IMG/VR virus record: IMGVR_UViG_3300015202_000010
Location: 1-57,733 of that record
Source of the DNA: a virus
Taxonomy: Duplodnaviria > Caudoviricetes
Length of the DNA stretch: 57,733 nt
Reading direction: 5' to 3' (one strand)
Part shown: in pieces, positions 1-57,733 of the stretch
How positions within the stretch are numbered: the stretch's first letter is position 1
Layout of the letters: every line of letters starts with the position of its first letter
Program-made: the position numbers and the translations under genes
Notes under the pieces: generated by a model
The model's database searches: none
The model's input: only the letters and a program-made list of their open reading frames with translations
Told to the model about the DNA's origin: nothing

Positions 1-204
1 CACGACGAAGTTCCATGGTGCGCTTGTTGCGCAAATGCGGCCCTTGAGATCAACGGATTCATCGGAACCGGGCGAGCGGACGCTTTATCTTTTGCGACTT
101 GTGGTGACGCTTCTGAACTCAAATACGGAGCCATCATTGTCATTCAACATCCAAAAGGCGGACACCACGTCACATTCTTTTCGAAATGGGTAGACCAAAG
201 CAAA
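1..204. repeat. Terminal direct repeat (copy 1), circularisation overlap
   Basis: 1-204 matches 57530-57733 except G78 vs T57607. Confidence 0.95.
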
Positions 205-345
205 GGTCTCATCGAGCTTCTTGGCGGGAACCAGTCGGACGCCCTGAAGAAGAGCGTTTTCAATGTTTCTGGCAACAAACTCGGACACGACGAGATCATT
301 GCGACCAGATGGCCGAGACCAAAGGTTAATTTAACACCAGCTTAA
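1..345 (+). CDS. Endolysin C-terminal part (joined gene 57410..345, 154 aa)
   Basis: Frame 1 reads HDEVPWCA...GGHHVTFF...LLGGNQSD...RWPRPKVNLTPA*; PWC, H-V-x-F and LGGNQ motifs of the TIGR02594 family. Confidence 0.85.
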   Translation, partial: HDEVPWCACCANAALEINGFIGTGRADALSFATCGDASELKYGAIIVIQHPKGGHHVTFFSKWVDQSKGLIELLGGNQSDALKKSVFNVSGNKLGHDEIIATRWPRPKVNLTPA

Positions 346-402
346 AGCATTTTTAAAATCGTTCGCGTAAAATGAATTTAAACAACCAATAAGAGGAGTT
401 CT

Positions 403-888
403 ATGAAATCAGCATTCGCATTTTTACTTGTCGCCTTTGTCGCTGGGAGCGCGTTTGCGCAAACAGCACCTTCACCCGCACCTTTGGCTCCAGTCGCAGC
501 ACCAGTTGCGTCTCCGGCTCCTGTCGCGGCTTCTGTTCCCGATACTGCACCGTCTCCAGTCATGGTTAAAGATATAAACGCAGCACCTCCAACTTGGATT
601 CAAGATTTAGCCGTTTCGATTAAATCACTTCCAATTGTTGGACCGATCATAGTGAAAGCTTTGAATTGGCTCGCGGTTATTGTTTCTATTTTGACTGCGT
701 TGTGTGCTTTTTTGATGGTCGCGATTAAGGCTCTTTCAAGCATTTTGAATATCGCTTCTTTGACAAATTTCGCAGCGACTTTGCAAGCGTTTCAAGACGG
801 TAAAATCATGTACTACTTGAAATATTTCTCGGCTTTCAACGCACAAAAGCCAGACGCTCCGGCAGCGGACGTTACGAAAGCAGCATGA
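403..888 (+). CDS. Membrane protein in lysis cassette (holin/antiholin candidate) with signal peptide and Pro/Ala-rich linker
   Basis: GAGGAG RBS; MKSAFAFLLVAFVAGSAFA|QT signal; hydrophobic helices; lies between endolysin and spanin-like genes. Confidence 0.55.
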   Translation: MKSAFAFLLVAFVAGSAFAQTAPSPAPLAPVAAPVASPAPVAASVPDTAPSPVMVKDINAAPPTWIQDLAVSIKSLPIVGPIIVKALNWLAVIVSILTALCAFLMVAIKALSSILNIASLTNFAATLQAFQDGKIMYYLKYFSAFNAQKPDAPAADVTKAA

Positions 889-1067
889 GTGAATTAGCCG
901 CTCTCTTAAAATTATTACCGATCTTTTTGGGAATCGTAAAATCATTGCAAAAGGCAATCGACGAAGCTCAGACGGATAGAAAGGTTGCCGATGATCTTAA
1001 AGCCATCCAAGCCGCTATCGACGCGAAAGATCCTGCTGCTCTTAAGCATATCTTTTCTAATCAGTAG
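885..1067 (+). CDS. Putative inner-membrane spanin (Rz-like)
   Basis: N-terminal hydrophobic stretch followed by helical region; ATGA overlap with upstream gene; overlapped by a lipoprotein ORF. Confidence 0.45.
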   Translation: MSELAALLKLLPIFLGIVKSLQKAIDEAQTDRKVADDLKAIQAAIDAKDPAALKHIFSNQ

Positions 1068-1218
1068 TTGTGCTCATCAACCAGTCGTGACGACTTTTGA
1101 TGTTGACTGGAAATTTGAAGATCAAGGTGCCGGTAAGCAACCTTTATTGTGTCTTGAAACTGCCGACGTTAAAAAACTTCGGGAGTTACTGATTAGGTGT
1201 GAGTCGAATTCTAAATAG
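991..1218 (+). CDS. Putative outer-membrane lipoprotein spanin (Rz1-like)
   Basis: RKILLLLSISFLISS|C lipobox-like signal, two further Cys; overlaps 885..1067 in another frame; exact start uncertain. Confidence 0.6.
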   Translation: MILKPSKPLSTRKILLLLSISFLISSCAHQPVVTTFDVDWKFEDQGAGKQPLLCLETADVKKLRELLIRCESNSK

Positions 1219-1281
1219 TTTCTGAGATCTCGTTTGTTGAAAGCTCCCTTTAAAGCCCTCAACAAAGCCTACCGAGATCGG

Positions 1282-1328
1282 GGGAGTCCAGTTCGCAGGC
1301 TTGACGTGTTCTGGGGCTCCCTTTTTTT
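1282..1328 (+). terminator. Intrinsic terminator ending the late/lysis transcript
   Basis: gggagtccag...ctggggctccc stem followed by T7, at the convergence with minus-strand genes. Confidence 0.65.
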
Positions 1329-1752
1329 ATCCTTTGTTTGGCAATCGGCCTTTAAACATAAAACGATTCGTGCCGATCTTTAAAATCTCACCATCGCTTA
1401 GGGTGCCTTCAATTGCAGATATTTTGTGATCTGTGTTTTGTCTCATATACTCGATACTTTTTACAAAACTCTCTTCATTTTTACTCGTGCTATCCAATCT
1501 GGTTTTGATTGCGATAAGCTCCTCTCGAGTCGTGTGAAGGATCGTCGCCAAACCCATTTGAACTTTCTTATGATCTCTGATTTGTTCGTTCAAACCTGAA
1601 ACTTCTTTCAATACTTTATCTACTTCGAGCTTTTTGATTTTCTCCTGAGATTTTGACCAGACTTTTATGAGTCCCCAAGCCGCGCCGAAGATCGCTCCTA
1701 TTACGGGTGCTGCGATCTCGAATAAGTTCATGGCTTGCTCTAGAATTTTCAT
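1327..1752 (-). CDS. Hypothetical membrane-anchored coiled-coil protein
   Basis: TM segment IAAPVIGAIFGAAWGLI followed by heptad-rich region. Confidence 0.7.
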   Translation of the reverse strand: MKILEQAMNLFEIAAPVIGAIFGAAWGLIKVWSKSQEKIKKLEVDKVLKEVSGLNEQIRDHKKVQMGLATILHTTREELIAIKTRLDSTSKNEESFVKSIEYMRQNTDHKISAIEGTLSDGEILKIGTNRFMFKGRLPNKG

Positions 1753-1780
1753 ATTAAAACCTCATGTATTAAAATACATC

Positions 1781-1996
1781 TTACCGAGGGAGCGCAGCGT
1801 TTGTAAACGTACCGAGATGCTTTTGTATTCGATGGGTCTCGCAAAGTTCATCAACCGCGAGATAAAAGTCCTGACTCAGCTTGTTTTTCACTTTGCTTTG
1901 ATAAATGTTGAGCTGTTGTTTTACGATCGAGGGTGCATAGCCGTTCTCGATGAGGGCGCGAAACTCACAAAACAGTCTTTTCTCATTCGATGTCAT
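1781..1996 (-). CDS. Hypothetical protein
   Basis: Likely start ATG 1996 (MTSNEKR) with GGAG RBS. Confidence 0.55.
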   Translation of the reverse strand: MTSNEKRLFCEFRALIENGYAPSIVKQQLNIYQSKVKNKLSQDFYLAVDELCETHRIQKHLGTFTNAALPR

Positions 1997-2192
1997 ACTC
2001 GTCTCCCAAAATTTCCTGCAATTTCCTATTGAAACTCTCTCTAGATCCTTCGACTCGACCGGCACCCTTGAATTCTAAGATAAGATCTCTCTGATTGACG
2101 GCCTCCACGAGCGCCGCAAGCAGCCTCTCGTTGGCTAATTTCAAAACCTTGATGTCTTTCTTCAAAATCTCGTAATTCATCGCTGTGTTCAT
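1983..2192 (-). CDS. Hypothetical protein
   Basis: ATGA-coupled to upstream ORF. Confidence 0.6.
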   Translation of the reverse strand: MNTAMNYEILKKDIKVLKLANERLLAALVEAVNQRDLILEFKGAGRVEGSRESFNRKLQEILGDEYDIE

Positions 2193-2443
2193 TTATGCTT
2201 CTTTGCGGGGAGAGTTTTTGGCAAATTGCTTTCGCATTTCTTCGCGCTTAACTCAGAAAGCTCGTTTGAAAGACGAATGTTCTCTTTAAACCAGAAATCA
2301 CAATTGTTTTGTTCGATCTTTGAGATTGCCGGCTCGAGTTTTATCGGCTCAGGCTCTATTTTATGAAAATTGAATATCGCCATACAAAAAAACAGCAACG
2401 CGATCGAGAATCCACAAATCAAAACAGATATATGAGGCTTCAC
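2189..2443 (-). CDS. Hypothetical membrane-anchored protein
   Basis: N-terminal TM helix; coupled overlaps on both sides. Confidence 0.6.
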   Translation of the reverse strand: MKPHISVLICGFSIALLFFCMAIFNFHKIEPEPIKLEPAISKIEQNNCDFWFKENIRLSNELSELSAKKCESNLPKTLPAKKHK

Positions 2444-2691
2444 GCTCTGAAACCTTTCGGTGGCGCGATTAGTTTGCTCTCCTCTTTCTTCACAACTTTC
2501 ACCTCGTGAACACTCACTCCATCAACTTCTATTCCGTGGTGCTTTAACAAATGCTCAAGCGTCACGTTCACAATAAGAACCTGCGCTGCTCCTTGAACTC
2601 CCCAAGCGTTAATCACATTCAAAAGCTCGTTCGCTTTCGCCTCAACATCTGCTGTTGGTATCTGTAAATTGATCGGCGTTCTTTTCTCCAT
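2440..2691 (-). CDS. Hypothetical protein
   Basis: Likely start ATG 2691 (MEKRTPINLQ), TAATG-coupled to upstream stop. Confidence 0.65.
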   Translation of the reverse strand: MEKRTPINLQIPTADVEAKANELLNVINAWGVQGAAQVLIVNVTLEHLLKHHGIEVDGVSVHEVKVVKKEESKLIAPPKGFRA

Positions 2692-3428
2692 TATGCTGGG
2701 TCTCCTTTTTGAGAAAAATACTTCATGATGAAAGGTCGGTAAGCTTCGCTTATCTCCGGGTTCCCGCCTGATGCTGCCCGATGATACCAAGCGAGAGCGC
2801 CCATGACTGTATTATTTTCGCCCATCTCTGTGTTTCCTAAGTTTTTACGACGGCATTTCGTATAAGCTAATCTGCCGAGCCAAGACCAAAGCGTCGGCAT
2901 CGTCTCAACGGCCTGTAGAAATCTCATGATCGCATTGTTGTCGTCCACGTCATCCGGATTCGTCGTCATCAAAGCTCCGATCCAGCACCAAAGAAAGTTC
3001 AGATCGAAAATGTATAACAAAGGGTATAACCAGCTCGTCTTAAAAGCGCGAATGTAAAGAGAGAAAGTCAAAAGCATCGGAATGTCTGCGTTTTGGTATG
3101 TGAAACCACGTTTCCATTGCTGCTCGAAAAGTCTGTTCAAAGGATCGGTCAAACCCATAGAGCCCATGCAGATAATGTTAGGATCGGTTTGGTCACGCGA
3201 CATATCTTTTAAGTCAGGATACTGAGGGCCACGAATCCAAAGGCCCGGTTGGACTTCTAGGATCTTTACGGCCGCAGGATAATCAATCAAAGCTTGCGGA
3301 TAGTAATTTACCGCGTCTCCGAAAAGCCAATTCTTCTTTTGAGTAAAATAATAGAAACCCTCGCGCTGAGCGGTGTCGCCGGTATCCTGATCGTTCTGAC
3401 AAATTAAACCTTGAGGCGTTCTGAACAT
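2691..3428 (-). CDS. Conserved-looking hypothetical protein (245 aa)
   Basis: AGGAG RBS; globular composition with DTGDTAQR and MSRDQ motifs; function not recognised. Confidence 0.75.
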   Translation of the reverse strand: MFRTPQGLICQNDQDTGDTAQREGFYYFTQKKNWLFGDAVNYYPQALIDYPAAVKILEVQPGLWIRGPQYPDLKDMSRDQTDPNIICMGSMGLTDPLNRLFEQQWKRGFTYQNADIPMLLTFSLYIRAFKTSWLYPLLYIFDLNFLWCWIGALMTTNPDDVDDNNAIMRFLQAVETMPTLWSWLGRLAYTKCRRKNLGNTEMGENNTVMGALAWYHRAASGGNPEISEAYRPFIMKYFSQKGDPA

Positions 3429-3437
3429 AAAAAACTC

Positions 3438-3671
3438 CTATTGAAAAAGATCTGTTTGTCGAGAATCGTGCATGACGAAAGATTTATCTCCCTGAATTAC
3501 AATCACCGAGTCGGAGTCTTTAAGATCCTCAAGAATTCCATCGACAACAACTTTCTTCATCGCGTCGGCTTGTCTTTTCGCTCTCTTCGGATACCAAAAA
3601 TGCCGATCCAACTCATTCACCATGAAGTAAATAAATAAGACGATTTCAAACCAGTGATCTAAGATTTTCAT
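3438..3671 (-). CDS. Small membrane protein
   Basis: N-terminal hydrophobic helix; coupled to upstream ORF. Confidence 0.6.
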   Translation of the reverse strand: MKILDHWFEIVLFIYFMVNELDRHFWYPKRAKRQADAMKKVVVDGILEDLKDSDSVIVIQGDKSFVMHDSRQTDLFQ

Positions 3672-4294
3672 TCACACTCCAGTTGAACTTTGATTGCGTC
3701 GAGTTTCAGTTTCATTAACTCTCGAATATTTTTCGCACAATCGCAAGCCGCTCTTACCGTATCTGGATCATACTTCATCACTGATGGGTCTGGCTTGTTG
3801 GCGGTTAGCCCTTTCATCAATGAGAAGAGATGCTGTGCTGATTCGTCGATTAAGCTCATCGAGACTGATCGAACCATTTTTGAAGTCTCTCTCGGATTTA
3901 TGGAGACCGATCGTTGGGTCTCGTTTTCTACGAGTTTTATAGATTTGTTCTCTGATAGTTTCTTTGTTTTTTGCATATCGCTCTCTGTTTCTTTCGTTTG
4001 AAAGCTCGGCGTTTCTTTGACGACGCTCGTTTCGCTTTTTGTTATAAATCTCTTTGTTTTTAAAATATTGCTGTCGTTTTCGCTCACGCTCTCTCTCGAT
4101 GAAAGCAGGATCGTTTCGCCTGGCGAGCATTCTGAGTCGCTCTTTCTCTCTAAAGACAGGATCTGTGGCGTTTCGTATACGTTTTCGCTCTCGGTCGGAG
4201 GCTCGACGTTTCTCGATAGCTTCTGGAGATCTAAAGGCTTTTTTTTTAAGCTGCTTCTCTTTGTCGTGTCTGAATCCACCGGCCCAGGGATCAA
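3668..4294 (-). CDS. Hypothetical protein (overlapping frame B)
   Basis: Ordered-looking C-terminus (SLIDESAQHLFSLM...AACDCAKNIRELMKLKLD); stop is ATGA-coupled to next gene; start unclear. Confidence 0.5.
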   Translation of the reverse strand: MIPGPVDSDTTKRSSLKKKPLDLQKLSRNVEPPTESENVYETPQILSLERKSDSECSPGETILLSSRESVSENDSNILKTKRFITKSETSVVKETPSFQTKETESDMQKTKKLSENKSIKLVENETQRSVSINPRETSKMVRSVSMSLIDESAQHLFSLMKGLTANKPDPSVMKYDPDTVRAACDCAKNIRELMKLKLDAIKVQLECE

Positions 4295-4490
4295 ATTTAT
4301 GATCTTCTGGAGGAGGCTTTATTGTAGGTTCTACAATAATTTCTTTCGATTCTTTGTTGGTATTTTCACCAACCCACTTTGGACCAAGCTCAAGACACAA
4401 TTTCGAATGATACTTTTGTTTGCTGCTGACAAGGCATCGAAACACCTTACCGCAAGACAAACAATTTCGATTCTCCATTACGACTTCCAT
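3768..4490 (-). CDS. Zn-finger-like, Arg/Lys-rich putative DNA-binding protein (frame A)
   Basis: CLSCGKVF...YHSKLC motif; long basic helix; TAATG-coupled start. Confidence 0.6.
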   Translation of the reverse strand: MEVVMENRNCLSCGKVFRCLVSSKQKYHSKLCLELGPKWVGENTNKESKEIIVEPTIKPPPEDHKFDPWAGGFRHDKEKQLKKKAFRSPEAIEKRRASDRERKRIRNATDPVFREKERLRMLARRNDPAFIERERERKRQQYFKNKEIYNKKRNERRQRNAELSNERNRERYAKNKETIREQIYKTRRKRDPTIGLHKSERDFKNGSISLDELNRRISTASLLIDERANRQQARPISDEV

Positions 4491-4681
4491 TATTTGAATT
4501 TCTCAATGTGAATGTAAGGTATGTGAGCGACTCCGAAAGCTTGAAGTAGAAACAAAATCAGCATCAAGACTGAAATACCGTAAATGAGTTGTCTGAAAAT
4601 CTGAGGCATAGGAATCAGGCCGATCAAAAATACAATAAATCCTGTGATTGCGATGTAAAGAATCAGGTTGATGAAATTCAT
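4490..4681 (-). CDS. Two-TM small membrane protein (Thivi_2564-like)
   Basis: TM-IPMPQIFR-TM pattern. Confidence 0.65.
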   Translation of the reverse strand: MNFINLILYIAITGFIVFLIGLIPMPQIFRQLIYGISVLMLILFLLQAFGVAHIPYIHIEKFK

Positions 4682-4905
4682 GCGTTCCCCTTTGGTTTGA
4701 AATCTTTTGTTTCGAAGCCATTATCTCTAAAAATCTGCATTTTCATATTATTTTTTTGAAAATAGCCGTCGATGATCGCGTAGGCTATGACCGAGTATTC
4801 TTCAATACTCATTCCCAATGATTTTGCAGCGCCGGTCAGAGACTTATTCACTTTCTCCCAAACCTCGGGAGTCATTGCGATCGTTCCTTCAACTTGTTTT
4901 TTCAT
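4678..4905 (-). CDS. Hypothetical protein
   Basis: Coupled ORF in operon. Confidence 0.6.
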   Translation of the reverse strand: MKKQVEGTIAMTPEVWEKVNKSLTGAAKSLGMSIEEYSVIAYAIIDGYFQKNNMKMQIFRDNGFETKDFKPKGNA

Positions 4906-5234
4906 CGAAACCTCGGATAGTCGTTTGCGTGTGGATCGTTCACCATTTTACCGTCTACCTTGAAATACTCTCGCATCTCGTGATCTTCGGCCCTGATAAT
5001 TTGCTCTCTTACCCAATACACAAAATAGTCAAAACCGCTAATCATGCGTTGGTCGATTGTTTGGCTGAAATTGATATCAACAAGCTCTTTCGGATTGTAT
5101 GAATTCGGAGTTTTAAAAACTATGTTGAGCTGAATTGCTCCATTGAAGTTCGACTCACAGTGAAGTTTAAAATTCGGCTTGTAAGTTATCCTTTTGATCC
5201 ACTCTTCGACTGGGTGACAAACTGGTTTTTTCAT
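4902..5234 (-). CDS. Hypothetical phage protein
   Basis: ITYKPNF...EDHEMREYFKVDG...DPH pattern typical of phage hypotheticals; likely start 5234. Confidence 0.7.
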   Translation of the reverse strand: MKKPVCHPVEEWIKRITYKPNFKLHCESNFNGAIQLNIVFKTPNSYNPKELVDINFSQTIDQRMISGFDYFVYWVREQIIRAEDHEMREYFKVDGKMVNDPHANDYPRFR

Positions 5235-5401
5235 TGGACGATCCAATTATGGGTAGTAAAATAGTAGTACAACATCTGCGAGACTCCGAAGCTGATCGCA
5301 ACGGCGGTAAACTGAGTCCAAGCGTGGCGGTTGATAACAACGATCCATGAGATTAAAGCCAAAAGAATTTGAAAAGCATCGAATACCCACTCGGGAATCA
5401 T
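5231..5401 (-). CDS. Small two-TM membrane protein
   Basis: Start ATG 5401 with AAGGA RBS (MIPEWVFDAF...). Confidence 0.55.
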   Translation of the reverse strand: MIPEWVFDAFQILLALISWIVVINRHAWTQFTAVAISFGVSQMLYYYFTTHNWIVQ

Positions 5402-5409
5402 GTCGTCCT

Positions 5410-5712
5410 TTATAATATTGGTTTTGGCTCGCCCTTGAGATATTGAACCGTGATTGTTGTTCTTGAGTGACCAAGGTCTTTCACCCATTTTAAAGTTTGG
5501 TTTACCTCGCCGATCATCGCAGCAGCGAGATCTCTTTTTGCTTGTGATACTCGCAACTCTCTCTCCGAGCTGGACTCGAGAACGCTCGACTCAACGGTCA
5601 TAGCGAAAGATCCAACATATTGTTTTATCCAAGCGTAAAGCTCGACTCGAACCTCTGGATGCCTTTTTGCGATTTCATATAAACCGGCGATCGCCTCGCT
5701 CATGCTTTTCAT
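5410..5712 (-). CDS. Hypothetical protein
   Basis: Coupled ORF. Confidence 0.6.
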   Translation of the reverse strand: MKSMSEAIAGLYEIAKRHPEVRVELYAWIKQYVGSFAMTVESSVLESSSERELRVSQAKRDLAAAMIGEVNQTLKWVKDLGHSRTTITVQYLKGEPKPIL

Positions 5713-5978
5713 TCTAAGTCTTTCATTTTAAGTGATTCGTTTTCAATCTTTTCAAGAGTTAGAGTCTCTTGCAATGATTCATTTTGGGCCTTGAGGGACT
5801 CGATGTAATTTAACAAGACATTGATGATGTTTACCGAGTCGTATTTTCTAGAAAGGTCTAAAAGACGATGGTATTTCTCATGGCTTTCAGAGATTGATTC
5901 GGCAGACTCATGTCTTAGGTCGTACAACTCTCGAATCTCGGCTAAAATCATCAGAGAACCATAGTCTAATGCGCTCAT
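5709..5978 (-). CDS. Hypothetical coiled-coil protein
   Basis: AAGGAG RBS. Confidence 0.65.
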   Translation of the reverse strand: MSALDYGSLMILAEIRELYDLRHESAESISESHEKYHRLLDLSRKYDSVNIINVLLNYIESLKAQNESLQETLTLEKIENESLKMKDLE

Positions 5979-5997
5979 ATGCTCTCCTTTTTAAAAA

Positions 5998-6127
5998 TTG
6001 GGTGCTCGTGCTTTCGGTTAAGACCTCAGATCATCATACTCACGCGCTACCCGGCTAACTCGCGTTTCCGGACGGGTAAGACTGTTATTCAATGCTGAAG
6101 CTCCAGCTTTCATCACAAAACACCCAA
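5998..6127 (-). ncRNA. Candidate structured RNA with pseudoknot
   Basis: Closing stem ttgggtg/cacccaa; crossing helices acgcg/cgcgt and tacccg/cgggta; GC-rich island in an AT-rich gap. Confidence 0.4.
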
Positions 6128-6143
6128 ATATTATTAAATAATA

Positions 6144-6551
6144 TTACTTAATGCGTTTCTCTACGGCTTCGACTGTTTTTTGAGCGATAGCGAAAATGCG
6201 AGCAATCAAACGCTCTGGCTTTGCACTCGCTTGAGTTTTTTGCATCTCAACGATTCTCTCGAGACCAATAACTGCTTTGTTCAAGAAGTTTTGAGTCGAG
6301 CGAAAGTCTCTCTGACTGTCGTTTGCGTGTTCACAGTTGCGTTTCATTTCAACTGTGTTTTCTTTCAAACGAGTTTGCGCCGTTTTAAGAGCTGCGCGAA
6401 GCGTTTGAACTTGGTCAACCGATCCACGTTTTGAACTCAAAACGATTCCCGGTTTAGCGACAACTTGGCGAGCTGCTTTTTTTGGAGCGGCAACTCGTCC
6501 TGGAGGTCGGCGGTTAGATTTGCGTGATGTTGTTACTGCGTCTGTTCTCAT
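6144..6551 (-). CDS. Basic coiled-coil hypothetical protein
   Basis: AGGAG RBS; Arg/Lys/Ala/Pro-rich N-terminus. Confidence 0.65.
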   Translation of the reverse strand: MRTDAVTTSRKSNRRPPGRVAAPKKAARQVVAKPGIVLSSKRGSVDQVQTLRAALKTAQTRLKENTVEMKRNCEHANDSQRDFRSTQNFLNKAVIGLERIVEMQKTQASAKPERLIARIFAIAQKTVEAVEKRIK

Positions 6552-6876
6552 GGTTCTCTCCTGCTCGTTTGAGCGGTTTATAGTGAATTGATTCTACTGC
6601 TTTTCTAAAACAATCTTGCAATCCTTGGGCCGCCAAGACAAGTTCCGTGAACGGCATTTCGTTGCGGTGGCTCATCAGCATTTCGATATGGTGCTGTAAA
6701 TCAATGAGACTGCTGAGGGTCTCAGGGTAAACTTCGGTGATACCGGCCTCGTCTGAAAATTGGATGACGTCGTAAACACGATAATCCTCGGTGATAAAAC
6801 CAAATTTCTTTTCATTCATAAGAGCAGCAACCTCGTTTTCGTCTTTGCATTGAATAAAACTCATCTCTGTGCCCAA
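6514..6876 (-). CDS. Hypothetical protein
   Basis: ORF in operon context. Confidence 0.6.
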   Translation of the reverse strand: MGTEMSFIQCKDENEVAALMNEKKFGFITEDYRVYDVIQFSDEAGITEVYPETLSSLIDLQHHIEMLMSHRNEMPFTELVLAAQGLQDCFRKAVESIHYKPLKRAGENHENRRSNNITQI

Positions 6877-7088
6877 ACGACTTGTTCTTGAATCAGCTTT
6901 TCGTTTTGATAAAGTTCGACTTTGCCGACTCCTTGAGTCTCTTGATATTCGATTTTAAATGGTAAAAGTCCGTCATCGTAAGCTTTCAGTAGTTTTCGCT
7001 CCGGTGGTCTCGACAAAATCATGGTCGCCAAAAGTCCAGAAGTCAGACCAACAAAAGCTCCGACAAAAAATAAAAGTGCGTCCCTCAC
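6861..7088 (-). CDS. Small membrane-anchored protein
   Basis: Likely GTG start 7088 with GGAG RBS; TM LLFFVGAFVGLTSGLLATMIL. Confidence 0.55.
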   Translation of the reverse strand: MRDALLFFVGAFVGLTSGLLATMILSRPPERKLLKAYDDGLLPFKIEYQETQGVGKVELYQNEKLIQEQVVWAQR

Positions 7089-7177
7089 ATCAACTCCAAA
7101 ATCAAAAGTATAAAACAAGCTCCTAAGACGATAAAACCCGCAGTCCAAATTGGATGATGCGAAGTAAACTCAATCAC
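7085..7177 (-). CDS. 30-aa TM peptide
   Basis: MIEFTSHHPIWTAGFIVLGACFILLILELM*; GTGA overlaps at both ends. Confidence 0.45.
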   Translation of the reverse strand: MIEFTSHHPIWTAGFIVLGACFILLILELM

Positions 7178-7533
7178 TCAACACCAAAATGAGCCATTGC
7201 CATTACAACTGCACTGAAGATGTAATCTTTCACTCGCTGGTTTTCTGGGAGAGCGTCGTATTTTACTAGGCAGGGGTGAGTTTTCTTTTCAAAATCCTTT
7301 TTCTCCCCGTAAACCCAACCGTTTTCGATCTTCTCTTTCATCCAAGACTCGTGAAGGTCTTTCGGGAGCATCGTGCACTCAGATTGAATCATTTTGTAAA
7401 CGCCATGCTTTGCTGAAACCTGTATCTCGAGCGGTGTAATCTCCCAATCGACCTGGCTCGTGTCGCCGGTTGTTTCGCAATATGCTTTGTTGGCTTGGTG
7501 GCAGACTTTTGCGATTTGATTGATGTTCATCAT
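7174..7533 (-). CDS. RyR-domain phage protein
   Basis: HESWM...GWVYG..KD..KKTHPCLVKYDALP...KD signature. Confidence 0.85.
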   Translation of the reverse strand: MMNINQIAKVCHQANKAYCETTGDTSQVDWEITPLEIQVSAKHGVYKMIQSECTMLPKDLHESWMKEKIENGWVYGEKKDFEKKTHPCLVKYDALPENQRVKDYIFSAVVMAMAHFGVE

Positions 7534-7736
7534 TTTTTCACCGCTAACAAATCGACCTCATCGTTGTCGAGGCATAAAACTGGATTGAATCCATCGGCGT
7601 TGTAAATGATCGAGAAGCTTCGAGCATCGTTCTCGGTTTTAAATTGCATCGCTTTTGTGATGTCGGTGTCGTATTTACCTCGACCAGAAATATAAACCGG
7701 AGAGTCGCCGTCTTTTATCAAAATCCAATATTTCAT
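7530..7736 (-). CDS. Hypothetical protein
   Basis: Coupled ORF. Confidence 0.6.
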   Translation of the reverse strand: MKYWILIKDGDSPVYISGRGKYDTDITKAMQFKTENDARSFSIIYNADGFNPVLCLDNDEVDLLAVKK

Positions 7737-8227
7737 TTTGTTACTCCGGCCTTTTTCAACAAAGATTCTTTTTTATCCTTCTTTACGGTGGCGTCGTGGT
7801 CTTGATCTTTCATTGTCGGCGGTGGCGTTGGTTTCGGGACCGCATAAACCGGCATCGCTCCGCTGAATCGTAAATTGACCTCTCGGACCTTGCCGGAGAT
7901 TCGTCGATCCAAGCCGGTCTGACGAGCGTTCATGAAGTCAAAGTCGGTTCTCATTTTTTTGATCTCAAGGTTTTGATCGTAAATTTGCGCTTTGAGGGAG
8001 GCGATGCTGTCTCCGAGATTTTTAGATATTTCCAAAACGCTCGTTTGGATTCCCTCGACGTCTTTGCCTAATTTCTCCATATCAGTTTTTGATATGGTGG
8101 GCGCGACCGCAACCGGCCTCACCTCTTCGGGCTGCTCTCGCAAAAAAACAGAAGCGAACATCATCAATGCACCCGCTCCGAAAAATATCCAAAAACCCAT
8201 TCGCTGCCTCCAAGGTATGTTTTTCAT
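7733..8227 (-). CDS. Membrane-anchored coiled-coil protein
   Basis: N-terminal TM, heptad region, Pro-rich tail. Confidence 0.7.
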   Translation of the reverse strand: MKNIPWRQRMGFWIFFGAGALMMFASVFLREQPEEVRPVAVAPTISKTDMEKLGKDVEGIQTSVLEISKNLGDSIASLKAQIYDQNLEIKKMRTDFDFMNARQTGLDRRISGKVREVNLRFSGAMPVYAVPKPTPPPTMKDQDHDATVKKDKKESLLKKAGVTK

Positions 8228-8280
8228 AAATGCCCCTTTAAGAAACTTGTACCAAGGCGGGTTTTGGTGGGCAACAAAAT

Positions 8281-8303
8281 AATCATGATTTTTAGCAATC
8301 TTT
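8281..8303 (-). promoter_or_regulatory. Third copy of TCATGA operator/-35 element
   Basis: Minus strand aaagattgctaaaaatcatgatt matches 20499-20521 at 21 of 23 nt. Confidence 0.5.
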
Positions 8304-8434
8304 CACATCAGCAGCATCGCCAGCGTCGGAAAAAGAAAAAGCCAAAAGGCAATCCATCGGAGGCTGCACCCGATATAGAGCGCGACGCCGACCGACGACG
8401 CCCAGGTCAAAATAAGAGCGTGTTTGACCTTCAT
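8303..8434 (-). CDS. 43-aa two-TM peptide
   Basis: MKVKHALILTWASSVGVALYIGCSLRWIAFWLFLFPTLAMLLM*; ATGA-coupled. Confidence 0.5.
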   Translation of the reverse strand: MKVKHALILTWASSVGVALYIGCSLRWIAFWLFLFPTLAMLLM

Positions 8435-8649
8435 TCTTCGCCGAGCGTGACCGGCTCCTCGTCTCCGAGCATATAAATTGTATTCTGGGTCTCGACCAAC
8501 TTCTTCTCGAGGTCTTGCTTGATGATGTTGCTGGACTCAATTTTCGCTCCGTCTGGTCCCATCGGGTGTCCGTAAACTTTGCCGATAATTCGATTGTCTA
8601 AAATGAACCATTGCTCAATTCTCACCACGGGTTTCGGATTTGCTTTCAT
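8431..8649 (-). CDS. Conserved small phage protein
   Basis: GKVYGHP...DG..I..S.I...VETQNTIY.L motif; GGGAG RBS. Confidence 0.75.
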   Translation of the reverse strand: MKANPKPVVRIEQWFILDNRIIGKVYGHPMGPDGAKIESSNIIKQDLEKKLVETQNTIYMLGDEEPVTLGEE

Positions 8650-8697
8650 GCTTCACTCCCTTTTGGGTCATGATAGTACGATAAAGCAAAAAGCCCA

Positions 8698-8934
8698 CTA
8701 TTTTTTACCCTTCAATTCCTTTTTCATAGACTCATAAAAAATACCACAGGTCTCGCCCATCAAGCTGGCGACTGAGCTGAGTTGGTCTCCGGCCTTAAAA
8801 TATTTCTGATGAAAGTCGCCTCTGAATCCAACGTAAATGTAGGTCATGGAGACTGGTATGGTGAGAGTCGCAATCGCGTGAGAGTCCATTTTCTTTTCGT
8901 AAACGACGCATTCTGTTGGATGTAAGGTAATCAT
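8698..8934 (-). CDS. Hypothetical protein
   Basis: Coupled ORF. Confidence 0.55.
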   Translation of the reverse strand: MITLHPTECVVYEKKMDSHAIATLTIPVSMTYIYVGFRGDFHQKYFKAGDQLSSVASLMGETCGIFYESMKKELKGKK

Positions 8935-9229
8935 TTATCAGCTCTTAGTTTTTCGATCTCTTCACGAGCCGAAGCGAGTCCGTATCTTGCGGTCGTATGA
9001 CATTTTGATAGGTGCTCATCTATTGCCTTTAGCGCAATGTTTAGCTGCTGTTTGGAGTTGTCATAGATTGCAGACATAAAATCATGGCAGGTGTCGAAAC
9101 CTTCGGCGAGTCCCGGCAAAAACTCTCCGTTGTCGTCGCGGCAAAATATAAATTGCCGGAGTCTACGGCTGAGTCTCTCTTCGAGTAGCTTTCTAAAATT
9201 TCGTAAGCTTCTTCCAAATCCGTTTTCAT
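8931..9229 (-). CDS. Hypothetical protein, probably one gene broken by a frameshift near 9120
   Basis: 9041..9229 has AAGGAG RBS; 8931..9119 has a coupled stop; the two join at a T5 run. Confidence 0.35.
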
Positions 9230-9251
9230 AATTTCTCCTTATTTTTAGATT

Positions 9252-9341
9252 TCATCTCGCCATACCGGTAATTATCAAAAATGCAATCAGTCCAAAGACG
9301 TTTATCGACAAAGATACTCCTAAAATAATGTGCTCGATCAT
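9252..9341 (-). CDS. 29-aa TM peptide
   Basis: MIEHIILGVSLSINVFGLIAFLIITGMAR*; ATGA-coupled. Confidence 0.45.
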   Translation of the reverse strand: MIEHIILGVSLSINVFGLIAFLIITGMAR

Positions 9342-9571
9342 TCTGCCCTCTCTATTTCTTCTCGCATCGCTTGCGCGAGAGCTTTCTCGGTCGTAAGTCT
9401 TATTCTCTCGTGAGTCTGCCAATGCGTTTTGCACGGAGAATCTTCTTGAAATTTATCTTTATCGTATCTAATAACATTTGCATCGTGCGCTTCGTTGAGA
9501 GCCACGCTGAGTGCTAAAGTCAATTTTCTCAATCGTGCATAATGAAATCGGACCTGCTTCGGCGTCGCCAT
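9338..9571 (-). CDS. Hypothetical protein
   Basis: Likely start ATG 9571 (MATPKQV), TGATG-coupled. Confidence 0.55.
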   Translation of the reverse strand: MATPKQVRFHYARLRKLTLALSVALNEAHDANVIRYDKDKFQEDSPCKTHWQTHERIRLTTEKALAQAMREEIERAE

Positions 9572-9942
9572 CAGAAAAGCTCCGCTTGCTCGGTCTGATG
9601 AAATCCTTTGCCGTCGCAATATTTGCATGGGACTCTTTTTGATTTTTTAAAATTGATGGGTAGATTTTTCGTGCAATCCCAAAGTATGACGGTCATCCCG
9701 GTAACGGAGCAAATTCTTTTGCCGACCTCGGTAAAAACTCCCATGTCTCTCAACTCTGTAAATCTAGCTCGAGATTGAGTGATGTTTCGCATCGGAGATC
9801 CTTGATTCATTATTTGAAAAGCTTCTGCGGACGTGATCGGACCGTTTTCGTATACAGTTTTGTATACTTGCCATCGTCTCGCGCTCAAAAGACCGTTCTC
9901 TTTAATTGTGTTGTAAGCTTCGATGCTCGTTTGTCTCGTCAC
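9571..9942 (-). CDS. Winged-helix-like DNA-binding protein
   Basis: TSIEAY...QVY...GPIT..E...ARFTEL..G.....KRICSVTG pattern; C-terminal CxxC. Confidence 0.65.
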   Translation of the reverse strand: MTRQTSIEAYNTIKENGLLSARRWQVYKTVYENGPITSAEAFQIMNQGSPMRNITQSRARFTELRDMGVFTEVGKRICSVTGMTVILWDCTKNLPINFKKSKRVPCKYCDGKGFHQTEQAELF

Positions 9943-10190
9943 TCGTCTTTCTCCTCAATTGTAGATTGTAAAAGGTCGTAAGCTTGGCCCATAGTTTTTA
10001 CTCTCTCGCGCAAAGCCAAAACCTCTAAGTTTCGCGCTCTCCAACCGTTTCTAAAACCCTCTTCGTAAAACTTATTCGCTCCGCAACGGTTGTCGTCGCA
10101 ATAATAATGAAGATCGCCTGGGCTTTTGCAAAGCTTCTCGAGTTTCGCCTCATTCATTATTTGATTGCGTCTTTGCTGGCTGCTGCTCAC
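9939..10190 (-). CDS. Hypothetical protein
   Basis: Coupled ORF. Confidence 0.55.
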   Translation of the reverse strand: MSSSQQRRNQIMNEAKLEKLCKSPGDLHYYCDDNRCGANKFYEEGFRNGWRARNLEVLALRERVKTMGQAYDLLQSTIEEKDE

Positions 10191-10492
10191 TCGTTCTCCG
10201 ACTTTTTATTAGACTCCCAAATCCATCGAACCGGCTGAGTGCAATCAGGGCAATGATCGAGCCTTCTGGGAATATCTTTTTTTATGTAATCTTTGAACTT
10301 ATACTCGGTGTAAATCTCTTCCACTTTCGTTTTGGAGTTGATTTTCTTATTCACCTTGAATTCGTATCTCGTGCATTTTGTCGATGTGCAAATAGCAACC
10401 AAAGTCTTTGTCTTTCCTAAAGCGATCGCTCCGAAATGCTCAGAGCCTTTGTTTGTGAGTCCGACAGACTCTAAATAAATTGCTTGTGACAT
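10187..10492 (-). CDS. Zn-ribbon-like hypothetical protein
   Basis: CxxxxC and CPDC; GGAG RBS. Confidence 0.6.
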   Translation of the reverse strand: MSQAIYLESVGLTNKGSEHFGAIALGKTKTLVAICTSTKCTRYEFKVNKKINSKTKVEEIYTEYKFKDYIKKDIPRRLDHCPDCTQPVRWIWESNKKSENE

Positions 10493-10501
10493 TGTTTCTC
10501 C

Positions 10502-11605
10502 CTAGTAACTTAGTTTTGTGTAAGGAATTTTACCGGTAGCGAGCGCGAAAATAATCGACTTCGCTTGATCCTCGGTGAGACCTTCGACGTTTTGGTTTAT
10601 TGCGGCCAAAATCTCATTATTGACCTTTTTCTTGTGCTCTCGATCGGCGAGACGTTTTTTCTCGGCCAATAAAACTGCCTCTTTTTCTCGCTCAACTTTC
10701 GCTCTCTCGGCCTCCACCGCTGCGACTTTATCGCGCTCGGCTTTCTCCTCGGCGTCTCGGGCTCTGACCTCGGCGTCGATCTTGGCTTTTTCAGCGGCGT
10801 AGATGCGAGCCTCTTGGTCTTGTTTGTCTTTTAGAGCCTTCTGGCGCTCGATTTCTGCTGCCAACGCAACTTTCTCCGACTCAACCCTGGCGAGACGTTC
10901 AGATTCGATTCTGGCGCGTTCTGCGGCTTCTGCGGCGATCTTGTCGTCACGCTCTTTCTGGACGCGAGCGGCTTCGGCGGCGCGGAGTCTCTCTAGCTCG
11001 AGTTTCTCGGCCTCCTGTTTCTGCTTTTGAGACAGAAGATCCTTCAGCTTCGATAAAGCCTCCTCGTAAGCCGTTTTCGCTCTCATTTCGAACTCATCCC
11101 AAAGCTCATTGCTCTGACTTCGCTTCGTCAAAAGGTCGATGTCCTCCTGAATATTCACAGAGCTGACCTTCGTGAAATTCTCAGAAAGGTATTTTGCTGC
11201 GTCCGCTATGACTTTGAGCTGTGCTTCAAACCCAGCGATGCGTTTCTCTTCTTTCGTCTCCCAAAGAGTAAGAGGCTCTCGAACCTCGTCTTTGAGTTTG
11301 TCTAGCTCGTCGCGAGCAATTTTTCTCTCGCCGTTGATGGCGTCGAGTTTTTTCTTGGCGTCCTCGCCGAGTTGTTTACCCAGGTCGTCTAAATAGGTTT
11401 TTGACCTGGCAACCTTGTGCGCGAGCGATGCGACTTCTTTTCGGCCTTTTGGTGTTGAGATGTCGAGTTTTATCGCTTTTACCTCAACCTTGATTTTCTC
11501 GAGGATGCTTTGAATTTTTCCGGAGCTATAAATCTCGGCTGGAGTCATCGTCTCGATAATCGCAAGTTGGCTTATTGTTTTTGTTACTTCTTGGTCAGTC
11601 ATCAT
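10502..11605 (-). CDS. Long coiled-coil phage protein (TolA-like composition)
   Basis: DISTPKGRKEVASLAHKVARSKT...VREPLT.WE...IPYTKLSY, a family commonly found beside phage recombinases. Confidence 0.8.
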   Translation of the reverse strand: MMTDQEVTKTISQLAIIETMTPAEIYSSGKIQSILEKIKVEVKAIKLDISTPKGRKEVASLAHKVARSKTYLDDLGKQLGEDAKKKLDAINGERKIARDELDKLKDEVREPLTLWETKEEKRIAGFEAQLKVIADAAKYLSENFTKVSSVNIQEDIDLLTKRSQSNELWDEFEMRAKTAYEEALSKLKDLLSQKQKQEAEKLELERLRAAEAARVQKERDDKIAAEAAERARIESERLARVESEKVALAAEIERQKALKDKQDQEARIYAAEKAKIDAEVRARDAEEKAERDKVAAVEAERAKVEREKEAVLLAEKKRLADREHKKKVNNEILAAINQNVEGLTEDQAKSIIFALATGKIPYTKLSY

Positions 11606-11850
11606 GCTCTCCGAATTTTTTTGACGTTGAATATTTCCACAAATACGAATCCGCGAGACTCGATGCTCGCTTTGACTTTTGGAAATCTCTCACAAAACTT
11701 AAACCAACCGATTTGACCGCTTTCGATATGGTGCCGACGACAGAGCGGAATCCATTCGTTGTCGTCCCAGCTAGATCCACTTGCCCTCGTGAGAATATGG
11801 GCTCTGTCAACGACTCCATGCTGCCCGCACGCTTCACAAAGTCCCTCCAT
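11602..11850 (-). CDS. Small HNH-like Zn-binding protein
   Basis: CEACG...DRAHI...IPLCRRHH. Confidence 0.7.
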   Translation of the reverse strand: MEGLCEACGQHGVVDRAHILTRASGSSWDDNEWIPLCRRHHIESGQIGWFKFCERFPKVKASIESRGFVFVEIFNVKKIRRA

Positions 11851-12613
11851 GTTCGGCCTCGGGCTTTTTCATCATCGCTTCGATTTTCTCGAGAGTTGGA
11901 TTTACGTCTTTCATCAACTCTCCGGTTTTTGGATCTGGCATATTATTGACGTCGTACTCCATAATCTGAACGCCCGAGATAACTTCTGGGGCCGCGTCTT
12001 TTATACACCAACCTCGAGTTCGCATTTGCAACATTCTACCCGGATAAGACTTCCAAATATTTTTCGACCATAAACCGGCTCGCTCGGCGTCCGGCTTAGT
12101 GAAAGATCTTTCGATAGGATCTTTGCCGACAATTTTAATCACACAAGTCGCGCCCCAAGGCTCCACTCCAAGATTTTTATTCTCTTTTGTGATCTCGAGA
12201 TAATTCTTGTCGTAAACCGATTCTTTGATCCATTCGAGTTTGTTCGATCGGTTCAAAAGAGCGAGCGGTAATTCACCCCAAATGGACAAAAGACCGTTCA
12301 CGATAAAACATTGTCGAATTCCGACGACGGGATCAATCTCAAAACGCTTCAAAAATTGAAAGGCCATCATGACCTGAATCGGTTTCGTGAAAACTTTCGG
12401 GACCGCGCTCGATGCGATCATCATGTCGGCGAGTCGAAACTCTTCGTTCGAGTCCTTGAGATCGAGTAAACCTTTTTCGTTTAGTCCGATAACAGATTTC
12501 GGAGCCTTGGCTTTTTGCGTAGGCGGTGCCGGCTTTTCTTCTGGTTTCTCTTCAGGCGTGACCTCTTCGTCCATGAAGGGGACTTCTTCGTCTTGCATTT
12601 GTTCTTCGCTCAT
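11834..12613 (-). CDS. RecT-like single-strand annealing protein
   Basis: DAERAGLW...WKSYPGRMLQMR...KDAAPEVISG; follows RecE-like gene. Confidence 0.8.
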   Translation of the reverse strand: MSEEQMQDEEVPFMDEEVTPEEKPEEKPAPPTQKAKAPKSVIGLNEKGLLDLKDSNEEFRLADMMIASSAVPKVFTKPIQVMMAFQFLKRFEIDPVVGIRQCFIVNGLLSIWGELPLALLNRSNKLEWIKESVYDKNYLEITKENKNLGVEPWGATCVIKIVGKDPIERSFTKPDAERAGLWSKNIWKSYPGRMLQMRTRGWCIKDAAPEVISGVQIMEYDVNNMPDPKTGELMKDVNPTLEKIEAMMKKPEAEHGGTL

Positions 12614-12631
12614 AATTTTCTCCTTTGTTTT

Positions 12632-13471
12632 TTATTCTTTGCCATATTTCTCTGCGAACCAATCTCCCGCACTCACCATCGTCGGTCTTGGATCATAACA
12701 AGGCCAGATCCCGCTCGCTTTCGCGTCTGCATAGTTTTTTACAAGTCTGTCGCGGTGAAATTTAGAAACCTCTAAATCAGCTTTCTCCATCACCTTCACG
12801 CTGATTCCGTAAGGCGGCTCTTTCTCGATGAAAAGAAAGTTGAAAGAGTCCGGCATACAAACTCCGGTGGCCTCCGCGCCAGAAGAATAATGTCCGGCCT
12901 GTAGAAAATATAAAAGGTCATCCGAGAAAACAGCTTTCCATGCGTTCTCTGGTTTTGCGTCTCGAGTTGTTTTGATGTCGACAGGAATGCCGTCTGTGGT
13001 GATGAAATCGTATCGAGCCTTGCAGAGAATGCCGGTCTTTGGGTCCTCCCAATATAAACAAACCTCGCGCATTCCCGTAGTCAAAAGCGGAGCCGCTGTC
13101 TCGTGATTCGAGATCGCGTTCAGCATTCCCGTGATCTGAGTCATCCACTCTTCTTTCACGACGATGTCGCCCTCTTTCAAGTTGAAATCAAACTCGGCAT
13201 CAGCGGACTTACCAACATTCGTGCGTCGGTCAAACTTTGGCTTCACCTTCATGAAATCTTTAAATCGAGACGGCTCCAACAGAGCGGCGTGAAAAGCAGA
13301 TCCAAAAAGCAAAGCCTCGGTCGGCTCTTTCTCGTCTTGTTTGTCCAAATACGCTTTCGCGTGCGCCGGAGAGTCGTGAAGTTTTTTGATGAGAGAAGCG
13401 TTCAGCGCATCGACTTTCGCATACTCCTCGTAAGATTGGTCTTGAATCAATTTTCCTAACTGTAATTCCAT
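12632..13471 (-). CDS. RecE/exonuclease VIII-like PD-(D/E)XK nuclease (DUF3799)
   Basis: GSAFHAALLEP, CKARYD, DIKTT, YFLQAGHY, EKEPPY motifs. Confidence 0.85.
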   Translation of the reverse strand: MELQLGKLIQDQSYEEYAKVDALNASLIKKLHDSPAHAKAYLDKQDEKEPTEALLFGSAFHAALLEPSRFKDFMKVKPKFDRRTNVGKSADAEFDFNLKEGDIVVKEEWMTQITGMLNAISNHETAAPLLTTGMREVCLYWEDPKTGILCKARYDFITTDGIPVDIKTTRDAKPENAWKAVFSDDLLYFLQAGHYSSGAEATGVCMPDSFNFLFIEKEPPYGISVKVMEKADLEVSKFHRDRLVKNYADAKASGIWPCYDPRPTMVSAGDWFAEKYGKE

Positions 13472-13714
13472 TTAGTGTGTTCCTTTCGATAACTCTCGGT
13501 CGATCATCTCGCTCATTTCTTCGTCGGTAATTTGCGCGACCCAAGTTGGTTGTTGTTGATTCACCTGAATCATCATCCGACTTAAAAAAGACATTGAAAC
13601 GTCTATGTGCTGGCCGCAATCATCGCAGTCGGCTGCGTGTTCGTTGAAAGTCGTCACCATCATCATCAAAATGTCTAGATCGGCGCGATTAATTTGTATC
13701 TGTGCTGTTATCAA
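13472..13714 (-). CDS. Hypothetical protein
   Basis: HxxxCxxC; TTGA-coupled start. Confidence 0.55.
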   Translation of the reverse strand: MITAQIQINRADLDILMMMVTTFNEHAADCDDCGQHIDVSMSFLSRMMIQVNQQQPTWVAQITDEEMSEMIDRELSKGTH

Positions 13715-14565
13715 TGGGACACCTCTTGTGCGAATGATGAAACGTGGCTTATTTTTTTAATATAAAAGCGCCCGATCTTAGGATGGATATAAATGTAATT
13801 CTGTTGAGTTTGCTTTTTAAGAGCGGACTCTCTGACGAGGCGATTTCTTGCCTCTTTAAGACCTTCTATTTGAAAAACCTCTTTTGCGTAAAGTTTGCCC
13901 TTTTCGTCTGTGTATTTATAAACCGATACAGAGTGGGCGATGTGGTGTAAAAATGCCGAGATGTTTTGAGTCGTAACCGAGTCTTGAAAAATATTCGTTC
14001 GAATCCACTCGAGAGTCTCGCAGCCTTGTGGAAATTGATTCACCTTCTCGATTTTGAGCTGACTTTGAAGCTGTTCGTATTTAGCGTCAACTCTTTGGGA
14101 GACCTCAGAGATTTGGTCTTGCGCCTTTTGAGCCACTTGCTCAACTTTTATTTCGACCGATGACATTCTTCGCTCTTGCTCCTGAAGAGCCTGTGCTGAC
14201 GCAATAATCATATCAAGCTGTGACATAGGTTTTACAGCGTAAGATCCAGTTTTGCGGATAGTTGGCAAAACTTCTTTAGTCACCCACCGTCGAAATGGCG
14301 CCGCTTGCGGCTTATTGGATCTCATAATCAAGGTATATAGCCCTGACTCGTTAACCGATAACTTCTTTTGCGCACCCCCAAGGGTATCGGAAAACACGAT
14401 ACCCTTTTCGTCGTCATCAAGACGCGAAACGGCGTCACTGTGATTCTCGATTCCAATTATTTCGCAAATATTCGATGCCTCCCACCAAGGGTTTCCGCTC
14501 TCATCAAGATGTATCTTTACTTTGCTTCCTTCAAAAATCAGTTCCTGCGTCATTACTTCGTTCAT
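13711..14565 (-). CDS. BRO-N domain antirepressor-like protein
   Basis: GNPWW...LDDDEKG...VNESGLY.LI..S.KP.A..FRRWVT.EVLPTIRKTGSY. Confidence 0.9.
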   Translation of the reverse strand: MNEVMTQELIFEGSKVKIHLDESGNPWWEASNICEIIGIENHSDAVSRLDDDEKGIVFSDTLGGAQKKLSVNESGLYTLIMRSNKPQAAPFRRWVTKEVLPTIRKTGSYAVKPMSQLDMIIASAQALQEQERRMSSVEIKVEQVAQKAQDQISEVSQRVDAKYEQLQSQLKIEKVNQFPQGCETLEWIRTNIFQDSVTTQNISAFLHHIAHSVSVYKYTDEKGKLYAKEVFQIEGLKEARNRLVRESALKKQTQQNYIYIHPKIGRFYIKKISHVSSFAQEVSH

Positions 14566-14975
14566 AAAACTCCCATGTGTTTTTTAGCATCCATAATTTT
14601 CTTCTCTTCCATCTCTTTCGGACTCAAATCAAAATACCCGGCGGCTCTCAATAAAATTTGTCCAATAGCCGTATCAAAAAGTCTGTCCTCGTCTCGCTTC
14701 AATTGTTTTCTCTCTGATGGAGACGGCTCCTTTGAGAAAAAAACATCGTGCCACTCGCTATTGATCAGAATACGGCGCATGATTTCGTACAGTTCTCGGC
14801 CCTCTCGGGCTCGCAAAAGTCGAGGGCTTTGGTTCAGGTGGTAAAACTGAATCGCCGCCTCCCCCAGAAAGTCGTCGAGCGTGTATTGCCCAGTCTGGGT
14901 GAAGAGGACGATCAAGCTCCTCAAAACCTCCAGCTCTCGATTGGTTGGCAACTCCGATGTTGTATTCTTTTTCAT
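14562..14975 (-). CDS. Hypothetical protein overlapping the helicase 3' end
   Basis: Likely ATG 14975 with AAGGGA RBS; stop ATGA-coupled to BRO gene. Confidence 0.55.
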   Translation of the reverse strand: MKKNTTSELPTNRELEVLRSLIVLFTQTGQYTLDDFLGEAAIQFYHLNQSPRLLRAREGRELYEIMRRILINSEWHDVFFSKEPSPSERKQLKRDEDRLFDTAIGQILLRAAGYFDLSPKEMEEKKIMDAKKHMGVL

Positions 14976-15846
14976 AAGTTCCCTTTCTCGGACTAAAAAT
15001 AACTTTCGCCGAAAATCTTGTAGCGGTTCCGTCGATACGATTTTTCGGAACTCGAAAATAAGTTTCAAAGCCTTGACCGTCTGGAGTCATCTGCCCTGGC
15101 GCGATCGTAATTATCTTTGTTGCGATTTTATAGAAATCACTCGAGCCATGAAACTCCTCCAAGCCGCTTACGAGATCGTCATTGTAGCGGTCTTTCTTTC
15201 GAAGGTGTCCGATGAGAACGATCGGCTTTTGTAACTCGAGCGCAAGGGTTCTCGCGGTTTTCATGACGTTTTTGATTGCGCGGTTTTCGTTGTCGTCGTC
15301 GAAATCAAAATAATGAATGTGATCGACAATAATCAAATCCGTATCTTGCGCGATACTCATAACTTGTTTTACGAACTCGTCAGATCCGAAATCTCCGTTT
15401 TTGTAAAAAAGAAAAATATCTCGATAAGCTTTTTCAAAAAATTCGTTTGCGGTTTTTTCGTATTCTTCCATCTCGCCAATCAAATGTCCCATGACCCAAT
15501 TTCTAAAATTGAGAGGTTTCGACAGAGGTTTTCTAACAGGATCGCGATAATATAAATCCGCGACCATCGGATATTTCATACGCTGCTCGATTTCATTTTC
15601 GCTCGCCTCGAGAGCCATAAAGTGAACTTTCTTTCCGGCAGCAATGTTGGCGATCGCAAGGTTACAACAAAATTGAGTTTTACCCGCGCCGCTCGGTGCT
15701 CCGACGCCGATCAAGTCAGCCGGTAAAATACCGCCGGTCGCCTCGTCTAGAAAACAAACTCCGAAACTCAAAATTCTTTTGGGGAGAAGTCGGCGCTCCT
15801 CGAGTTCTGAGTAGGCAGCATCACTTACTGGTCGAAAATTTGTCAT
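14758..15846 (-). CDS. DnaB-like replicative helicase
   Basis: Walker A GAPSGAGKT, ALE, IIVDHIH, IGHLRK, GSS motifs. Confidence 0.85.
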   Translation of the reverse strand: MTNFRPVSDAAYSELEERRLLPKRILSFGVCFLDEATGGILPADLIGVGAPSGAGKTQFCCNLAIANIAAGKKVHFMALEASENEIEQRMKYPMVADLYYRDPVRKPLSKPLNFRNWVMGHLIGEMEEYEKTANEFFEKAYRDIFLFYKNGDFGSDEFVKQVMSIAQDTDLIIVDHIHYFDFDDDNENRAIKNVMKTARTLALELQKPIVLIGHLRKKDRYNDDLVSGLEEFHGSSDFYKIATKIITIAPGQMTPDGQGFETYFRVPKNRIDGTATRFSAKVIFSPRKGTYEKEYNIGVANQSRAGGFEELDRPLHPDWAIHARRLSGGGGDSVLPPEPKPSTFASPRGPRTVRNHAPYSDQ

Positions 15847-16628
15847 GGGTTAAATCCTTTTGGTTTTTGAGGAGGCGGCGTTGTGCGTTTGTCCCAACCG
15901 CGAGTGAGCCAGCCGGTCATGAAAGTCTGCCATCCGCGCTGAGTTTTTCGATTGGCCTTCGGATTGTTGATGAGCCACATATGGGCTTTCGTAATTTCTT
16001 TGGCGATGAAATCTTCGGTAAATGATTTGTGCCAGGTCGCGAAGAGATCGTCCGGCATCTTGGAAACGAATTGCTCGGGGCTTTCAAAAACCCAAGTGAG
16101 TTCTTTACTCCTCGTTTTGGACGCGCCCTTTTTTTTGGGCTCGACTTTCGGATCGGTTTCTGGCGCGTCCGAAGATTGAGATTGAGATCCAGATTCTGAT
16201 TCGGATTGAGATCCAGATACAGATGAAGATGAAGATGAAGATGAAGATGGTTGAAAGGGCTTCGATTCGCTTGAATTGGCTTGAGCTAAGTCATCGGATT
16301 TATTAGACCGCGCAGCGGCGGACTTTTTGCCACCTTTGCTGCCATTCACTTTCGCTTTCTTCAAATAGCTGTATTCTTTTTCGGAGCCTTTGATGTAAAT
16401 CCCACCATCAATTTCGACCGCAAGCTCGCAGCTTAAAAAAGCGTCCGAGTGTGGCATTAATTTGAATTGTTTTTTGTTGATTCGGTTGTCTCTTTTTTCG
16501 GCCTCCTGGCCTAATTTCCAGAAATGCAACGCAAGACCGTCCGCAACGTATTCGTCACCCACAGCTTTGATTAAAAGTCGTCGTCTTGGGTCAACCCACC
16601 AGCGATCGTCGATGTTAATTCTTGCCAT
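15843..16628 (-). CDS. Replication initiator-like protein
   Basis: NGSKGGKKS motif, poly-Ser linker, C-terminal WL...KT..GW..F...WL.R; directly upstream of helicase. Confidence 0.7.
   Translation of the reverse strand: MARINIDDRWWVDPRRRLLIKAVGDEYVADGLALHFWKLGQEAEKRDNRINKKQFKLMPHSDAFLSCELAVEIDGGIYIKGSEKEYSYLKKAKVNGSKGGKKSAAARSNKSDDLAQANSSESKPFQPSSSSSSSSSVSGSQSESESGSQSQSSDAPETDPKVEPKKKGASKTRSKELTWVFESPEQFVSKMPDDLFATWHKSFTEDFIAKEITKAHMWLINNPKANRKTQRGWQTFMTGWLTRGWDKRTTPPPQKPKGFNP
16173..16249. repeat. 6-nt periodic GATnnn repeat including (GATGAA)4
   Basis: gattgagattgagatccagattctgattcggattgagatccagatacagatgaagatgaagatgaagatgaagatg; encodes the Ser-rich linker. Confidence 0.8.
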
Positions 16629-16639
16629 TTTTCTCTCCT

Positions 16640-17050
16640 CTAGTTGTCGTCGGCGTGGTCAGAAACAGTTTCAAAAACTTTTCTCAACGCTTTTTCTTGT
16701 TTGTAAGTTAGATGACCAAATTTCTCGAAGCTCTTCATAACGCTATCGACGAATGACATATCAAAGCCCTTCCAAGCGTTTTCTCGAATGAAAAAGACCA
16801 TGTCCTCGACACTGTTTTCATCGGGGACGACTCTCTCTTTCGGAGCCTCTCTTTTTTGTTTAGGAGGCTCGTAATTATTTTTAAAATTAGGACGTCGATC
16901 GACGTTACCGAAGATTATTAAATCCCAAGTCATATCGTTTTTCTTCAAAAGATCATTCGCAATGCGGATTGCCGAGAGTGCCTCATGATCCTCGGGAGAG
17001 GCCGTGAGCTTCAGAAGTTTTATAATTTTTTCTGTATGTGAAAAACTCAC
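16640..17050 (-). CDS. DUF2786-like domain protein
   Basis: KIIKLLKLTASPEDHEALSAIRIANDLLKK. Confidence 0.7.
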   Translation of the reverse strand: MSFSHTEKIIKLLKLTASPEDHEALSAIRIANDLLKKNDMTWDLIIFGNVDRRPNFKNNYEPPKQKREAPKERVVPDENSVEDMVFFIRENAWKGFDMSFVDSVMKSFEKFGHLTYKQEKALRKVFETVSDHADDN

Positions 17051-17062
17051 GTTTCCTCTCGA

Positions 17063-17213
17063 GAAAGTCTTTACTTTCAGACCACTTCGAGAGAGAAGAT
17101 TTAGAACCGATGGCTCTTAAATCAGTCAGATGAAGTGGAGCTGTTGCCTAAGAGGGAATTCCAGTTCCTGTCTTAGGTTTCAGAAGAGAGGGGATGCAGC
17201 CCCCCCAAAACTG
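17063..17213 (-). ncRNA. Candidate structured leader RNA of the replication operon
   Basis: Four adjacent hairpins fill the intergenic gap. Confidence 0.4.
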
Positions 17214-17262
17214 AACGATAAACTTGCCTGACTTTTCAGCAAAAAAAAAGCGTTATTTTAAG

Positions 17263-17288
17263 AAAAATTAGCCTTTAAAAAAGGCTAA
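17263..17288 (-). terminator. Terminator after the glycosyltransferase gene
   Basis: ttagcctt/aaggctaa inverted repeat followed by T5 on the minus strand. Confidence 0.55.
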
Positions 17289-18058
17289 ATCTCCGGCTCT
17301 GCCTCTTTTTCGGGCGATTTTGGCAGCAAAGCTTTCCAATTGAATCGAATCTCGTGTTGGCCGTGCTCTTCGACGAATTTAATTTTGCAAGCATCGGGGT
17401 AACGGTTCTTTACGCGCTCACAAGCCTCCATAACTCGCTCTCGAGCGGCGTAAACATGCTCGGCCCCACCGGACATCGACTTCATTTTGTGCTCGAAGGT
17501 GACGAGATTTGTGCGAACGACTTTGTAGCCGTTTTTGATGAGCCGCGCCGACATCTCCCAGTCTCCGAAAATCCATAACTCCTCATCGAAAAATCCGACG
17601 TCTCGAATAGCCTCCGCGTCCATTAAGTAGATACCCCAAGATCCGACCGGAGAGTCGTAAGCCTTTTTAGCGGCCCAAGAATTTGCGGCGAAACTTACGG
17701 TCCATTGCGCGGCTCCGGCGGCCTTCATCAGCTCGAGATTTTTATTCAAAACTTCCGTTACCTCTTCGAATTGAATTCTTTTGAATTTCTCATCTATGTT
17801 GTCTCTCGCTCGGAGACCGAGAACGTCATCGTCGGTGAAGCAGAAATATTTCTCGCCGTTTTCGAGGGTGTATTTTACGAGCTGATTCATCATCCCAGAG
17901 AAACCCATCCCGTTTTTTGGATGAACGACAAATTTCACGTGAGGGTGCAAGAATTTATAGTCCGCTATCTCTTTGGGCTCGACGAAAACGATAGGATCTG
18001 GAGCCCATTTCAAAAGAGGTAAAGACGTTCTAGAAAGACTCCCAGTCAAAAGTTTCAT
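17285..18058 (-). CDS. TET/JBP-associated GT-A glycosyltransferase (GREB1-C/TAGT-like)
   Basis: SxxR N-terminus, VEPxE..Y, FTDDD metal motif, GDWE, GG motif; ATG 18058 with AAGGA RBS. Confidence 0.85.
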   Translation of the reverse strand: MKLLTGSLSRTSLPLLKWAPDPIVFVEPKEIADYKFLHPHVKFVVHPKNGMGFSGMMNQLVKYTLENGEKYFCFTDDDVLGLRARDNIDEKFKRIQFEEVTEVLNKNLELMKAAGAAQWTVSFAANSWAAKKAYDSPVGSWGIYLMDAEAIRDVGFFDEELWIFGDWEMSARLIKNGYKVVRTNLVTFEHKMKSMSGGAEHVYAARERVMEACERVKNRYPDACKIKFVEEHGQHEIRFNWKALLPKSPEKEAEPEI

Positions 18059-18060
18059 TT

Positions 18061-18939
18061 TTATTCCTTGTCGTAAAGTGGTTCGCCAGGCTTTTTGTTT
18101 TTTGCGCGCATAAGTTCGGTATGAGGATCTTTGCAGAGTTGCAGTCTCTCTCTGAAATACAAAACCAAAGAACATCGAACCGATTTTGGACTCAATCTGA
18201 GAATCTGGGTATTGCCGTGAAACTCGTGGGCGTCGAACATCACAAAATCCAAACTATCGAGCTTCACCGCTATTCGCCAATCCGGCAGAACGAGATGACC
18301 TCCAACAGAAGCGCCTTCTTTGATGACGATCATGTTGCTGAAACCCTCTCGTAAATCACCCGCGTCTTTGTGTGCGGCCGTACGAAAGTTTTTGTTCACG
18401 GTGACGGTGGTGTAAACGGTTCCGGGTATGACCCAAGCTGGATCCGTTATTTTGCAAAAGTCTTGTTGGTTTTGAAATCTATCGGGAACGTATTTCTCAA
18501 AAAGTTTCGCCGTCCCTTGAAGCATCGGAATGATACGCTCAAATCTATCAGGATGTTTCGCATTCCAAGCGCAAGATCTCGCGTAAGGAAGTCTCGCCGA
18601 TCGGTCCATGTACCCGATCACGTCGCTTACAACCTGCCAATTTTTAGGAACGAGCATTTGACTCGATTTGGTGCCGTCCGCTTTTTGATAGGGAGAAGAT
18701 TCAATGCCGATCGCGGTCGAGCGGTTTTTGTTACCGCCGTTTATCGTCTTGATTTCTTTCCAAGCGTTCGCCGCAATTTGTGGCTCGATGGCTTTTTTCA
18801 ACAGGATGAGAAGCGGCTCTCCTCCAGGTTTATAGACGATCGTATCCTCATCTAATAGAAGATCGTAATTCGACTCGTCCATAAACTGCATCGACCAATC
18901 TTTATTTAGACTTGGGGACTCTAGCTTTATGCTCCGCAC
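18061..18939 (-). CDS. TET/JBP-family 2OG-Fe(II) 5-methylpyrimidine dioxygenase
   Basis: TTVTVNKNFRTAAHKDAGD (HxD), GGHLVLP, HEFHGNT (distal His), RCSLVLYFR (2OG-binding Arg). Confidence 0.92.
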   Translation of the reverse strand: MRSIKLESPSLNKDWSMQFMDESNYDLLLDEDTIVYKPGGEPLLILLKKAIEPQIAANAWKEIKTINGGNKNRSTAIGIESSPYQKADGTKSSQMLVPKNWQVVSDVIGYMDRSARLPYARSCAWNAKHPDRFERIIPMLQGTAKLFEKYVPDRFQNQQDFCKITDPAWVIPGTVYTTVTVNKNFRTAAHKDAGDLREGFSNMIVIKEGASVGGHLVLPDWRIAVKLDSLDFVMFDAHEFHGNTQILRLSPKSVRCSLVLYFRERLQLCKDPHTELMRAKNKKPGEPLYDKE

Positions 18940-19585
18940 GCAATGCCTCGATTACTGTATCTGTTACGTTTTCAGTTTTGTAAATCTTAGCGAGATCGGT
19001 TGCCTTCACCATGAATTCAGCAAACGCCTCGGCTCCGAAATAAAGTTGAACCTGCTTCACGCCCTCGGAGCCGCTTTTCATTTGTCCGTTTGGACCGGCG
19101 GTTTCAGGAGACGGCAAAGCGTCGTGTTTGATTCCATCGAAAAGATTGCTGAGAGCGCCCATATCTAATTCTGGGAATTGAAAAGACGCCGAAAGCTCCT
19201 CGAGTGAAATCGAATTCTCTTTCATGAAATCGAAGAGTTTGTCTTTCTCGACTTTACCGTATTGAGACGCTCCGGCCAGAACTCGGAGTTTCGCTTCTTT
19301 AAAACTTTTCGCCTGAATGTAAACGACAGGGAGGGGAGGAATCTGAAACTTCTCGATTTTCTCCATCTGCGCGACTGTTCGGACACGCTGATGACCGTCG
19401 ATGATGTAAACTTTGTCTTTCTCTTTCCAGGCGTGAACGACAAAGCCAAAACCGTTGTCGATAATATTTTTTCGGAGTTTTTCATACTCGTCTTTGCCGA
19501 GACTTTTCATGTCGTTCTGAAAGGGCTCGAGCTTCGCGTGAGGAATATGATCTTTTGTATCGACTGTAATTCGGATGGATTTCAT
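18902..19585 (-). CDS. ParB/Srx-like N-terminal domain protein
   Basis: LRKNIIDNGF...IIDGHQRV; AAGGAG RBS; first gene of the modification operon. Confidence 0.85.
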   Translation of the reverse strand: MKSIRITVDTKDHIPHAKLEPFQNDMKSLGKDEYEKLRKNIIDNGFGFVVHAWKEKDKVYIIDGHQRVRTVAQMEKIEKFQIPPLPVVYIQAKSFKEAKLRVLAGASQYGKVEKDKLFDFMKENSISLEELSASFQFPELDMGALSNLFDGIKHDALPSPETAGPNGQMKSGSEGVKQVQLYFGAEAFAEFMVKATDLAKIYKTENVTDTVIEALRAEHKARVPKSK

Positions 19586-19666
19586 AAATCTCCTTTAGAG
19601 ACGTTTATCAAATCACCGGCCTCCCGAAAAGGTCAAGCAAACCGTCGAAATGACACAACATAAAAA

Positions 19667-19724
19667 TCATGACAAAAAGCTTGACTTAAATCATGATTCA
19701 GGCGATACTATAAATATAGGAAGG
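19667..19724 (+). promoter_or_regulatory. Sigma70-like promoter P1 with two TCATGA operators
   Basis: TTGACT(19681)-17-GATACT(19704); TCATGA at 19667 and 19691; GGAAGG RBS. Confidence 0.7.
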
Positions 19725-19730
19725 CTTCAA

Positions 19731-19925
19731 ATGAACGAAAAATTCTTAAAAATCGAGGAGTTAATTTTAGGGCTCGAGTCTGAGGACGAGATCATAGACG
19801 TCTTGGAGCAGTTGGCCCACCAACTCGCTCGCCAGAACGACCAGACCGCGAGCCGCTTTTCATCGAGCGTTCATTTTTATCTCCGAAAAGCCATCGCAAA
19901 AGCCCACGAAAACAAGGGAGAGTAA
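19731..19925 (+). CDS. Hypothetical early protein
   Basis: True start likely ATG 19731, downstream of P1 and RBS. Confidence 0.65.
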   Translation: MNEKFLKIEELILGLESEDEIIDVLEQLAHQLARQNDQTASRFSSSVHFYLRKAIAKAHENKGE

Positions 19926-19926
19926 A

Positions 19927-20205
19927 ATGAGAATCCAAATTAAAAAAGTCGATATGAACGGTTTTTGCGGTCGAGAGAATCACCCAGAGAAATCCGACGA
20001 GGGCAAAGTTTGCAGAGTTTTATGGGTTGAGAGCGAGGCTTATATCGGATGCAAACCGATCTCAAAAAGCGAAATCGAATACACTCCGGAATTATCGAAA
20101 GATCCTGAATATTATGTTGTCGTAATTTATCACGTCATCACGGACGACTCGAAGGAGACTCCGCTCGAGATTTTAGACCACGAGATGGAGGTTTTTTGTG
20201 GCTAA
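19927..20205 (+). CDS. Hypothetical protein
   Basis: GGGAG RBS. Confidence 0.65.
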   Translation: MRIQIKKVDMNGFCGRENHPEKSDEGKVCRVLWVESEAYIGCKPISKSEIEYTPELSKDPEYYVVVIYHVITDDSKETPLEILDHEMEVFCG

Positions 20206-20473
20206 AACTCCCGAAACGAGACTCGAAAAATTCGAGCTTTTAAAAGAACACCCGATGATTTTCAGTCTTTTCAAGAAAATCTCTAAACGAGAGCACGACC
20301 TGTGCTTGGAGTTTTTAAAAGCGACGGAGAGCCTGAATAATGACGACTTTGCTCTGAAATGTAATCGCTGGTATCTGAACGAGGAGAAGCCTAAAAACTA
20401 CTCTACGATGTGGGCGATCGTCTCCCAGTGCCAAATAAATCTTTTCAAAAGAAAAAGAAGGCCCAACGAGTGA
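20198..20473 (+). CDS. Hypothetical protein
   Basis: GGAGG RBS, GTG start. Confidence 0.65.
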   Translation: MAKTPETRLEKFELLKEHPMIFSLFKKISKREHDLCLEFLKATESLNNDDFALKCNRWYLNEEKPKNYSTMWAIVSQCQINLFKRKRRPNE

Positions 20474-20489
20474 TCTCCAATCGAGACTC

Positions 20490-20546
20490 TCATGATAAAA
20501 AGATTGCTTAAAAGCATGATTTATGAGATGATAAATATATAGGAGG
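20490..20546 (+). promoter_or_regulatory. Sigma70-like promoter P2 with the same architecture as P1
   Basis: TCATGA-8-TTGCTT-4-GCATGA-7-GATGAT-9-GGAGG. Confidence 0.65.
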
Positions 20547-20551
20547 CGACG

Positions 20552-20758
20552 ATGGGCGATTTTATAGTTTTTATAGCGAGCGGACTCATCTCGGCGACTC
20601 CGGTTCAAACGAACCAAACTCATTTCGCGACAGTCGAAGCGAATCAGACCGCCGAGCAGGTTGCAAAAGCCGATTGTGACGATTTCGAGATAGTTGAAAA
20701 AGGCACCGTCCTCGGAGACACAAAAACCGTTCGTTGGATTTGTGGATCAGAGAAATAA
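20552..20758 (+). CDS. Small, possibly exported protein
   Basis: Hydrophobic N-terminus, two Cys, AGGAGG RBS. Confidence 0.6.
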   Translation: MGDFIVFIASGLISATPVQTNQTHFATVEANQTAEQVAKADCDDFEIVEKGTVLGDTKTVRWICGSEK

Positions 20759-20937
20759 TGGAGGAGACTTTCATGGACCGACTTGAGTTTTTAAGAAACG
20801 AAGTAAAGAAATTGAATCTCGATGAGACGAAAAACACTTTCATTAAAAAGGCTATATTATGGCAACTCGGCATTTTGACGACCTTAGAAATAAGCAAGAG
20901 AGTTACAGAGATCGCGAAACAGGAGGGATGGTTATGA
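20758..20937 (+). CDS. Hypothetical protein
   Basis: TAATG coupling (or a later ATG with GGAG RBS). Confidence 0.5.
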   Translation: MEETFMDRLEFLRNEVKKLNLDETKNTFIKKAILWQLGILTTLEISKRVTEIAKQEGWL

Positions 20938-21284
20938 GTTACAAGCGAGTCGTCCCGAGAGATTTTTTCAACGAGTCGAAGCTTTTGAAATGTCTCGGAC
21001 AATTTGAGCTTTGCGTTCTCGATAAAAAAGTCGGAGGACTGAAATTTGAGATCGACTTCGACCACAAGGCTTTCGATATTTGCCAAAACGAACACACCGG
21101 AGACCTTTTTGTCTTGAATTATACCGTGATGCTCGATGGGTTGTTTCTTTATTTATATATCCCCTACAACTCGAAAGAAAATTACCCTCTCGAGGGAGTG
21201 TATAAAGGAGATATTTACAATATTTTTGATGAGACCGGTAAATTTTTGCCTAACTTTGGAGTTTCAAATGAAAAACATTCTTAG
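20934..21284 (+). CDS. Conserved hypothetical phage protein
   Basis: MSYKRVVPRDFFNESKLLKCLGQ; GGAGG RBS. Confidence 0.7.
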   Translation: MSYKRVVPRDFFNESKLLKCLGQFELCVLDKKVGGLKFEIDFDHKAFDICQNEHTGDLFVLNYTVMLDGLFLYLYIPYNSKENYPLEGVYKGDIYNIFDETGKFLPNFGVSNEKHS

Positions 21285-21579
21285 AAAATTATTTTCAAAA
21301 CCAAAAACAGATTCAAACTTGAATATTTTTGATATCGTCTCGGCACTCGAGCAGAAAAATCACTTTGACAGCTTAAGTTCTTTTCAAAAGAGAGCGATGA
21401 CAAACGGAGTCGAGACTCTCAGGGCCCTAGAAGAACTTGTGTTTCATTTTGATGTAAACGGAGACCTCTCGTCTAAAGAGCTTGCGGCCTATGAAAACGC
21501 GGTAAGAGTCGTCATGAAGGTAAAACAGGATCTCGTCAGCGATCTCGAGTTCGATAAATTATATAGAAGAAAGGCTTAA
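21268..21579 (+). CDS. Hypothetical protein
   Basis: ATG 21268 with GGAG RBS. Confidence 0.6.
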   Translation: MKNILRKLFSKPKTDSNLNIFDIVSALEQKNHFDSLSSFQKRAMTNGVETLRALEELVFHFDVNGDLSSKELAAYENAVRVVMKVKQDLVSDLEFDKLYRRKA

Positions 21580-21583
21580 TTTT

Positions 21584-21907
21584 ATGATGATACCATTTCA
21601 CGACATTTGGGAAATATCCGAATTTCTCCACGCGAGATATTCTCAATACGAGGCTCAAAAAAATATCGCCAAGCGAAATCTCGAGACGTACGAGAATGTG
21701 ATTTTGATGGAGCCTGATAACGATATTCTCTGCGACCTTTGCAACTCGGAGATCGACACGCCACAAGTTATTTTGGTCGATTATGGGACTCGCGCCTTTT
21801 GTGCGGAGTGCTTCAACAAACATTACGCCTCAAAGCCTCAGAAATATAAAACGCTAAATCCTGACGGCACACTCTCTGCGAAAGTTTTTGACTCGGCGGA
21901 CACATGA
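21584..21907 (+). CDS. Zn-finger hypothetical protein
   Basis: CDLC...CAEC. Confidence 0.6.
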   Translation: MMIPFHDIWEISEFLHARYSQYEAQKNIAKRNLETYENVILMEPDNDILCDLCNSEIDTPQVILVDYGTRAFCAECFNKHYASKPQKYKTLNPDGTLSAKVFDSADT

Positions 21908-22095
21908 GCTTTTTACGTATTATAAAAACTCACGTTGACGGAAAAGGTGAGTTGCATTTAAACAAAAGCATGACAAAGGTCATGATTCAGCTTATAGAAA
22001 CAATGGAGCTTGAGATTATAAATCTCCGAAGGCAGTTAGGACTTGTTAATGAAAAAGAAAGCATTGAAGAAAGCGGAGACTCCAAAAAAAGTTGA
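21904..22095 (+). CDS. Hypothetical protein
   Basis: ATGA-coupled. Confidence 0.5.
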   Translation: MSFLRIIKTHVDGKGELHLNKSMTKVMIQLIETMELEIINLRRQLGLVNEKESIEESGDSKKS

Positions 22096-22176
22096 GTCGA
22101 ATGAGTCCAAGATGAAAGAAGTTGAAAAATTTAACCCAGAATTCGTTAAATATTTAAGAAAAAAAGGGATGTAAAA

Positions 22177-22377
22177 ATGGCAAAGTTAAAACCGAAAATA
22201 AAAGAGAAGCTCGTCCCGATTCAAGTCAAAGTCAGCGAAGCCTTTTGGCACCCGATACTTGAGGAGATCTACCGTCTCAATTTATCACAAAAAGAAGCGA
22301 TCATGCACGGAATGAAACTGTTCATGATGGAGGCCAACCCTGAGCGCGCCAAAAAGCTAGGTTACAATAACGATTAG
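22177..22377 (+). CDS. Ribbon-helix-helix-like transcription regulator
   Basis: Alternating beta strand PIQVKV followed by two helices (Arc/CopG pattern). Confidence 0.5.
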   Translation: MAKLKPKIKEKLVPIQVKVSEAFWHPILEEIYRLNLSQKEAIMHGMKLFMMEANPERAKKLGYNND

Positions 22378-22474
22378 TCCAGTTTTGGGTAGGCGTCTCG
22401 ATTTCATTTTCAGAGACTTCAGTTTTCTGAGACGATAACCGTACAAGTAAGCGGCTGTTCTTTTGTTTTTCCAT
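22322..22474 (-). CDS. 50-aa ORF convergent with and overlapping the RHH gene
   Basis: AAGGAG RBS then MEKQKNSRLLVRLSSQ...WRAQGWPPS*. Confidence 0.35.
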   Translation of the reverse strand: MEKQKNSRLLVRLSSQKTEVSENEIETPTQNWTNRYCNLAFWRAQGWPPS

Positions 22475-22494
22475 TTTGTTCTCCTTTAGTTTTG

Positions 22495-22530
22495 TAGGGA
22501 GCTCGAGAGATCTGGCTCCCTATTTTTTTT
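22495..22530 (+). terminator. Intrinsic terminator
   Basis: tagggagc/gctcccta stem followed by T8. Confidence 0.75.
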
Positions 22531-22551
22531 GGCCCATGCTAACCTCGTATC

Positions 22552-23004
22552 ATGGCGCATCAAGCGAGTAAAAACAGATCCATCGGTGCGGTTTTTGAAA
22601 AGTTCTTTCAGACGCAATCGCGTTTGCGCGGAGTTTTCTGCGAGAAGAACCATCTCACCGCGAGAATCATGGGTTTCTCAGGACAGCCAAAGATCCTCAA
22701 ATCGAATTTAGACTTCACTCTCATTTACGAAGGACGAGTCGCTTTCATCGACTGTAAGACTTTTGCCGGCGACCACTTCACCCACTCTCAAATTGATCCA
22801 GACCAGCTCAAAAAGGCTATGCTCTACAATGACCTCAAGGTCGTCTCCGGTTTTTGCGTTTGGTTCCAGAAATCTGGAGTAGTCGCCTTCTACGATGGCC
22901 GCCAAATCAATTTCGCTGGCGCTAGGACACGTTTCGAGGCGTCGGACGCACTTTACTCGGCTCGGTTCGACCAATTCGATATACGAGTCGTCCTGCGAGC
23001 TTAA
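22552..23004 (+). CDS. RecU-like Holliday junction resolvase
   Basis: G..FE, LDF, FIDCKT, Q motifs of the RecU PD-(D/E)XK family. Confidence 0.7.
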   Translation: MAHQASKNRSIGAVFEKFFQTQSRLRGVFCEKNHLTARIMGFSGQPKILKSNLDFTLIYEGRVAFIDCKTFAGDHFTHSQIDPDQLKKAMLYNDLKVVSGFCVWFQKSGVVAFYDGRQINFAGARTRFEASDALYSARFDQFDIRVVLRA

Positions 23005-23419
23005 AAGTTGTCTCAAAGTTGACAATTTCTTGTCAGACAATTTCCACAAACTTGCCACAAAATTGCCTTATTAGAGATTATTAGATGCAGCAGTCTCTCA
23101 GCAGAGAAATCCTACAGTTTGTAGGGTTTTACATTTATTTCGAAGCCGATTTCCTACAATTTGTCGGACTTTTTTTGCAGCAGACATCGAGACGCTTGTC
23201 GATCCGTAAGTGCGCAAGTCTCTAACTATCGAAAGTCACGAGGAGAATTATGGAGGTTTGTGCAAAATTTTGTCGAAAACGCTCTTAAAAACCCAAAAAT
23301 CGCGAGGATAGCAAAGTCAAAACTAGAGATCTCCCGGCAAATTAATTTTCTTTCGGTCGAGATCCCCAGTCGCAACAGAATCAGTTGCCTGATCTTATTT
23401 TCCAAAATAGAAGTGATGA

Positions 23420-23597
23420 GAGAGTCAGCGTGTGAAGCTGTGGCGAAGTGGAAATGGTGCGATGAGCGCCACGTACATCCTAGAGAACCACTGGAGACAC
23501 ACAGAATGCCTTATTGAAGGGCTGAATCGTTCTGGGTGCCAAGAGCATTTTAAAAACGACAAGACACCCGACAGCCGGAGTCGCGACCTGTACTCTC
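23420..23597 (+). ncRNA. Candidate multi-branched structured RNA
   Basis: Closing stem gagagt-cag/ctg-t-actctc encloses at least 5 helices; promoter-like element upstream and hairpin downstream. Confidence 0.45.
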
Positions 23598-23642
23598 AAC
23601 ATTTTGTTGCCTTTTAAAAGCAACATTTCACGCATACTTATG

Positions 23643-23678
23643 CAAAATTGGTCAAAATTGGTCAAATTTGGTCAAAAT
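23643..23678. repeat. 10-bp tandem repeat CAAAATTGGT x3.6
   Basis: caaaattggt caaaattggt caaatttggt caaaat. Confidence 0.85.
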
Positions 23679-23801
23679 ATGTAAAGCTGAAGTGAGAAAT
23701 TTCTCGAGAAAACATCTGTCAGGTCGATTGAGATAATTTTGGGCGTGAAATGTAAAGCGCACGAAATTTATGCGCTCAACACTATATTATAGTTCTATTC
23801 A

Positions 23802-24044
23802 CTATTTTTTTGCGGGAGCGGGAGTGGCTTGAGGGGCAACGGCAGGCATATTCGTCGTACCAGCTTTCGGATTTTCTGGGAGAGCCTCGGTCACGGGCCA
23901 TTTCTTATGAGACTTCATCGCGGCCTTGCACTCGGCCAGGTTCTTTTTAGTCATGCGATCCTTACAACCATTGTCCGTCCCAAAAGCCCAACCTTTGCAG
24001 ACACAAAGCAAACTAAACATCAAAAGCGTAAAAATTGACTTCAT
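23802..24044 (-). CDS. Small secreted protein
   Basis: AAGGAG RBS; signal peptide MKSIFTLLMFSLLCVCKGWA; Cys pair; Pro/Ala tail. Confidence 0.65.
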   Translation of the reverse strand: MKSIFTLLMFSLLCVCKGWAFGTDNGCKDRMTKKNLAECKAAMKSHKKWPVTEALPENPKAGTTNMPAVAPQATPAPAKK

Positions 24045-24131
24045 TTAAAATCTCCTTGTTTGACTGCATTTTAATCACGTTTTTATGAAAAAAGGCTAAT
24101 CAATTTTGTATTTTCGTCCTATAAAAACTTC

Positions 24132-24584
24132 ATGGCAAGACACGGACTTTTAACTGGACCATTGAGATTGAAAAACGCAAGACTTCATAGGGTTTGGAGG
24201 GGAATGAAAACCAGATGCGCTCCTCAAAATGAAAACTATGGCGGCAGAGGAATCAAAGTTTGCCCAGAGTGGAGAGCAAGCTTTAAAGCGTTTCATAATT
24301 GGTCACTGTCGAACGGATACGAGGAGACTCTCACCATAGATCGAATCGACAACAACGGAGATTACGAGCCCTCAAATTGTCGTTGGACGAATAGTGAGAC
24401 CCAAAACAGAAATAGGCGCAACACGATTAGATTTCATGGAAAAACAATTCAGGAGTGGGCGTCTCAAACTGGATTATCAGCAAGCTTGATAACTGTTCGA
24501 GTCTATAATCACGGCTGGAGCTTTGAGCGCGCTTTATCTCAAACTCCAAAAGCATACACAAAAAAGTGCAATATTGAACTTTAG
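24132..24584 (+). CDS. HNH homing endonuclease
   Basis: W.GMKTRC...YGGRGIKVCPEW...TIDRIDNNGDYEPSNCRW. Confidence 0.9.
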   Translation: MARHGLLTGPLRLKNARLHRVWRGMKTRCAPQNENYGGRGIKVCPEWRASFKAFHNWSLSNGYEETLTIDRIDNNGDYEPSNCRWTNSETQNRNRRNTIRFHGKTIQEWASQTGLSASLITVRVYNHGWSFERALSQTPKAYTKKCNIEL

Positions 24585-24796
24585 CGATGGTGGCTAAACG
24601 TAAACTCGACCGAGTGCCGTTGTTTGTTTGGATGGATCGTAATGTCAAACTGGGTATCGACCTCTAAGAAAAACCGCTTCGCGATCGGAGCGCCCTTATC
24701 TCTTAGGATCTGAAAATACGTCTGCACGATATTAACCGACTGTTTCGAGGACGTGAGCTCTTCGTCCGTTACCTCGAATCTTAATTCTTCTTGCAT
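24581..24796 (-). CDS. Hypothetical protein
   Basis: 71-aa ORF convergent with HNH. Confidence 0.4.
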   Translation of the reverse strand: MQEELRFEVTDEELTSSKQSVNIVQTYFQILRDKGAPIAKRFFLEVDTQFDITIHPNKQRHSVEFTFSHHR

Positions 24797-24970
24797 ACGA
24801 AAGTTTTACACCCACGATCTTCGTAGATCAACATTGGACTTCTCATCATGCTTTCGCTCATGATATTCTGGACGCAACCGATATAGAAATCTAATTGCCT
24901 AATCTTTCGCGACCTGACAGCTTGAAAGGTCTAGGTCAATAACCCAGATGAACAGGGAAAGAGCAGAACC

Positions 24971-25387
24971 ATGCCGAAGGGTATTCCGCCAAAAGAGCAC
25001 CAATTCAAACCGGGTCAATCCGGCAACCCGCTCGGAGCCAAACTCCACAACAAGGCACACAAGCAACTCAAGAATCTGACCGAGGCCGAGATGATCGAAA
25101 TCGGCTCGATGGTTTTGAAGGGCTCGATCGAAGATCTTAAGGCCGTGCTGAAAGATCCGAAAGCGTCTGGACTTAAGTGCATGATCGCCGGTGTAGCGGT
25201 TCGAGTCATCATGAAGGGCGACGCTCACGGTATGGATTTACTGCTGAACCGTCTCATTGGTCGGTCAAAGCAGAAAATCGAGATCAGCGGTCCCGAGGGA
25301 GATCCTATTCAGACGACCAAGGTGACGATGCAAGAACTTCTCAAGCGTCGCGCTAAACTGGCTCGAGTGATTGATAGTGAGGGTTAG
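24971..25387 (+). CDS. terS: Terminase small subunit (DUF5681-like N-terminus)
   Basis: QFKPGQSGNPLG motif; IEISGPEGDPI; precedes TerL. Confidence 0.75.
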   Translation: MPKGIPPKEHQFKPGQSGNPLGAKLHNKAHKQLKNLTEAEMIEIGSMVLKGSIEDLKAVLKDPKASGLKCMIAGVAVRVIMKGDAHGMDLLLNRLIGRSKQKIEISGPEGDPIQTTKVTMQELLKRRAKLARVIDSEG

Positions 25388-26867
25388 TAAAAAGACGGTC
25401 GAAGAATTAAAGAGCCTCTTAGATTGCGAGGAAGAAATCGCGATCATGATGGCTCGGACATCTCTTCACGCTTTTACAAAATGGACAAACGAAAATTATA
25501 AAACGAATTGGCACCACAAATTGATTTGCGACAAGCTCGATCAAATCGTGGACGGAGGTCTCAAGAGACTGATGATCTTCACGCCGCCTCGTCACGGTAA
25601 ATCCGAACTCGTATCTCGAAGATTCCCGGCTTACCTTCTCGGTCGTAATCCAAAATCCAATATTATCTCTGCGTCCTACTCTGCCGATCTCGCAAGCTCA
25701 ATGAATCGAGACGTTCAGAGAATCATGGACTCAGCCGAGTATGCCGAGATTTTTCCAGAATCATCTCTCAACAAATCAAACGTGCGATCGACAGCGCAAG
25801 GATCTTATCTCAGAAACTCGGACGTGTTTGAAGTCGTCGGGCACGGCGGTGTTTATTTATCTGCGGGTGTCGGCGGTGGTATTACTGGGCGCGGTGCAAA
25901 CTACGCGATCATTGATGACCCGATCAAGAACCAAGAAGAAGCCGACTCTCACGTTTACCGCGAGAAAGTTTGGAATTGGTATGCGTCCACTCTTTACACT
26001 CGATTGCAAAAACCCGGCGTTGTCATTCTCACTCTCACAAGATGGCACGAGGACGATCTCGCAGGGCGACTCCTCGCTCTCGCAAAGGCCGATCCCAAAG
26101 CCGATCAGTGGGAGGTTTTAAATTTACCGGCGCGATACGAGCAGGCCGGAGCTTACCCTCTCGATCCGAGACAAGAAAACGAGCCGCTTTGGAATTCTGA
26201 TTTCGGAGACGACACCCTCAACTCGATTCGCGCATCGGTCGGTCCTCGAGTATGGAATGCTCTCTATCAACAAAGACCTTCTTCTATCGGTGGGAACATC
26301 GTTCAAAGAGTTTGGTGGAAAACCTACAAAGAATTACCCGCGCTCTTCGATCAAATGATTATCTCTGCCGATTTGACTTTCAAAGATGGGCAGAAGAATG
26401 ACTTCGCTGTTTTTCAAGTTTGGGGTCGAGTTGGATCTCAAAAATATCTCATAGACCAAGTTCGGGCGCGCATGGGATTCACCGGACAACTCTCGGCGCT
26501 GAAAGCTCTGTCTGGAAAATGGCCCGACGCTCAAGGAAAATATATTGAGGACGCGGCCAACGGTGCGGCACTCGTAGATTTTTTAAAGAAAGATGTTTCT
26601 GGACTCATCGCAGTTCCGGCGAAGGGATCTAAGATTGCCCGGGCAGAAGCGATCGCGCCACAAATCGAGGCCGGCAACGTATTCCTGCCAGAACCCTCGA
26701 CAGCGCCGTGGATAAATGATTACATCGAGGAATGGGCAGCATTTCCTAACGGTATGAACGACGACCAAGTGGACGCGACTTCACAAGCCTTGAAAGTGAT
26801 GTCACAATCCATCGTGGGAGATTGGGCTCCTATGAGCATAACAAAACAATCTAGATGGAGTAAATGA
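25371..26867 (+). CDS. terL: Terminase large subunit
   Basis: PPRHGKS Walker A, IIDDPIK Walker B, TRWHEDDL, YQQRP, FPNG..DDQVDA nuclease motifs. Confidence 0.95.
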   Translation: MIVRVSKKTVEELKSLLDCEEEIAIMMARTSLHAFTKWTNENYKTNWHHKLICDKLDQIVDGGLKRLMIFTPPRHGKSELVSRRFPAYLLGRNPKSNIISASYSADLASSMNRDVQRIMDSAEYAEIFPESSLNKSNVRSTAQGSYLRNSDVFEVVGHGGVYLSAGVGGGITGRGANYAIIDDPIKNQEEADSHVYREKVWNWYASTLYTRLQKPGVVILTLTRWHEDDLAGRLLALAKADPKADQWEVLNLPARYEQAGAYPLDPRQENEPLWNSDFGDDTLNSIRASVGPRVWNALYQQRPSSIGGNIVQRVWWKTYKELPALFDQMIISADLTFKDGQKNDFAVFQVWGRVGSQKYLIDQVRARMGFTGQLSALKALSGKWPDAQGKYIEDAANGAALVDFLKKDVSGLIAVPAKGSKIARAEAIAPQIEAGNVFLPEPSTAPWINDYIEEWAAFPNGMNDDQVDATSQALKVMSQSIVGDWAPMSITKQSRWSK

Positions 26868-28330
26868 TGGCAGATCCTAAAGAGCAGATCATTGATATGC
26901 GAGAGCTTGGCTCAACCGGCCTGAAAAGATACTCCGGTTTCATTTATGAAGCTTTCTTAAAAGAACTTACAGGTTGGAATGCGATAGCGATTTACAAAGA
27001 GATGACCGAGAATGATCCGGTTGTCGCTGCTATGATTTTCACCATCACGATGCTCTGCCGACAGGCCAGTTGGACCGTAAAAAAAGCCAGCGATCAACAG
27101 TACGATGTCGAGGCCGCTGCTTTCTTAGAGTCTTGCATGAGCGATATGTCTCACACCTGGGTCGATATGATTGTCGAGATTCTCTCGATGCTCCAATACG
27201 GTTTCGATGCGCAGGAAATTGTTTACAAACGACGATGCGGAGACATCGAAGATCCTTCAATGAGATCGAAATATAAAGACGGTCGAATCGGTTGGAGAAA
27301 GATCACCACTCGCGCACAAGAAACAATTTGGCGATGGAGATTCGACGACAACGGCGGCATTCAAGGTTTTGAGCAGATCGCTCCTCCGACATTCAAAAAC
27401 ACATTCATTCCGATGGAGAAAGTTCTTCTCTTCAGAACGACCTCTCATAAAAACAACCCAGAAGGTGCGAGTATCTTGCGCGGCGCTTACCGACCTTGGT
27501 ACATGAAAAAGAATATCGAGAATATCGAGGCGATCGGTATCGAAAGAGATCTAGCCGGACTTCCGATGGCTCTCGTCCCGCCTGAGTTACTTTCTGCCGG
27601 AGCGAGCAATCAACAAAAAGCCATCCTGGCGAACATCCGAGAGATCGTACAGAACGTACGCCGTGACGAGCAGGAGGGAATCGTATTTCCTTTGGCATAC
27701 GATGCGAACGGCAAGCAACTCTATGACTTCAAGCTCCTCTCATCAGGAGGCTCTCGTCAGTTCGACACGAATAAAATTATCGAGCGATACGACCAAAGAA
27801 TCGCGATGACTTGCCTTTGTGATTTCATCTTACTCGGACACGCGCAATCGAACGGTCTTAACTTAGCGGTTCAAAAGACCTCTATTTTTACCGGCGCGAT
27901 CAAAGCGTATCTCGATGTCGTTGCGGACACCTTCAATCGTTACGCCGTGCCTCGCCTCTTCAAGATGAATCCAGACATGCAAATCTCCGCTTACCCGGAG
28001 CTCGTTGTCGGAGACGTCGATGAAGTCAACCTCACGGACATTGCAAATTACGTTCAGAAAATCTCGATGGCTGGCGCTCCACTGTTTCCGAACATTGATC
28101 TTGAGAAACATCTCGCGAAGATTGCGGGATTCCCTGAGCCGATGACTCCAGAGGATCAAGAGAAGAATAAAAATCTAGAGATCGTGCCGGAGGATTCAGA
28201 GATCCCAGATAAGGTGACAGAAATTCCTCCAGATGCAGAGTCAGGATCGGACGCGAACAATCTCGGATTTAACGATTCGACTTTTACTACGAACACGATC
28301 ACGACAAACGCCGGAGTTAAGCAATTGTGA
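26864..28330 (+). CDS. Portal protein (Mu gp29/DUF935-like)
   Basis: Follows TerL; NPEG.SILRGAYRPW, GIERDLAGLP. Confidence 0.9.
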   Translation: MMADPKEQIIDMRELGSTGLKRYSGFIYEAFLKELTGWNAIAIYKEMTENDPVVAAMIFTITMLCRQASWTVKKASDQQYDVEAAAFLESCMSDMSHTWVDMIVEILSMLQYGFDAQEIVYKRRCGDIEDPSMRSKYKDGRIGWRKITTRAQETIWRWRFDDNGGIQGFEQIAPPTFKNTFIPMEKVLLFRTTSHKNNPEGASILRGAYRPWYMKKNIENIEAIGIERDLAGLPMALVPPELLSAGASNQQKAILANIREIVQNVRRDEQEGIVFPLAYDANGKQLYDFKLLSSGGSRQFDTNKIIERYDQRIAMTCLCDFILLGHAQSNGLNLAVQKTSIFTGAIKAYLDVVADTFNRYAVPRLFKMNPDMQISAYPELVVGDVDEVNLTDIANYVQKISMAGAPLFPNIDLEKHLAKIAGFPEPMTPEDQEKNKNLEIVPEDSEIPDKVTEIPPDAESGSDANNLGFNDSTFTTNTITTNAGVKQL

Positions 28331-29211
28331 GAAAAAGCAGATCGAAGGTAAAAAAGCCTGCGCATCTGAACAAACAGGAGGCCCTCACTCAACAAATGGG
28401 TAAGGTCGTCCAAGTCAATTTACTCAAAGGCATAAAAACATGGAGGGACAAAATCTCTCCAGACGCGCTTCATAAAGCCTGGCAATCGAGGGACTATAAA
28501 AAACTCGAGAAAGTAATTCCTTGGGATAAACTTCCGAGCGAGTTAAAAGAAGTCGATGGTTTCGAGGAGAAGTCCCTAAATAAAACCGCAGCTTTTGAGA
28601 TTCAGGGCTTACCCGCTCCGATCAAAAACAATCTCCGGTGGGATACAAAAAACCCAGAGATCACAAAATATCTCGATAAACAATCTGGCGAGAGAATCAC
28701 TCTCATAAAAGACTCGACGATGGAGACGCTTCGTCAGTCCGTAAAAAACACATACGATAAGGGCTGGACTCCGAGAGATGTCGCAAACTCGATCAAAGAC
28801 AACATCGGGCTCCTACCTCAGCACGCTCGAGCGGTGGATAATTATCGCAACGGACTCATATCAGAAGGCATGAAAAAAGACATGGCAATTGAGCTTTCCT
28901 CAAAGTATGCCGAGAAACTTTTGAATTATCGGGCGATGATGATTGCTCGGACTGAAACTAGACTTGCGAACCAGTACGGACAACTTTCTGTTTGGAATGC
29001 GGCCAAAAAACAAGGTCTAATGGATGGAGCAAAGAAAACTTGGGTGGTCGATGGAAATCCATGCGACATCTGTGATCCGATGGATGGTATATCCGTGGAC
29101 ATTGATGACGTTTGGGATCTCGATACCGGTGATGAAGTGGACGTCCCAACGGAGAGCCACCCTCACTGCGAATGCAACATGGTAATTACTTTCGGAGATG
29201 ATGATGAATAA
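28327..29211 (+). CDS. MuF/SPP1 gp7-like head morphogenesis protein
   Basis: RA.MIARTE, KTW, CDIC, HPHCEC. Confidence 0.88.
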   Translation: MRKSRSKVKKPAHLNKQEALTQQMGKVVQVNLLKGIKTWRDKISPDALHKAWQSRDYKKLEKVIPWDKLPSELKEVDGFEEKSLNKTAAFEIQGLPAPIKNNLRWDTKNPEITKYLDKQSGERITLIKDSTMETLRQSVKNTYDKGWTPRDVANSIKDNIGLLPQHARAVDNYRNGLISEGMKKDMAIELSSKYAEKLLNYRAMMIARTETRLANQYGQLSVWNAAKKQGLMDGAKKTWVVDGNPCDICDPMDGISVDIDDVWDLDTGDEVDVPTESHPHCECNMVITFGDDDE

Positions 29212-30736
29212 TAAAAAGTGGGCGGTTGACGCTATAACCAAACTCGAAAAGCTTAAAGCTAAAAAAAAGCAGGCGACAAATGTTGACGCCGATAAAGCCA
29301 ATGCGGGTTCGCAAAAAGCCAGCCGCCCACCTATAAAAAAAAACGTCTCTGGAGTGCACGTTCCTTCAACGGACTGGCGAGTAAGAAAGGCCGATCCCGC
29401 TACCGCTGATGATGCTGAACCTTTAGAGGACGACGACCAGGAAAGACTCGAGCAACAAGCTCGCGGCGGATACCTCGAGGATACAGACCAGGAGCTCCCG
29501 CCAGTAAATAAAGGTGGACCTGGTTCAGGCCCTTCGGGTGGCGCGGTGAAAGTTTACGGCGACAAAAACGGTGGATTCACGCAAGATAAAAGCAAGGCAC
29601 ATTTATTTTCAAACAAAGGAAATGCCGACAAGCAAGCGCAACTCCTGAGTCAATCTCGCGGCGGCAGCAAACATATTCAAGATTTCAAATCTGAGCCTCA
29701 TAGTGCGGGAGCGTATCACATGGTAACTGCAATTTATAAAGGCGACATGACCGTAAAAGGTGGACCAGGCTCCGGCGGTCCGGACATCGAAACCGAATCA
29801 ATCGACATGCCTCAATCTCCGCACATCTCAGTCGGCACTCGAAAAGGTGTTTTGGAGAACATGGATTATCACGAGGACGAGATTCCTCTCGATAAAATCA
29901 CTCACGTCGGACAGAAGAAGTTCGTTCCCGCGAAACTAGACAAAATGCTGTTGAATTACGGTAAGGTCCGAAAGATGCCGATTGACGTTCTGAAGGTCGG
30001 AGACGATTACCACGTTATTGATGGACATCACCGATTTCTAGCGGCCAAAAATAATGAAGAGCCGACAATCAATGCGCGCGTGAGAGTAAAATCAATGACT
30101 GCAAAATCAGCATTAACACTTGGTCAAAAACTGATGGGCATGGTAAAAAAAGGTGGACCAGGATCTGGTAGACCAGCAGGTGGCGGAGCCGGTGGGAAAC
30201 AAAACCCTGCCCCAGCATCGAAACCATCTACGCACCAAGGTAAAGCACCACACTCAAACCCGCATAAAGATAAGGGCCACGGAGGGCACAGCGAGGCTCA
30301 CGGAGGAGCCCACTTTGATCCTTACGCGCAACTCGCCGACACCGCCCAAAAATCCGATCGCACAAAGATCATGAAAGCTGACGCGGCCAAACAAATTGTT
30401 TACGGCGTCGTCTTAACTCCTGACGAACTCGACACGCAAATGGAATACATGAGCGCGGAAGATATAGAGAAAACCGCTCACCAATATATGGAGAAATCTC
30501 GAGTTGTTGGAAAAAATCACACGAACACAGTCAAAGCGGTTCCGGTCGAGAGCTACATTGCTCCGTTTGACTTCACGATGGACGGTGGTCAGTATGGATC
30601 TCAATTCGTGAAAAAAGGTGCGTGGGTTCTTGCGGTGAGAATTTTAGATCCGAAAGAATGGCAGAAGGTCGAGGACGGAGACTACACAGGCTTCTCTATC
30701 GGAGGCTTTGGTCTGCGGATTCCTGGACAACTATAA
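29198..30736 (+). CDS. Multidomain head protein: ParB-like domain plus C-terminal XkdF-like prohead protease
   Basis: VIDGHHRFLAA; VYGVVLTPD..D...H...VESYIAP...KKGAW...TGFSIGG; three KGGPGSG repeats. Confidence 0.85.
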   Translation: MMMNNKKWAVDAITKLEKLKAKKKQATNVDADKANAGSQKASRPPIKKNVSGVHVPSTDWRVRKADPATADDAEPLEDDDQERLEQQARGGYLEDTDQELPPVNKGGPGSGPSGGAVKVYGDKNGGFTQDKSKAHLFSNKGNADKQAQLLSQSRGGSKHIQDFKSEPHSAGAYHMVTAIYKGDMTVKGGPGSGGPDIETESIDMPQSPHISVGTRKGVLENMDYHEDEIPLDKITHVGQKKFVPAKLDKMLLNYGKVRKMPIDVLKVGDDYHVIDGHHRFLAAKNNEEPTINARVRVKSMTAKSALTLGQKLMGMVKKGGPGSGRPAGGGAGGKQNPAPASKPSTHQGKAPHSNPHKDKGHGGHSEAHGGAHFDPYAQLADTAQKSDRTKIMKADAAKQIVYGVVLTPDELDTQMEYMSAEDIEKTAHQYMEKSRVVGKNHTNTVKAVPVESYIAPFDFTMDGGQYGSQFVKKGAWVLAVRILDPKEWQKVEDGDYTGFSIGGFGLRIPGQL

Positions 30737-30742
30737 TAGCGG

Positions 30743-30771
30743 TTGCGAACTTTAACTATCTTTGTCAGAAT
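30743..30771 (+). promoter_or_regulatory. Putative internal promoter for scaffold/capsid genes
   Basis: TTGCGA-17-CAGAAT with extended TG, in an intergenic gap. Confidence 0.45.
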
Positions 30772-30782
30772 GAGGTTTATTC

Positions 30783-31907
30783 ATGAAAAAATTGATTGAT
30801 CTAGATCCCGCAGAGGTTAGCCTGGTGACTAGAGGCGCTAACAAACGCAAGTTTCTGATTTGGAAAGACGAAACAGGCGCACCCGAGGAAGAGGACATGC
30901 CAGAAAACATTCCCGATCACGCGAATCCAGATATCCCAGTTCAAGATCCACAACAAATTGCAGAAGATCACGGAGTGCCCCCGGTTCCTTTAAGCGCCCG
31001 AGCAATGGCAGCCGTTCAGGCAGTCGTAAGAATTTTAACACCATTTAAAGGCGAGATTACAGATTCTGATCTAGACCAAGCAATGTCAGACAGCGGAGTA
31101 GTCAACCAGGAGGACAACACAGTGGCAGCACCAGTAAATCCGAAAGCAGCACCCAAAGATCCAAAACAGATGCCTGGCAAAAATCCAGCACCACCTCAAG
31201 TCGCAGCTCAGAAAGACGATATGGATGGTGGAGACGTCGAAATGTCAGCCGATGAGGATGACGATGCAGACGACATGGACCAAGACATGATGGATCAGAT
31301 GAAGGCTTGTAAATCAGATGATGAAATTTTAAAAGTGGCTAAGAGTTTCCTAAACAAATCACAGGGAGGACAATCTGTGGACAAAAAATCGGTAATGAAA
31401 TCCGATGGCACAATTGACATGACGGCAGTCCCAGAGGCAGTTCGTCCGGCGGTTGAGGCTATCTATAAATCACAACAAGAACTCGTTGCAAAAAACGCAG
31501 ATCTTGAAACTCAGTTAAAGACTGAAAGACACGAGCGTCGCGAGAAGGAATTCATCGCGAAAGCAGAGTCTTTTGTTCATTACACTGGAGACAGAAAAGA
31601 GTTGGCAACACAACTCATGGCGCTTGAAGATTCAAGCAAACCTCTTTACGAGAGTTTCGTAAAAAATCTTGAAGGTCTTGAGAGTGAAAAAGCAATGATT
31701 CACAAATCAGCAACTCAAGAAATCGGTAGCGGCATGAGCGCAGGCTCAACAGATGCTTCTGCTAAAATCGACGCGGCTGTTGCAGCGATCGTTACAAAAT
31801 CAAATGGCGGTTTGTCTAAAGAACAAGCTTACAGCCAATTCATCACTTCTGCTGAAGGCCAAAAATTATACTCTGAATACAAAGGTTCTCGTAAAGGAGG
31901 CATCTAA
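30783..31907 (+). CDS. Capsid scaffolding protein with N-terminal protease segment
   Basis: EVSLVTRGAN at N-terminus; acidic and coiled-coil body. Confidence 0.8.
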   Translation: MKKLIDLDPAEVSLVTRGANKRKFLIWKDETGAPEEEDMPENIPDHANPDIPVQDPQQIAEDHGVPPVPLSARAMAAVQAVVRILTPFKGEITDSDLDQAMSDSGVVNQEDNTVAAPVNPKAAPKDPKQMPGKNPAPPQVAAQKDDMDGGDVEMSADEDDDADDMDQDMMDQMKACKSDDEILKVAKSFLNKSQGGQSVDKKSVMKSDGTIDMTAVPEAVRPAVEAIYKSQQELVAKNADLETQLKTERHERREKEFIAKAESFVHYTGDRKELATQLMALEDSSKPLYESFVKNLEGLESEKAMIHKSATQEIGSGMSAGSTDASAKIDAAVAAIVTKSNGGLSKEQAYSQFITSAEGQKLYSEYKGSRKGGI

Positions 31908-32311
31908 TGTTTCAACCAGCTTATGAAATTCCAGGGTTCATGTTAGGTGTTATACCGGCGAATGCAGATATGTCTGCTGAAGCTACAAACCAGTTTTGCG
32001 CGGTAGACGTAATCCCAGCGACAGGTGCAGGTCTTAGCGGACCAGCAATTGCTCTCTCGGGTGCGGGTGCGGCGATTTTGGGAATTCTCCAAAACAATCC
32101 ATTTCTCGGTGAAGCCGCTGAAGTTATGGTTGCAGGCGTGAGCAAAGCTCGTTTGTCTGGCACCGTGGCTGAAGGCGCTCTTCTCATGTGTGATACTGCC
32201 GGTAAATTGCTCGTCGCCACTTCTGGCAATCAAGCAATTGCAAAAGCATTATCATCAGGCGTTTCGGGTGATGTTTGCCCGGTTCTTTTAAAATCTTACG
32301 GAAAGGTGTAA
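31907..32311 (+). CDS. Capsid decoration/cement protein (DUF2190-like)
   Basis: GILQN.P..GEAA.V...GVS; position before MCP. Confidence 0.75.
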   Translation: MFQPAYEIPGFMLGVIPANADMSAEATNQFCAVDVIPATGAGLSGPAIALSGAGAAILGILQNNPFLGEAAEVMVAGVSKARLSGTVAEGALLMCDTAGKLLVATSGNQAIAKALSSGVSGDVCPVLLKSYGKV

Positions 32312-32314
32312 TAG

Positions 32315-33277
32315 ATGTCTCAACCAACTCGTTCAGATGTTCACGTAAATAAACCGCTGACGATGATGTCTATTGCGTACATCCAGGACTCAAAGGATTT
32401 CGTAGCAGACAAAATTTTCCCAGTGGTTCCAGTTCAAAAACAATCTGACCGTTATTTCTCATACGATAAAGGTTACTGGTTCCGCACTGGCGCACAGAAA
32501 CGCGCACCAGGCAGTGAATCAGCAGGCGGCGGATTCCACGTTGACAACACTCCTTCATATTTTTGCGACGTTATCGCTCATCACATGGATGTTGATGATC
32601 AAACTCGCCAAAATGCGGACGAGCCAATCAACATGGATCGCGATGCGACCCAATTCGTAACTCAACAACTTTTGTTGAAACGCGAAATTGATTTCATGGC
32701 AAAATACTTTGCTGCGAACATCTGGACAGGTCACGCTGGTGGTGATTTCACTCCTGCTTTGACTTGGGATAACGCTGCTTCTTTGCCGATCAACGACATC
32801 GACAATTTGAAGTCTGAAGTTAAATCTAAAACAGGCCGCATGCCGAACACTCTCACGGTTGCTCGTGACGTGTTCACAATGTTGAAGAACAATCCTTCAA
32901 TCCTCGATCGCATCAAGTACACTCAACGCGGACTCATCACTGAAGATTTGCTTGCATCTCTTTTCGGTGTTGATAAATTCCTCGTTGCCGATGCAGTCTT
33001 GAACTCGGCTCAAGAAGGTCAAGCAGACAGCTTGAATTTCATCGTTTCGAAGAAGGCTCTATTGACTTACGCAGCTCCGGCTCCGTCAATCATGCAACCT
33101 TCTGCTGGTTACACTTTCTCTTGGACTGGATTATTCGGTGCTGGCGCTTACGGCAACCGCGTTTCTTCATTCCGCATGGAGCATTTGAAATCAGATCGCA
33201 TCGAAGGTGAGATGGCTTACAACCAAAAAGTTGTTGGCGCTGACCTCGGTGTTTATATCCCGCAAGCGATTGCATAA
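32315..33277 (+). CDS. Major capsid protein
   Basis: 320 aa; LT..SIAY.Q...FVADKIFPVVPV.KQS, PNTL; synteny. Confidence 0.9.
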   Translation: MSQPTRSDVHVNKPLTMMSIAYIQDSKDFVADKIFPVVPVQKQSDRYFSYDKGYWFRTGAQKRAPGSESAGGGFHVDNTPSYFCDVIAHHMDVDDQTRQNADEPINMDRDATQFVTQQLLLKREIDFMAKYFAANIWTGHAGGDFTPALTWDNAASLPINDIDNLKSEVKSKTGRMPNTLTVARDVFTMLKNNPSILDRIKYTQRGLITEDLLASLFGVDKFLVADAVLNSAQEGQADSLNFIVSKKALLTYAAPAPSIMQPSAGYTFSWTGLFGAGAYGNRVSSFRMEHLKSDRIEGEMAYNQKVVGADLGVYIPQAIA

Positions 33278-33483
33278 TGTACATTGCCTGTCGAGATTTA
33301 AACCTCGGAGGCAAAGAGCCGGTTCGCAAAGGCGAGCCGGTTGATACGTCGGCTATGCACCACATGGCCGTTCGTTCGTTACTCAATATGGAGTGGATCG
33401 TTAAAGTAGACGACGAGTCTCCTAAGCCAGAGCTAGAAGCTCAACCTCAAAAGGCGAATAATAAAAGTAAAAAACGGAGGTAG
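33277..33483 (+). CDS. Small head-associated protein
   Basis: TAATG-coupled to MCP. Confidence 0.65.
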   Translation: MYIACRDLNLGGKEPVRKGEPVDTSAMHHMAVRSLLNMEWIVKVDDESPKPELEAQPQKANNKSKKRR

Positions 33484-33486
33484 CCA

Positions 33487-33945
33487 ATGTGGAAATATTC
33501 AGGCGATCCCTCAGCAAATCCCAAAGACGCAGTTCGATTTATTATAGGCGACACGATGGAGTCAGATCCTTTATTGACTGACGAAGAAATCACTTACCTG
33601 TTGAATATCTATAATGGCGCTCCGATGAATGCATCCATACGCGGATGCGAAATGATTATGGCAAAATTCTCAAGACTCGCCGACGAAACGGCAGGCCAGG
33701 TCAAAGTTTCTTATTCTCAAAAAGCAAAACAATACGCAACGATGAGAGACGCTCTAACCATGAGACTCGCCGTTGAGGATATGATCCCTTCTGCGGGAGG
33801 CATTTCTGTTTTGGGCAAAATCCAAAACAATGCGAACCCAGATCTTGTAAAACCTGATTTTAAAAAACACATGATGGAAAATAAAGAAGTAGCTCCTTGG
33901 GTAAACGGACCGGGAGACGATTGTGGCGAGAAAAGCGGAGATTGA
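33487..33945 (+). CDS. Head-tail adaptor
   Basis: DAVRFIIGDT...LLTDEEI.YLL. Confidence 0.8.
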   Translation: MWKYSGDPSANPKDAVRFIIGDTMESDPLLTDEEITYLLNIYNGAPMNASIRGCEMIMAKFSRLADETAGQVKVSYSQKAKQYATMRDALTMRLAVEDMIPSAGGISVLGKIQNNANPDLVKPDFKKHMMENKEVAPWVNGPGDDCGEKSGD

Positions 33946-34126
33946 GAAATTTGTTTCTGGAGACCATTGTTCATGTTGCGGAGTTAAATTAAACGACGAC
34001 GAAGAGCAACGATGGCTTATGGTCAGAGAGATATATTTCGCGGGACCACTTCGAGGCGCTGAGAAAAAGAAGATCTTCGTTCACGTGAAGTGCATGAGGA
34101 TCATAAATCACGGAGTTAAGCACTAG
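33923..34126 (+). CDS. Small Cys/His-rich hypothetical protein
   Basis: CSCCG...HVKC; start uncertain. Confidence 0.45.
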   Translation: MARKAEIEKFVSGDHCSCCGVKLNDDEEQRWLMVREIYFAGPLRGAEKKKIFVHVKCMRIINHGVKH

Positions 34127-34591
34127 ATGCCGACGACAGTTAAGAACGGTGAAGCATTTAAAAAGTTCGTTGCCGAGATGAAAAAGGCAAAGGACTGCTA
34201 CGTCGCAATCGGATTGCACGAGGACGCTGGCGAATATAAAGACGGCACGTCTGTCGTCAATGTTGGACTCTGGAATGAGTTCGGCACTGACAATATTCCC
34301 GAGCGAGCCTGGATGCGTACGACGATCGACGAGAATCAAGGTGCATTGGAAGAGTTTAGAAAGGGCTTGATCGAAAAGGTGCAGGCTGGAAATCTAACCG
34401 TTCATCAAGCTCTAGAAAAAATCGGAATGCGTATCCAGGTTCTTTTGCAAAATAAAATAGGATCCAACATGGAGCCAGAAAACGCTCCGAGCACTCTCAA
34501 AGCAAAGGCCCGAGCCGGACAAGGCTCTCGAACTCTCATCGCCACGGGTCTGATGCAGAGATCAGTCACATACAAGGTTTACGGCGCATGA
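34127..34591 (+). CDS. Neck/tail completion protein
   Basis: NEFGT..IPERAWMR...NAPST...LIATG. Confidence 0.8.
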   Translation: MPTTVKNGEAFKKFVAEMKKAKDCYVAIGLHEDAGEYKDGTSVVNVGLWNEFGTDNIPERAWMRTTIDENQGALEEFRKGLIEKVQAGNLTVHQALEKIGMRIQVLLQNKIGSNMEPENAPSTLKAKARAGQGSRTLIATGLMQRSVTYKVYGA

Positions 34592-34947
34592 AACGAATGC
34601 AGGGCAAAGTATTTTTGATGAATTCAATGGGTCAAGCCGACGTGTTCACGGTTCACCGAGCAGCGACTGTCGTTTGGGTCGATGGCATTCCTCAAGAGAC
34701 CGCTGTTAACACTTACCAAATGACCGGCAACATCCAACCTCTCCCTGGTAAGGATTTATTGCTCGTTCCCGAGGCTCAAAGAACTAAAGAGAACAGAATT
34801 ATATTCACCGAACAAAACGCTAAAACACCCCTGTTGAACGACCGAGTCTGTATCGAAGGCGCTTTTTACCAAGTGCAAGAAGTCGCCAACTGGGGAACAT
34901 ACTCACGATTGAGAGTTACGAAGGAAGATGCAAAAGCTGGACGTTGA
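34588..34947 (+). CDS. Head closure/stopper-like protein
   Basis: IQPL.GKDL..VPE..R; synteny. Confidence 0.7.
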   Translation: MKRMQGKVFLMNSMGQADVFTVHRAATVVWVDGIPQETAVNTYQMTGNIQPLPGKDLLLVPEAQRTKENRIIFTEQNAKTPLLNDRVCIEGAFYQVQEVANWGTYSRLRVTKEDAKAGR

Positions 34948-35470
34948 TTTTGCGACATTCAGGAGAGTGATTTGCGAACAGGTGAGACTCATCACGGGAT
35001 GCGTTTGCATAAAAGAGGAGCCGAATCAGTCGGACGCTCCGCGCCCTGACCTACCATATTTCGGTTACAAAATTACCAGTCCAGGCGTCCCGATGGGCGA
35101 TGCAAATTTTCAAGACTCAAACGGTGGACAAGACTTTAGCTACGGTACGCAGATGAAAATGAGCGTTTCGTTTCACTGTTATGCGCTCGATCAAGACGAA
35201 GCCTATAATAAAATGATGCTCTTCCAAATGGCCCTCAATACGAATCCAATCCAAGAGAGCTTTCGCCGAAAAGGTCTAGCTATCTGGGACTGGGGAACGG
35301 TTGCAGATTTGTCGGCTTTGTTGAATACTGGGTATCAAGGCAGAACACAGTTTGACGTGCAATTTGGTTATGCGGCGAATTTGATCTCGACAGTCGGCAC
35401 CATCGACACGATCGACATTACCGGACACGCTGACCAAAATGAAATTGATTTAGAAATTATAAAACCTTAG
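34928..35470 (+). CDS. Tail terminator/neck protein
   Basis: PRP.LPY motif; precedes sheath. Confidence 0.7.
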   Translation: MQKLDVDFATFRRVICEQVRLITGCVCIKEEPNQSDAPRPDLPYFGYKITSPGVPMGDANFQDSNGGQDFSYGTQMKMSVSFHCYALDQDEAYNKMMLFQMALNTNPIQESFRRKGLAIWDWGTVADLSALLNTGYQGRTQFDVQFGYAANLISTVGTIDTIDITGHADQNEIDLEIIKP

Positions 35471-35480
35471 GAGCAAAAAC

Positions 35481-36809
35481 ATGGGTGCAATTGATCAAAT
35501 CGTAAATATTCAGATCTCACAACAAACCGCTGCCGTCCCACAAGAAGGCTTCGGAGTTCCACTCATCATGGGGCCTTCAAACAGATTCTCGGATCTCGTT
35601 CGATATTACACAGACCCAGCGGATATGCTTGCCGATGGTTTTTTAACTTCTGATCCTGAGTATGTAAAATGCGTTGAGGCTTTCGAGCAAGATCTTCAAC
35701 CAACGCAAGTCGGCATTGGAAAATACAGCGCAGCCGTCGCGCAAGTCGAGACAATCACTCCAGACGTTTCATCACAAACAGTTCAAGTTTATTCGATCAC
35801 AATTAACGGAGTCGCTTACGCTTTCACTTCTGATTCTTCTCCGACTGCTGCGGAAGTTGTTGCGGGTTTGATCGCTCTCATCAATGCGGATGCAAATTGT
35901 GCCTTCGCAGCGACCGGAACAACGATTCTCGTCCTCACGGCAAAACAAGCCGGTGCTGGCGGAACATTTGTTCTTACTTCAAATTTAAACGGCGTTCAAA
36001 CGACTGCAAATCACGGTATCGTTACCGACATCGTAGCTCTCCAAGCTGTTTCTGATATCTGGTACGGCCTCGCGATCTGCTCTGCCCTCGCCTCAGACAT
36101 CGAACAAGTTGCTTCTTATATCGAAACACAATTAAAAATCTTCATCGCTGTAACTGGTGATGCGGCCGTAAAAAATCCTTCAAGCACAACTGACGTTGGC
36201 GCGATCTTGATGGGTAAATCTTACAAGCGCACCGCTCTGGTTTACACAGCGAATCCGCGATCAGGATTAGAGGCTTCATGGTTGGGCGGCGTTCTTCCGA
36301 CAACTCCAGGATCTTCTACATGGAAATTCAAAGGCGCAAAAGGCATCACTACAGATAAATTCTCTCAATCAGATCGCAATGCTTTGATCGGTCAACCTGG
36401 CGTGCCAGGCAAGAACGTAAACATTTTTGAAACTGTTGGCGGACAAAACATTTTCGAAGAGGGTTTCATGTGCGGAGGTCAGTTCATCGACATCACTGTC
36501 GGTATCGACTGGTTGAAATCAACGATGCAAAACAATGTTTTCTCTTTGCTCGTTCAGAACGAAAAAATTCCATACACAGACATCGGCGCGGCGATCATTG
36601 AAAATGCAGTTCGACAAACTCTGAAGCAGGGTGATGACGATACCGGTAGCGGACTCATCGACCATACTTCAATCGTTGTTTCTGCGGCTCCGGTTCTCTC
36701 TCAGCCAACTGCTGACCGAGCGAACCGAATCTACCGTGGTATCAACTGGTCTTGTCGTTTGGCAGGAGCGTTTCATTTCATCGTAATCAAAGGCGTTGTA
36801 ACAGTTTAA
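35481..36809 (+). CDS. Contractile tail sheath (DUF3383)
   Basis: IVNIQIS...GFGVPLI, PGSSTWKFK, FIDI..GIDWL, KIPYTD.G, LAGAFH. Confidence 0.92.
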   Translation: MGAIDQIVNIQISQQTAAVPQEGFGVPLIMGPSNRFSDLVRYYTDPADMLADGFLTSDPEYVKCVEAFEQDLQPTQVGIGKYSAAVAQVETITPDVSSQTVQVYSITINGVAYAFTSDSSPTAAEVVAGLIALINADANCAFAATGTTILVLTAKQAGAGGTFVLTSNLNGVQTTANHGIVTDIVALQAVSDIWYGLAICSALASDIEQVASYIETQLKIFIAVTGDAAVKNPSSTTDVGAILMGKSYKRTALVYTANPRSGLEASWLGGVLPTTPGSSTWKFKGAKGITTDKFSQSDRNALIGQPGVPGKNVNIFETVGGQNIFEEGFMCGGQFIDITVGIDWLKSTMQNNVFSLLVQNEKIPYTDIGAAIIENAVRQTLKQGDDDTGSGLIDHTSIVVSAAPVLSQPTADRANRIYRGINWSCRLAGAFHFIVIKGVVTV

Positions 36810-36825
36810 TTTATAGGAGCATTTC

Positions 36826-37248
36826 ATGAGCGTTAAATCATACGATCCAGGTCAAGTTGCAGTCATCGTTGGCGGCAAAATCATTAGCGGCTTCTCAGAA
36901 GGCACTATGGTTAAAGCATCAAGAAACGATGCGGCCTATTCTTTAAAAGTCGGAGCGGACGGCGAGGGAACTCGCACCCGATCTAGAAACACTTCTGGAA
37001 AGCTTGAGTTCAGTCTCATGCAGTCCTCTGACTCGAACGATTATCTTTCAAGTCTCGCTCTCGCGGACGAAGCTTCAAACGCCGGCACGGTTGCTTGTCT
37101 TATCAAAGACGGCTCTGGTCGATCGGTTTGGGGCGCTCTCACCGCTTGGGTTCAAAAACTTCCAGACGCTGACTTGGCGAAAGAAGTTCAAACCAGAACT
37201 TGGGTTTTAGAGACCGACAACATCACGATTTTTATTGGCGGTAACTAA
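36826..37248 (+). CDS. Tail tube protein (DUF3277)
   Basis: SYDP..V, VGADGE, LMQSS.SN..L. Confidence 0.88.
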   Translation: MSVKSYDPGQVAVIVGGKIISGFSEGTMVKASRNDAAYSLKVGADGEGTRTRSRNTSGKLEFSLMQSSDSNDYLSSLALADEASNAGTVACLIKDGSGRSVWGALTAWVQKLPDADLAKEVQTRTWVLETDNITIFIGGN

Positions 37249-37697
37249 TGGCTAATGAGCTAATCAAGAAAACCATAGACGGTCACGATTACGAGTTCTC
37301 AATCTTTGGAGCGAAGAAATCTATCAAGGTTTTAGTTCGCCTGTCGAAGATTCTCGGAAAGCCGTTTGGTCTTTTGATGGGTTCATTCAAAGGCCCTGGC
37401 AAGATGTTGGAGAGAGAAGTAGATACCGACCTGATGAGTTTAGCGTTCTCCGCTTTGACTGATAATTTAGATTCAGACGAAGTGATTGATATCTTAGAGA
37501 CTCTCGTGGCCGGTGATTACATTCTTTGCGACGGCAAAAAAGTTATTTTCGATACTCATTATGAAGGTCGTCTCGATCACCTAATGAAAGTCGTTATGAT
37601 TGCCCTCGAGGTGCAATACGGAAATTTTTCCGGCGCCATATCCGACCTCCGGCCAGTAAAAAAGAATCATCAGACGATGCAGGAAAATCAAACGTAG
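37248..37697 (+). CDS. Tail assembly chaperone
   Basis: Between tube and TMP; carries slippery A-AAT-TTT at 37622-37628. Confidence 0.8.
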   Translation: MANELIKKTIDGHDYEFSIFGAKKSIKVLVRLSKILGKPFGLLMGSFKGPGKMLEREVDTDLMSLAFSALTDNLDSDEVIDILETLVAGDYILCDGKKVIFDTHYEGRLDHLMKVVMIALEVQYGNFSGAISDLRPVKKNHQTMQENQT

Positions 37698-37846
37698 ATT
37701 GGGTTATTTGGAGGCCCGTAATGGAGGGCCTCGACACACTCTCGAATGTTCAAAACGTGTGGAGTATAACGGATCTTTATGATGCACACGAAGCTTTAGA
37801 TATTAAGGCCGAAATTGAGGCCCATGCACGAGAGGCGGCTAAGTAG
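37628..37846 (+). CDS. -1 frameshift extension of tail assembly chaperone (about 199-aa fusion)
   Basis: -1 frame open for 72 codons: ...VDWVIWRPV...WSITDLYDAHEALD. Confidence 0.75.
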   Translation, partial: FRRHIRPPASKKESSDDAGKSNVDWVIWRPVMEGLDTLSNVQNVWSITDLYDAHEALDIKAEIEAHAREAAK

Positions 37847-38429
37847 CACATGACAACTTTCTTTTCTCCCAAGCCTTTTTGCAAGTCTCTCTTTGTTCAT
37901 TGGACATTTTCTTGCCTTTATTCCAAGACGGTTTCCCTCTTCTTGCAGCAGCCATCTTTTCAATTGTTTCTGAAAAATCTTTTCGTTTTTTTCGATCATA
38001 AACGACTGGATTGTCCAATCGAATTTTTCTCATTTTATCTCGGAACTCGATCGATCGCTTCAATCCTATTTGACCGACGCTTATCTTTTTTTTCGTATTT
38101 TCACTATGCTTTCTTCCTGAGTGAGATCGACTCATTTTTTTCAAAGTTGATTTATGCGTTTGAAAACCTTTCGAGCCTCCGCTTTGTAAGTTGTAGCCTT
38201 TTGACTGATTTGTTGAGTCGAACTTCAAAACAAAAACAGCCTCTTTTTCAAATGCCTCAGACTTCGAATTTGTTTCGAATAAAACTTCAACTTGAAAAGA
38301 TCCATCAAAGATTTGGGGACGTTCGTTTTTATGTTCGGACATCCTCTTTTTTAAGTTTGAAGTGCATCCGATGTAAGATTTTCGACTCTTTAAATTCAAT
38401 ATACGGTAGACTTTATATCTCATGGGCAT
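37839..38429 (-). CDS. GIY-YIG homing endonuclease with NUMOD3 repeats
   Basis: KVYRI...YIG.T....R..EH, E, GYN; HSENTKKKIS. Confidence 0.9.
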   Translation of the reverse strand: MPMRYKVYRILNLKSRKSYIGCTSNLKKRMSEHKNERPQIFDGSFQVEVLFETNSKSEAFEKEAVFVLKFDSTNQSKGYNLQSGGSKGFQTHKSTLKKMSRSHSGRKHSENTKKKISVGQIGLKRSIEFRDKMRKIRLDNPVVYDRKKRKDFSETIEKMAAARRGKPSWNKGKKMSNEQRETCKKAWEKRKLSCAT

Positions 38430-38483
38430 CGTATAGGACGTTATCTATGACAGGTCAATCATTTTTGGGGGTGCCAAATTAAC

Positions 38484-40022
38484 GTGCGAGAAATGTTGAC
38501 CACATGGAATTTTCAGATCAACCACGAGCCTCTCGAAAAGGTTGAAAAAAGTCTTGATGCAATTAAGGAGCGACTCGATTTCTTGGCCGCCGGAGAAGTC
38601 GCAAAAGGTCTCTTCGAAATGGTCGAGAAGTTCGGCCAAATGGCAGAGCAACTCCACCTCGCAAGCGCATCCGCAGGTCTCACTGTCGAAGAAATGCAAC
38701 GCCTCTCATTCTCCGCTCAACAAGCCGGAGTCTCAGCAGAATCCGTTTCGACAGGGATGTTCCGACTCTCGCGCGCGCTTTACAGTGCACGTCAAGGAAA
38801 CGAAGAAGCCCTAAAATCATTTTCAAAACTTGGAATTAGTTCCGACCAACTCACACAATTTAAGACGGCGAAAGACGCTCTCGGGGCAATCTCGGATAGA
38901 ATGCACACCATCAAAGACCCGATCGAGAAAGCCGCTCTCTCAATGGCCCTTTTGGGCCGTGGATCGAGGGACATGGTTGGATGGTTGTCTCAAGGCTCTG
39001 CCTCAATTAAGGCGACCGGAGACAAAGCGTATGTGCTCTCAGAGGATCAGGTCGAAGCTCTCGTGAGTGCCGAGCACACGATGGGTGCATTCTGGAATAT
39101 GATAAAGAACATTGCAGGATCTATCGCTGCTAATTTCGCGCCAGTCCTCGAGCGAGCCGTTCACACCGTCATGGATTTTGTTGCCGCAAATAAACAACTT
39201 ATTGAAAACAATGTGGAGAATTGGCTGAAGGGCCTCGCTTTCATGTTTGGTTTCATCGTCGGCGTCATCGAGAGTGCGGTTTATTGGTTCCTAAAGCTCG
39301 CTCATGCTCTTGGCTTCGAGGATCATATTCTCCAAGCCATCGGACTCTTCGCCGGACTCGTCACGGGAATCCTCGCGTTTAAAACGGCAGCTATGGTGCT
39401 CTCTCCGGTCATCTCTGCGGTATCGAGCGCGTTTGGTATTCTGCAAAAAGCCGTGGGTGCAATAAAATGGATCTGGGGATTCTTCGAAGGACTCGCTGCG
39501 GTAATCGGAGTATCGACCGGAGCCTTAATCGGTATCATCGCCGCCGTGGGCGCTCTCGTCGTCATCGGTCATGACTTATGGCAGGTTTTTCACAACGGCA
39601 AAAGTTTTAAAGACACTTGGATCGGTCAGGGTGCAAAATATATCCAGGATTTGATCGAGAAGTTCACCGGACTTAAACAAATTTTTGGGATGGGTGACAG
39701 TGATAAAAAATCAGCAGAGGAGAACACACCAGGAGCCGGTGTCCTTAAAGGAATTTCTCAAACGCAGGCATTCGGAAATTCTCTTATGCCTAATCTTACT
39801 GGCAATCCTGCTTATGGAAGTGCAGCACTGACTCCTGACTTTGGATTCGGTGTTACTCCGGCGACCTCACAAAATCAGATCAACGCTCCAGTCACAATCA
39901 ACGTTCCTCCAAACACTCCTCCTGAGCAGGTTGGAAAGCACGTTCAAATGGGAATCAAAGATCATCTCGACAGCGTGATGAGAGAAACGAAACGCAGTCT
40001 CACTCCGGCGGTGGCTCACTAA
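38484..40022 (+). CDS. Tape measure protein
   Basis: Ala/Gly-rich helical protein with hydrophobic segments; synteny. Confidence 0.85.
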   Translation: MREMLTTWNFQINHEPLEKVEKSLDAIKERLDFLAAGEVAKGLFEMVEKFGQMAEQLHLASASAGLTVEEMQRLSFSAQQAGVSAESVSTGMFRLSRALYSARQGNEEALKSFSKLGISSDQLTQFKTAKDALGAISDRMHTIKDPIEKAALSMALLGRGSRDMVGWLSQGSASIKATGDKAYVLSEDQVEALVSAEHTMGAFWNMIKNIAGSIAANFAPVLERAVHTVMDFVAANKQLIENNVENWLKGLAFMFGFIVGVIESAVYWFLKLAHALGFEDHILQAIGLFAGLVTGILAFKTAAMVLSPVISAVSSAFGILQKAVGAIKWIWGFFEGLAAVIGVSTGALIGIIAAVGALVVIGHDLWQVFHNGKSFKDTWIGQGAKYIQDLIEKFTGLKQIFGMGDSDKKSAEENTPGAGVLKGISQTQAFGNSLMPNLTGNPAYGSAALTPDFGFGVTPATSQNQINAPVTINVPPNTPPEQVGKHVQMGIKDHLDSVMRETKRSLTPAVAH

Positions 40023-40705
40023 TGGGAATCATTGACCAAATCAAAGGTAGAAAACTCGTACAGTTCATCAAGAACGGCAACACCGTCATCACGATCGACT
40101 GCACCCTCAAGCAATCTCACTCTCGTAAATCGACTCCGACCAAATTTCAAATTGAAACTGGCGAGACGATTTCAGATCATATCGTTTTAGATCCTTTCAA
40201 ACTCACTCTCGAAGGAGTCATCACAGACTCTCCTCTCTCGATAAAAAGCGCGGTCATTACCTCTGGAGCTGCGGCAATCGGAAACAAGATAGCCGGAAAT
40301 CTAGGGACGACTCTCGCGGTTGGAGGAGTCGCTCTCGCAAATGTTCTCAAAAAATCCTCAAGCCCTTCTGCGGCAGCATTTGTAAATTTGCTTCAGCTTC
40401 AGGAGGACAAAGAACCTTTCGACGTTCTGACTTCTCTAAAATTGTACAAAAATATGTGGATCTCCAACATCAGCGTCCCTCGCGACGATAAAACCGGATA
40501 CGCTCTGATGTTTACGGTCGAGTTGGAGCAGCTTCTTTTGGTAACTCCTGAGACAGTGAACATTCAGAAGTTCTCGAAAGCAGATCTCGCAGCCGACGAA
40601 GCCAACAAAGGAAAACAAGAAGCCAAGAATGCACTTTTAGACGAGTATAACAGAGGAAATAATTTAGCTAAGTCTCTGGCTCAAGTTCCGGGAGCTTCAC
40701 AATGA
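40022..40705 (+). CDS. Tail tube initiator/Dit-like baseplate protein
   Basis: H.R....T.F.IE.G..ISDH, Y.NM.I. Confidence 0.8.
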   Translation: MGIIDQIKGRKLVQFIKNGNTVITIDCTLKQSHSRKSTPTKFQIETGETISDHIVLDPFKLTLEGVITDSPLSIKSAVITSGAAAIGNKIAGNLGTTLAVGGVALANVLKKSSSPSAAAFVNLLQLQEDKEPFDVLTSLKLYKNMWISNISVPRDDKTGYALMFTVELEQLLLVTPETVNIQKFSKADLAADEANKGKQEAKNALLDEYNRGNNLAKSLAQVPGASQ

Positions 40706-41028
40706 CAACAGTTCAAACTATTCCTGCAAAAAACGATTTACCTTGGTACAAATTCAAGATTGCTTTGTCTGGAATAATTTACACTTGTCGATTTAGATTC
40801 AACACTCGAATGAACCGTTGGATGATTGATCTTTGCGACTCAGCCGAGAATGAAATCATAAACGGACTTCCTCTTTTAATTTCCAGAAATATCACCGGGC
40901 AATTCGTCATAGCTGGCTTGCCAACAGGAGTTATTTTTGTCACAGACGATACCGGACAAGATCAACAGCCGACTCGATATTCATTTAACCAAGACAAGAC
41001 TCTCTTTTATGTGGACTTGAATGCATGA
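40702..41028 (+). CDS. Small baseplate protein
   Basis: FRFNTRMNRWMIDL; synteny. Confidence 0.7.
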   Translation: MTTVQTIPAKNDLPWYKFKIALSGIIYTCRFRFNTRMNRWMIDLCDSAENEIINGLPLLISRNITGQFVIAGLPTGVIFVTDDTGQDQQPTRYSFNQDKTLFYVDLNA

Positions 41029-41882
41029 GTTTATTCAATCGACAGTACGCAGTTACAATCGGTCTGCCAGGACAAGAAGGTTATCAATACACCGATCTGC
41101 GCGTTACTTTTGATATCACAAAGACCTCAGAATCGACTTCGAACAAAGCAAAAATCGCTCTCGTCAATCTCAACAAAGAATCCATCTCTAAGTTCACAAA
41201 AGGTTATTTGATCCGTCTAGAGGCCGGTTACGATGACCTGATAGAAACTGTTTATTTAGGCGATGTGGTGAGGGCTACGAGTGAGAGACATGGTGCGGAC
41301 GTCATCACAACTTTCGAGTGCGGAGACGGCGAGCATCAATTGGTGAATGCGGTTTTCGATCGGTCTTATCCTCCAAATACAAAATACGTCGACATCATAA
41401 CCGACCTTGCCAAAGCTCTCGACGTCGATATTGGAACCGTCATCGGAATTCAAAATAAATCTTTGGGATCTGGTTTTGTTTGCACCGGAAGTGTGCGAAG
41501 AAATCTCAATCAACTTCTCAAAAATCAAAAATTAGAGTGGTCGATTCAAAACGGCGCTCTGCAAATTCTTCCCATCAGCAGTCACGTCGGAGAAGAGGCG
41601 ATCTTAATTTCAAAAGAGACCGGACTCATCGGCGTACCCTCAGAGGGAACAGACTTTTATAAATTCAACTCTCTCTTAAATCCAAAATTGATCCCTGGCC
41701 GAATTGTTCAATTGACCTCGAGTACTCTCAACGGAGTTTTACGAATCCGTAAGGCACAGTTCGAGGGAGACTCGAGCGGTCAGAAGTGGGACGTCGTTGT
41801 CGAAGCGGTGAAAATTCCTTTCAAGGCAATTCCTCCGCAAAACGTCGGTACTGACTTCATCACGGTGGAGGGCACAGCTTGA
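41025..41882 (+). CDS. Baseplate hub
   Basis: LEAGY, CGDG, WSIQNG, TGLIGVP, LLNP.L.PG. Confidence 0.85.
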   Translation: MSLFNRQYAVTIGLPGQEGYQYTDLRVTFDITKTSESTSNKAKIALVNLNKESISKFTKGYLIRLEAGYDDLIETVYLGDVVRATSERHGADVITTFECGDGEHQLVNAVFDRSYPPNTKYVDIITDLAKALDVDIGTVIGIQNKSLGSGFVCTGSVRRNLNQLLKNQKLEWSIQNGALQILPISSHVGEEAILISKETGLIGVPSEGTDFYKFNSLLNPKLIPGRIVQLTSSTLNGVLRIRKAQFEGDSSGQKWDVVVEAVKIPFKAIPPQNVGTDFITVEGTA

Positions 41883-42598
41883 GCGACTTAGACGAATACT
41901 CAGATAATCTTTACGACCCATCGACGACGAATGAAGAAGGCGAAACACCGACGCTCGAGGATGTGATTACGTCCGCGATCGACTCGAGACTTTTGGAGTT
42001 GCACACCACGATTCCATGCGAGGTTGTGAAGGTCATCAATAACTCTTACGTCGATGTTCAGATTTCTCTCATGAGACAATATACGAGCGGAGACCAAGTT
42101 AAGATTCCGGTCGTACAAAATGTTCCTATCTCTCATCCTCGCGGTGCGGATTACTGGATCAAGTTACCGATCGCGGTCGGCGATTTGGGTATGTTGCAAT
42201 TCTCTGAAAGAAGCTTAGACGCTTGGATGGTTTCTGGAGGAACGGTCAACCCAGCAGACTCTCGAATGCATCATTTGACGGATGGTATTTTTATACCAGG
42301 TCTTTACCCGATGGATAATGTCGTGGCGGGCGATCCTGGAGACCTCGTTGTGAGCAACGGCCAGTCGCAAATGGTCGTTATGAAAAGCGGCAAGTTCAAA
42401 ATAAAGAACCAATCGAACGAGCTGATTGATTTACTAGACCAAACGCTGAAGCAAATTTCTATGATCGCTGACACACTAAACCAAGACACCACGAACACAA
42501 TTTTCGGCCCTCAAAAGCTCAATATGTTCGCGAAATACGCCACGATAAAAAGCGCGGTAGACGACTTAGATTCTAAACTGGAAACTCTGAAAGGATAG
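41879..42598 (+). CDS. Baseplate central spike (Gp138-like)
   Basis: VGDLG.L.FSERSLD.W...RMHHLTDGIFIPG. Confidence 0.85.
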   Translation: MSDLDEYSDNLYDPSTTNEEGETPTLEDVITSAIDSRLLELHTTIPCEVVKVINNSYVDVQISLMRQYTSGDQVKIPVVQNVPISHPRGADYWIKLPIAVGDLGMLQFSERSLDAWMVSGGTVNPADSRMHHLTDGIFIPGLYPMDNVVAGDPGDLVVSNGQSQMVVMKSGKFKIKNQSNELIDLLDQTLKQISMIADTLNQDTTNTIFGPQKLNMFAKYATIKSAVDDLDSKLETLKG

Positions 42599-42600
42599 CG

Positions 42601-42873
42601 ATGGCTCTCGTAAATACAAAAACCGGAGACGCAATTGCTGCCTATGTTCAGAGCGTAAAACCTCCTGCCGGCGCTCCTGTCACATCGGACCAACTCAAAG
42701 CAATTTGGGAGGGAGTGATGGGGATACTTTACGGTGACATTGAAACGGACGCTGATATAGTTTTAATGGCGGGTGACATTACGATTCCGGGAGTTGGTTT
42801 GAATTCGCCGGTTGGTCCAGTTACCGGAGATGCGGTCAACGCGCCCGGCACAGTTTCAGGGAGGATTAAATGA
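42601..42873 (+). CDS. Small baseplate/spike-tip candidate
   Basis: Gly-rich C-terminus, directly after spike. Confidence 0.55.
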   Translation: MALVNTKTGDAIAAYVQSVKPPAGAPVTSDQLKAIWEGVMGILYGDIETDADIVLMAGDITIPGVGLNSPVGPVTGDAVNAPGTVSGRIK

Positions 42874-43250
42874 GCGATCTGCTTTTAGATTTAGATCCTG
42901 ACTCTGCGAATTATGGCGACTTCCTTTTGACGAATAATGACCTCACCATCGTCACCGATCAAAACTTAGGTATCGAGCAATTCATTTTACAGAGACTTCG
43001 CACCTATCTCGGCGAGTGGTTTATGGATCTCTCCATCGGTGTGGATTACTTCGGTCAAATCCTACTTAAGAACCCAGATATAGCGGATATCGACGCGATC
43101 ATCCAAACGACAATTTTGCAAACGCCAGGCGTAAAAGAGCTGGTAGCATATTCTTTTAATCCAAATTTTCAGACTCGGGTTTTGAGCCTCGCTTTCACTG
43201 TGAATACCATCTCAGGCGTGGTCAATTATCAAGGAGCGTTGACAGCATGA
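42870..43250 (+). CDS. Baseplate wedge/sheath initiator (gp25-like)
   Basis: QRLRTYLGEWFMD..GVDY...I..TPGV. Confidence 0.8.
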   Translation: MSDLLLDLDPDSANYGDFLLTNNDLTIVTDQNLGIEQFILQRLRTYLGEWFMDLSIGVDYFGQILLKNPDIADIDAIIQTTILQTPGVKELVAYSFNPNFQTRVLSLAFTVNTISGVVNYQGALTA

Positions 43251-45361
43251 TCACATACGGACTATCGGCACTCGGCTTCAGGGCGAAACAGCAACAAGAA
43301 ATCATCAATGAGTTGAAAGTCTCAATTCAAGGTCTTTTCGGTCAGAACACCAACTTCGCTCCCCAATCTAACTTCGGACAGCTCACAAATATTTTGTCTG
43401 AACGTGAAGCCCTTTTATGGCAGCTCGCAGAGGCCGTTTACAGCTCGCAAAGTCCGAACGGAGCAGAGGGCACATCGGTCGATAACATCCTTGCATTCGC
43501 TGGCCTGAGACGTTTATCGGCCTCTCCAACTAGAACCGCATCCTCGCCTGTCACTCAATCAAACGGCATCGTGCAAAACGGTCTCGTTCTCGGAGGCGTT
43601 GCGGGAACTGTCATTTCTCAAGGCTCTATCATTCAAACAACCGGCTCGCCTCCGGTTCAATTTACTTTAGACTCGGCAGTCACTATTGCGGCGGCCGTAA
43701 ATGCAATTCAAAGTTTGTTTTTCTCGAACACTCCGAATACGGGTGCTTTTCAATTGGGTTTTCCAAACGCTCTGACGCCCTCGATGCCTTTCAACATTCT
43801 CGCGCAATCGAGTTCGTTTAAATTTGCATCGGTTCCGACCGCAGGAGCTTTTTCTCTTATGTTTGGCGTTGCCGGCGTGGGTGTTAACACGCCCTCGATG
43901 TCTTTCAACTCGAGTGCTGGACAAATTCAAACCGCAATCCAAACCATGTCAGGACACTCAACCGTTACAGTTACGGGCTCGATGTCTGCTGGTTTTGTTA
44001 TTGGTTGGGGAGCAACACCGAATCCAATTCTCTCTCTCAACACGAACACGACTGGCGTTGCGGCGACGTTTCAAAATTCATTTCAAGCAAATATTAATAA
44101 TCTTCAAGACTCTACGACAAACCTTTACCCGTTCACGGATGTTTCAGTCGTGATGGGTGCGACAGGATTCAATTTCAACTTCGGAGCGAACACTCCGGCG
44201 TCTGGACAAGCTTCTTCTGGAGATCAAGCTCAACCCATCATCACGATCTCTGCAAATAACCTGATGAACTCAACGACCGTTACGAATTTGAATATCGTGA
44301 CGAGCCAAACTGGATCTATCGCAAAAGGTATTGGATCTGCGACTTGTAAAGTTGACGGACCGAACTTTATCGGAGCTGGTGCTCTGACTGTAATCGGAAC
44401 TTCTATTTCAGGTTGGAATACGGTCAACAACGAACTCGATTGCATCACTGGATCGAATATCGAGAACGACACTCAAGCCCTCGTGCGAAGAATTAACAAC
44501 TTACAAGCTCACGCGAACGGACCTCTTCAGTCGATCATTCAAAAAGTCCGCGCAATCGCAAACGTCATCACTGCGATCGGATTTGAGAATCTCAACGAAG
44601 CCGCTTTGCAAAGAATACATTTCCCAATCCAACCAACTTCGGGAAAATACAATCTCGTCCTTCAAGGAATTATATCTGGAGACGTCGCTTACAATGCGAC
44701 AGCGGCTCAAATCCAAACGATACTGAGAGCATACTCTGGATTCGAAGATACTTTGGTAACCGGAGACGCCATCAGCGATTTCATCGTAGATTTCAACGGT
44801 TCTCTCGGTGGACAACCGGTTGCTCTCATGACGGTCACGACCAATACGACCGGCGGCGCGGTAAATGTGACTTTCGATCGTCCGGGAAAATCTTTCGAGA
44901 TCGTTGCTGATGGTGGAGACAACACCGCAATCGCAGCGACCATTTTGGGATCGAAACCTGCCGGAATTCAAACTTACGGCGGTGTCGAAGTCCCTGTTTT
45001 CGATACAGACGGCAATCAATATAATATCGAATTCTCTCGACCAACTCAGGTTCCATTTTATGTCAAAATCGTTCTTCAAACCGACTTCTTCACGGCTGAC
45101 CAGCCCGAGTTTAATCCGGCAAGCGTCACCACCATTCAACAAGACATCGTTGCTTTGGGAAATCAGTTTGGAATCGGCGGTCTCGTCATCGGAAGAGGAA
45201 CAAAAGGTCTCGTTGGAGCTTTCAACGATGTGCCGGGCATCTTAAATTACACTCTCGTTTTCGAAAGAAACACAAACCCGACAAGCGATGCGAATATTCA
45301 GGTTCAATCAGAAGAGGTTCCAGTTTTCGAATCATTTAACATTTCGGTTTCATACACATGA
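43247..45361 (+). CDS. Baseplate J-like wedge protein with inserted repeated domains
   Basis: S.FGQL, AEG..VD, E.D..L..R, KPAGIQTYG, FSRPT; 704 aa. Confidence 0.85.
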   Translation: MITYGLSALGFRAKQQQEIINELKVSIQGLFGQNTNFAPQSNFGQLTNILSEREALLWQLAEAVYSSQSPNGAEGTSVDNILAFAGLRRLSASPTRTASSPVTQSNGIVQNGLVLGGVAGTVISQGSIIQTTGSPPVQFTLDSAVTIAAAVNAIQSLFFSNTPNTGAFQLGFPNALTPSMPFNILAQSSSFKFASVPTAGAFSLMFGVAGVGVNTPSMSFNSSAGQIQTAIQTMSGHSTVTVTGSMSAGFVIGWGATPNPILSLNTNTTGVAATFQNSFQANINNLQDSTTNLYPFTDVSVVMGATGFNFNFGANTPASGQASSGDQAQPIITISANNLMNSTTVTNLNIVTSQTGSIAKGIGSATCKVDGPNFIGAGALTVIGTSISGWNTVNNELDCITGSNIENDTQALVRRINNLQAHANGPLQSIIQKVRAIANVITAIGFENLNEAALQRIHFPIQPTSGKYNLVLQGIISGDVAYNATAAQIQTILRAYSGFEDTLVTGDAISDFIVDFNGSLGGQPVALMTVTTNTTGGAVNVTFDRPGKSFEIVADGGDNTAIAATILGSKPAGIQTYGGVEVPVFDTDGNQYNIEFSRPTQVPFYVKIVLQTDFFTADQPEFNPASVTTIQQDIVALGNQFGIGGLVIGRGTKGLVGAFNDVPGILNYTLVFERNTNPTSDANIQVQSEEVPVFESFNISVSYT

Positions 45362-45963
45362 TAGTAACGAAGATAACCACGCACGTTTTAGACGGACTCA
45401 ATCGCTTGCTCCAACAATATCAGGGCAAGCCGAGAATTGAGTCTTTCTACACGTCTCACCTTCAACAAATGCAGGAGTTGGAGGACGCAATTTACGCTCT
45501 CGACGAGGGCAGATTGCTTTGGAATGGAACTTCGTCTCCGGCGGTCGGGCTTCAGCTCGATACGATCGGTCAACTGGTAGGAATTCAAAGAAACGGCCTC
45601 TCGGACGCAGAATATTTGCTGTTTATTTTTGGAAAAATCTCTGAGAACTATTCGGACACCACGATACCCACAATTTTGAGCATTATCGGATACGTTTTTC
45701 AGGCTCCGATCGTTAAAATCCAAGAGATCTTCCCTGCGGGTGTCGCGATTCAGGTTTTCGGCACTCCGATCGACCCAAGTCTTTACCCGATAGCCGTAGG
45801 TCTAGTGCGAGCTGCGCTGGGAGCGGGTATCAAATTGATTTTTGCGGGTGCATCGCCGACAGTAAATGTATTCCGATTTTATGCAGCAGACACGACGTCC
45901 AAAAATGGCTTTGGCGACGTGAACGACCCAACCGTGGGCGGAGAGTTTATTGGTGTTTTATAA
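45358..45963 (+). CDS. Baseplate wedge protein (DUF2612/gpI-like)
   Basis: AVGLQLD.IG.LVG..R.GLSD.EY. Confidence 0.8.
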   Translation: MIVTKITTHVLDGLNRLLQQYQGKPRIESFYTSHLQQMQELEDAIYALDEGRLLWNGTSSPAVGLQLDTIGQLVGIQRNGLSDAEYLLFIFGKISENYSDTTIPTILSIIGYVFQAPIVKIQEIFPAGVAIQVFGTPIDPSLYPIAVGLVRAALGAGIKLIFAGASPTVNVFRFYAADTTSKNGFGDVNDPTVGGEFIGVL

Positions 45964-45989
45964 AAAACCTAGCGAGTGAGAGTTGAAAT

Positions 45990-48089
45990 ATGAACAGACC
46001 AGATAGTTACTTAAATTGGACCGATGGCAATTCGACGAAAGTAATCGACCCACCTTCGGGACTCAAATTTCAAGGTTGGTCTCCGGGACAAGCTCCACCC
46101 TCACAATATTTCAACTGGTTGCTATGGAAAACCGATCAATGGATTCAATATTTTGATGAGATCACAAATTCAGGTGTGCCCGAGCAAGCAATTCGACTCA
46201 TCAACGGCGGTTTTTTAGGATTCAACTCTCAATCGAATATTTTAAAGTGGAGTGATATTCTCAACATCGCAATTCCAGGCTCTCCAGACTCGGCGAACGC
46301 AATTGCGGCCGGAAATGTTACTCTCGCAGACGGTTATCTAGCTTACGTCGCCCTTGTTTTGCCGGTCATCGCTTCTGGTAACTTGGTAAACGGCTCCGAC
46401 ATGATTACGGCTCTGAATTATACCGGCAATCTCTCGATCGGAATGACAATTTTAGGAAACGGTATCCCTTCTGGCGCGACAATTCTCGCGGTCAGCACGA
46501 ATAGCGTTCAAATGTCGGCTCCGGCAACCGCAGACGTGAATAATAACGTCATGCTTTTCTCAACTGTAAACTCTCTGACGGTTCAAACCGCTCAAGCAAA
46601 TACTTTTATCCCTGACACCGATCATCTAGTCATCGCTCGACGAGTTGGCGGAAGAGTTTTCATCGGCATCAACGCGAACATCATGGTTTTGCAAAACGGA
46701 GAGTCGAAGAAACTTCTCGAGACAGGATATTTACAAACTTACGACGACGTAATCGCCGGGGAGAATATCAGTGCAGGACAAGCAGTCTACGTTTCTCCTG
46801 GAGGATCAGCCGATGGTGGCAGAACTGTTGGGCAAGCTTATCTTTTGGATTGTTCTGCTGGTAATGGTCAGAGAAGCTTCTTCGCAGGTATCGCGATCGA
46901 AACGACAACAGCGGGAAACGCACTCTCTTTAGTTTTTACAGGATTTGCTAATTTCACAAGCCTAACTCCTGGCGCGGTTTATTACGGAAGTGATACGGTC
47001 CTCGGAGGACTCACAACTCCAAAGCCGTCGTCTGTCGGCGCGAGTATCATGCCGGTTGGCGTGGCCGTCTCTGCGACAAAACTTTTGATGACCACAGCAG
47101 AGGGTGTCGTCGGTCCTCAGAATCAATCAATTTTTGAAGCCGAGAAAATCGGCGTCGGTAACGGAGTGACAACTTCGTTCCCTTTGACACAAACTCCTCT
47201 CAATCAGAACTCAACTTTTATCTTCGTTGACGGAATGCTTTTAAATCCGAGCGAGTGGTCTTTGAGCGGTTTAAATGTCGTGCTAAATACGCCTCCGGCT
47301 CCGGCCCAAGCTGTAGACGCACAATATATTCAGGCAAATCAACTCGACATCTCAGCAATGCAAGAAATCCCAACGAAAGTTGCTCCTTCGACTTACCAAT
47401 TGGCGGGAATGCCTCTCAATCAAAATTCGATGATGGTTTTTATCGACTCTTTGAGAGCTTCACCGAATGCATACAGTCTCGTTTTAGGATCGAACAGCGC
47501 GCAAATTGTTTTGAATACGGACTTAACTCCTGGACAAACAATCGAAGTTCTTTACTTCCAAAATATTGCCGGCAACGGCGGCTTCGGCACCGTGACTGCT
47601 GGATCGAATGAAGGCTCTGGACACGCTATTTTTGATACAATCGTTGCTGGTGTCATGAAGTTTTTCAGTTTAAAGGCTGGAGGCTCGACCAGTATCGCAA
47701 ACGACGGACATGGCAACTTAGTGATCTCTTCGACTGGAGGTTCAGGCGGTTCTTCCCGACAAGTGTATGGAGACCCGACCACACCAGAAACTTTCGATCC
47801 GACGTCTGGACTTGTCGCAGGTGCTGAGATGGATCAAACTTGGATCATCGAACCACCTGGCGGAGCAGTGCCTGTGACTGCCGCCGCCCAAATTCAGAAC
47901 GGCACGATTGTCGGTCAGAGATTAACATTGCGCGGACTGAGCCCGGTCAATTACTACGAATTTCAAGGGCTCGCAGGATCTGTTGTCGCCAATTTATCTT
48001 TAGACGGCAATTGTCAGGTGACCGACAACCAAGCGTTGACGGTTGAGTGGGACGGGACTCTTTGGTTTGAGGTTTGTAGACGTTCTTAA
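45990..48089 (+). CDS. Main tail fibre (baseplate-anchored, no signal peptide)
   Basis: N-terminal anchor GW.PGQAPP.QYFNWL...W.QY; mosaic beta domains. Confidence 0.8.
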   Translation: MNRPDSYLNWTDGNSTKVIDPPSGLKFQGWSPGQAPPSQYFNWLLWKTDQWIQYFDEITNSGVPEQAIRLINGGFLGFNSQSNILKWSDILNIAIPGSPDSANAIAAGNVTLADGYLAYVALVLPVIASGNLVNGSDMITALNYTGNLSIGMTILGNGIPSGATILAVSTNSVQMSAPATADVNNNVMLFSTVNSLTVQTAQANTFIPDTDHLVIARRVGGRVFIGINANIMVLQNGESKKLLETGYLQTYDDVIAGENISAGQAVYVSPGGSADGGRTVGQAYLLDCSAGNGQRSFFAGIAIETTTAGNALSLVFTGFANFTSLTPGAVYYGSDTVLGGLTTPKPSSVGASIMPVGVAVSATKLLMTTAEGVVGPQNQSIFEAEKIGVGNGVTTSFPLTQTPLNQNSTFIFVDGMLLNPSEWSLSGLNVVLNTPPAPAQAVDAQYIQANQLDISAMQEIPTKVAPSTYQLAGMPLNQNSMMVFIDSLRASPNAYSLVLGSNSAQIVLNTDLTPGQTIEVLYFQNIAGNGGFGTVTAGSNEGSGHAIFDTIVAGVMKFFSLKAGGSTSIANDGHGNLVISSTGGSGGSSRQVYGDPTTPETFDPTSGLVAGAEMDQTWIIEPPGGAVPVTAAAQIQNGTIVGQRLTLRGLSPVNYYEFQGLAGSVVANLSLDGNCQVTDNQALTVEWDGTLWFEVCRRS

Positions 48090-48110
48090 CAACAAAACGG
48101 AGTCCAAAAT

Positions 48111-48953
48111 ATGAAGGCAATTTTTTTAGTAATGTTCTTTATCGGTCTAACGGCAAACGCGGCTTCAAACCGCGTGATCTCAGCAGACCAAATCCAATCA
48201 TCAGACGCGACAAAGACTTACACTCTTCCGGCCGCAACTGATACTATCGTCGGTCGCGCAACTTCAGATACTTTGACGAATAAAACTCTCACAAGTCCTT
48301 CAATCACGACTCCAACTGGAATCGTTAAGGGTGACGTCGGTCTCGGAAACGTAGACAACACTTCTGATGCGACAAAAAACTCAGCGACAGCAACTCTCAC
48401 AAATAAATCAATTTCAGGCGCGACAAACACTCTCACTGCGATCCCAGCAGCAACCGCTCTTTCAGGGACTGTCCCTGTAGCGAATGGCGGTACGGGTTCT
48501 GCTTCTTTGACTTCAGGCTCAGTGGTTGTCGGTAACGGAGCTTCTGCGGTCAGCCTCGTTGCTCCGGGAACTTCTGGAAACGTGCTCACTTCAAACGGAA
48601 CCACATGGTCGAGCACTGCGCTCCCAGCGACGGTCCCAACTATTACTGGCTCTCAAGCGTCTCCAACTGCGATCACTGCGGCTGGCGGAGTTCCTTTTTC
48701 TGGATCAAATTATAGCAATTCAATCTACGTTTCGACTGCTTCTGGAAACGTGACCGTGACTGCGACTCCCCAAGTCGTTGCAGGTACTTTGGTGGGTCAG
48801 GTTTTGAGCATTATTGGAACCAGCGCATCGAATACAGTTACCCTTGCGGATGGCAGTGGTTTGAGCTTAAATGGACCTATCACCATTGGAAACAACAGCG
48901 CTATTATTTTACAGTGGAACGGGGCTTCGTGGTACGAGATTTCACGCCGATAA
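48111..48953 (+). CDS. Fibre-like protein A with Sec signal peptide
   Basis: MKAIFLVMFFIGLTANA|AS; TLTNKT repeats, GLGNVDNTSD, VANGGTG fibre motifs. Confidence 0.75.
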   Translation: MKAIFLVMFFIGLTANAASNRVISADQIQSSDATKTYTLPAATDTIVGRATSDTLTNKTLTSPSITTPTGIVKGDVGLGNVDNTSDATKNSATATLTNKSISGATNTLTAIPAATALSGTVPVANGGTGSASLTSGSVVVGNGASAVSLVAPGTSGNVLTSNGTTWSSTALPATVPTITGSQASPTAITAAGGVPFSGSNYSNSIYVSTASGNVTVTATPQVVAGTLVGQVLSIIGTSASNTVTLADGSGLSLNGPITIGNNSAIILQWNGASWYEISRR

Positions 48954-49330
48954 TTTCAAGAAGAGACAAATTTTTGTCTTTGTTTAAGCAGGCTGATCCC
49001 GCAGATTGTTGGGATTGGCTTGGACATATTGATGCTTACGGATATGGAGTTCTCAGTATTTTTGGTAAAAAATATAAAGCTCATAGAATTTCTTATTTTT
49101 TTAAAAACAACTCTTTAGATGAGAATCTTTTAGTTTGTCACTCTTGCGACAATAGAAAATGCGTAAATCCAAATCACTTGTGGCTTGGAACTAATAAGCA
49201 AAATTCTAAAGATTGCGTCGAGAAGGGTAGACATAAAAGTTGGTTCTCGAGTGATAAGTATAAGTTACTTTTAGTAACTAAACGTCATGCGCTTTCAAGA
49301 TCAAGAGACGCTGGTGGAAAATTTGTTTAA
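48914..49330 (+). CDS. HNH homing endonuclease
   Basis: CWDW.G....GYG...KAHR...VCHSCDNRKCVNPNHL..GT...N..D; start uncertain. Confidence 0.88.
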   Translation: MERGFVVRDFTPIISRRDKFLSLFKQADPADCWDWLGHIDAYGYGVLSIFGKKYKAHRISYFFKNNSLDENLLVCHSCDNRKCVNPNHLWLGTNKQNSKDCVEKGRHKSWFSSDKYKLLLVTKRHALSRSRDAGGKFV

Positions 49331-49940
49331 ATTATTATTTATTCTTTTATTTTCAAGCCATGCCTTCTCATCGACACTTAGAACGGTAGCTGCCGATTCT
49401 CTCACGTCGTCTGATTTAACGAAAACATACGCGCTCCCAGCGGCTTCAGACACAATTGTCGGCAGATCCAGCACAGACATTCTCACAAATAAATCAATCG
49501 ACGCGACAACGAACATCATTTCGAACCTCACAAACTCAAACCTCACTTCTTCAGCCGCAATTTCTTTATCAAAGCTCGCTCCTCTAACGAATGGAAGTCG
49601 AGCACTTTCATCTTCTGCCGGCGGTCTCATTCAAGAGTCTGCAACGACATCGACAGAGCTTGGATATTTGAGCGGCGTCACGAGTTCGATTCAAACTCAA
49701 ATAAATGCAAAATTTTCGGGAACCTTCACCCAGGAGATTCCCACGGGCGCTTGCAACGGGACAAATACGACAGTCACTTTGTCGTTCACTCCTTCGTCTG
49801 CGAATGCGGTTTCTTTATATTTAGACGGTTTCATGCTTACTCAGGGAACTGGACTTGAATACACGATCTCGGGAGCGACAATAACTCTCGCGAGCGCGTG
49901 TGGTACCGGTCAAATTTTGTATGCGAATTATACACACTAA
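49323..49940 (+). CDS. Fibre-like protein B with Sec signal peptide (paralog of A)
   Basis: TTG start 49323 after GGTGGA RBS; MFKLLFILLFSSHAFS|ST; N-terminus aligns with A. Confidence 0.75.
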   Translation: MFKLLFILLFSSHAFSSTLRTVAADSLTSSDLTKTYALPAASDTIVGRSSTDILTNKSIDATTNIISNLTNSNLTSSAAISLSKLAPLTNGSRALSSSAGGLIQESATTSTELGYLSGVTSSIQTQINAKFSGTFTQEIPTGACNGTNTTVTLSFTPSSANAVSLYLDGFMLTQGTGLEYTISGATITLASACGTGQILYANYTH

Positions 49941-49952
49941 CGAGGTGGACAA

Positions 49953-52322
49953 ATGAATCGAACGATCAGCTTTTTACTCAGCTTCTTAATTGCGTTTCAG
50001 ACGAATTTCGCTCTCGCAAAGGGCAAAATTCAGAATGAAGATGTAAAATCTCTCGCTGAAATTCAAGCGGCGGTCACGACAACAGGAACTCTGACAAGCG
50101 GATCAGCTTGCGTCAGCTCTGTTGGATCTTTAACCGGACTCTCTGCCGGACTCTTCGTTTACGACACGACAGTTTCAACGGCGATTGCGGCCGGAACTAC
50201 GATCACGGCCATTCCGGGAACTTGTTCTGCCGGTCAAATTCAACTTTCTGCGAACGCGGTCGCATCTGGTTCTGCTCAAACTCTCACTTTCGGTGGTCAA
50301 GCTTCACAACTTATAAATGATTCGAAAATTTGGTTGGCGGCTCTCACGCCTTCACAGACTTTGTCTAGCGCGATCACAACGGGCTCTCTCGGCGGTGGTT
50401 CTGGCGGATCAAAAAACTACTTAACAAGCTACAAAGGAAATACCGGAAACGGAAATTTCGAATTCGGCAACACGACTGGATTTACTTTAGGTCACGTTGC
50501 TTTGACTAATAATTTCCCTAGCGGTACACCGACTTTCGGTTCTGGCGCTTCAGGTTCTCTTTCTTTATCGGTAACTTCTTCAAGTCCAATCGCTGGAACG
50601 TATTCAGGAATGTATATCTCAAGTGCCGCGACAGCGGCTGGAGATTTCGTCGCTTCGAATGCATACAATATTGATCTCGCAGATCAAGCAAAAGTCAGCA
50701 CATTCAAATTCTCTTATTCAATTCCATCAGGATTAACGAACGTCAATCTCTCAGGCACAAGCGCGAACTCGTATGGCGTCGCAATCTATGACGTAACGAA
50801 CGCTGTTTTTATTCAACCAGCAGGAACATTCAATCTAGTTCAGGGAACCGGAATCGGAACTGCGGTTGGAACTTTTCAAACAAGTTCAAATGGAACTGCA
50901 TACAGAATCGTCGTCTATAATGCGAATGCGACTGCGGGCGCTGCGACTCTTTCGTTGGATGATATTTCTGTTGGTCCACAATCTTTTAATCAAACTCAAA
51001 TCGGAGTTGTTGGTCAAATTATCGCGACTGGATCGGTAACTCCTCCGGTCGGATATTTATACGCGAATGGATCTGCTGTTTCTAGATCTCAATATGCGGA
51101 TTTATTTTCGGTAATCGGAACAACTTACGGTGTTGGTGACGGATCTACCACATTCAATTTACCTAATTTACAAGGTGTTTTCGCTCGCGGTGCTGGTACT
51201 CAGACTGTCGGCGGCATCACACAAGCTGCAACTTTAGGTGCGACTCAAGGCGATCAACTACAAGGTCACTATCATACAGGTGGTTCGATTTATAAATATC
51301 TCGGGTCGGGCGGTACTTTTAGCGTCTCAACTATAGGCGGCGCAAACGACACCAACACCTCGGTTGGTGCGCCTATAAGTGATGGCACTAACGGAACTCC
51401 GAGAACTGGTACTGAAACTCATCCAGCCAACGTCGCCGTTGCATATCACATTTGTTATTTGAAAACTGCGCAAGCAAGTTCAGACACCGACACTCGCGTC
51501 GTTGCAATTAGCGTAAATGGTTCGGCGACATTCAACGGTTCTTCTAGTGCAATTCAATATCCGATTTCTGCAACGGTCGATACTCATTCTGCTGTTGCCT
51601 CGAATCAAATCATCGTTCCTGTAAGCGGTTATTATGCGATCACAGGCACTCAATCGAACAACGTCTCTGGTGGTCAAAATAATTTCAACGTCAGTCGAAA
51701 TGGTTCTTCGATCATGGGTTGGCAGCTTAATAATAACTCTGGAAACGGAAACAGATATACGACCAGTGACGTGATTAAGTTCAATGCTGGAGATGTGATC
51801 TTATTCACAGGATGGCAAAACTCTGGTTCATCAGCAGGACAGCAAATGTCTTTCGCTATGAATAAATTATCTGGCCCATCGACGCTTTTAGCGAGCGACT
51901 CTGTTATTGAAAAATGGAATACGTCCGTAACCTCAGTTGTTGCTTCAGGTGTTGGCGTGGTTCTTTACACTAATAAAATTAAATCAACTCACGGCGCTTA
52001 TAATTCGTCCACAGGACTTTTTACAGCTCCGATTTCAGGCACCTATTTAATTGCAGGAACATTTACTGGAAATACTGTTTCTGGTTCAAATGGATTAAAT
52101 TATCTCTATTTGGAGAAAAATGCGGGACTAGATACTTTGATAGGATCATGCACGAGTAATACGATTACAACGACGTTAGCTTGTTCTGGATCAACTCTGG
52201 TTTCTCTAAATCAAGGAGAAACAGCTTCGATTGCTTTTTATGATAACTCAGCTCAAACAATTAGTGCATCAGGAACCGGATCTAACACGAATTCTATTTC
52301 AATTGTTCGCGTAGGAAATTAG
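49953..52322 (+). CDS. Fibre-like protein C with signal peptide, tail-collar domain and C1q-like domains
   Basis: MNRTISFLLSFLIAFQTNFALA|K; collar motif GSAVSRSQYADLFSVIGTTYG.GDGSTTFNLPNL.G.F.RG; QGHYH; FTAPISGTY. Confidence 0.8.
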   Translation: MNRTISFLLSFLIAFQTNFALAKGKIQNEDVKSLAEIQAAVTTTGTLTSGSACVSSVGSLTGLSAGLFVYDTTVSTAIAAGTTITAIPGTCSAGQIQLSANAVASGSAQTLTFGGQASQLINDSKIWLAALTPSQTLSSAITTGSLGGGSGGSKNYLTSYKGNTGNGNFEFGNTTGFTLGHVALTNNFPSGTPTFGSGASGSLSLSVTSSSPIAGTYSGMYISSAATAAGDFVASNAYNIDLADQAKVSTFKFSYSIPSGLTNVNLSGTSANSYGVAIYDVTNAVFIQPAGTFNLVQGTGIGTAVGTFQTSSNGTAYRIVVYNANATAGAATLSLDDISVGPQSFNQTQIGVVGQIIATGSVTPPVGYLYANGSAVSRSQYADLFSVIGTTYGVGDGSTTFNLPNLQGVFARGAGTQTVGGITQAATLGATQGDQLQGHYHTGGSIYKYLGSGGTFSVSTIGGANDTNTSVGAPISDGTNGTPRTGTETHPANVAVAYHICYLKTAQASSDTDTRVVAISVNGSATFNGSSSAIQYPISATVDTHSAVASNQIIVPVSGYYAITGTQSNNVSGGQNNFNVSRNGSSIMGWQLNNNSGNGNRYTTSDVIKFNAGDVILFTGWQNSGSSAGQQMSFAMNKLSGPSTLLASDSVIEKWNTSVTSVVASGVGVVLYTNKIKSTHGAYNSSTGLFTAPISGTYLIAGTFTGNTVSGSNGLNYLYLEKNAGLDTLIGSCTSNTITTTLACSGSTLVSLNQGETASIAFYDNSAQTISASGTGSNTNSISIVRVGN

Positions 52323-52342
52323 TTTTAACAAAATGAGGCTCG

Positions 52343-53746
52343 ATGAAAAAAAACATATTATATTTTATAATATATATATTGTGTTTCTCGAGCTTTCTTC
52401 GAGCTGACACTCCACCGCCGCAAAATATCTCGGTTAAAGCCGACAATATTACTTCTGTTGGCGGAATCACAATCACTCTCGGTCAAAAAACATCCGCTCT
52501 TTCATGGCCCGTCGTACTTCCAAGCGATCAATTGTGGGCCACATCTACTTTGCAAACGACTGCGAATAATTCTCTCACCTCGATAGCAACAAATACTTTG
52601 AACACGTCAAATTATTTAAGTGGTATTAGTGTCATTTCAACGGCAGCGCTTCAAACTACAGAAAACGGAATTCTTACTCAGATCGCGAACAATACGGCGT
52701 CTGCCTTAACTGACGTTACAAATAGCGGAAACATAACTTCGGCCTGCACCGTCGCTTCTTCATGCGCAGCGAGTTCTTTTGTAAATGTTGCTTCGCAAGG
52801 TCAATACACAGTCGGAATTTCAGTTACTGGAACTTTCGTTGCTGCATATTTGGTTGAAGGTCAAAATGCAGACAGCACATGGACTACGTTACCAATGTTT
52901 ATAACTCAGGCGGGTGTGGTACCATATCCTGTTTCGAATGCCCTCGCCGGTGCCGCTCAAGTAATTGTTATCGGTGGTGCGTATCAAAATATTAGAGTGC
53001 GATGTTATTCTTATACTTCAGGAACAATTTCGACGGCAATAGATGCCTCGATCGCTCAACAAGCAGTTCTATCTGCTCAACTTGGGCCTTGGTATATGCA
53101 AGGCAACGTCGCTTCTGGCACGACTGATTCTGGCAACGGAATAAAGGTTGCGGGAGTTGCTCAAGCTCAATATGCACTTCCTTCTTTTACAACTGGTCAG
53201 CGATCAGATCATCCGACAGATTTAAAAGGCAGACAATATGCAGCTCCAGATTCTGGTAAAGCAACATATTCTGCCGCCTTCACGGGAGCGACTTCAGGCA
53301 TTGCTGCGACTGATGTTTTTACTATTTTCGGTTCAGCTTCTAAAAAAGTTGTCATCACTAGAATCGGTTTCTCTGGAACCATAACGACTGCCGCCTATAT
53401 TTCTACGATCGTAAATAAAAAGACAGCGGTTAACGTCGGAGGCATCAGCTCTGCTGTCGCAATAACTCCTCATGATTCAACATCAGCGACCGCAACGGCA
53501 ACCGTACTTTCCTACACCGTAAACCCGACGACGATTGGTGCAGCTTCAGCGTTGAGATCAATAAAATGGTTTATTCCAGCTACTGGTACCGGACAAATTC
53601 AAAATGAACCTGAGTTTCAATTCAACACTTCAGGCGATAAGGGCATTGTTCTTAATTCAGCAACCGAAGGTGTCTCTATAAATATGAACGGCTCATCATT
53701 GACTGGAAACAGTATGAGTTATTTTGTAGAATGGACTGAGGAATAA
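52343..53746 (+). CDS. Fibre/appendage-like protein D with signal peptide
   Basis: MKKNILYFIIYILCFSSFLRA|DT; Ser/Thr/Ala/Gly-rich beta domains. Confidence 0.7.
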   Translation: MKKNILYFIIYILCFSSFLRADTPPPQNISVKADNITSVGGITITLGQKTSALSWPVVLPSDQLWATSTLQTTANNSLTSIATNTLNTSNYLSGISVISTAALQTTENGILTQIANNTASALTDVTNSGNITSACTVASSCAASSFVNVASQGQYTVGISVTGTFVAAYLVEGQNADSTWTTLPMFITQAGVVPYPVSNALAGAAQVIVIGGAYQNIRVRCYSYTSGTISTAIDASIAQQAVLSAQLGPWYMQGNVASGTTDSGNGIKVAGVAQAQYALPSFTTGQRSDHPTDLKGRQYAAPDSGKATYSAAFTGATSGIAATDVFTIFGSASKKVVITRIGFSGTITTAAYISTIVNKKTAVNVGGISSAVAITPHDSTSATATATVLSYTVNPTTIGAASALRSIKWFIPATGTGQIQNEPEFQFNTSGDKGIVLNSATEGVSINMNGSSLTGNSMSYFVEWTEE

Positions 53747-54172
53747 ATGCTTCAATCGACTTTCAATCCACAACGCGACACTGAGTACGACAAAACAAAG
53801 CTCGCTCTCGATGCAATGGGTGCGATGGGAGTTTGCGCGCCTGGAGTTTCAACTAATATTGATCTTCCGCTACCTGATGATGTCTTGATCGACGGAATAT
53901 CTTATAACGTGGTCGGCGGAGTTTTCGGTGACTATATAAATCTTCAAGTGATTGACCTTAATGGGACTTACACTGGCGCTCCAGGGACAGTTTTAAATCA
54001 ATTCGCAACAAAATGGTATGTGGCTCAAAATCAATCATCAGCGACTCAAATAAAATCAAAATATCCAGCTAAAATCTTAGGGGGCATGGCCCTTCGATTA
54101 ATTTACAACTCTGTCGGAGACACTCCAGCAAATGTTGCTGTAAATTACGAACTTCATAAAGTTCTAATATGA
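53747..54172 (+). CDS. Hypothetical virion-associated beta protein
   Basis: GAGG RBS; late operon. Confidence 0.65.
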   Translation: MLQSTFNPQRDTEYDKTKLALDAMGAMGVCAPGVSTNIDLPLPDDVLIDGISYNVVGGVFGDYINLQVIDLNGTYTGAPGTVLNQFATKWYVAQNQSSATQIKSKYPAKILGGMALRLIYNSVGDTPANVAVNYELHKVLI

Positions 54173-54690
54173 AATTACTATGGACAAAATCTCCTAACGC
54201 TGTTGACTGGTTAATAAATTTAGTAACGGCAGAAGATTGCGGTCATTTTGCAATTCTTTTTGAATCAGTGAACGGAACAGGCGTTGTTTTTGAATCAAAT
54301 TTACTTGGAACTCACCCCGCTTTTTATAAAACATGGATGGGTACCAGTAGAAAAATAATTCACTCAATAGATGTCGTCCTGACAGCAGAGCAAGAAGATA
54401 AAATATGGGACTTGTGGGTTAATAATTTCGATGGTCACGGGTACGATTTTTTTGGGTGTATTTATGTCGGACTAATGAAGCTTCGAAAGCGTATTTTCAA
54501 AAAAGAGATTCCAACAAAAAATATTTGGTCAAAGAATGGTGCATTTTTTTGCGATGTTATTTACCAGGTCCTAGACGGTATTCAATGGTTGCCAGATATG
54601 AAAGATCAAATTAACGAAATGAGTTCTCCTCACGACCTCTTTTTATTCGTCAGTCAAAATATTCACCTGATAGTGGCGGGAGCAATCTGA
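54169..54690 (+). CDS. Permuted papain-like NlpC/P60 (YiiX/YebB-like) enzyme
   Basis: His (GHFAI) and Glu (FES) precede G.GYD and Cys (FFCD). Confidence 0.65.
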   Translation: MKLLWTKSPNAVDWLINLVTAEDCGHFAILFESVNGTGVVFESNLLGTHPAFYKTWMGTSRKIIHSIDVVLTAEQEDKIWDLWVNNFDGHGYDFFGCIYVGLMKLRKRIFKKEIPTKNIWSKNGAFFCDVIYQVLDGIQWLPDMKDQINEMSSPHDLFLFVSQNIHLIVAGAI

Positions 54691-55016
54691 TGGCGATGAT
54701 AGTACCTTCAAATAAATCAATTTGTTTTGAATACTCTGTTTACTCTGGTGATTCGGCTCGTCCAGTCGCAATGAAAATTTACGACCTGAGTACCGGAACT
54801 GCTGTGCTCGTGACGACGTTAGCCATGACTCACGTTTTCAACGGCTCATATTGGGCCGCTTACGTTTTCCCCAATAGTGGAGCGAATAAGAATTATCTCA
54901 TTCAAAAGTCCGTTTTCACCGACAATACCTTTGCGACTATCGACGGAACTTATTCTCCTGGGAGTGAGATTGTTGAGGTCAACGGATTCGATAACAACCA
55001 AGGCAGAAGTGCCTAG
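54690..55016 (+). CDS. Hypothetical Ig-like structural protein
   Basis: Beta-rich; coupled. Confidence 0.6.
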   Translation: MAMIVPSNKSICFEYSVYSGDSARPVAMKIYDLSTGTAVLVTTLAMTHVFNGSYWAAYVFPNSGANKNYLIQKSVFTDNTFATIDGTYSPGSEIVEVNGFDNNQGRSA

Positions 55017-55029
55017 AAGGATTTAACAA

Positions 55030-56277
55030 ATGGCAGCAGTAATTAAACCCCTACTGATTGAATATCAGTCGAAGAATAATGTCACCGGCCTTACGGACGT
55101 AAAAGCGCAGGTATATCTGAATGGCGTCGCAAAAGCAGTTGGTGCATCAGCAATCGTTCTCACAGAGATCGACGCTACAAATGCTCCAGGTTTTTATCTA
55201 TTAACAATTTCCGCTGCCCTCCAAACGACTTGGGGCGTTTCAAACGCTCAAGCGAATTTCATTCACGGAGATATTGATTCAGTAACTCAACCTGCGAGTG
55301 CGCCTTTTCGCTCTCAGGTAACCGTTGCCTCTACTGATGATCTCGACACGAAATTAGGGACTCCAGCCGGAGCTTCTGTTTCTGCTGACATCCTGACTCT
55401 TTCAACAAAAGTCGGAACGCCTGCGGGAGCATCTGTAAGTGCCGACATTGCAGCCGTTAAGTCTGACACCGCCGCAATCAAAACAGATCTTGAAACCGGA
55501 GCTAATTCACTCGCGACAATTAATGCGAATATTTTAGCTTTAGCAAATGGTTCGATTGCGAACGGCGTAGGTTATGTTCTTCCGAACATGCTCATCCCTG
55601 CGAGCGGTTCGAATTCATATCGCATTCCAATCACGATCGTAAACAATGATGGCGCACTCATCGACCCGACAGGAAATACCGTCACAGTTGGTTTATTGAA
55701 TGCAGCGGGAGTTGATCGCGGTTCGTTCTTAACAGGTTCTTCCGGCTCTCCAGCTCAAATTGCAGCGACTCGAATCAGTGTTGGTCAGTATTATGTGATG
55801 GTTGCTATTCCTAGCACCGAAGTTGAAGAAGATCTTTTATTTAGTTTCGCATATACCATTGGTACGAATGCAATGGTTCGTTATGGTCAATCGCAAGCGA
55901 CGACAGATTTAGGTTCTTCAGGTTTTGCTCTGCAATCGACTTTGCTCGCAACTCAAACTGCTGTAAATGCGATCAAAGCTGACGTAGAAAATGCAACGAC
56001 TGGTCTCATTAACATCGAGACGATCGCGGCAGCAGTACAAACTTCGATCAATAACGGAACCTACGGCCTTTCGGCATTGCAAACAATTGCTGCCTCGATA
56101 CAATCGACCGTAAATAATGGTACTTACGGTAACTCAGCTCTTCAAACGCAAAACGTGGCGACTCAAGCACAGAATACTGCGTCTCAAGGATCTGGTTTTG
56201 CTACAGCAACAGATAGTTTGCACGCCTTATCTGTGTTCGTGAGATCAAATCTTTTCTCTGGCGGCAGAGCGGTTTAA
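55030..56277 (+). CDS. Structural protein with internal repeats (fibre/whisker-like)
   Basis: GTPAGASVSADI x2 and NNGTYG.SALQT x2. Confidence 0.7.
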   Translation: MAAVIKPLLIEYQSKNNVTGLTDVKAQVYLNGVAKAVGASAIVLTEIDATNAPGFYLLTISAALQTTWGVSNAQANFIHGDIDSVTQPASAPFRSQVTVASTDDLDTKLGTPAGASVSADILTLSTKVGTPAGASVSADIAAVKSDTAAIKTDLETGANSLATINANILALANGSIANGVGYVLPNMLIPASGSNSYRIPITIVNNDGALIDPTGNTVTVGLLNAAGVDRGSFLTGSSGSPAQIAATRISVGQYYVMVAIPSTEVEEDLLFSFAYTIGTNAMVRYGQSQATTDLGSSGFALQSTLLATQTAVNAIKADVENATTGLINIETIAAAVQTSINNGTYGLSALQTIAASIQSTVNNGTYGNSALQTQNVATQAQNTASQGSGFATATDSLHALSVFVRSNLFSGGRAV

Positions 56278-56282
56278 GATAA

Positions 56283-56825
56283 TTGGGTTATTTAGGAATT
56301 CCAGAGAGAGTTTTCTACGAGTCAGCGCACTTCGTAGATGGTCTCTTAAACATTCAAGCTGTTGTTTTGAAGCCGGACGAATCTGTGTCCGGCCCTTTCA
56401 ACTTAATTGGGGCTCCGAGCGGTTTCGCCGGAGTCTATTTCTTTGATTTTTACACTCAGAATTCAGACCCTCAAGGAAATTACCTCGTAAAAATCATCTC
56501 TCCTACAGAACAAATTCAAACGAGTTATCGTTTTGGAATGAATCAAGTTCCAGCTATAGATCAATCAGCATTTCAAGCGATCGCAACTCAAATCACAGCG
56601 GCAGCAAATGAAATTCAATCACTTATTGGGAGTCTTTCGAGCATGGCGTCACCTACAGATATTAGAGGTATAGTAGAAACGGCAGATATTTTTGCAGTCG
56701 TTACGAGCGATGGTGAAAATGGCGGACCTGAGGTTGTAAACATAGAAGAAGCGGATCAAGAAAATAATTTAGAAGCGATTGTGAACGAAATTTCAATCGA
56801 CACGATCGTCACAGGAGAACAATAA
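56283..56825 (+). CDS. Hypothetical structural protein
   Basis: Ig-like N-terminus, acidic tail. Confidence 0.6.
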   Translation: MGYLGIPERVFYESAHFVDGLLNIQAVVLKPDESVSGPFNLIGAPSGFAGVYFFDFYTQNSDPQGNYLVKIISPTEQIQTSYRFGMNQVPAIDQSAFQAIATQITAAANEIQSLIGSLSSMASPTDIRGIVETADIFAVVTSDGENGGPEVVNIEEADQENNLEAIVNEISIDTIVTGEQ

Positions 56826-57163
56826 TGGCAGCTAATATTATTCAGGGTGGCAAATCGGTAATCACGGTTCGTCTCTTACAGCCATCAGGAGATCCTTACG
56901 ACCTTACAAATTGCACAGCGATGCAATGCTGTTTTCAAAATGACGACGGCACAGAGGTAACCTTGGCTCTCAATTCGGGAGTTTCGATTGTTTCTGCTCC
57001 TGCCGGAAAATTAACGATCACGCTCACGTCGATTCAGAGTGCGCTTTTAAGAGTGCTTCAGTTGGCAACTTTAGAGATCGCATTCACTCTCAGCACAGAT
57101 CCAAATAATATGCTGAAAGTTCAAGTGCCACAGGCGTATAACGTCATCCAATCACAATGCTAA
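56825..57163 (+). CDS. BppU-like/Ig-fold structural protein
   Basis: IIQG....TV.L....PYDLT...GKLTITLT. Confidence 0.55.
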   Translation: MAANIIQGGKSVITVRLLQPSGDPYDLTNCTAMQCCFQNDDGTEVTLALNSGVSIVSAPAGKLTITLTSIQSALLRVLQLATLEIAFTLSTDPNNMLKVQVPQAYNVIQSQC

Positions 57164-57450
57164 ATTTCGAGTCTGAGGAGCAGCGTAAAGATTTCGGTGC
57201 TCTCGCGATTTGGCTTAGACAACACAGAGTCAGTGACAACGCGATTCGCTATGTAGACGTTTACCTTATGCAAAAAATGAGGGACGTCTCAGAGTGGATC
57301 ATTGAGAGCAACGCCACACAGATTACACTGTTGCAAAACGAATTAAAGTCCACGCTCGATATAGTCGAAGAGTTGAAAAACGAGATCGAACTATTAAAGG
57401 CGGCCCAAAATGAACGAAACTCCTTGGATGCTTTGGCTCCTGAGATATGA
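57157..57450 (+). CDS. Hypothetical coiled-coil protein
   Basis: ORF between structural genes and endolysin. Confidence 0.55.
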   Translation: MLNFESEEQRKDFGALAIWLRQHRVSDNAIRYVDVYLMQKMRDVSEWIIESNATQITLLQNELKSTLDIVEELKNEIELLKAAQNERNSLDALAPEI

Positions 57451-57733
57451 AGGTCAGCACGAGTTAGCTGGCGACCAAGACAATCCTTTCATCATGTCAC
57501 TTTACAAATACGGCCATTATCAAGCGACGCACGACGAAGTTCCATGGTGCGCTTGTTGCGCAAATGCGGCCCTTGAGATCAACGGATTCATCGGAACCGG
57601 GCGAGCTGACGCTTTATCTTTTGCGACTTGTGGTGACGCTTCTGAACTCAAATACGGAGCCATCATTGTCATTCAACATCCAAAAGGCGGACACCACGTC
57701 ACATTCTTTTCGAAATGGGTAGACCAAAGCAAA
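57410..57733 (+). CDS. Endolysin, TIGR02594/NlpC-P60 (CHAP-like) family, N-terminal part; runs across the genome join
   Basis: ATG at 57410: MNETPWMLWLLRYEGQHELAGDQDNPFI...DEVPWCACCAN...GGHHVTF; not in the ORF track because the contig end splits it. Confidence 0.85.
   Translation, partial: MNETPWMLWLLRYEGQHELAGDQDNPFIMSLYKYGHYQATHDEVPWCACCANAALEINGFIGTGRADALSFATCGDASELKYGAIIVIQHPKGGHHVTFFSKWVDQSK
57530..57733. repeat. Terminal direct repeat (copy 2)
   Basis: Starts cacgacgaagttccatgg like position 1 and ends gaccaaagcaaa like position 204. Confidence 0.95.

What the first reader, a model, noticed from the sequence alone, without database searches (positions are those of the whole stretch)
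48111..53746. Four tail-fibre-like genes carry cleavable Sec signal peptides
Seen: proteins at 48111, 49323, 49953 and 52343 each start with a basic residue, a hydrophobic core and a small-residue cleavage site (ANA|A, AFS|S, ALA|K, LRA|D). Their bodies are fibre-type: TLTNK repeats, GLGNVDNTSD, a tail-collar domain with an HxH motif and C1q-like domains. Three have closely spaced Cys pairs (GACNG/SACG; SACV/GTCS and GSCT/LACS; SACT/SSCA), consistent with disulfides formed outside the cytoplasm. Established: tailed-phage virions assemble in the cytoplasm and their fibres normally lack signal peptides, whereas Bdellovibrio-type bacteria export phage-fibre-like trimeric adhesins. Inference: either these receptor-binding appendages are exported, folded in the periplasm and added to the virion during or after lysis, or they are late-expressed host-surface adhesins or decoys. 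Either would be an unusual system.
Basis: partly seen in the sequence, partly recalled or inferred. Interest (0 to 1): 0.9.

Follow-up and report, generated by a model that had tools for sequence, protein, structure and literature searches.

The report
Phage tail fibres carrying export signals
A complete 57.5-kb contractile-tailed phage follows its ordinary tail-fibre gene with four fibre-like genes that each begin with a textbook secretion signal; many unrelated uncultured phages share this cassette, so part of their host-recognition gear seems to be made outside the cytoplasm, which I found described for no tailed phage.

Summary
ORFs at 48111, 49323 (TTG; alternative ATG 49287), 49953 and 52343 begin with n/h/c-type leaders. 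By my own rule, 6 of 97 ORFs in the window have one, and four sit within a five-gene run (p about 0.001).

The leaders are conserved as a feature, not as sequence. Of 77 full-length relatives of the first protein, 73 have one. A small-x-small site lies at a fixed distance from a conserved Arg in 36 of 36 aligned sequences. Cysteines in the mature proteins come in pairs.

The order signal-less "anchor" fibre, SP1, SP2, SP3, lysis genes recurs in at least 10 other loci. These include phages with unrelated terminases and baseplates.
- SP1 models as an intertwined trimer.
- SP3 has a conserved N-terminus and variable collar plus two TNF/C1q heads.
- SP4 has a XepA/YomS-fold domain.

Export to the periplasm is very likely (about 0.8). 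The proteins' fate is open. I slightly favour exported "branch" fibres that dock on the anchor fibre at lysis (0.38) over off-virion envelope-binding proteins (0.32).

No trained predictor or experiment was available, and the host is unknown. My searches found nothing like this in print. This scan has already noted the same pattern on other phage DNA.

The parts
45990..48089 (+). F0: signal-less 'anchor' tail fibre, 699 aa. It has a fibre-type N-terminus, two internal copies of an anchor-like domain, and a C-terminal beta-sandwich ending W.E..RR.
   Evidence: Residues 19-52 match phrog_2126, tail fiber (E 4e-5). There is no hydrophobic N-terminus. Its C-terminal 89 aa are 33% identical to the C-terminus of SP1 (E 1e-12). 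Residues 388-448 resemble the C-terminus of SP2 (E 9e-6). Its C-terminal part travels with the cassette in other phages.
48111..48953 (+). SP1: 280-aa exported fibre protein. It has a leader (48111-48161), a conserved new N-terminus, shaft repeats and a C-terminal beta-sandwich.
   Evidence: Homotrimer model of residues 18-280: ipSAE 0.88 against 0.00 for the best control.
48914..49330 (+). HNH homing-type endonuclease gene inserted between SP1 and SP2, overlapping both.
   Evidence: Pfam HNH_3 (E 1e-6); phrog_1872 and phrog_3593 (E 4e-25 and 1e-22).
49323..49940 (+). SP2: 205-aa exported fibre protein from a TTG start (leader 49323-49370). Its N-terminus is paralogous to SP1, and its C-terminal 64-aa domain is like the internal domain of F0.
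   Evidence: 49% identity to SP1 over the first 59 residues. Start-site evidence. Orthologues all carry leaders, and the two Cys co-vary: both present in 2 of 6 orthologues, both absent in 4 of 6.
49953..52322 (+). SP3: 789-aa exported long fibre. It has a leader (49953-50018), a conserved N-terminal part with the Cys53/Cys91 pair, a beta-sandwich (175-343), a tail collar (354-410) and two TNF/C1q heads (515-641, 649-789).
   Evidence: VIA Z 17.1 (rmsd 2.3 A over 130 aa, 4ous) and Z 15.3 (rmsd 1.9 A over 122 aa, 6bwv_B).
52343..53746 (+). SP4: 467-aa exported protein. It has a leader (52343-52405), a low-confidence linker, a XepA-C/YomS-fold domain (121-237) and a C-terminal jelly roll (306-467).
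   Evidence: VIA Z 14.2 (rmsd 2.0 A over 104 aa, 6i56_A) and Z 13.0 (6i5o_A). The ATG start is backed by GAGG and by orthologues with leaders.
57410..57733 (+). Start of the leaderless endolysin gene. It continues at 205-345 across the 204-nt terminal repeat, which places the cassette upstream of the lysis genes.
   Evidence: phrog_1259 lysozyme part; terminal repeat.

Best explanation
The four N-termini are genuine Sec signal peptides cut by signal peptidase I.

The phage makes one ordinary, signal-less anchor fibre (F0) in the cytoplasm, where it can sit on the baseplate. Late in infection it sends a set of anchor-less trimeric fibre proteins through the inner membrane, and these fold and form disulfides in the periplasm. 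SP1 and SP2 are conserved, connector-like pieces. SP3 is the long receptor-binding piece, with a conserved N-terminal part and variable collar and TNF/C1q heads.

My preferred reading is that this exported set forms the distal 'branch' of the fibre apparatus. It would dock, through the new N-termini made by cleavage, on F0-bearing particles only when the holin opens the inner membrane, in the seconds before the outer membrane goes.

SP4 may be a separate, XepA-like exported late protein.

Shown by computation: the leaders, their conservation, the paired cysteines, the conserved gene order, the SP1 trimer model and the folds. Inferred: export itself, cleavage, the periplasmic disulfides and the docking at lysis.

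I put export alone at about 0.8 and the whole chain at the confidence given.
For: Leaders
- The h-region scores, the Shine-Dalgarno sites and the clustering of four leaders in five genes support real signal peptides.

SP1 family
- 2551 proteins have E <= 0.001 among 8000 candidates scored. Of the 120 listed, 101 have a hydrophobic N-terminus; 104 of 119 pass my stricter rule.
- Of the 77 covering at least 90% of the query, 73 pass (my tally).
- In 36 aligned sequences, the residue 4 before the conserved Arg is A (33) or G (3). The residue 6 before it is A25, S4, V3, T2, L1, G1. Leader lengths are 16-22.
- Cys counts in the mature parts of relatives with leaders are 0 (57), 2 (41), 4 (1) and odd (3).

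SP3
- 24 listed proteins carry the motif that follows the cut. Of these, 22 pass the hydropathy rule, one more looks like a leader by eye, and one starts at the motif.
- Identity to the window protein is 28% in the leader, 66% in residues 23-60 and 21-25% beyond residue 346. Cys53 and Cys91 are kept in 18 of 19 sequences. A conserved docking end with a variable tip is the usual make-up of a receptor-binding fibre.

Cassette
- SP3-type genes are directly preceded by an SP2-type gene in 10 further loci: L004, L161, L189, L190, L191, L166, L171, L200, L167, L205.
- An SP1-type gene precedes that in the 9 of these that reach far enough.
- A signal-less fibre precedes that in L004, L161, L189, L190 and L205.
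- Only L190 has baseplate proteins like the window's (24-38% identity). Yet SP1 is 47-53% and SP3 61% identical in loci whose baseplates give no hit.
- The complete genomes behind L004 and L002 have no match to this terminase.
- A complete GenBank podovirus, MW202898.1, has only a 305-aa F0-type fibre followed by a 917-aa fibre with a leader-like start 11 codons inside its annotated frame.

SP1 trimer
- Score 0.88, best of 3 controls 0.00. The mark was reached by 20 of 30 proteins solved as pairs of one chain and by 1 of 23 solved as single chains. These counts hold only roughly, because I used my own alignment and three copies.
- The runs share at least 97% of contacts, and the partner's pLDDT is at least 91.
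- Solved trimeric fibres exist, so the pass may come partly from likeness to them.

Operon
- The late operon is tight, with no excess of promoter- or terminator-like sites.

Recalled, not from a call
- T4 fibres attach last and can be added to fibreless particles in vitro.
- Canonical holin lesions are very large.
- Anchor-branch fibre systems exist in G7C, SP6/K1-5 and Klebsiella podoviruses.
Against: - There is no experiment and no trained signal-peptide predictor. My rule cannot tell a cleaved leader from a signal anchor: it flags the membrane protein at 403-888.
- No docking between F0 and any SP protein was tested, because my one complex job went on the SP1 trimer.
- The usual N-terminal virion anchor of signal-less relatives is replaced by the leader. 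That fits a destination other than the particle.
- The C-terminal domains of F0 and SP1 do not co-evolve within a phage.
- One relative, P0188, starts at the mature SP3 motif without a leader.
- The database gene call for SP4 starts at TTG 52379 and drops the leader.
- XepA, whose fold SP4 shares, is reported as exported and absent from particles (PMC6834076, passages). This is a precedent for an off-virion fate.
- No cultured phage carries a full-length relative, so no virion proteome can be consulted.
- The host is unknown.
- Joining a particle within seconds at lysis has no precedent.
Confidence: 0.38

Rival explanations
1. The proteins are exported but never join the particle. The trimeric, lectin-like proteins would stay in the envelope of the infected cell or be shed at lysis. 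There they would bind envelope glycans or other envelope parts, for example to help lysis or release (XepA-like), to mask receptors on debris, or to block superinfection.
For: - Export is as well supported as under the best explanation.
- The virion-anchor N-termini of signal-less relatives are replaced by leaders.
- SP4 residues 121-237 have the XepA-C/YomS fold (Z 14.2 and 13.0, with the next row at 8.8).
- XepA is described as a late protein, exported and not in mature particles, encoded beside the lysis genes (PMC6834076, passages).
- The cassette abuts the lysis genes in every locus that reaches them.
- Bdellovibrio shows that signal-bearing phage-like fibres can work as cell-surface adhesins (PMC10769870, passages).
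Against: - SP1 and SP2 are conserved connector-like proteins, and SP3 has the conserved-N, variable-tip make-up of a virion fibre.
- The cassette always travels with the distal part of an anchor fibre.
- In podovirus MW202898.1 the only long fibre is the one with the leader.
- No enzyme domain was found.
- The tip shared by SP1 and F0 does not track its own phage, which speaks against masking of the phage's own receptor.
Confidence: 0.32
2. The hydrophobic N-termini are not cleaved export signals. They would act as signal anchors that tether the fibres to the inner membrane. Alternatively, export would fail late in infection, and the fibres would be assembled on particles in the cytoplasm as usual.
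For: - My rule cannot separate anchors from leaders: it flags the multi-span protein at 403-888.
- No trained predictor was run.
- P0188 lacks the leader.
- One automated gene call skips the SP4 leader.
Against: - A small-x-small site lies at a fixed distance from the conserved Arg in 36 of 36 sequences, and leaders are short at 16-22 residues.
- Cys occur in pairs in 42 of 45 Cys-bearing relatives with leaders.
- A positive n-region would put the body outside the cytoplasm even if the leader were not cleaved.
- The segment just after the cut is the best-conserved part of SP3.
Confidence: 0.15
3. These are lysogenic-conversion genes. The fibres would be displayed on the surface of a lysogen as adhesins that benefit the host, as MAT fibres serve Bdellovibrio.
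For: - An anti-repressor gene suggests a temperate ancestry.
- MW202898.1 has an integrase-type recombinase.
- MAT fibres share the design of leader, trimeric shaft and TNF-like tip.
Against: - The genes lie 0-21 nt apart inside the late operon, with no excess of promoter- or terminator-like sites.
- No integrase was seen among the ORFs I scanned.
- The nearest clusters in the Atlas are all viral.
- None of the 78 best loci from species-representative genomes held a full-length SP1.
Confidence: 0.07
4. This is chance or mis-annotation: wrong start codons or fortuitous hydrophobic stretches.
For: The SP2 start is uncertain (ATG 49287 or TTG 49323). One database gene call for SP4 starts downstream of the leader.
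Against: - Shine-Dalgarno sites lie before the leader-including starts.
- Leaders are present in 73 of 77 full-length SP1 relatives and in the SP2, SP3 and SP4 orthologues at other loci.
- The clustering has p about 0.001.
Confidence: 0.03

Closest known systems
Bdellovibrio bacteriovorus MAT (mosaic adhesive trimer) fibres (Caulton et al. 2024, PMC10769870; passages read)
   Same: Both have a signal peptide followed by a conserved N-terminal part, an intertwined trimeric beta-rich shaft and exchangeable tips. Those tips include TNF-like domains. Both resemble phage fibres.
   Different: MAT genes belong to a predator's chromosome, and the proteins sit on its surface. [quoted passage not shown] Here the genes sit in a phage late operon after the baseplate genes, and the conserved stretch after the cut runs straight into shaft repeats. 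No sequence link was found: no PDB chain matches the SP1 profile, and only EMILIN-1 and a long tail fibre match SP3. The MAT N-domain itself could not be compared.
Anchor-branch receptor-binding systems of podoviruses (G7C gp66/gp63.1, SP6/K1-5 adaptor, Klebsiella KP32/KP34 types) and the multi-protein T4 long tail fibre gp34-37 (all recalled, no call)
   Same: A short virion-anchored fibre gene is followed by further fibre genes. Their conserved N-termini dock on the first protein and their tips vary. T4 fibres are assembled apart from the particle and added last.
   Different: None of these carries a signal peptide, and all are assembled in the cytoplasm. Docking here is inferred, not tested.
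XepA of the PBSX element and YomS of SPbeta, Bacillus subtilis (PMC6834076; abstract and passages read)
   Same: Each is a late protein encoded between tail-fibre and lysis genes. XepA is reported as exported beyond the membrane and absent from particles. SP4 residues 121-237 share the XepA C-domain/YomS fold (Z 14.2 and 13.0).
   Different: The host is Gram-positive. XepA is a pentameric dumbbell with no fibre shaft and no TNF-like head. Sequence identity is 6-16%. I did not check whether XepA has a classical leader. The match concerns SP4 only.
Signal-peptide genes of Porphyromonas gingivalis phages (Matrishin et al. 2023, PMC10367356; passages read)
   Same: Phage genes with Sec leaders are read as a use of the host's general secretion system.
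   Different: In that paper they are genes of unknown function, spanins and capsid proteins. 'Tail fiber' occurs 0 times in its text.

Membership tests
Sec-type signal peptide cut by signal peptidase I | Positive n-region, uncharged hydrophobic h-region of about 7-15 residues, and a leader of about 15-30 residues | tested here: met
   MK-, MFK-, MNR- and MKK- starts. Kyte-Doolittle means are 2.6-3.1. Leaders are 16-22 aa in the window and in 36 relatives. These are my heuristics only.
Sec-type signal peptide cut by signal peptidase I | Small, uncharged residues at -3 and -1 of the cut | tested here: met
   The sites are ANA|A, AFS|S, ALA|K and LRA|D. In the SP1 family, -1 is A33/G3 and -3 is A25/S4/V3/T2/L1/G1, out of 36.
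Sec-type signal peptide cut by signal peptidase I | The feature is kept in relatives while the sequence drifts | tested here: met
   73 of 77 full-length SP1 relatives have a leader. Identity is 22% in the leader against 43% after it. For SP3 it is 28% against 66%.
Sec-type signal peptide cut by signal peptidase I | Actual translocation and cleavage | not testable with these tools
   This needs PhoA fusions, fractionation or N-terminal proteomics.
Lipoprotein (signal peptidase II) or Tat signal | A lipobox with Cys at +1, or a twin-arginine motif | tested here: not met
   By eye on the sequences. There is no [LVI][ASTVI][GAS]C before the cut: the SP4 Cys14 is preceded by Y-I-L. There is no RR in any n-region.
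Virion tail fibre / receptor-binding protein | Trimeric fibrous shaft | tested here: met
   The SP1 18-280 homotrimer model scores 0.88 against a best control of 0.00. This was tested for SP1 only.
Virion tail fibre / receptor-binding protein | Recognised fibre domains and a place in the tail module | tested here: met
   Collar and C1q domains and tail-fibre PHROGs. The genes lie directly after the baseplate wedge and F0.
Virion tail fibre / receptor-binding protein | N-terminal domain that anchors the fibre to the particle | tested here: not met
   Signal-less relatives of the SP3 and SP4 bodies have ordinary fibre N-termini. In the SP forms these are replaced by the leader plus a short conserved stretch.
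Virion tail fibre / receptor-binding protein | Presence in purified particles | not testable with these tools
   No cultured phage has a full-length relative.
MAT superfamily (Bdellovibrio) | A signal peptide followed by the conserved beta-rich domain of about 130 aa | tested here: inconclusive
   A leader is present. The conserved part after it runs into shaft repeats within about 40 residues. No MAT N-domain sequence was on hand to compare.
MAT superfamily (Bdellovibrio) | Encoded by the predator and displayed on its surface | tested here: not met
   The window is a complete virus genome. The nearest Atlas clusters are all viral. Surface display is not testable.
XepA / YomS | C2-like beta-sandwich fold of the XepA C-domain | tested here: met
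   SP4 residues 121-237: Z 14.2, rmsd 2.0 A over 104 aa (6i56_A); Z 13.0 (6i5o_A); the next unrelated row is at 8.8. The model's pLDDT there is 87-95.
XepA / YomS | Pentameric disc or dumbbell assembly | not tested
   No oligomer model of SP4 was made.
C1q / TNF-like head | Jelly-roll fold of the gC1q/TNF type at the fibre tip | tested here: met
   Pfam C1q at residues 669-767, E 5e-6. Residues 649-789: Z 17.1 to the Caprin-2 C1q domain. Residues 515-641: Z 15.3 to 4-1BBL. The model's pLDDT there is about 60-80.

The most novel reading that the evidence does not exclude
In a large, uncultured share of tailed phages the particle is not finished in the cytoplasm. The receptor-binding branch of the tail fibre is exported by Sec, trimmed by signal peptidase and disulfide-bonded in the periplasm. 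It snaps onto a cytoplasmically built anchor fibre only in the moments after the holin opens the inner membrane.
Probability: 0.35. Interest if true: 0.9.

Novelty: new variant of a known kind. Interest (0 to 1): 0.72.

Why it matters
Textbook tailed-phage assembly takes place wholly in the cytoplasm. A conserved, horizontally mobile cassette of exported fibre proteins would add a second compartment to it, whichever way it works.
- If the proteins join the particle, they add a late, extracytoplasmic assembly step with oxidative folding.
- If they do not, they are a new class of exported fibre-like late proteins acting on the envelope.

Either way this bears on several practical matters:
- how host range is read from phage genomes;
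- how receptor-binding proteins should be expressed for engineering, that is, in the periplasm and with disulfides;
- gene calling, since one automated call here drops a leader.

It also suggests a possible evolutionary link between phage fibres and the exported MAT adhesins of predatory bacteria.

The family is large: 2551 hits for SP1 alone among the candidates scored. It has no cultured member, so a directed isolation or a heterologous test is now well defined.

Tried and rejected
Relatives among cultured phages
- A megablast of 20 kb of the structural module found no match.
- tblastn of SP1 hit only shaft repeats, plus one C-terminal domain in MW202898.1.
- tblastn of SP4 found nothing, and SP3 matched only through its collar.
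- The terminase is about 43% identical to those of phages of many phyla, which says nothing about the host.

Relatives through the baseplate protein
- 14 pattern matches in viral contigs, none confirmed.

Host
- The genome-contig scan used generic shaft patterns. It returned 78 loci from many phyla, none with a full-length SP1 by my HMM check.
- Five of those genomes were searched and no taxonomy is given for them.
- A search centred on a named phylum is not possible.
- L161, L190 and L205 are not held as genomes.
- No tRNA genes were found.
- The host stays unknown. A lipoprotein at 985-1218 and lipoproteins beside the lysis genes of other loci point to a diderm host.

Other negative or weak results
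- A PDB sequence search with the SP1 profile gave 0 hits at E <= 1.
- Pfam at E <= 1 adds nothing credible to F0, SP1, SP2 or SP4.
- The 'decoy of own tip' idea was tested by comparing C-terminal domains and is weakened.
- Independent expression as a moron: no support from the promoter and terminator scan.
- In the SP3 model, residues 344-512 (the collar region) have pLDDT of about 25 and say nothing.
- In the SP4 model, residues 17-100 are below pLDDT 50.

Literature
- Five full-text searches listed no paper describing signal peptides on fibres of tailed phages.
- I read passages of PMC3556154 and PMC13001222. In both, the signal-related terms I searched concern lysis proteins or methods.
- I also read passages of PMC10367356.
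- PMC12494034 and PMC8812541 only cite XepA.
- Supplements were not opened. The supplementary tables of PMC10769870 list MAT-like proteins of other bacteria and might bear on kinship.

Not used: the look-up of sequencing runs, read laying, and the Rfam and RNA tools.

Full report
**What the window is.** It is an IMG/VR virus record of 57,733 nt, which CheckV rates 99% complete. Bases 1-204 repeat exactly at 57530-57733, so the genome is circular or terminally redundant, with about 57.5 kb of unique sequence. It encodes a contractile-tailed phage:
- terminase, portal and major head protein;
- sheath, tape measure, baseplate hub and baseplate wedge;
- RecET-type recombination genes, a DnaB-like helicase and an anti-repressor on the other arm.

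No tRNA genes were found. No cultured phage is close at the DNA level.

**The observation.** After the baseplate genes comes a 699-aa fibre without a leader, F0 (45990-48089). Its N-terminus matches a tail-fibre PHROG. Then follow SP1 (48111), an HNH endonuclease gene (48914-49330), SP2, SP3 (49953) and SP4 (52343), spaced 0-21 nt apart.
- Each SP protein starts with a basic residue, an uncharged hydrophobic core and a small-x-small site. The best 10-residue hydropathy means are 2.6-3.1.
- GGAG or GAGG precedes the ATG of SP1, SP3 and SP4.
- SP2 most likely starts at TTG 49323, which has GGTGGA upstream. The ATG at 49287 has no Shine-Dalgarno.
- By a stricter rule of my own, 6 of 97 ORFs are positive, and four lie in one five-gene run. 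Only 138 of 100,000 label shuffles reach this.
- That rule also flags the protein at 403-888, which has two more membrane segments. It therefore cannot tell leaders from anchors, and no trained predictor was available.

**Are the leaders real? Comparative evidence.**

*SP1.*
- SP1 has 2551 relatives at E <= 0.001 among the 8000 candidates scored.
- Of the 120 listed, 101 have a hydrophobic N-terminus. By the stricter rule, 104 of 119 do.
- Of the 77 that cover at least 90% of SP1, 73 pass. Of the four that fail, three look like leaders by eye and one is cut short inside the leader (my tally).
- The relatives without leaders are mostly partial matches to the shaft repeats.
- In an alignment of 36 sequences, the residue four before a conserved Arg is A (33) or G (3). 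The residue six before it is A, S, V, T, L or G, and the leaders are 16-22 residues long.
- Identity is 22% in the leader and 43% in the next 30 residues.
- Mature parts of relatives with leaders hold 0 (57), 2 (41), 4 (1) or an odd number (3) of cysteines.

*SP2.* Its orthologues at other loci all have leaders. Their two cysteines are either both present (2 of 6) or both absent (4 of 6).

*SP3.*
- 24 listed proteins carry the motif that follows the cut. Of these, 22 pass the hydropathy rule, one more is leader-like by eye, and one (P0188) starts at the motif itself.
- Hits that share only the middle beta-sandwich have ordinary fibre N-termini.

*SP4.*
- 3106 representatives match, mostly through the C-terminal domain.
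- 18 of 149 listed have leaders by the strict rule, including orthologues with the same DTPP start after the cut.
- The database's own gene call for SP4 begins at TTG 52379 and drops the leader. The Shine-Dalgarno and the orthologues favour the ATG.

**What the proteins are.**
- *SP1.* Residues 18-280 model as an intertwined homotrimer from the first mature residue. The score is 0.88 and the best of 3 controls is 0.00. The mark was reached by 20 of 30 proteins solved as pairs of one chain and by 1 of 23 solved as single chains. These counts hold only roughly here, because I used my own alignment and three copies. The runs agree in at least 97% of contacts, and the partner's pLDDT is at least 91. 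Likeness to solved fibres may contribute to the pass. Its C-terminal beta-sandwich is paralogous to that of F0 (33% identity, E 1e-12).
- *SP2.* It shares its first 59 residues with SP1 (49% identity). It ends in a 64-aa domain that also occurs inside F0 and at the N-terminus of other phages' fibres (phrog_18673; also the F0-type fibre of MW202898.1).
- *SP3.* It has a Pfam Collar and a C1q domain. In a low-confidence model (mean pLDDT 56) there are two tandem TNF/C1q-fold heads: Z 17.1 for residues 649-789 and Z 15.3 for residues 515-641. Across 17 orthologues, identity to the window protein is 66% in residues 23-60, 51% in residues 151-345 and 21-25% beyond residue 346. Cys53 and Cys91 are kept in 18 of 19 sequences.
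- *SP4.* In a model of mean pLDDT 75, it has a domain (121-237) with the fold of the XepA C-domain and YomS: Z 14.2 and 13.0, with the next row at 8.8. It also has a C-terminal jelly roll.

**The cassette elsewhere.** The order SP1, SP2, SP3 recurs widely.
- An SP3-type gene is directly preceded by an SP2-type gene in L004, L161, L189, L190, L191, L166, L171, L200, L167 and L205.
- An SP1-type gene precedes that in the nine of these loci that reach far enough.
- A signal-less fibre ending in the same kind of C-terminal domain precedes that in L004, L161, L189, L190 and L205.
- Holin-like, lipoprotein and lysozyme genes follow.
- Only L190 has baseplate proteins like the window's (24-38% identity). 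Yet SP1 is 47-53% and SP3 61% identical in loci whose baseplates give no hit.
- The complete genomes behind L004 (35 kb) and L002 (54 kb) have no match to this terminase.
- The N-termini of F0 come in three unrelated types, while its distal part travels with SP1-SP3.
- A complete GenBank podovirus, MW202898.1, has only a 305-aa F0-type fibre followed by a 917-aa 'caprin-2 domain protein'. That frame holds a leader-like start 11 codons in.
- The nearest Atlas clusters are all viral.

**Interpretation.** I take export as very likely, about 0.8. The destination is open.

For a virion role:
- the fibre architecture;
- the conserved-N, variable-tip pattern of SP3;
- the connector-like conservation of SP1 and SP2;
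- the constant company of an anchor fibre;
- the podovirus whose only long fibre bears the leader.

This resembles anchor-branch fibre systems and the multi-part T4 fibre, which is added last (both recalled). A leaderless endolysin implies a canonical holin, and I recall that its large lesions would let particles meet periplasmic proteins before the outer membrane breaks.

For an off-virion role:
- the usual virion anchor is replaced by the leader;
- XepA is a precedent, as a late, exported protein absent from particles (PMC6834076);
- no tailed phage is known to finish its particle outside the cytoplasm.

The idea that SP1 is a decoy copy of the phage's own tip is weakened. SP1 tips resemble each other across phages (51-57%) more than the F0 tip of the same phage (31-46%). 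A lysogen-expressed adhesin is unlikely, given the tight late operon with no excess of promoter- or terminator-like sites.

My odds:

| Reading | Probability |
|---|---|
| Exported branch fibres that dock at lysis | 0.38 |
| Exported but off-virion | 0.32 |
| Uncleaved anchor or failed export | 0.15 |
| Lysogenic-conversion adhesin | 0.07 |
| Artefact | 0.03 |

**Comparison with what is known.** MAT fibres of Bdellovibrio share the design: a leader, a conserved N-part, a trimeric shaft and swappable tips that include TNF-like ones. They are cellular, however, and have an N-domain of about 130 aa (PMC10769870, passages). I could not test membership and found no sequence link. XepA/YomS is a fold-level relative of one SP4 domain only. 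Five full-text searches found no description of signal peptides on fibres of tailed phages. The nearest paper reports leaders on Porphyromonas phage genes of unknown function and does not mention tail fibres (PMC10367356).

**Earlier notes of this scan.** Unchecked AI notes from this scan describe the same pattern in other uncultured phages, including 'stub fibre followed by signal-bearing fibres'. I treat them as leads, not as support.

**Verdict.** The cassette is a conserved, mobile unit of uncultured phages. Export is the best-supported step, and the final location of the proteins is the open and interesting question.

Noticed in passing
window 1-204 and 57530-57733: There is an exact 204-nt direct repeat at the two ends. 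The record is classed 'linear', but the genome is circular or terminally redundant and complete. The endolysin gene runs across the junction (57410-57733, then 205-345).
   Followed up: yes
window 48914-49330: An HNH homing-type endonuclease gene is wedged between SP1 and SP2 and overlaps the end of one and the start of the other. SP2 seems to have been left with a TTG start. A second HNH gene lies at 24132-24584.
   Followed up: partly
window 403-888 and 985-1218: Two genes follow directly after the endolysin. One is a 161-aa protein with a leader-like start, a Pro/Ala-rich stretch and two more membrane segments. The other is a 77-aa lipoprotein with a lipobox ending in Cys. They may be holin or spanin parts. 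The lipoprotein points to a diderm host.
   Followed up: partly
window 52343-52381: The public protein collection holds SP4 only from TTG 52379 (455 aa), without its leader. Automated start calls can hide such signals.
   Followed up: partly
window 55030-56277: A 415-aa protein has near-identical tandem repeats (GTPAGASVSADI twice) and an Ala/Thr-rich, probably fibrous body. It has no family match beyond a faint PHROG hit.
   Followed up: no
L207 (MW202898.1) 34856-38486: This is a complete GenBank podovirus. Its 305-aa tail fibre starts with the anchor-like domain found at the C-terminus of SP2, and ends in the F0/SP1-type domain. The next gene (917 aa, annotated 'caprin-2 domain protein') has a leader-like start 11 codons inside the annotated frame.
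   Followed up: partly
window 23802-24044 (- strand): An 80-aa ORF has a leader-like N-terminus and several cysteines. It lies upstream of the packaging genes and has no family match.
   Followed up: no
L189 7013-9277: In a related myovirus the SP4-type gene (754 aa, leader, same DTPP start after the cut) lies after the lysozyme gene, not next to SP1-SP3. SP4 is therefore not a fixed member of the triad.
   Followed up: partly
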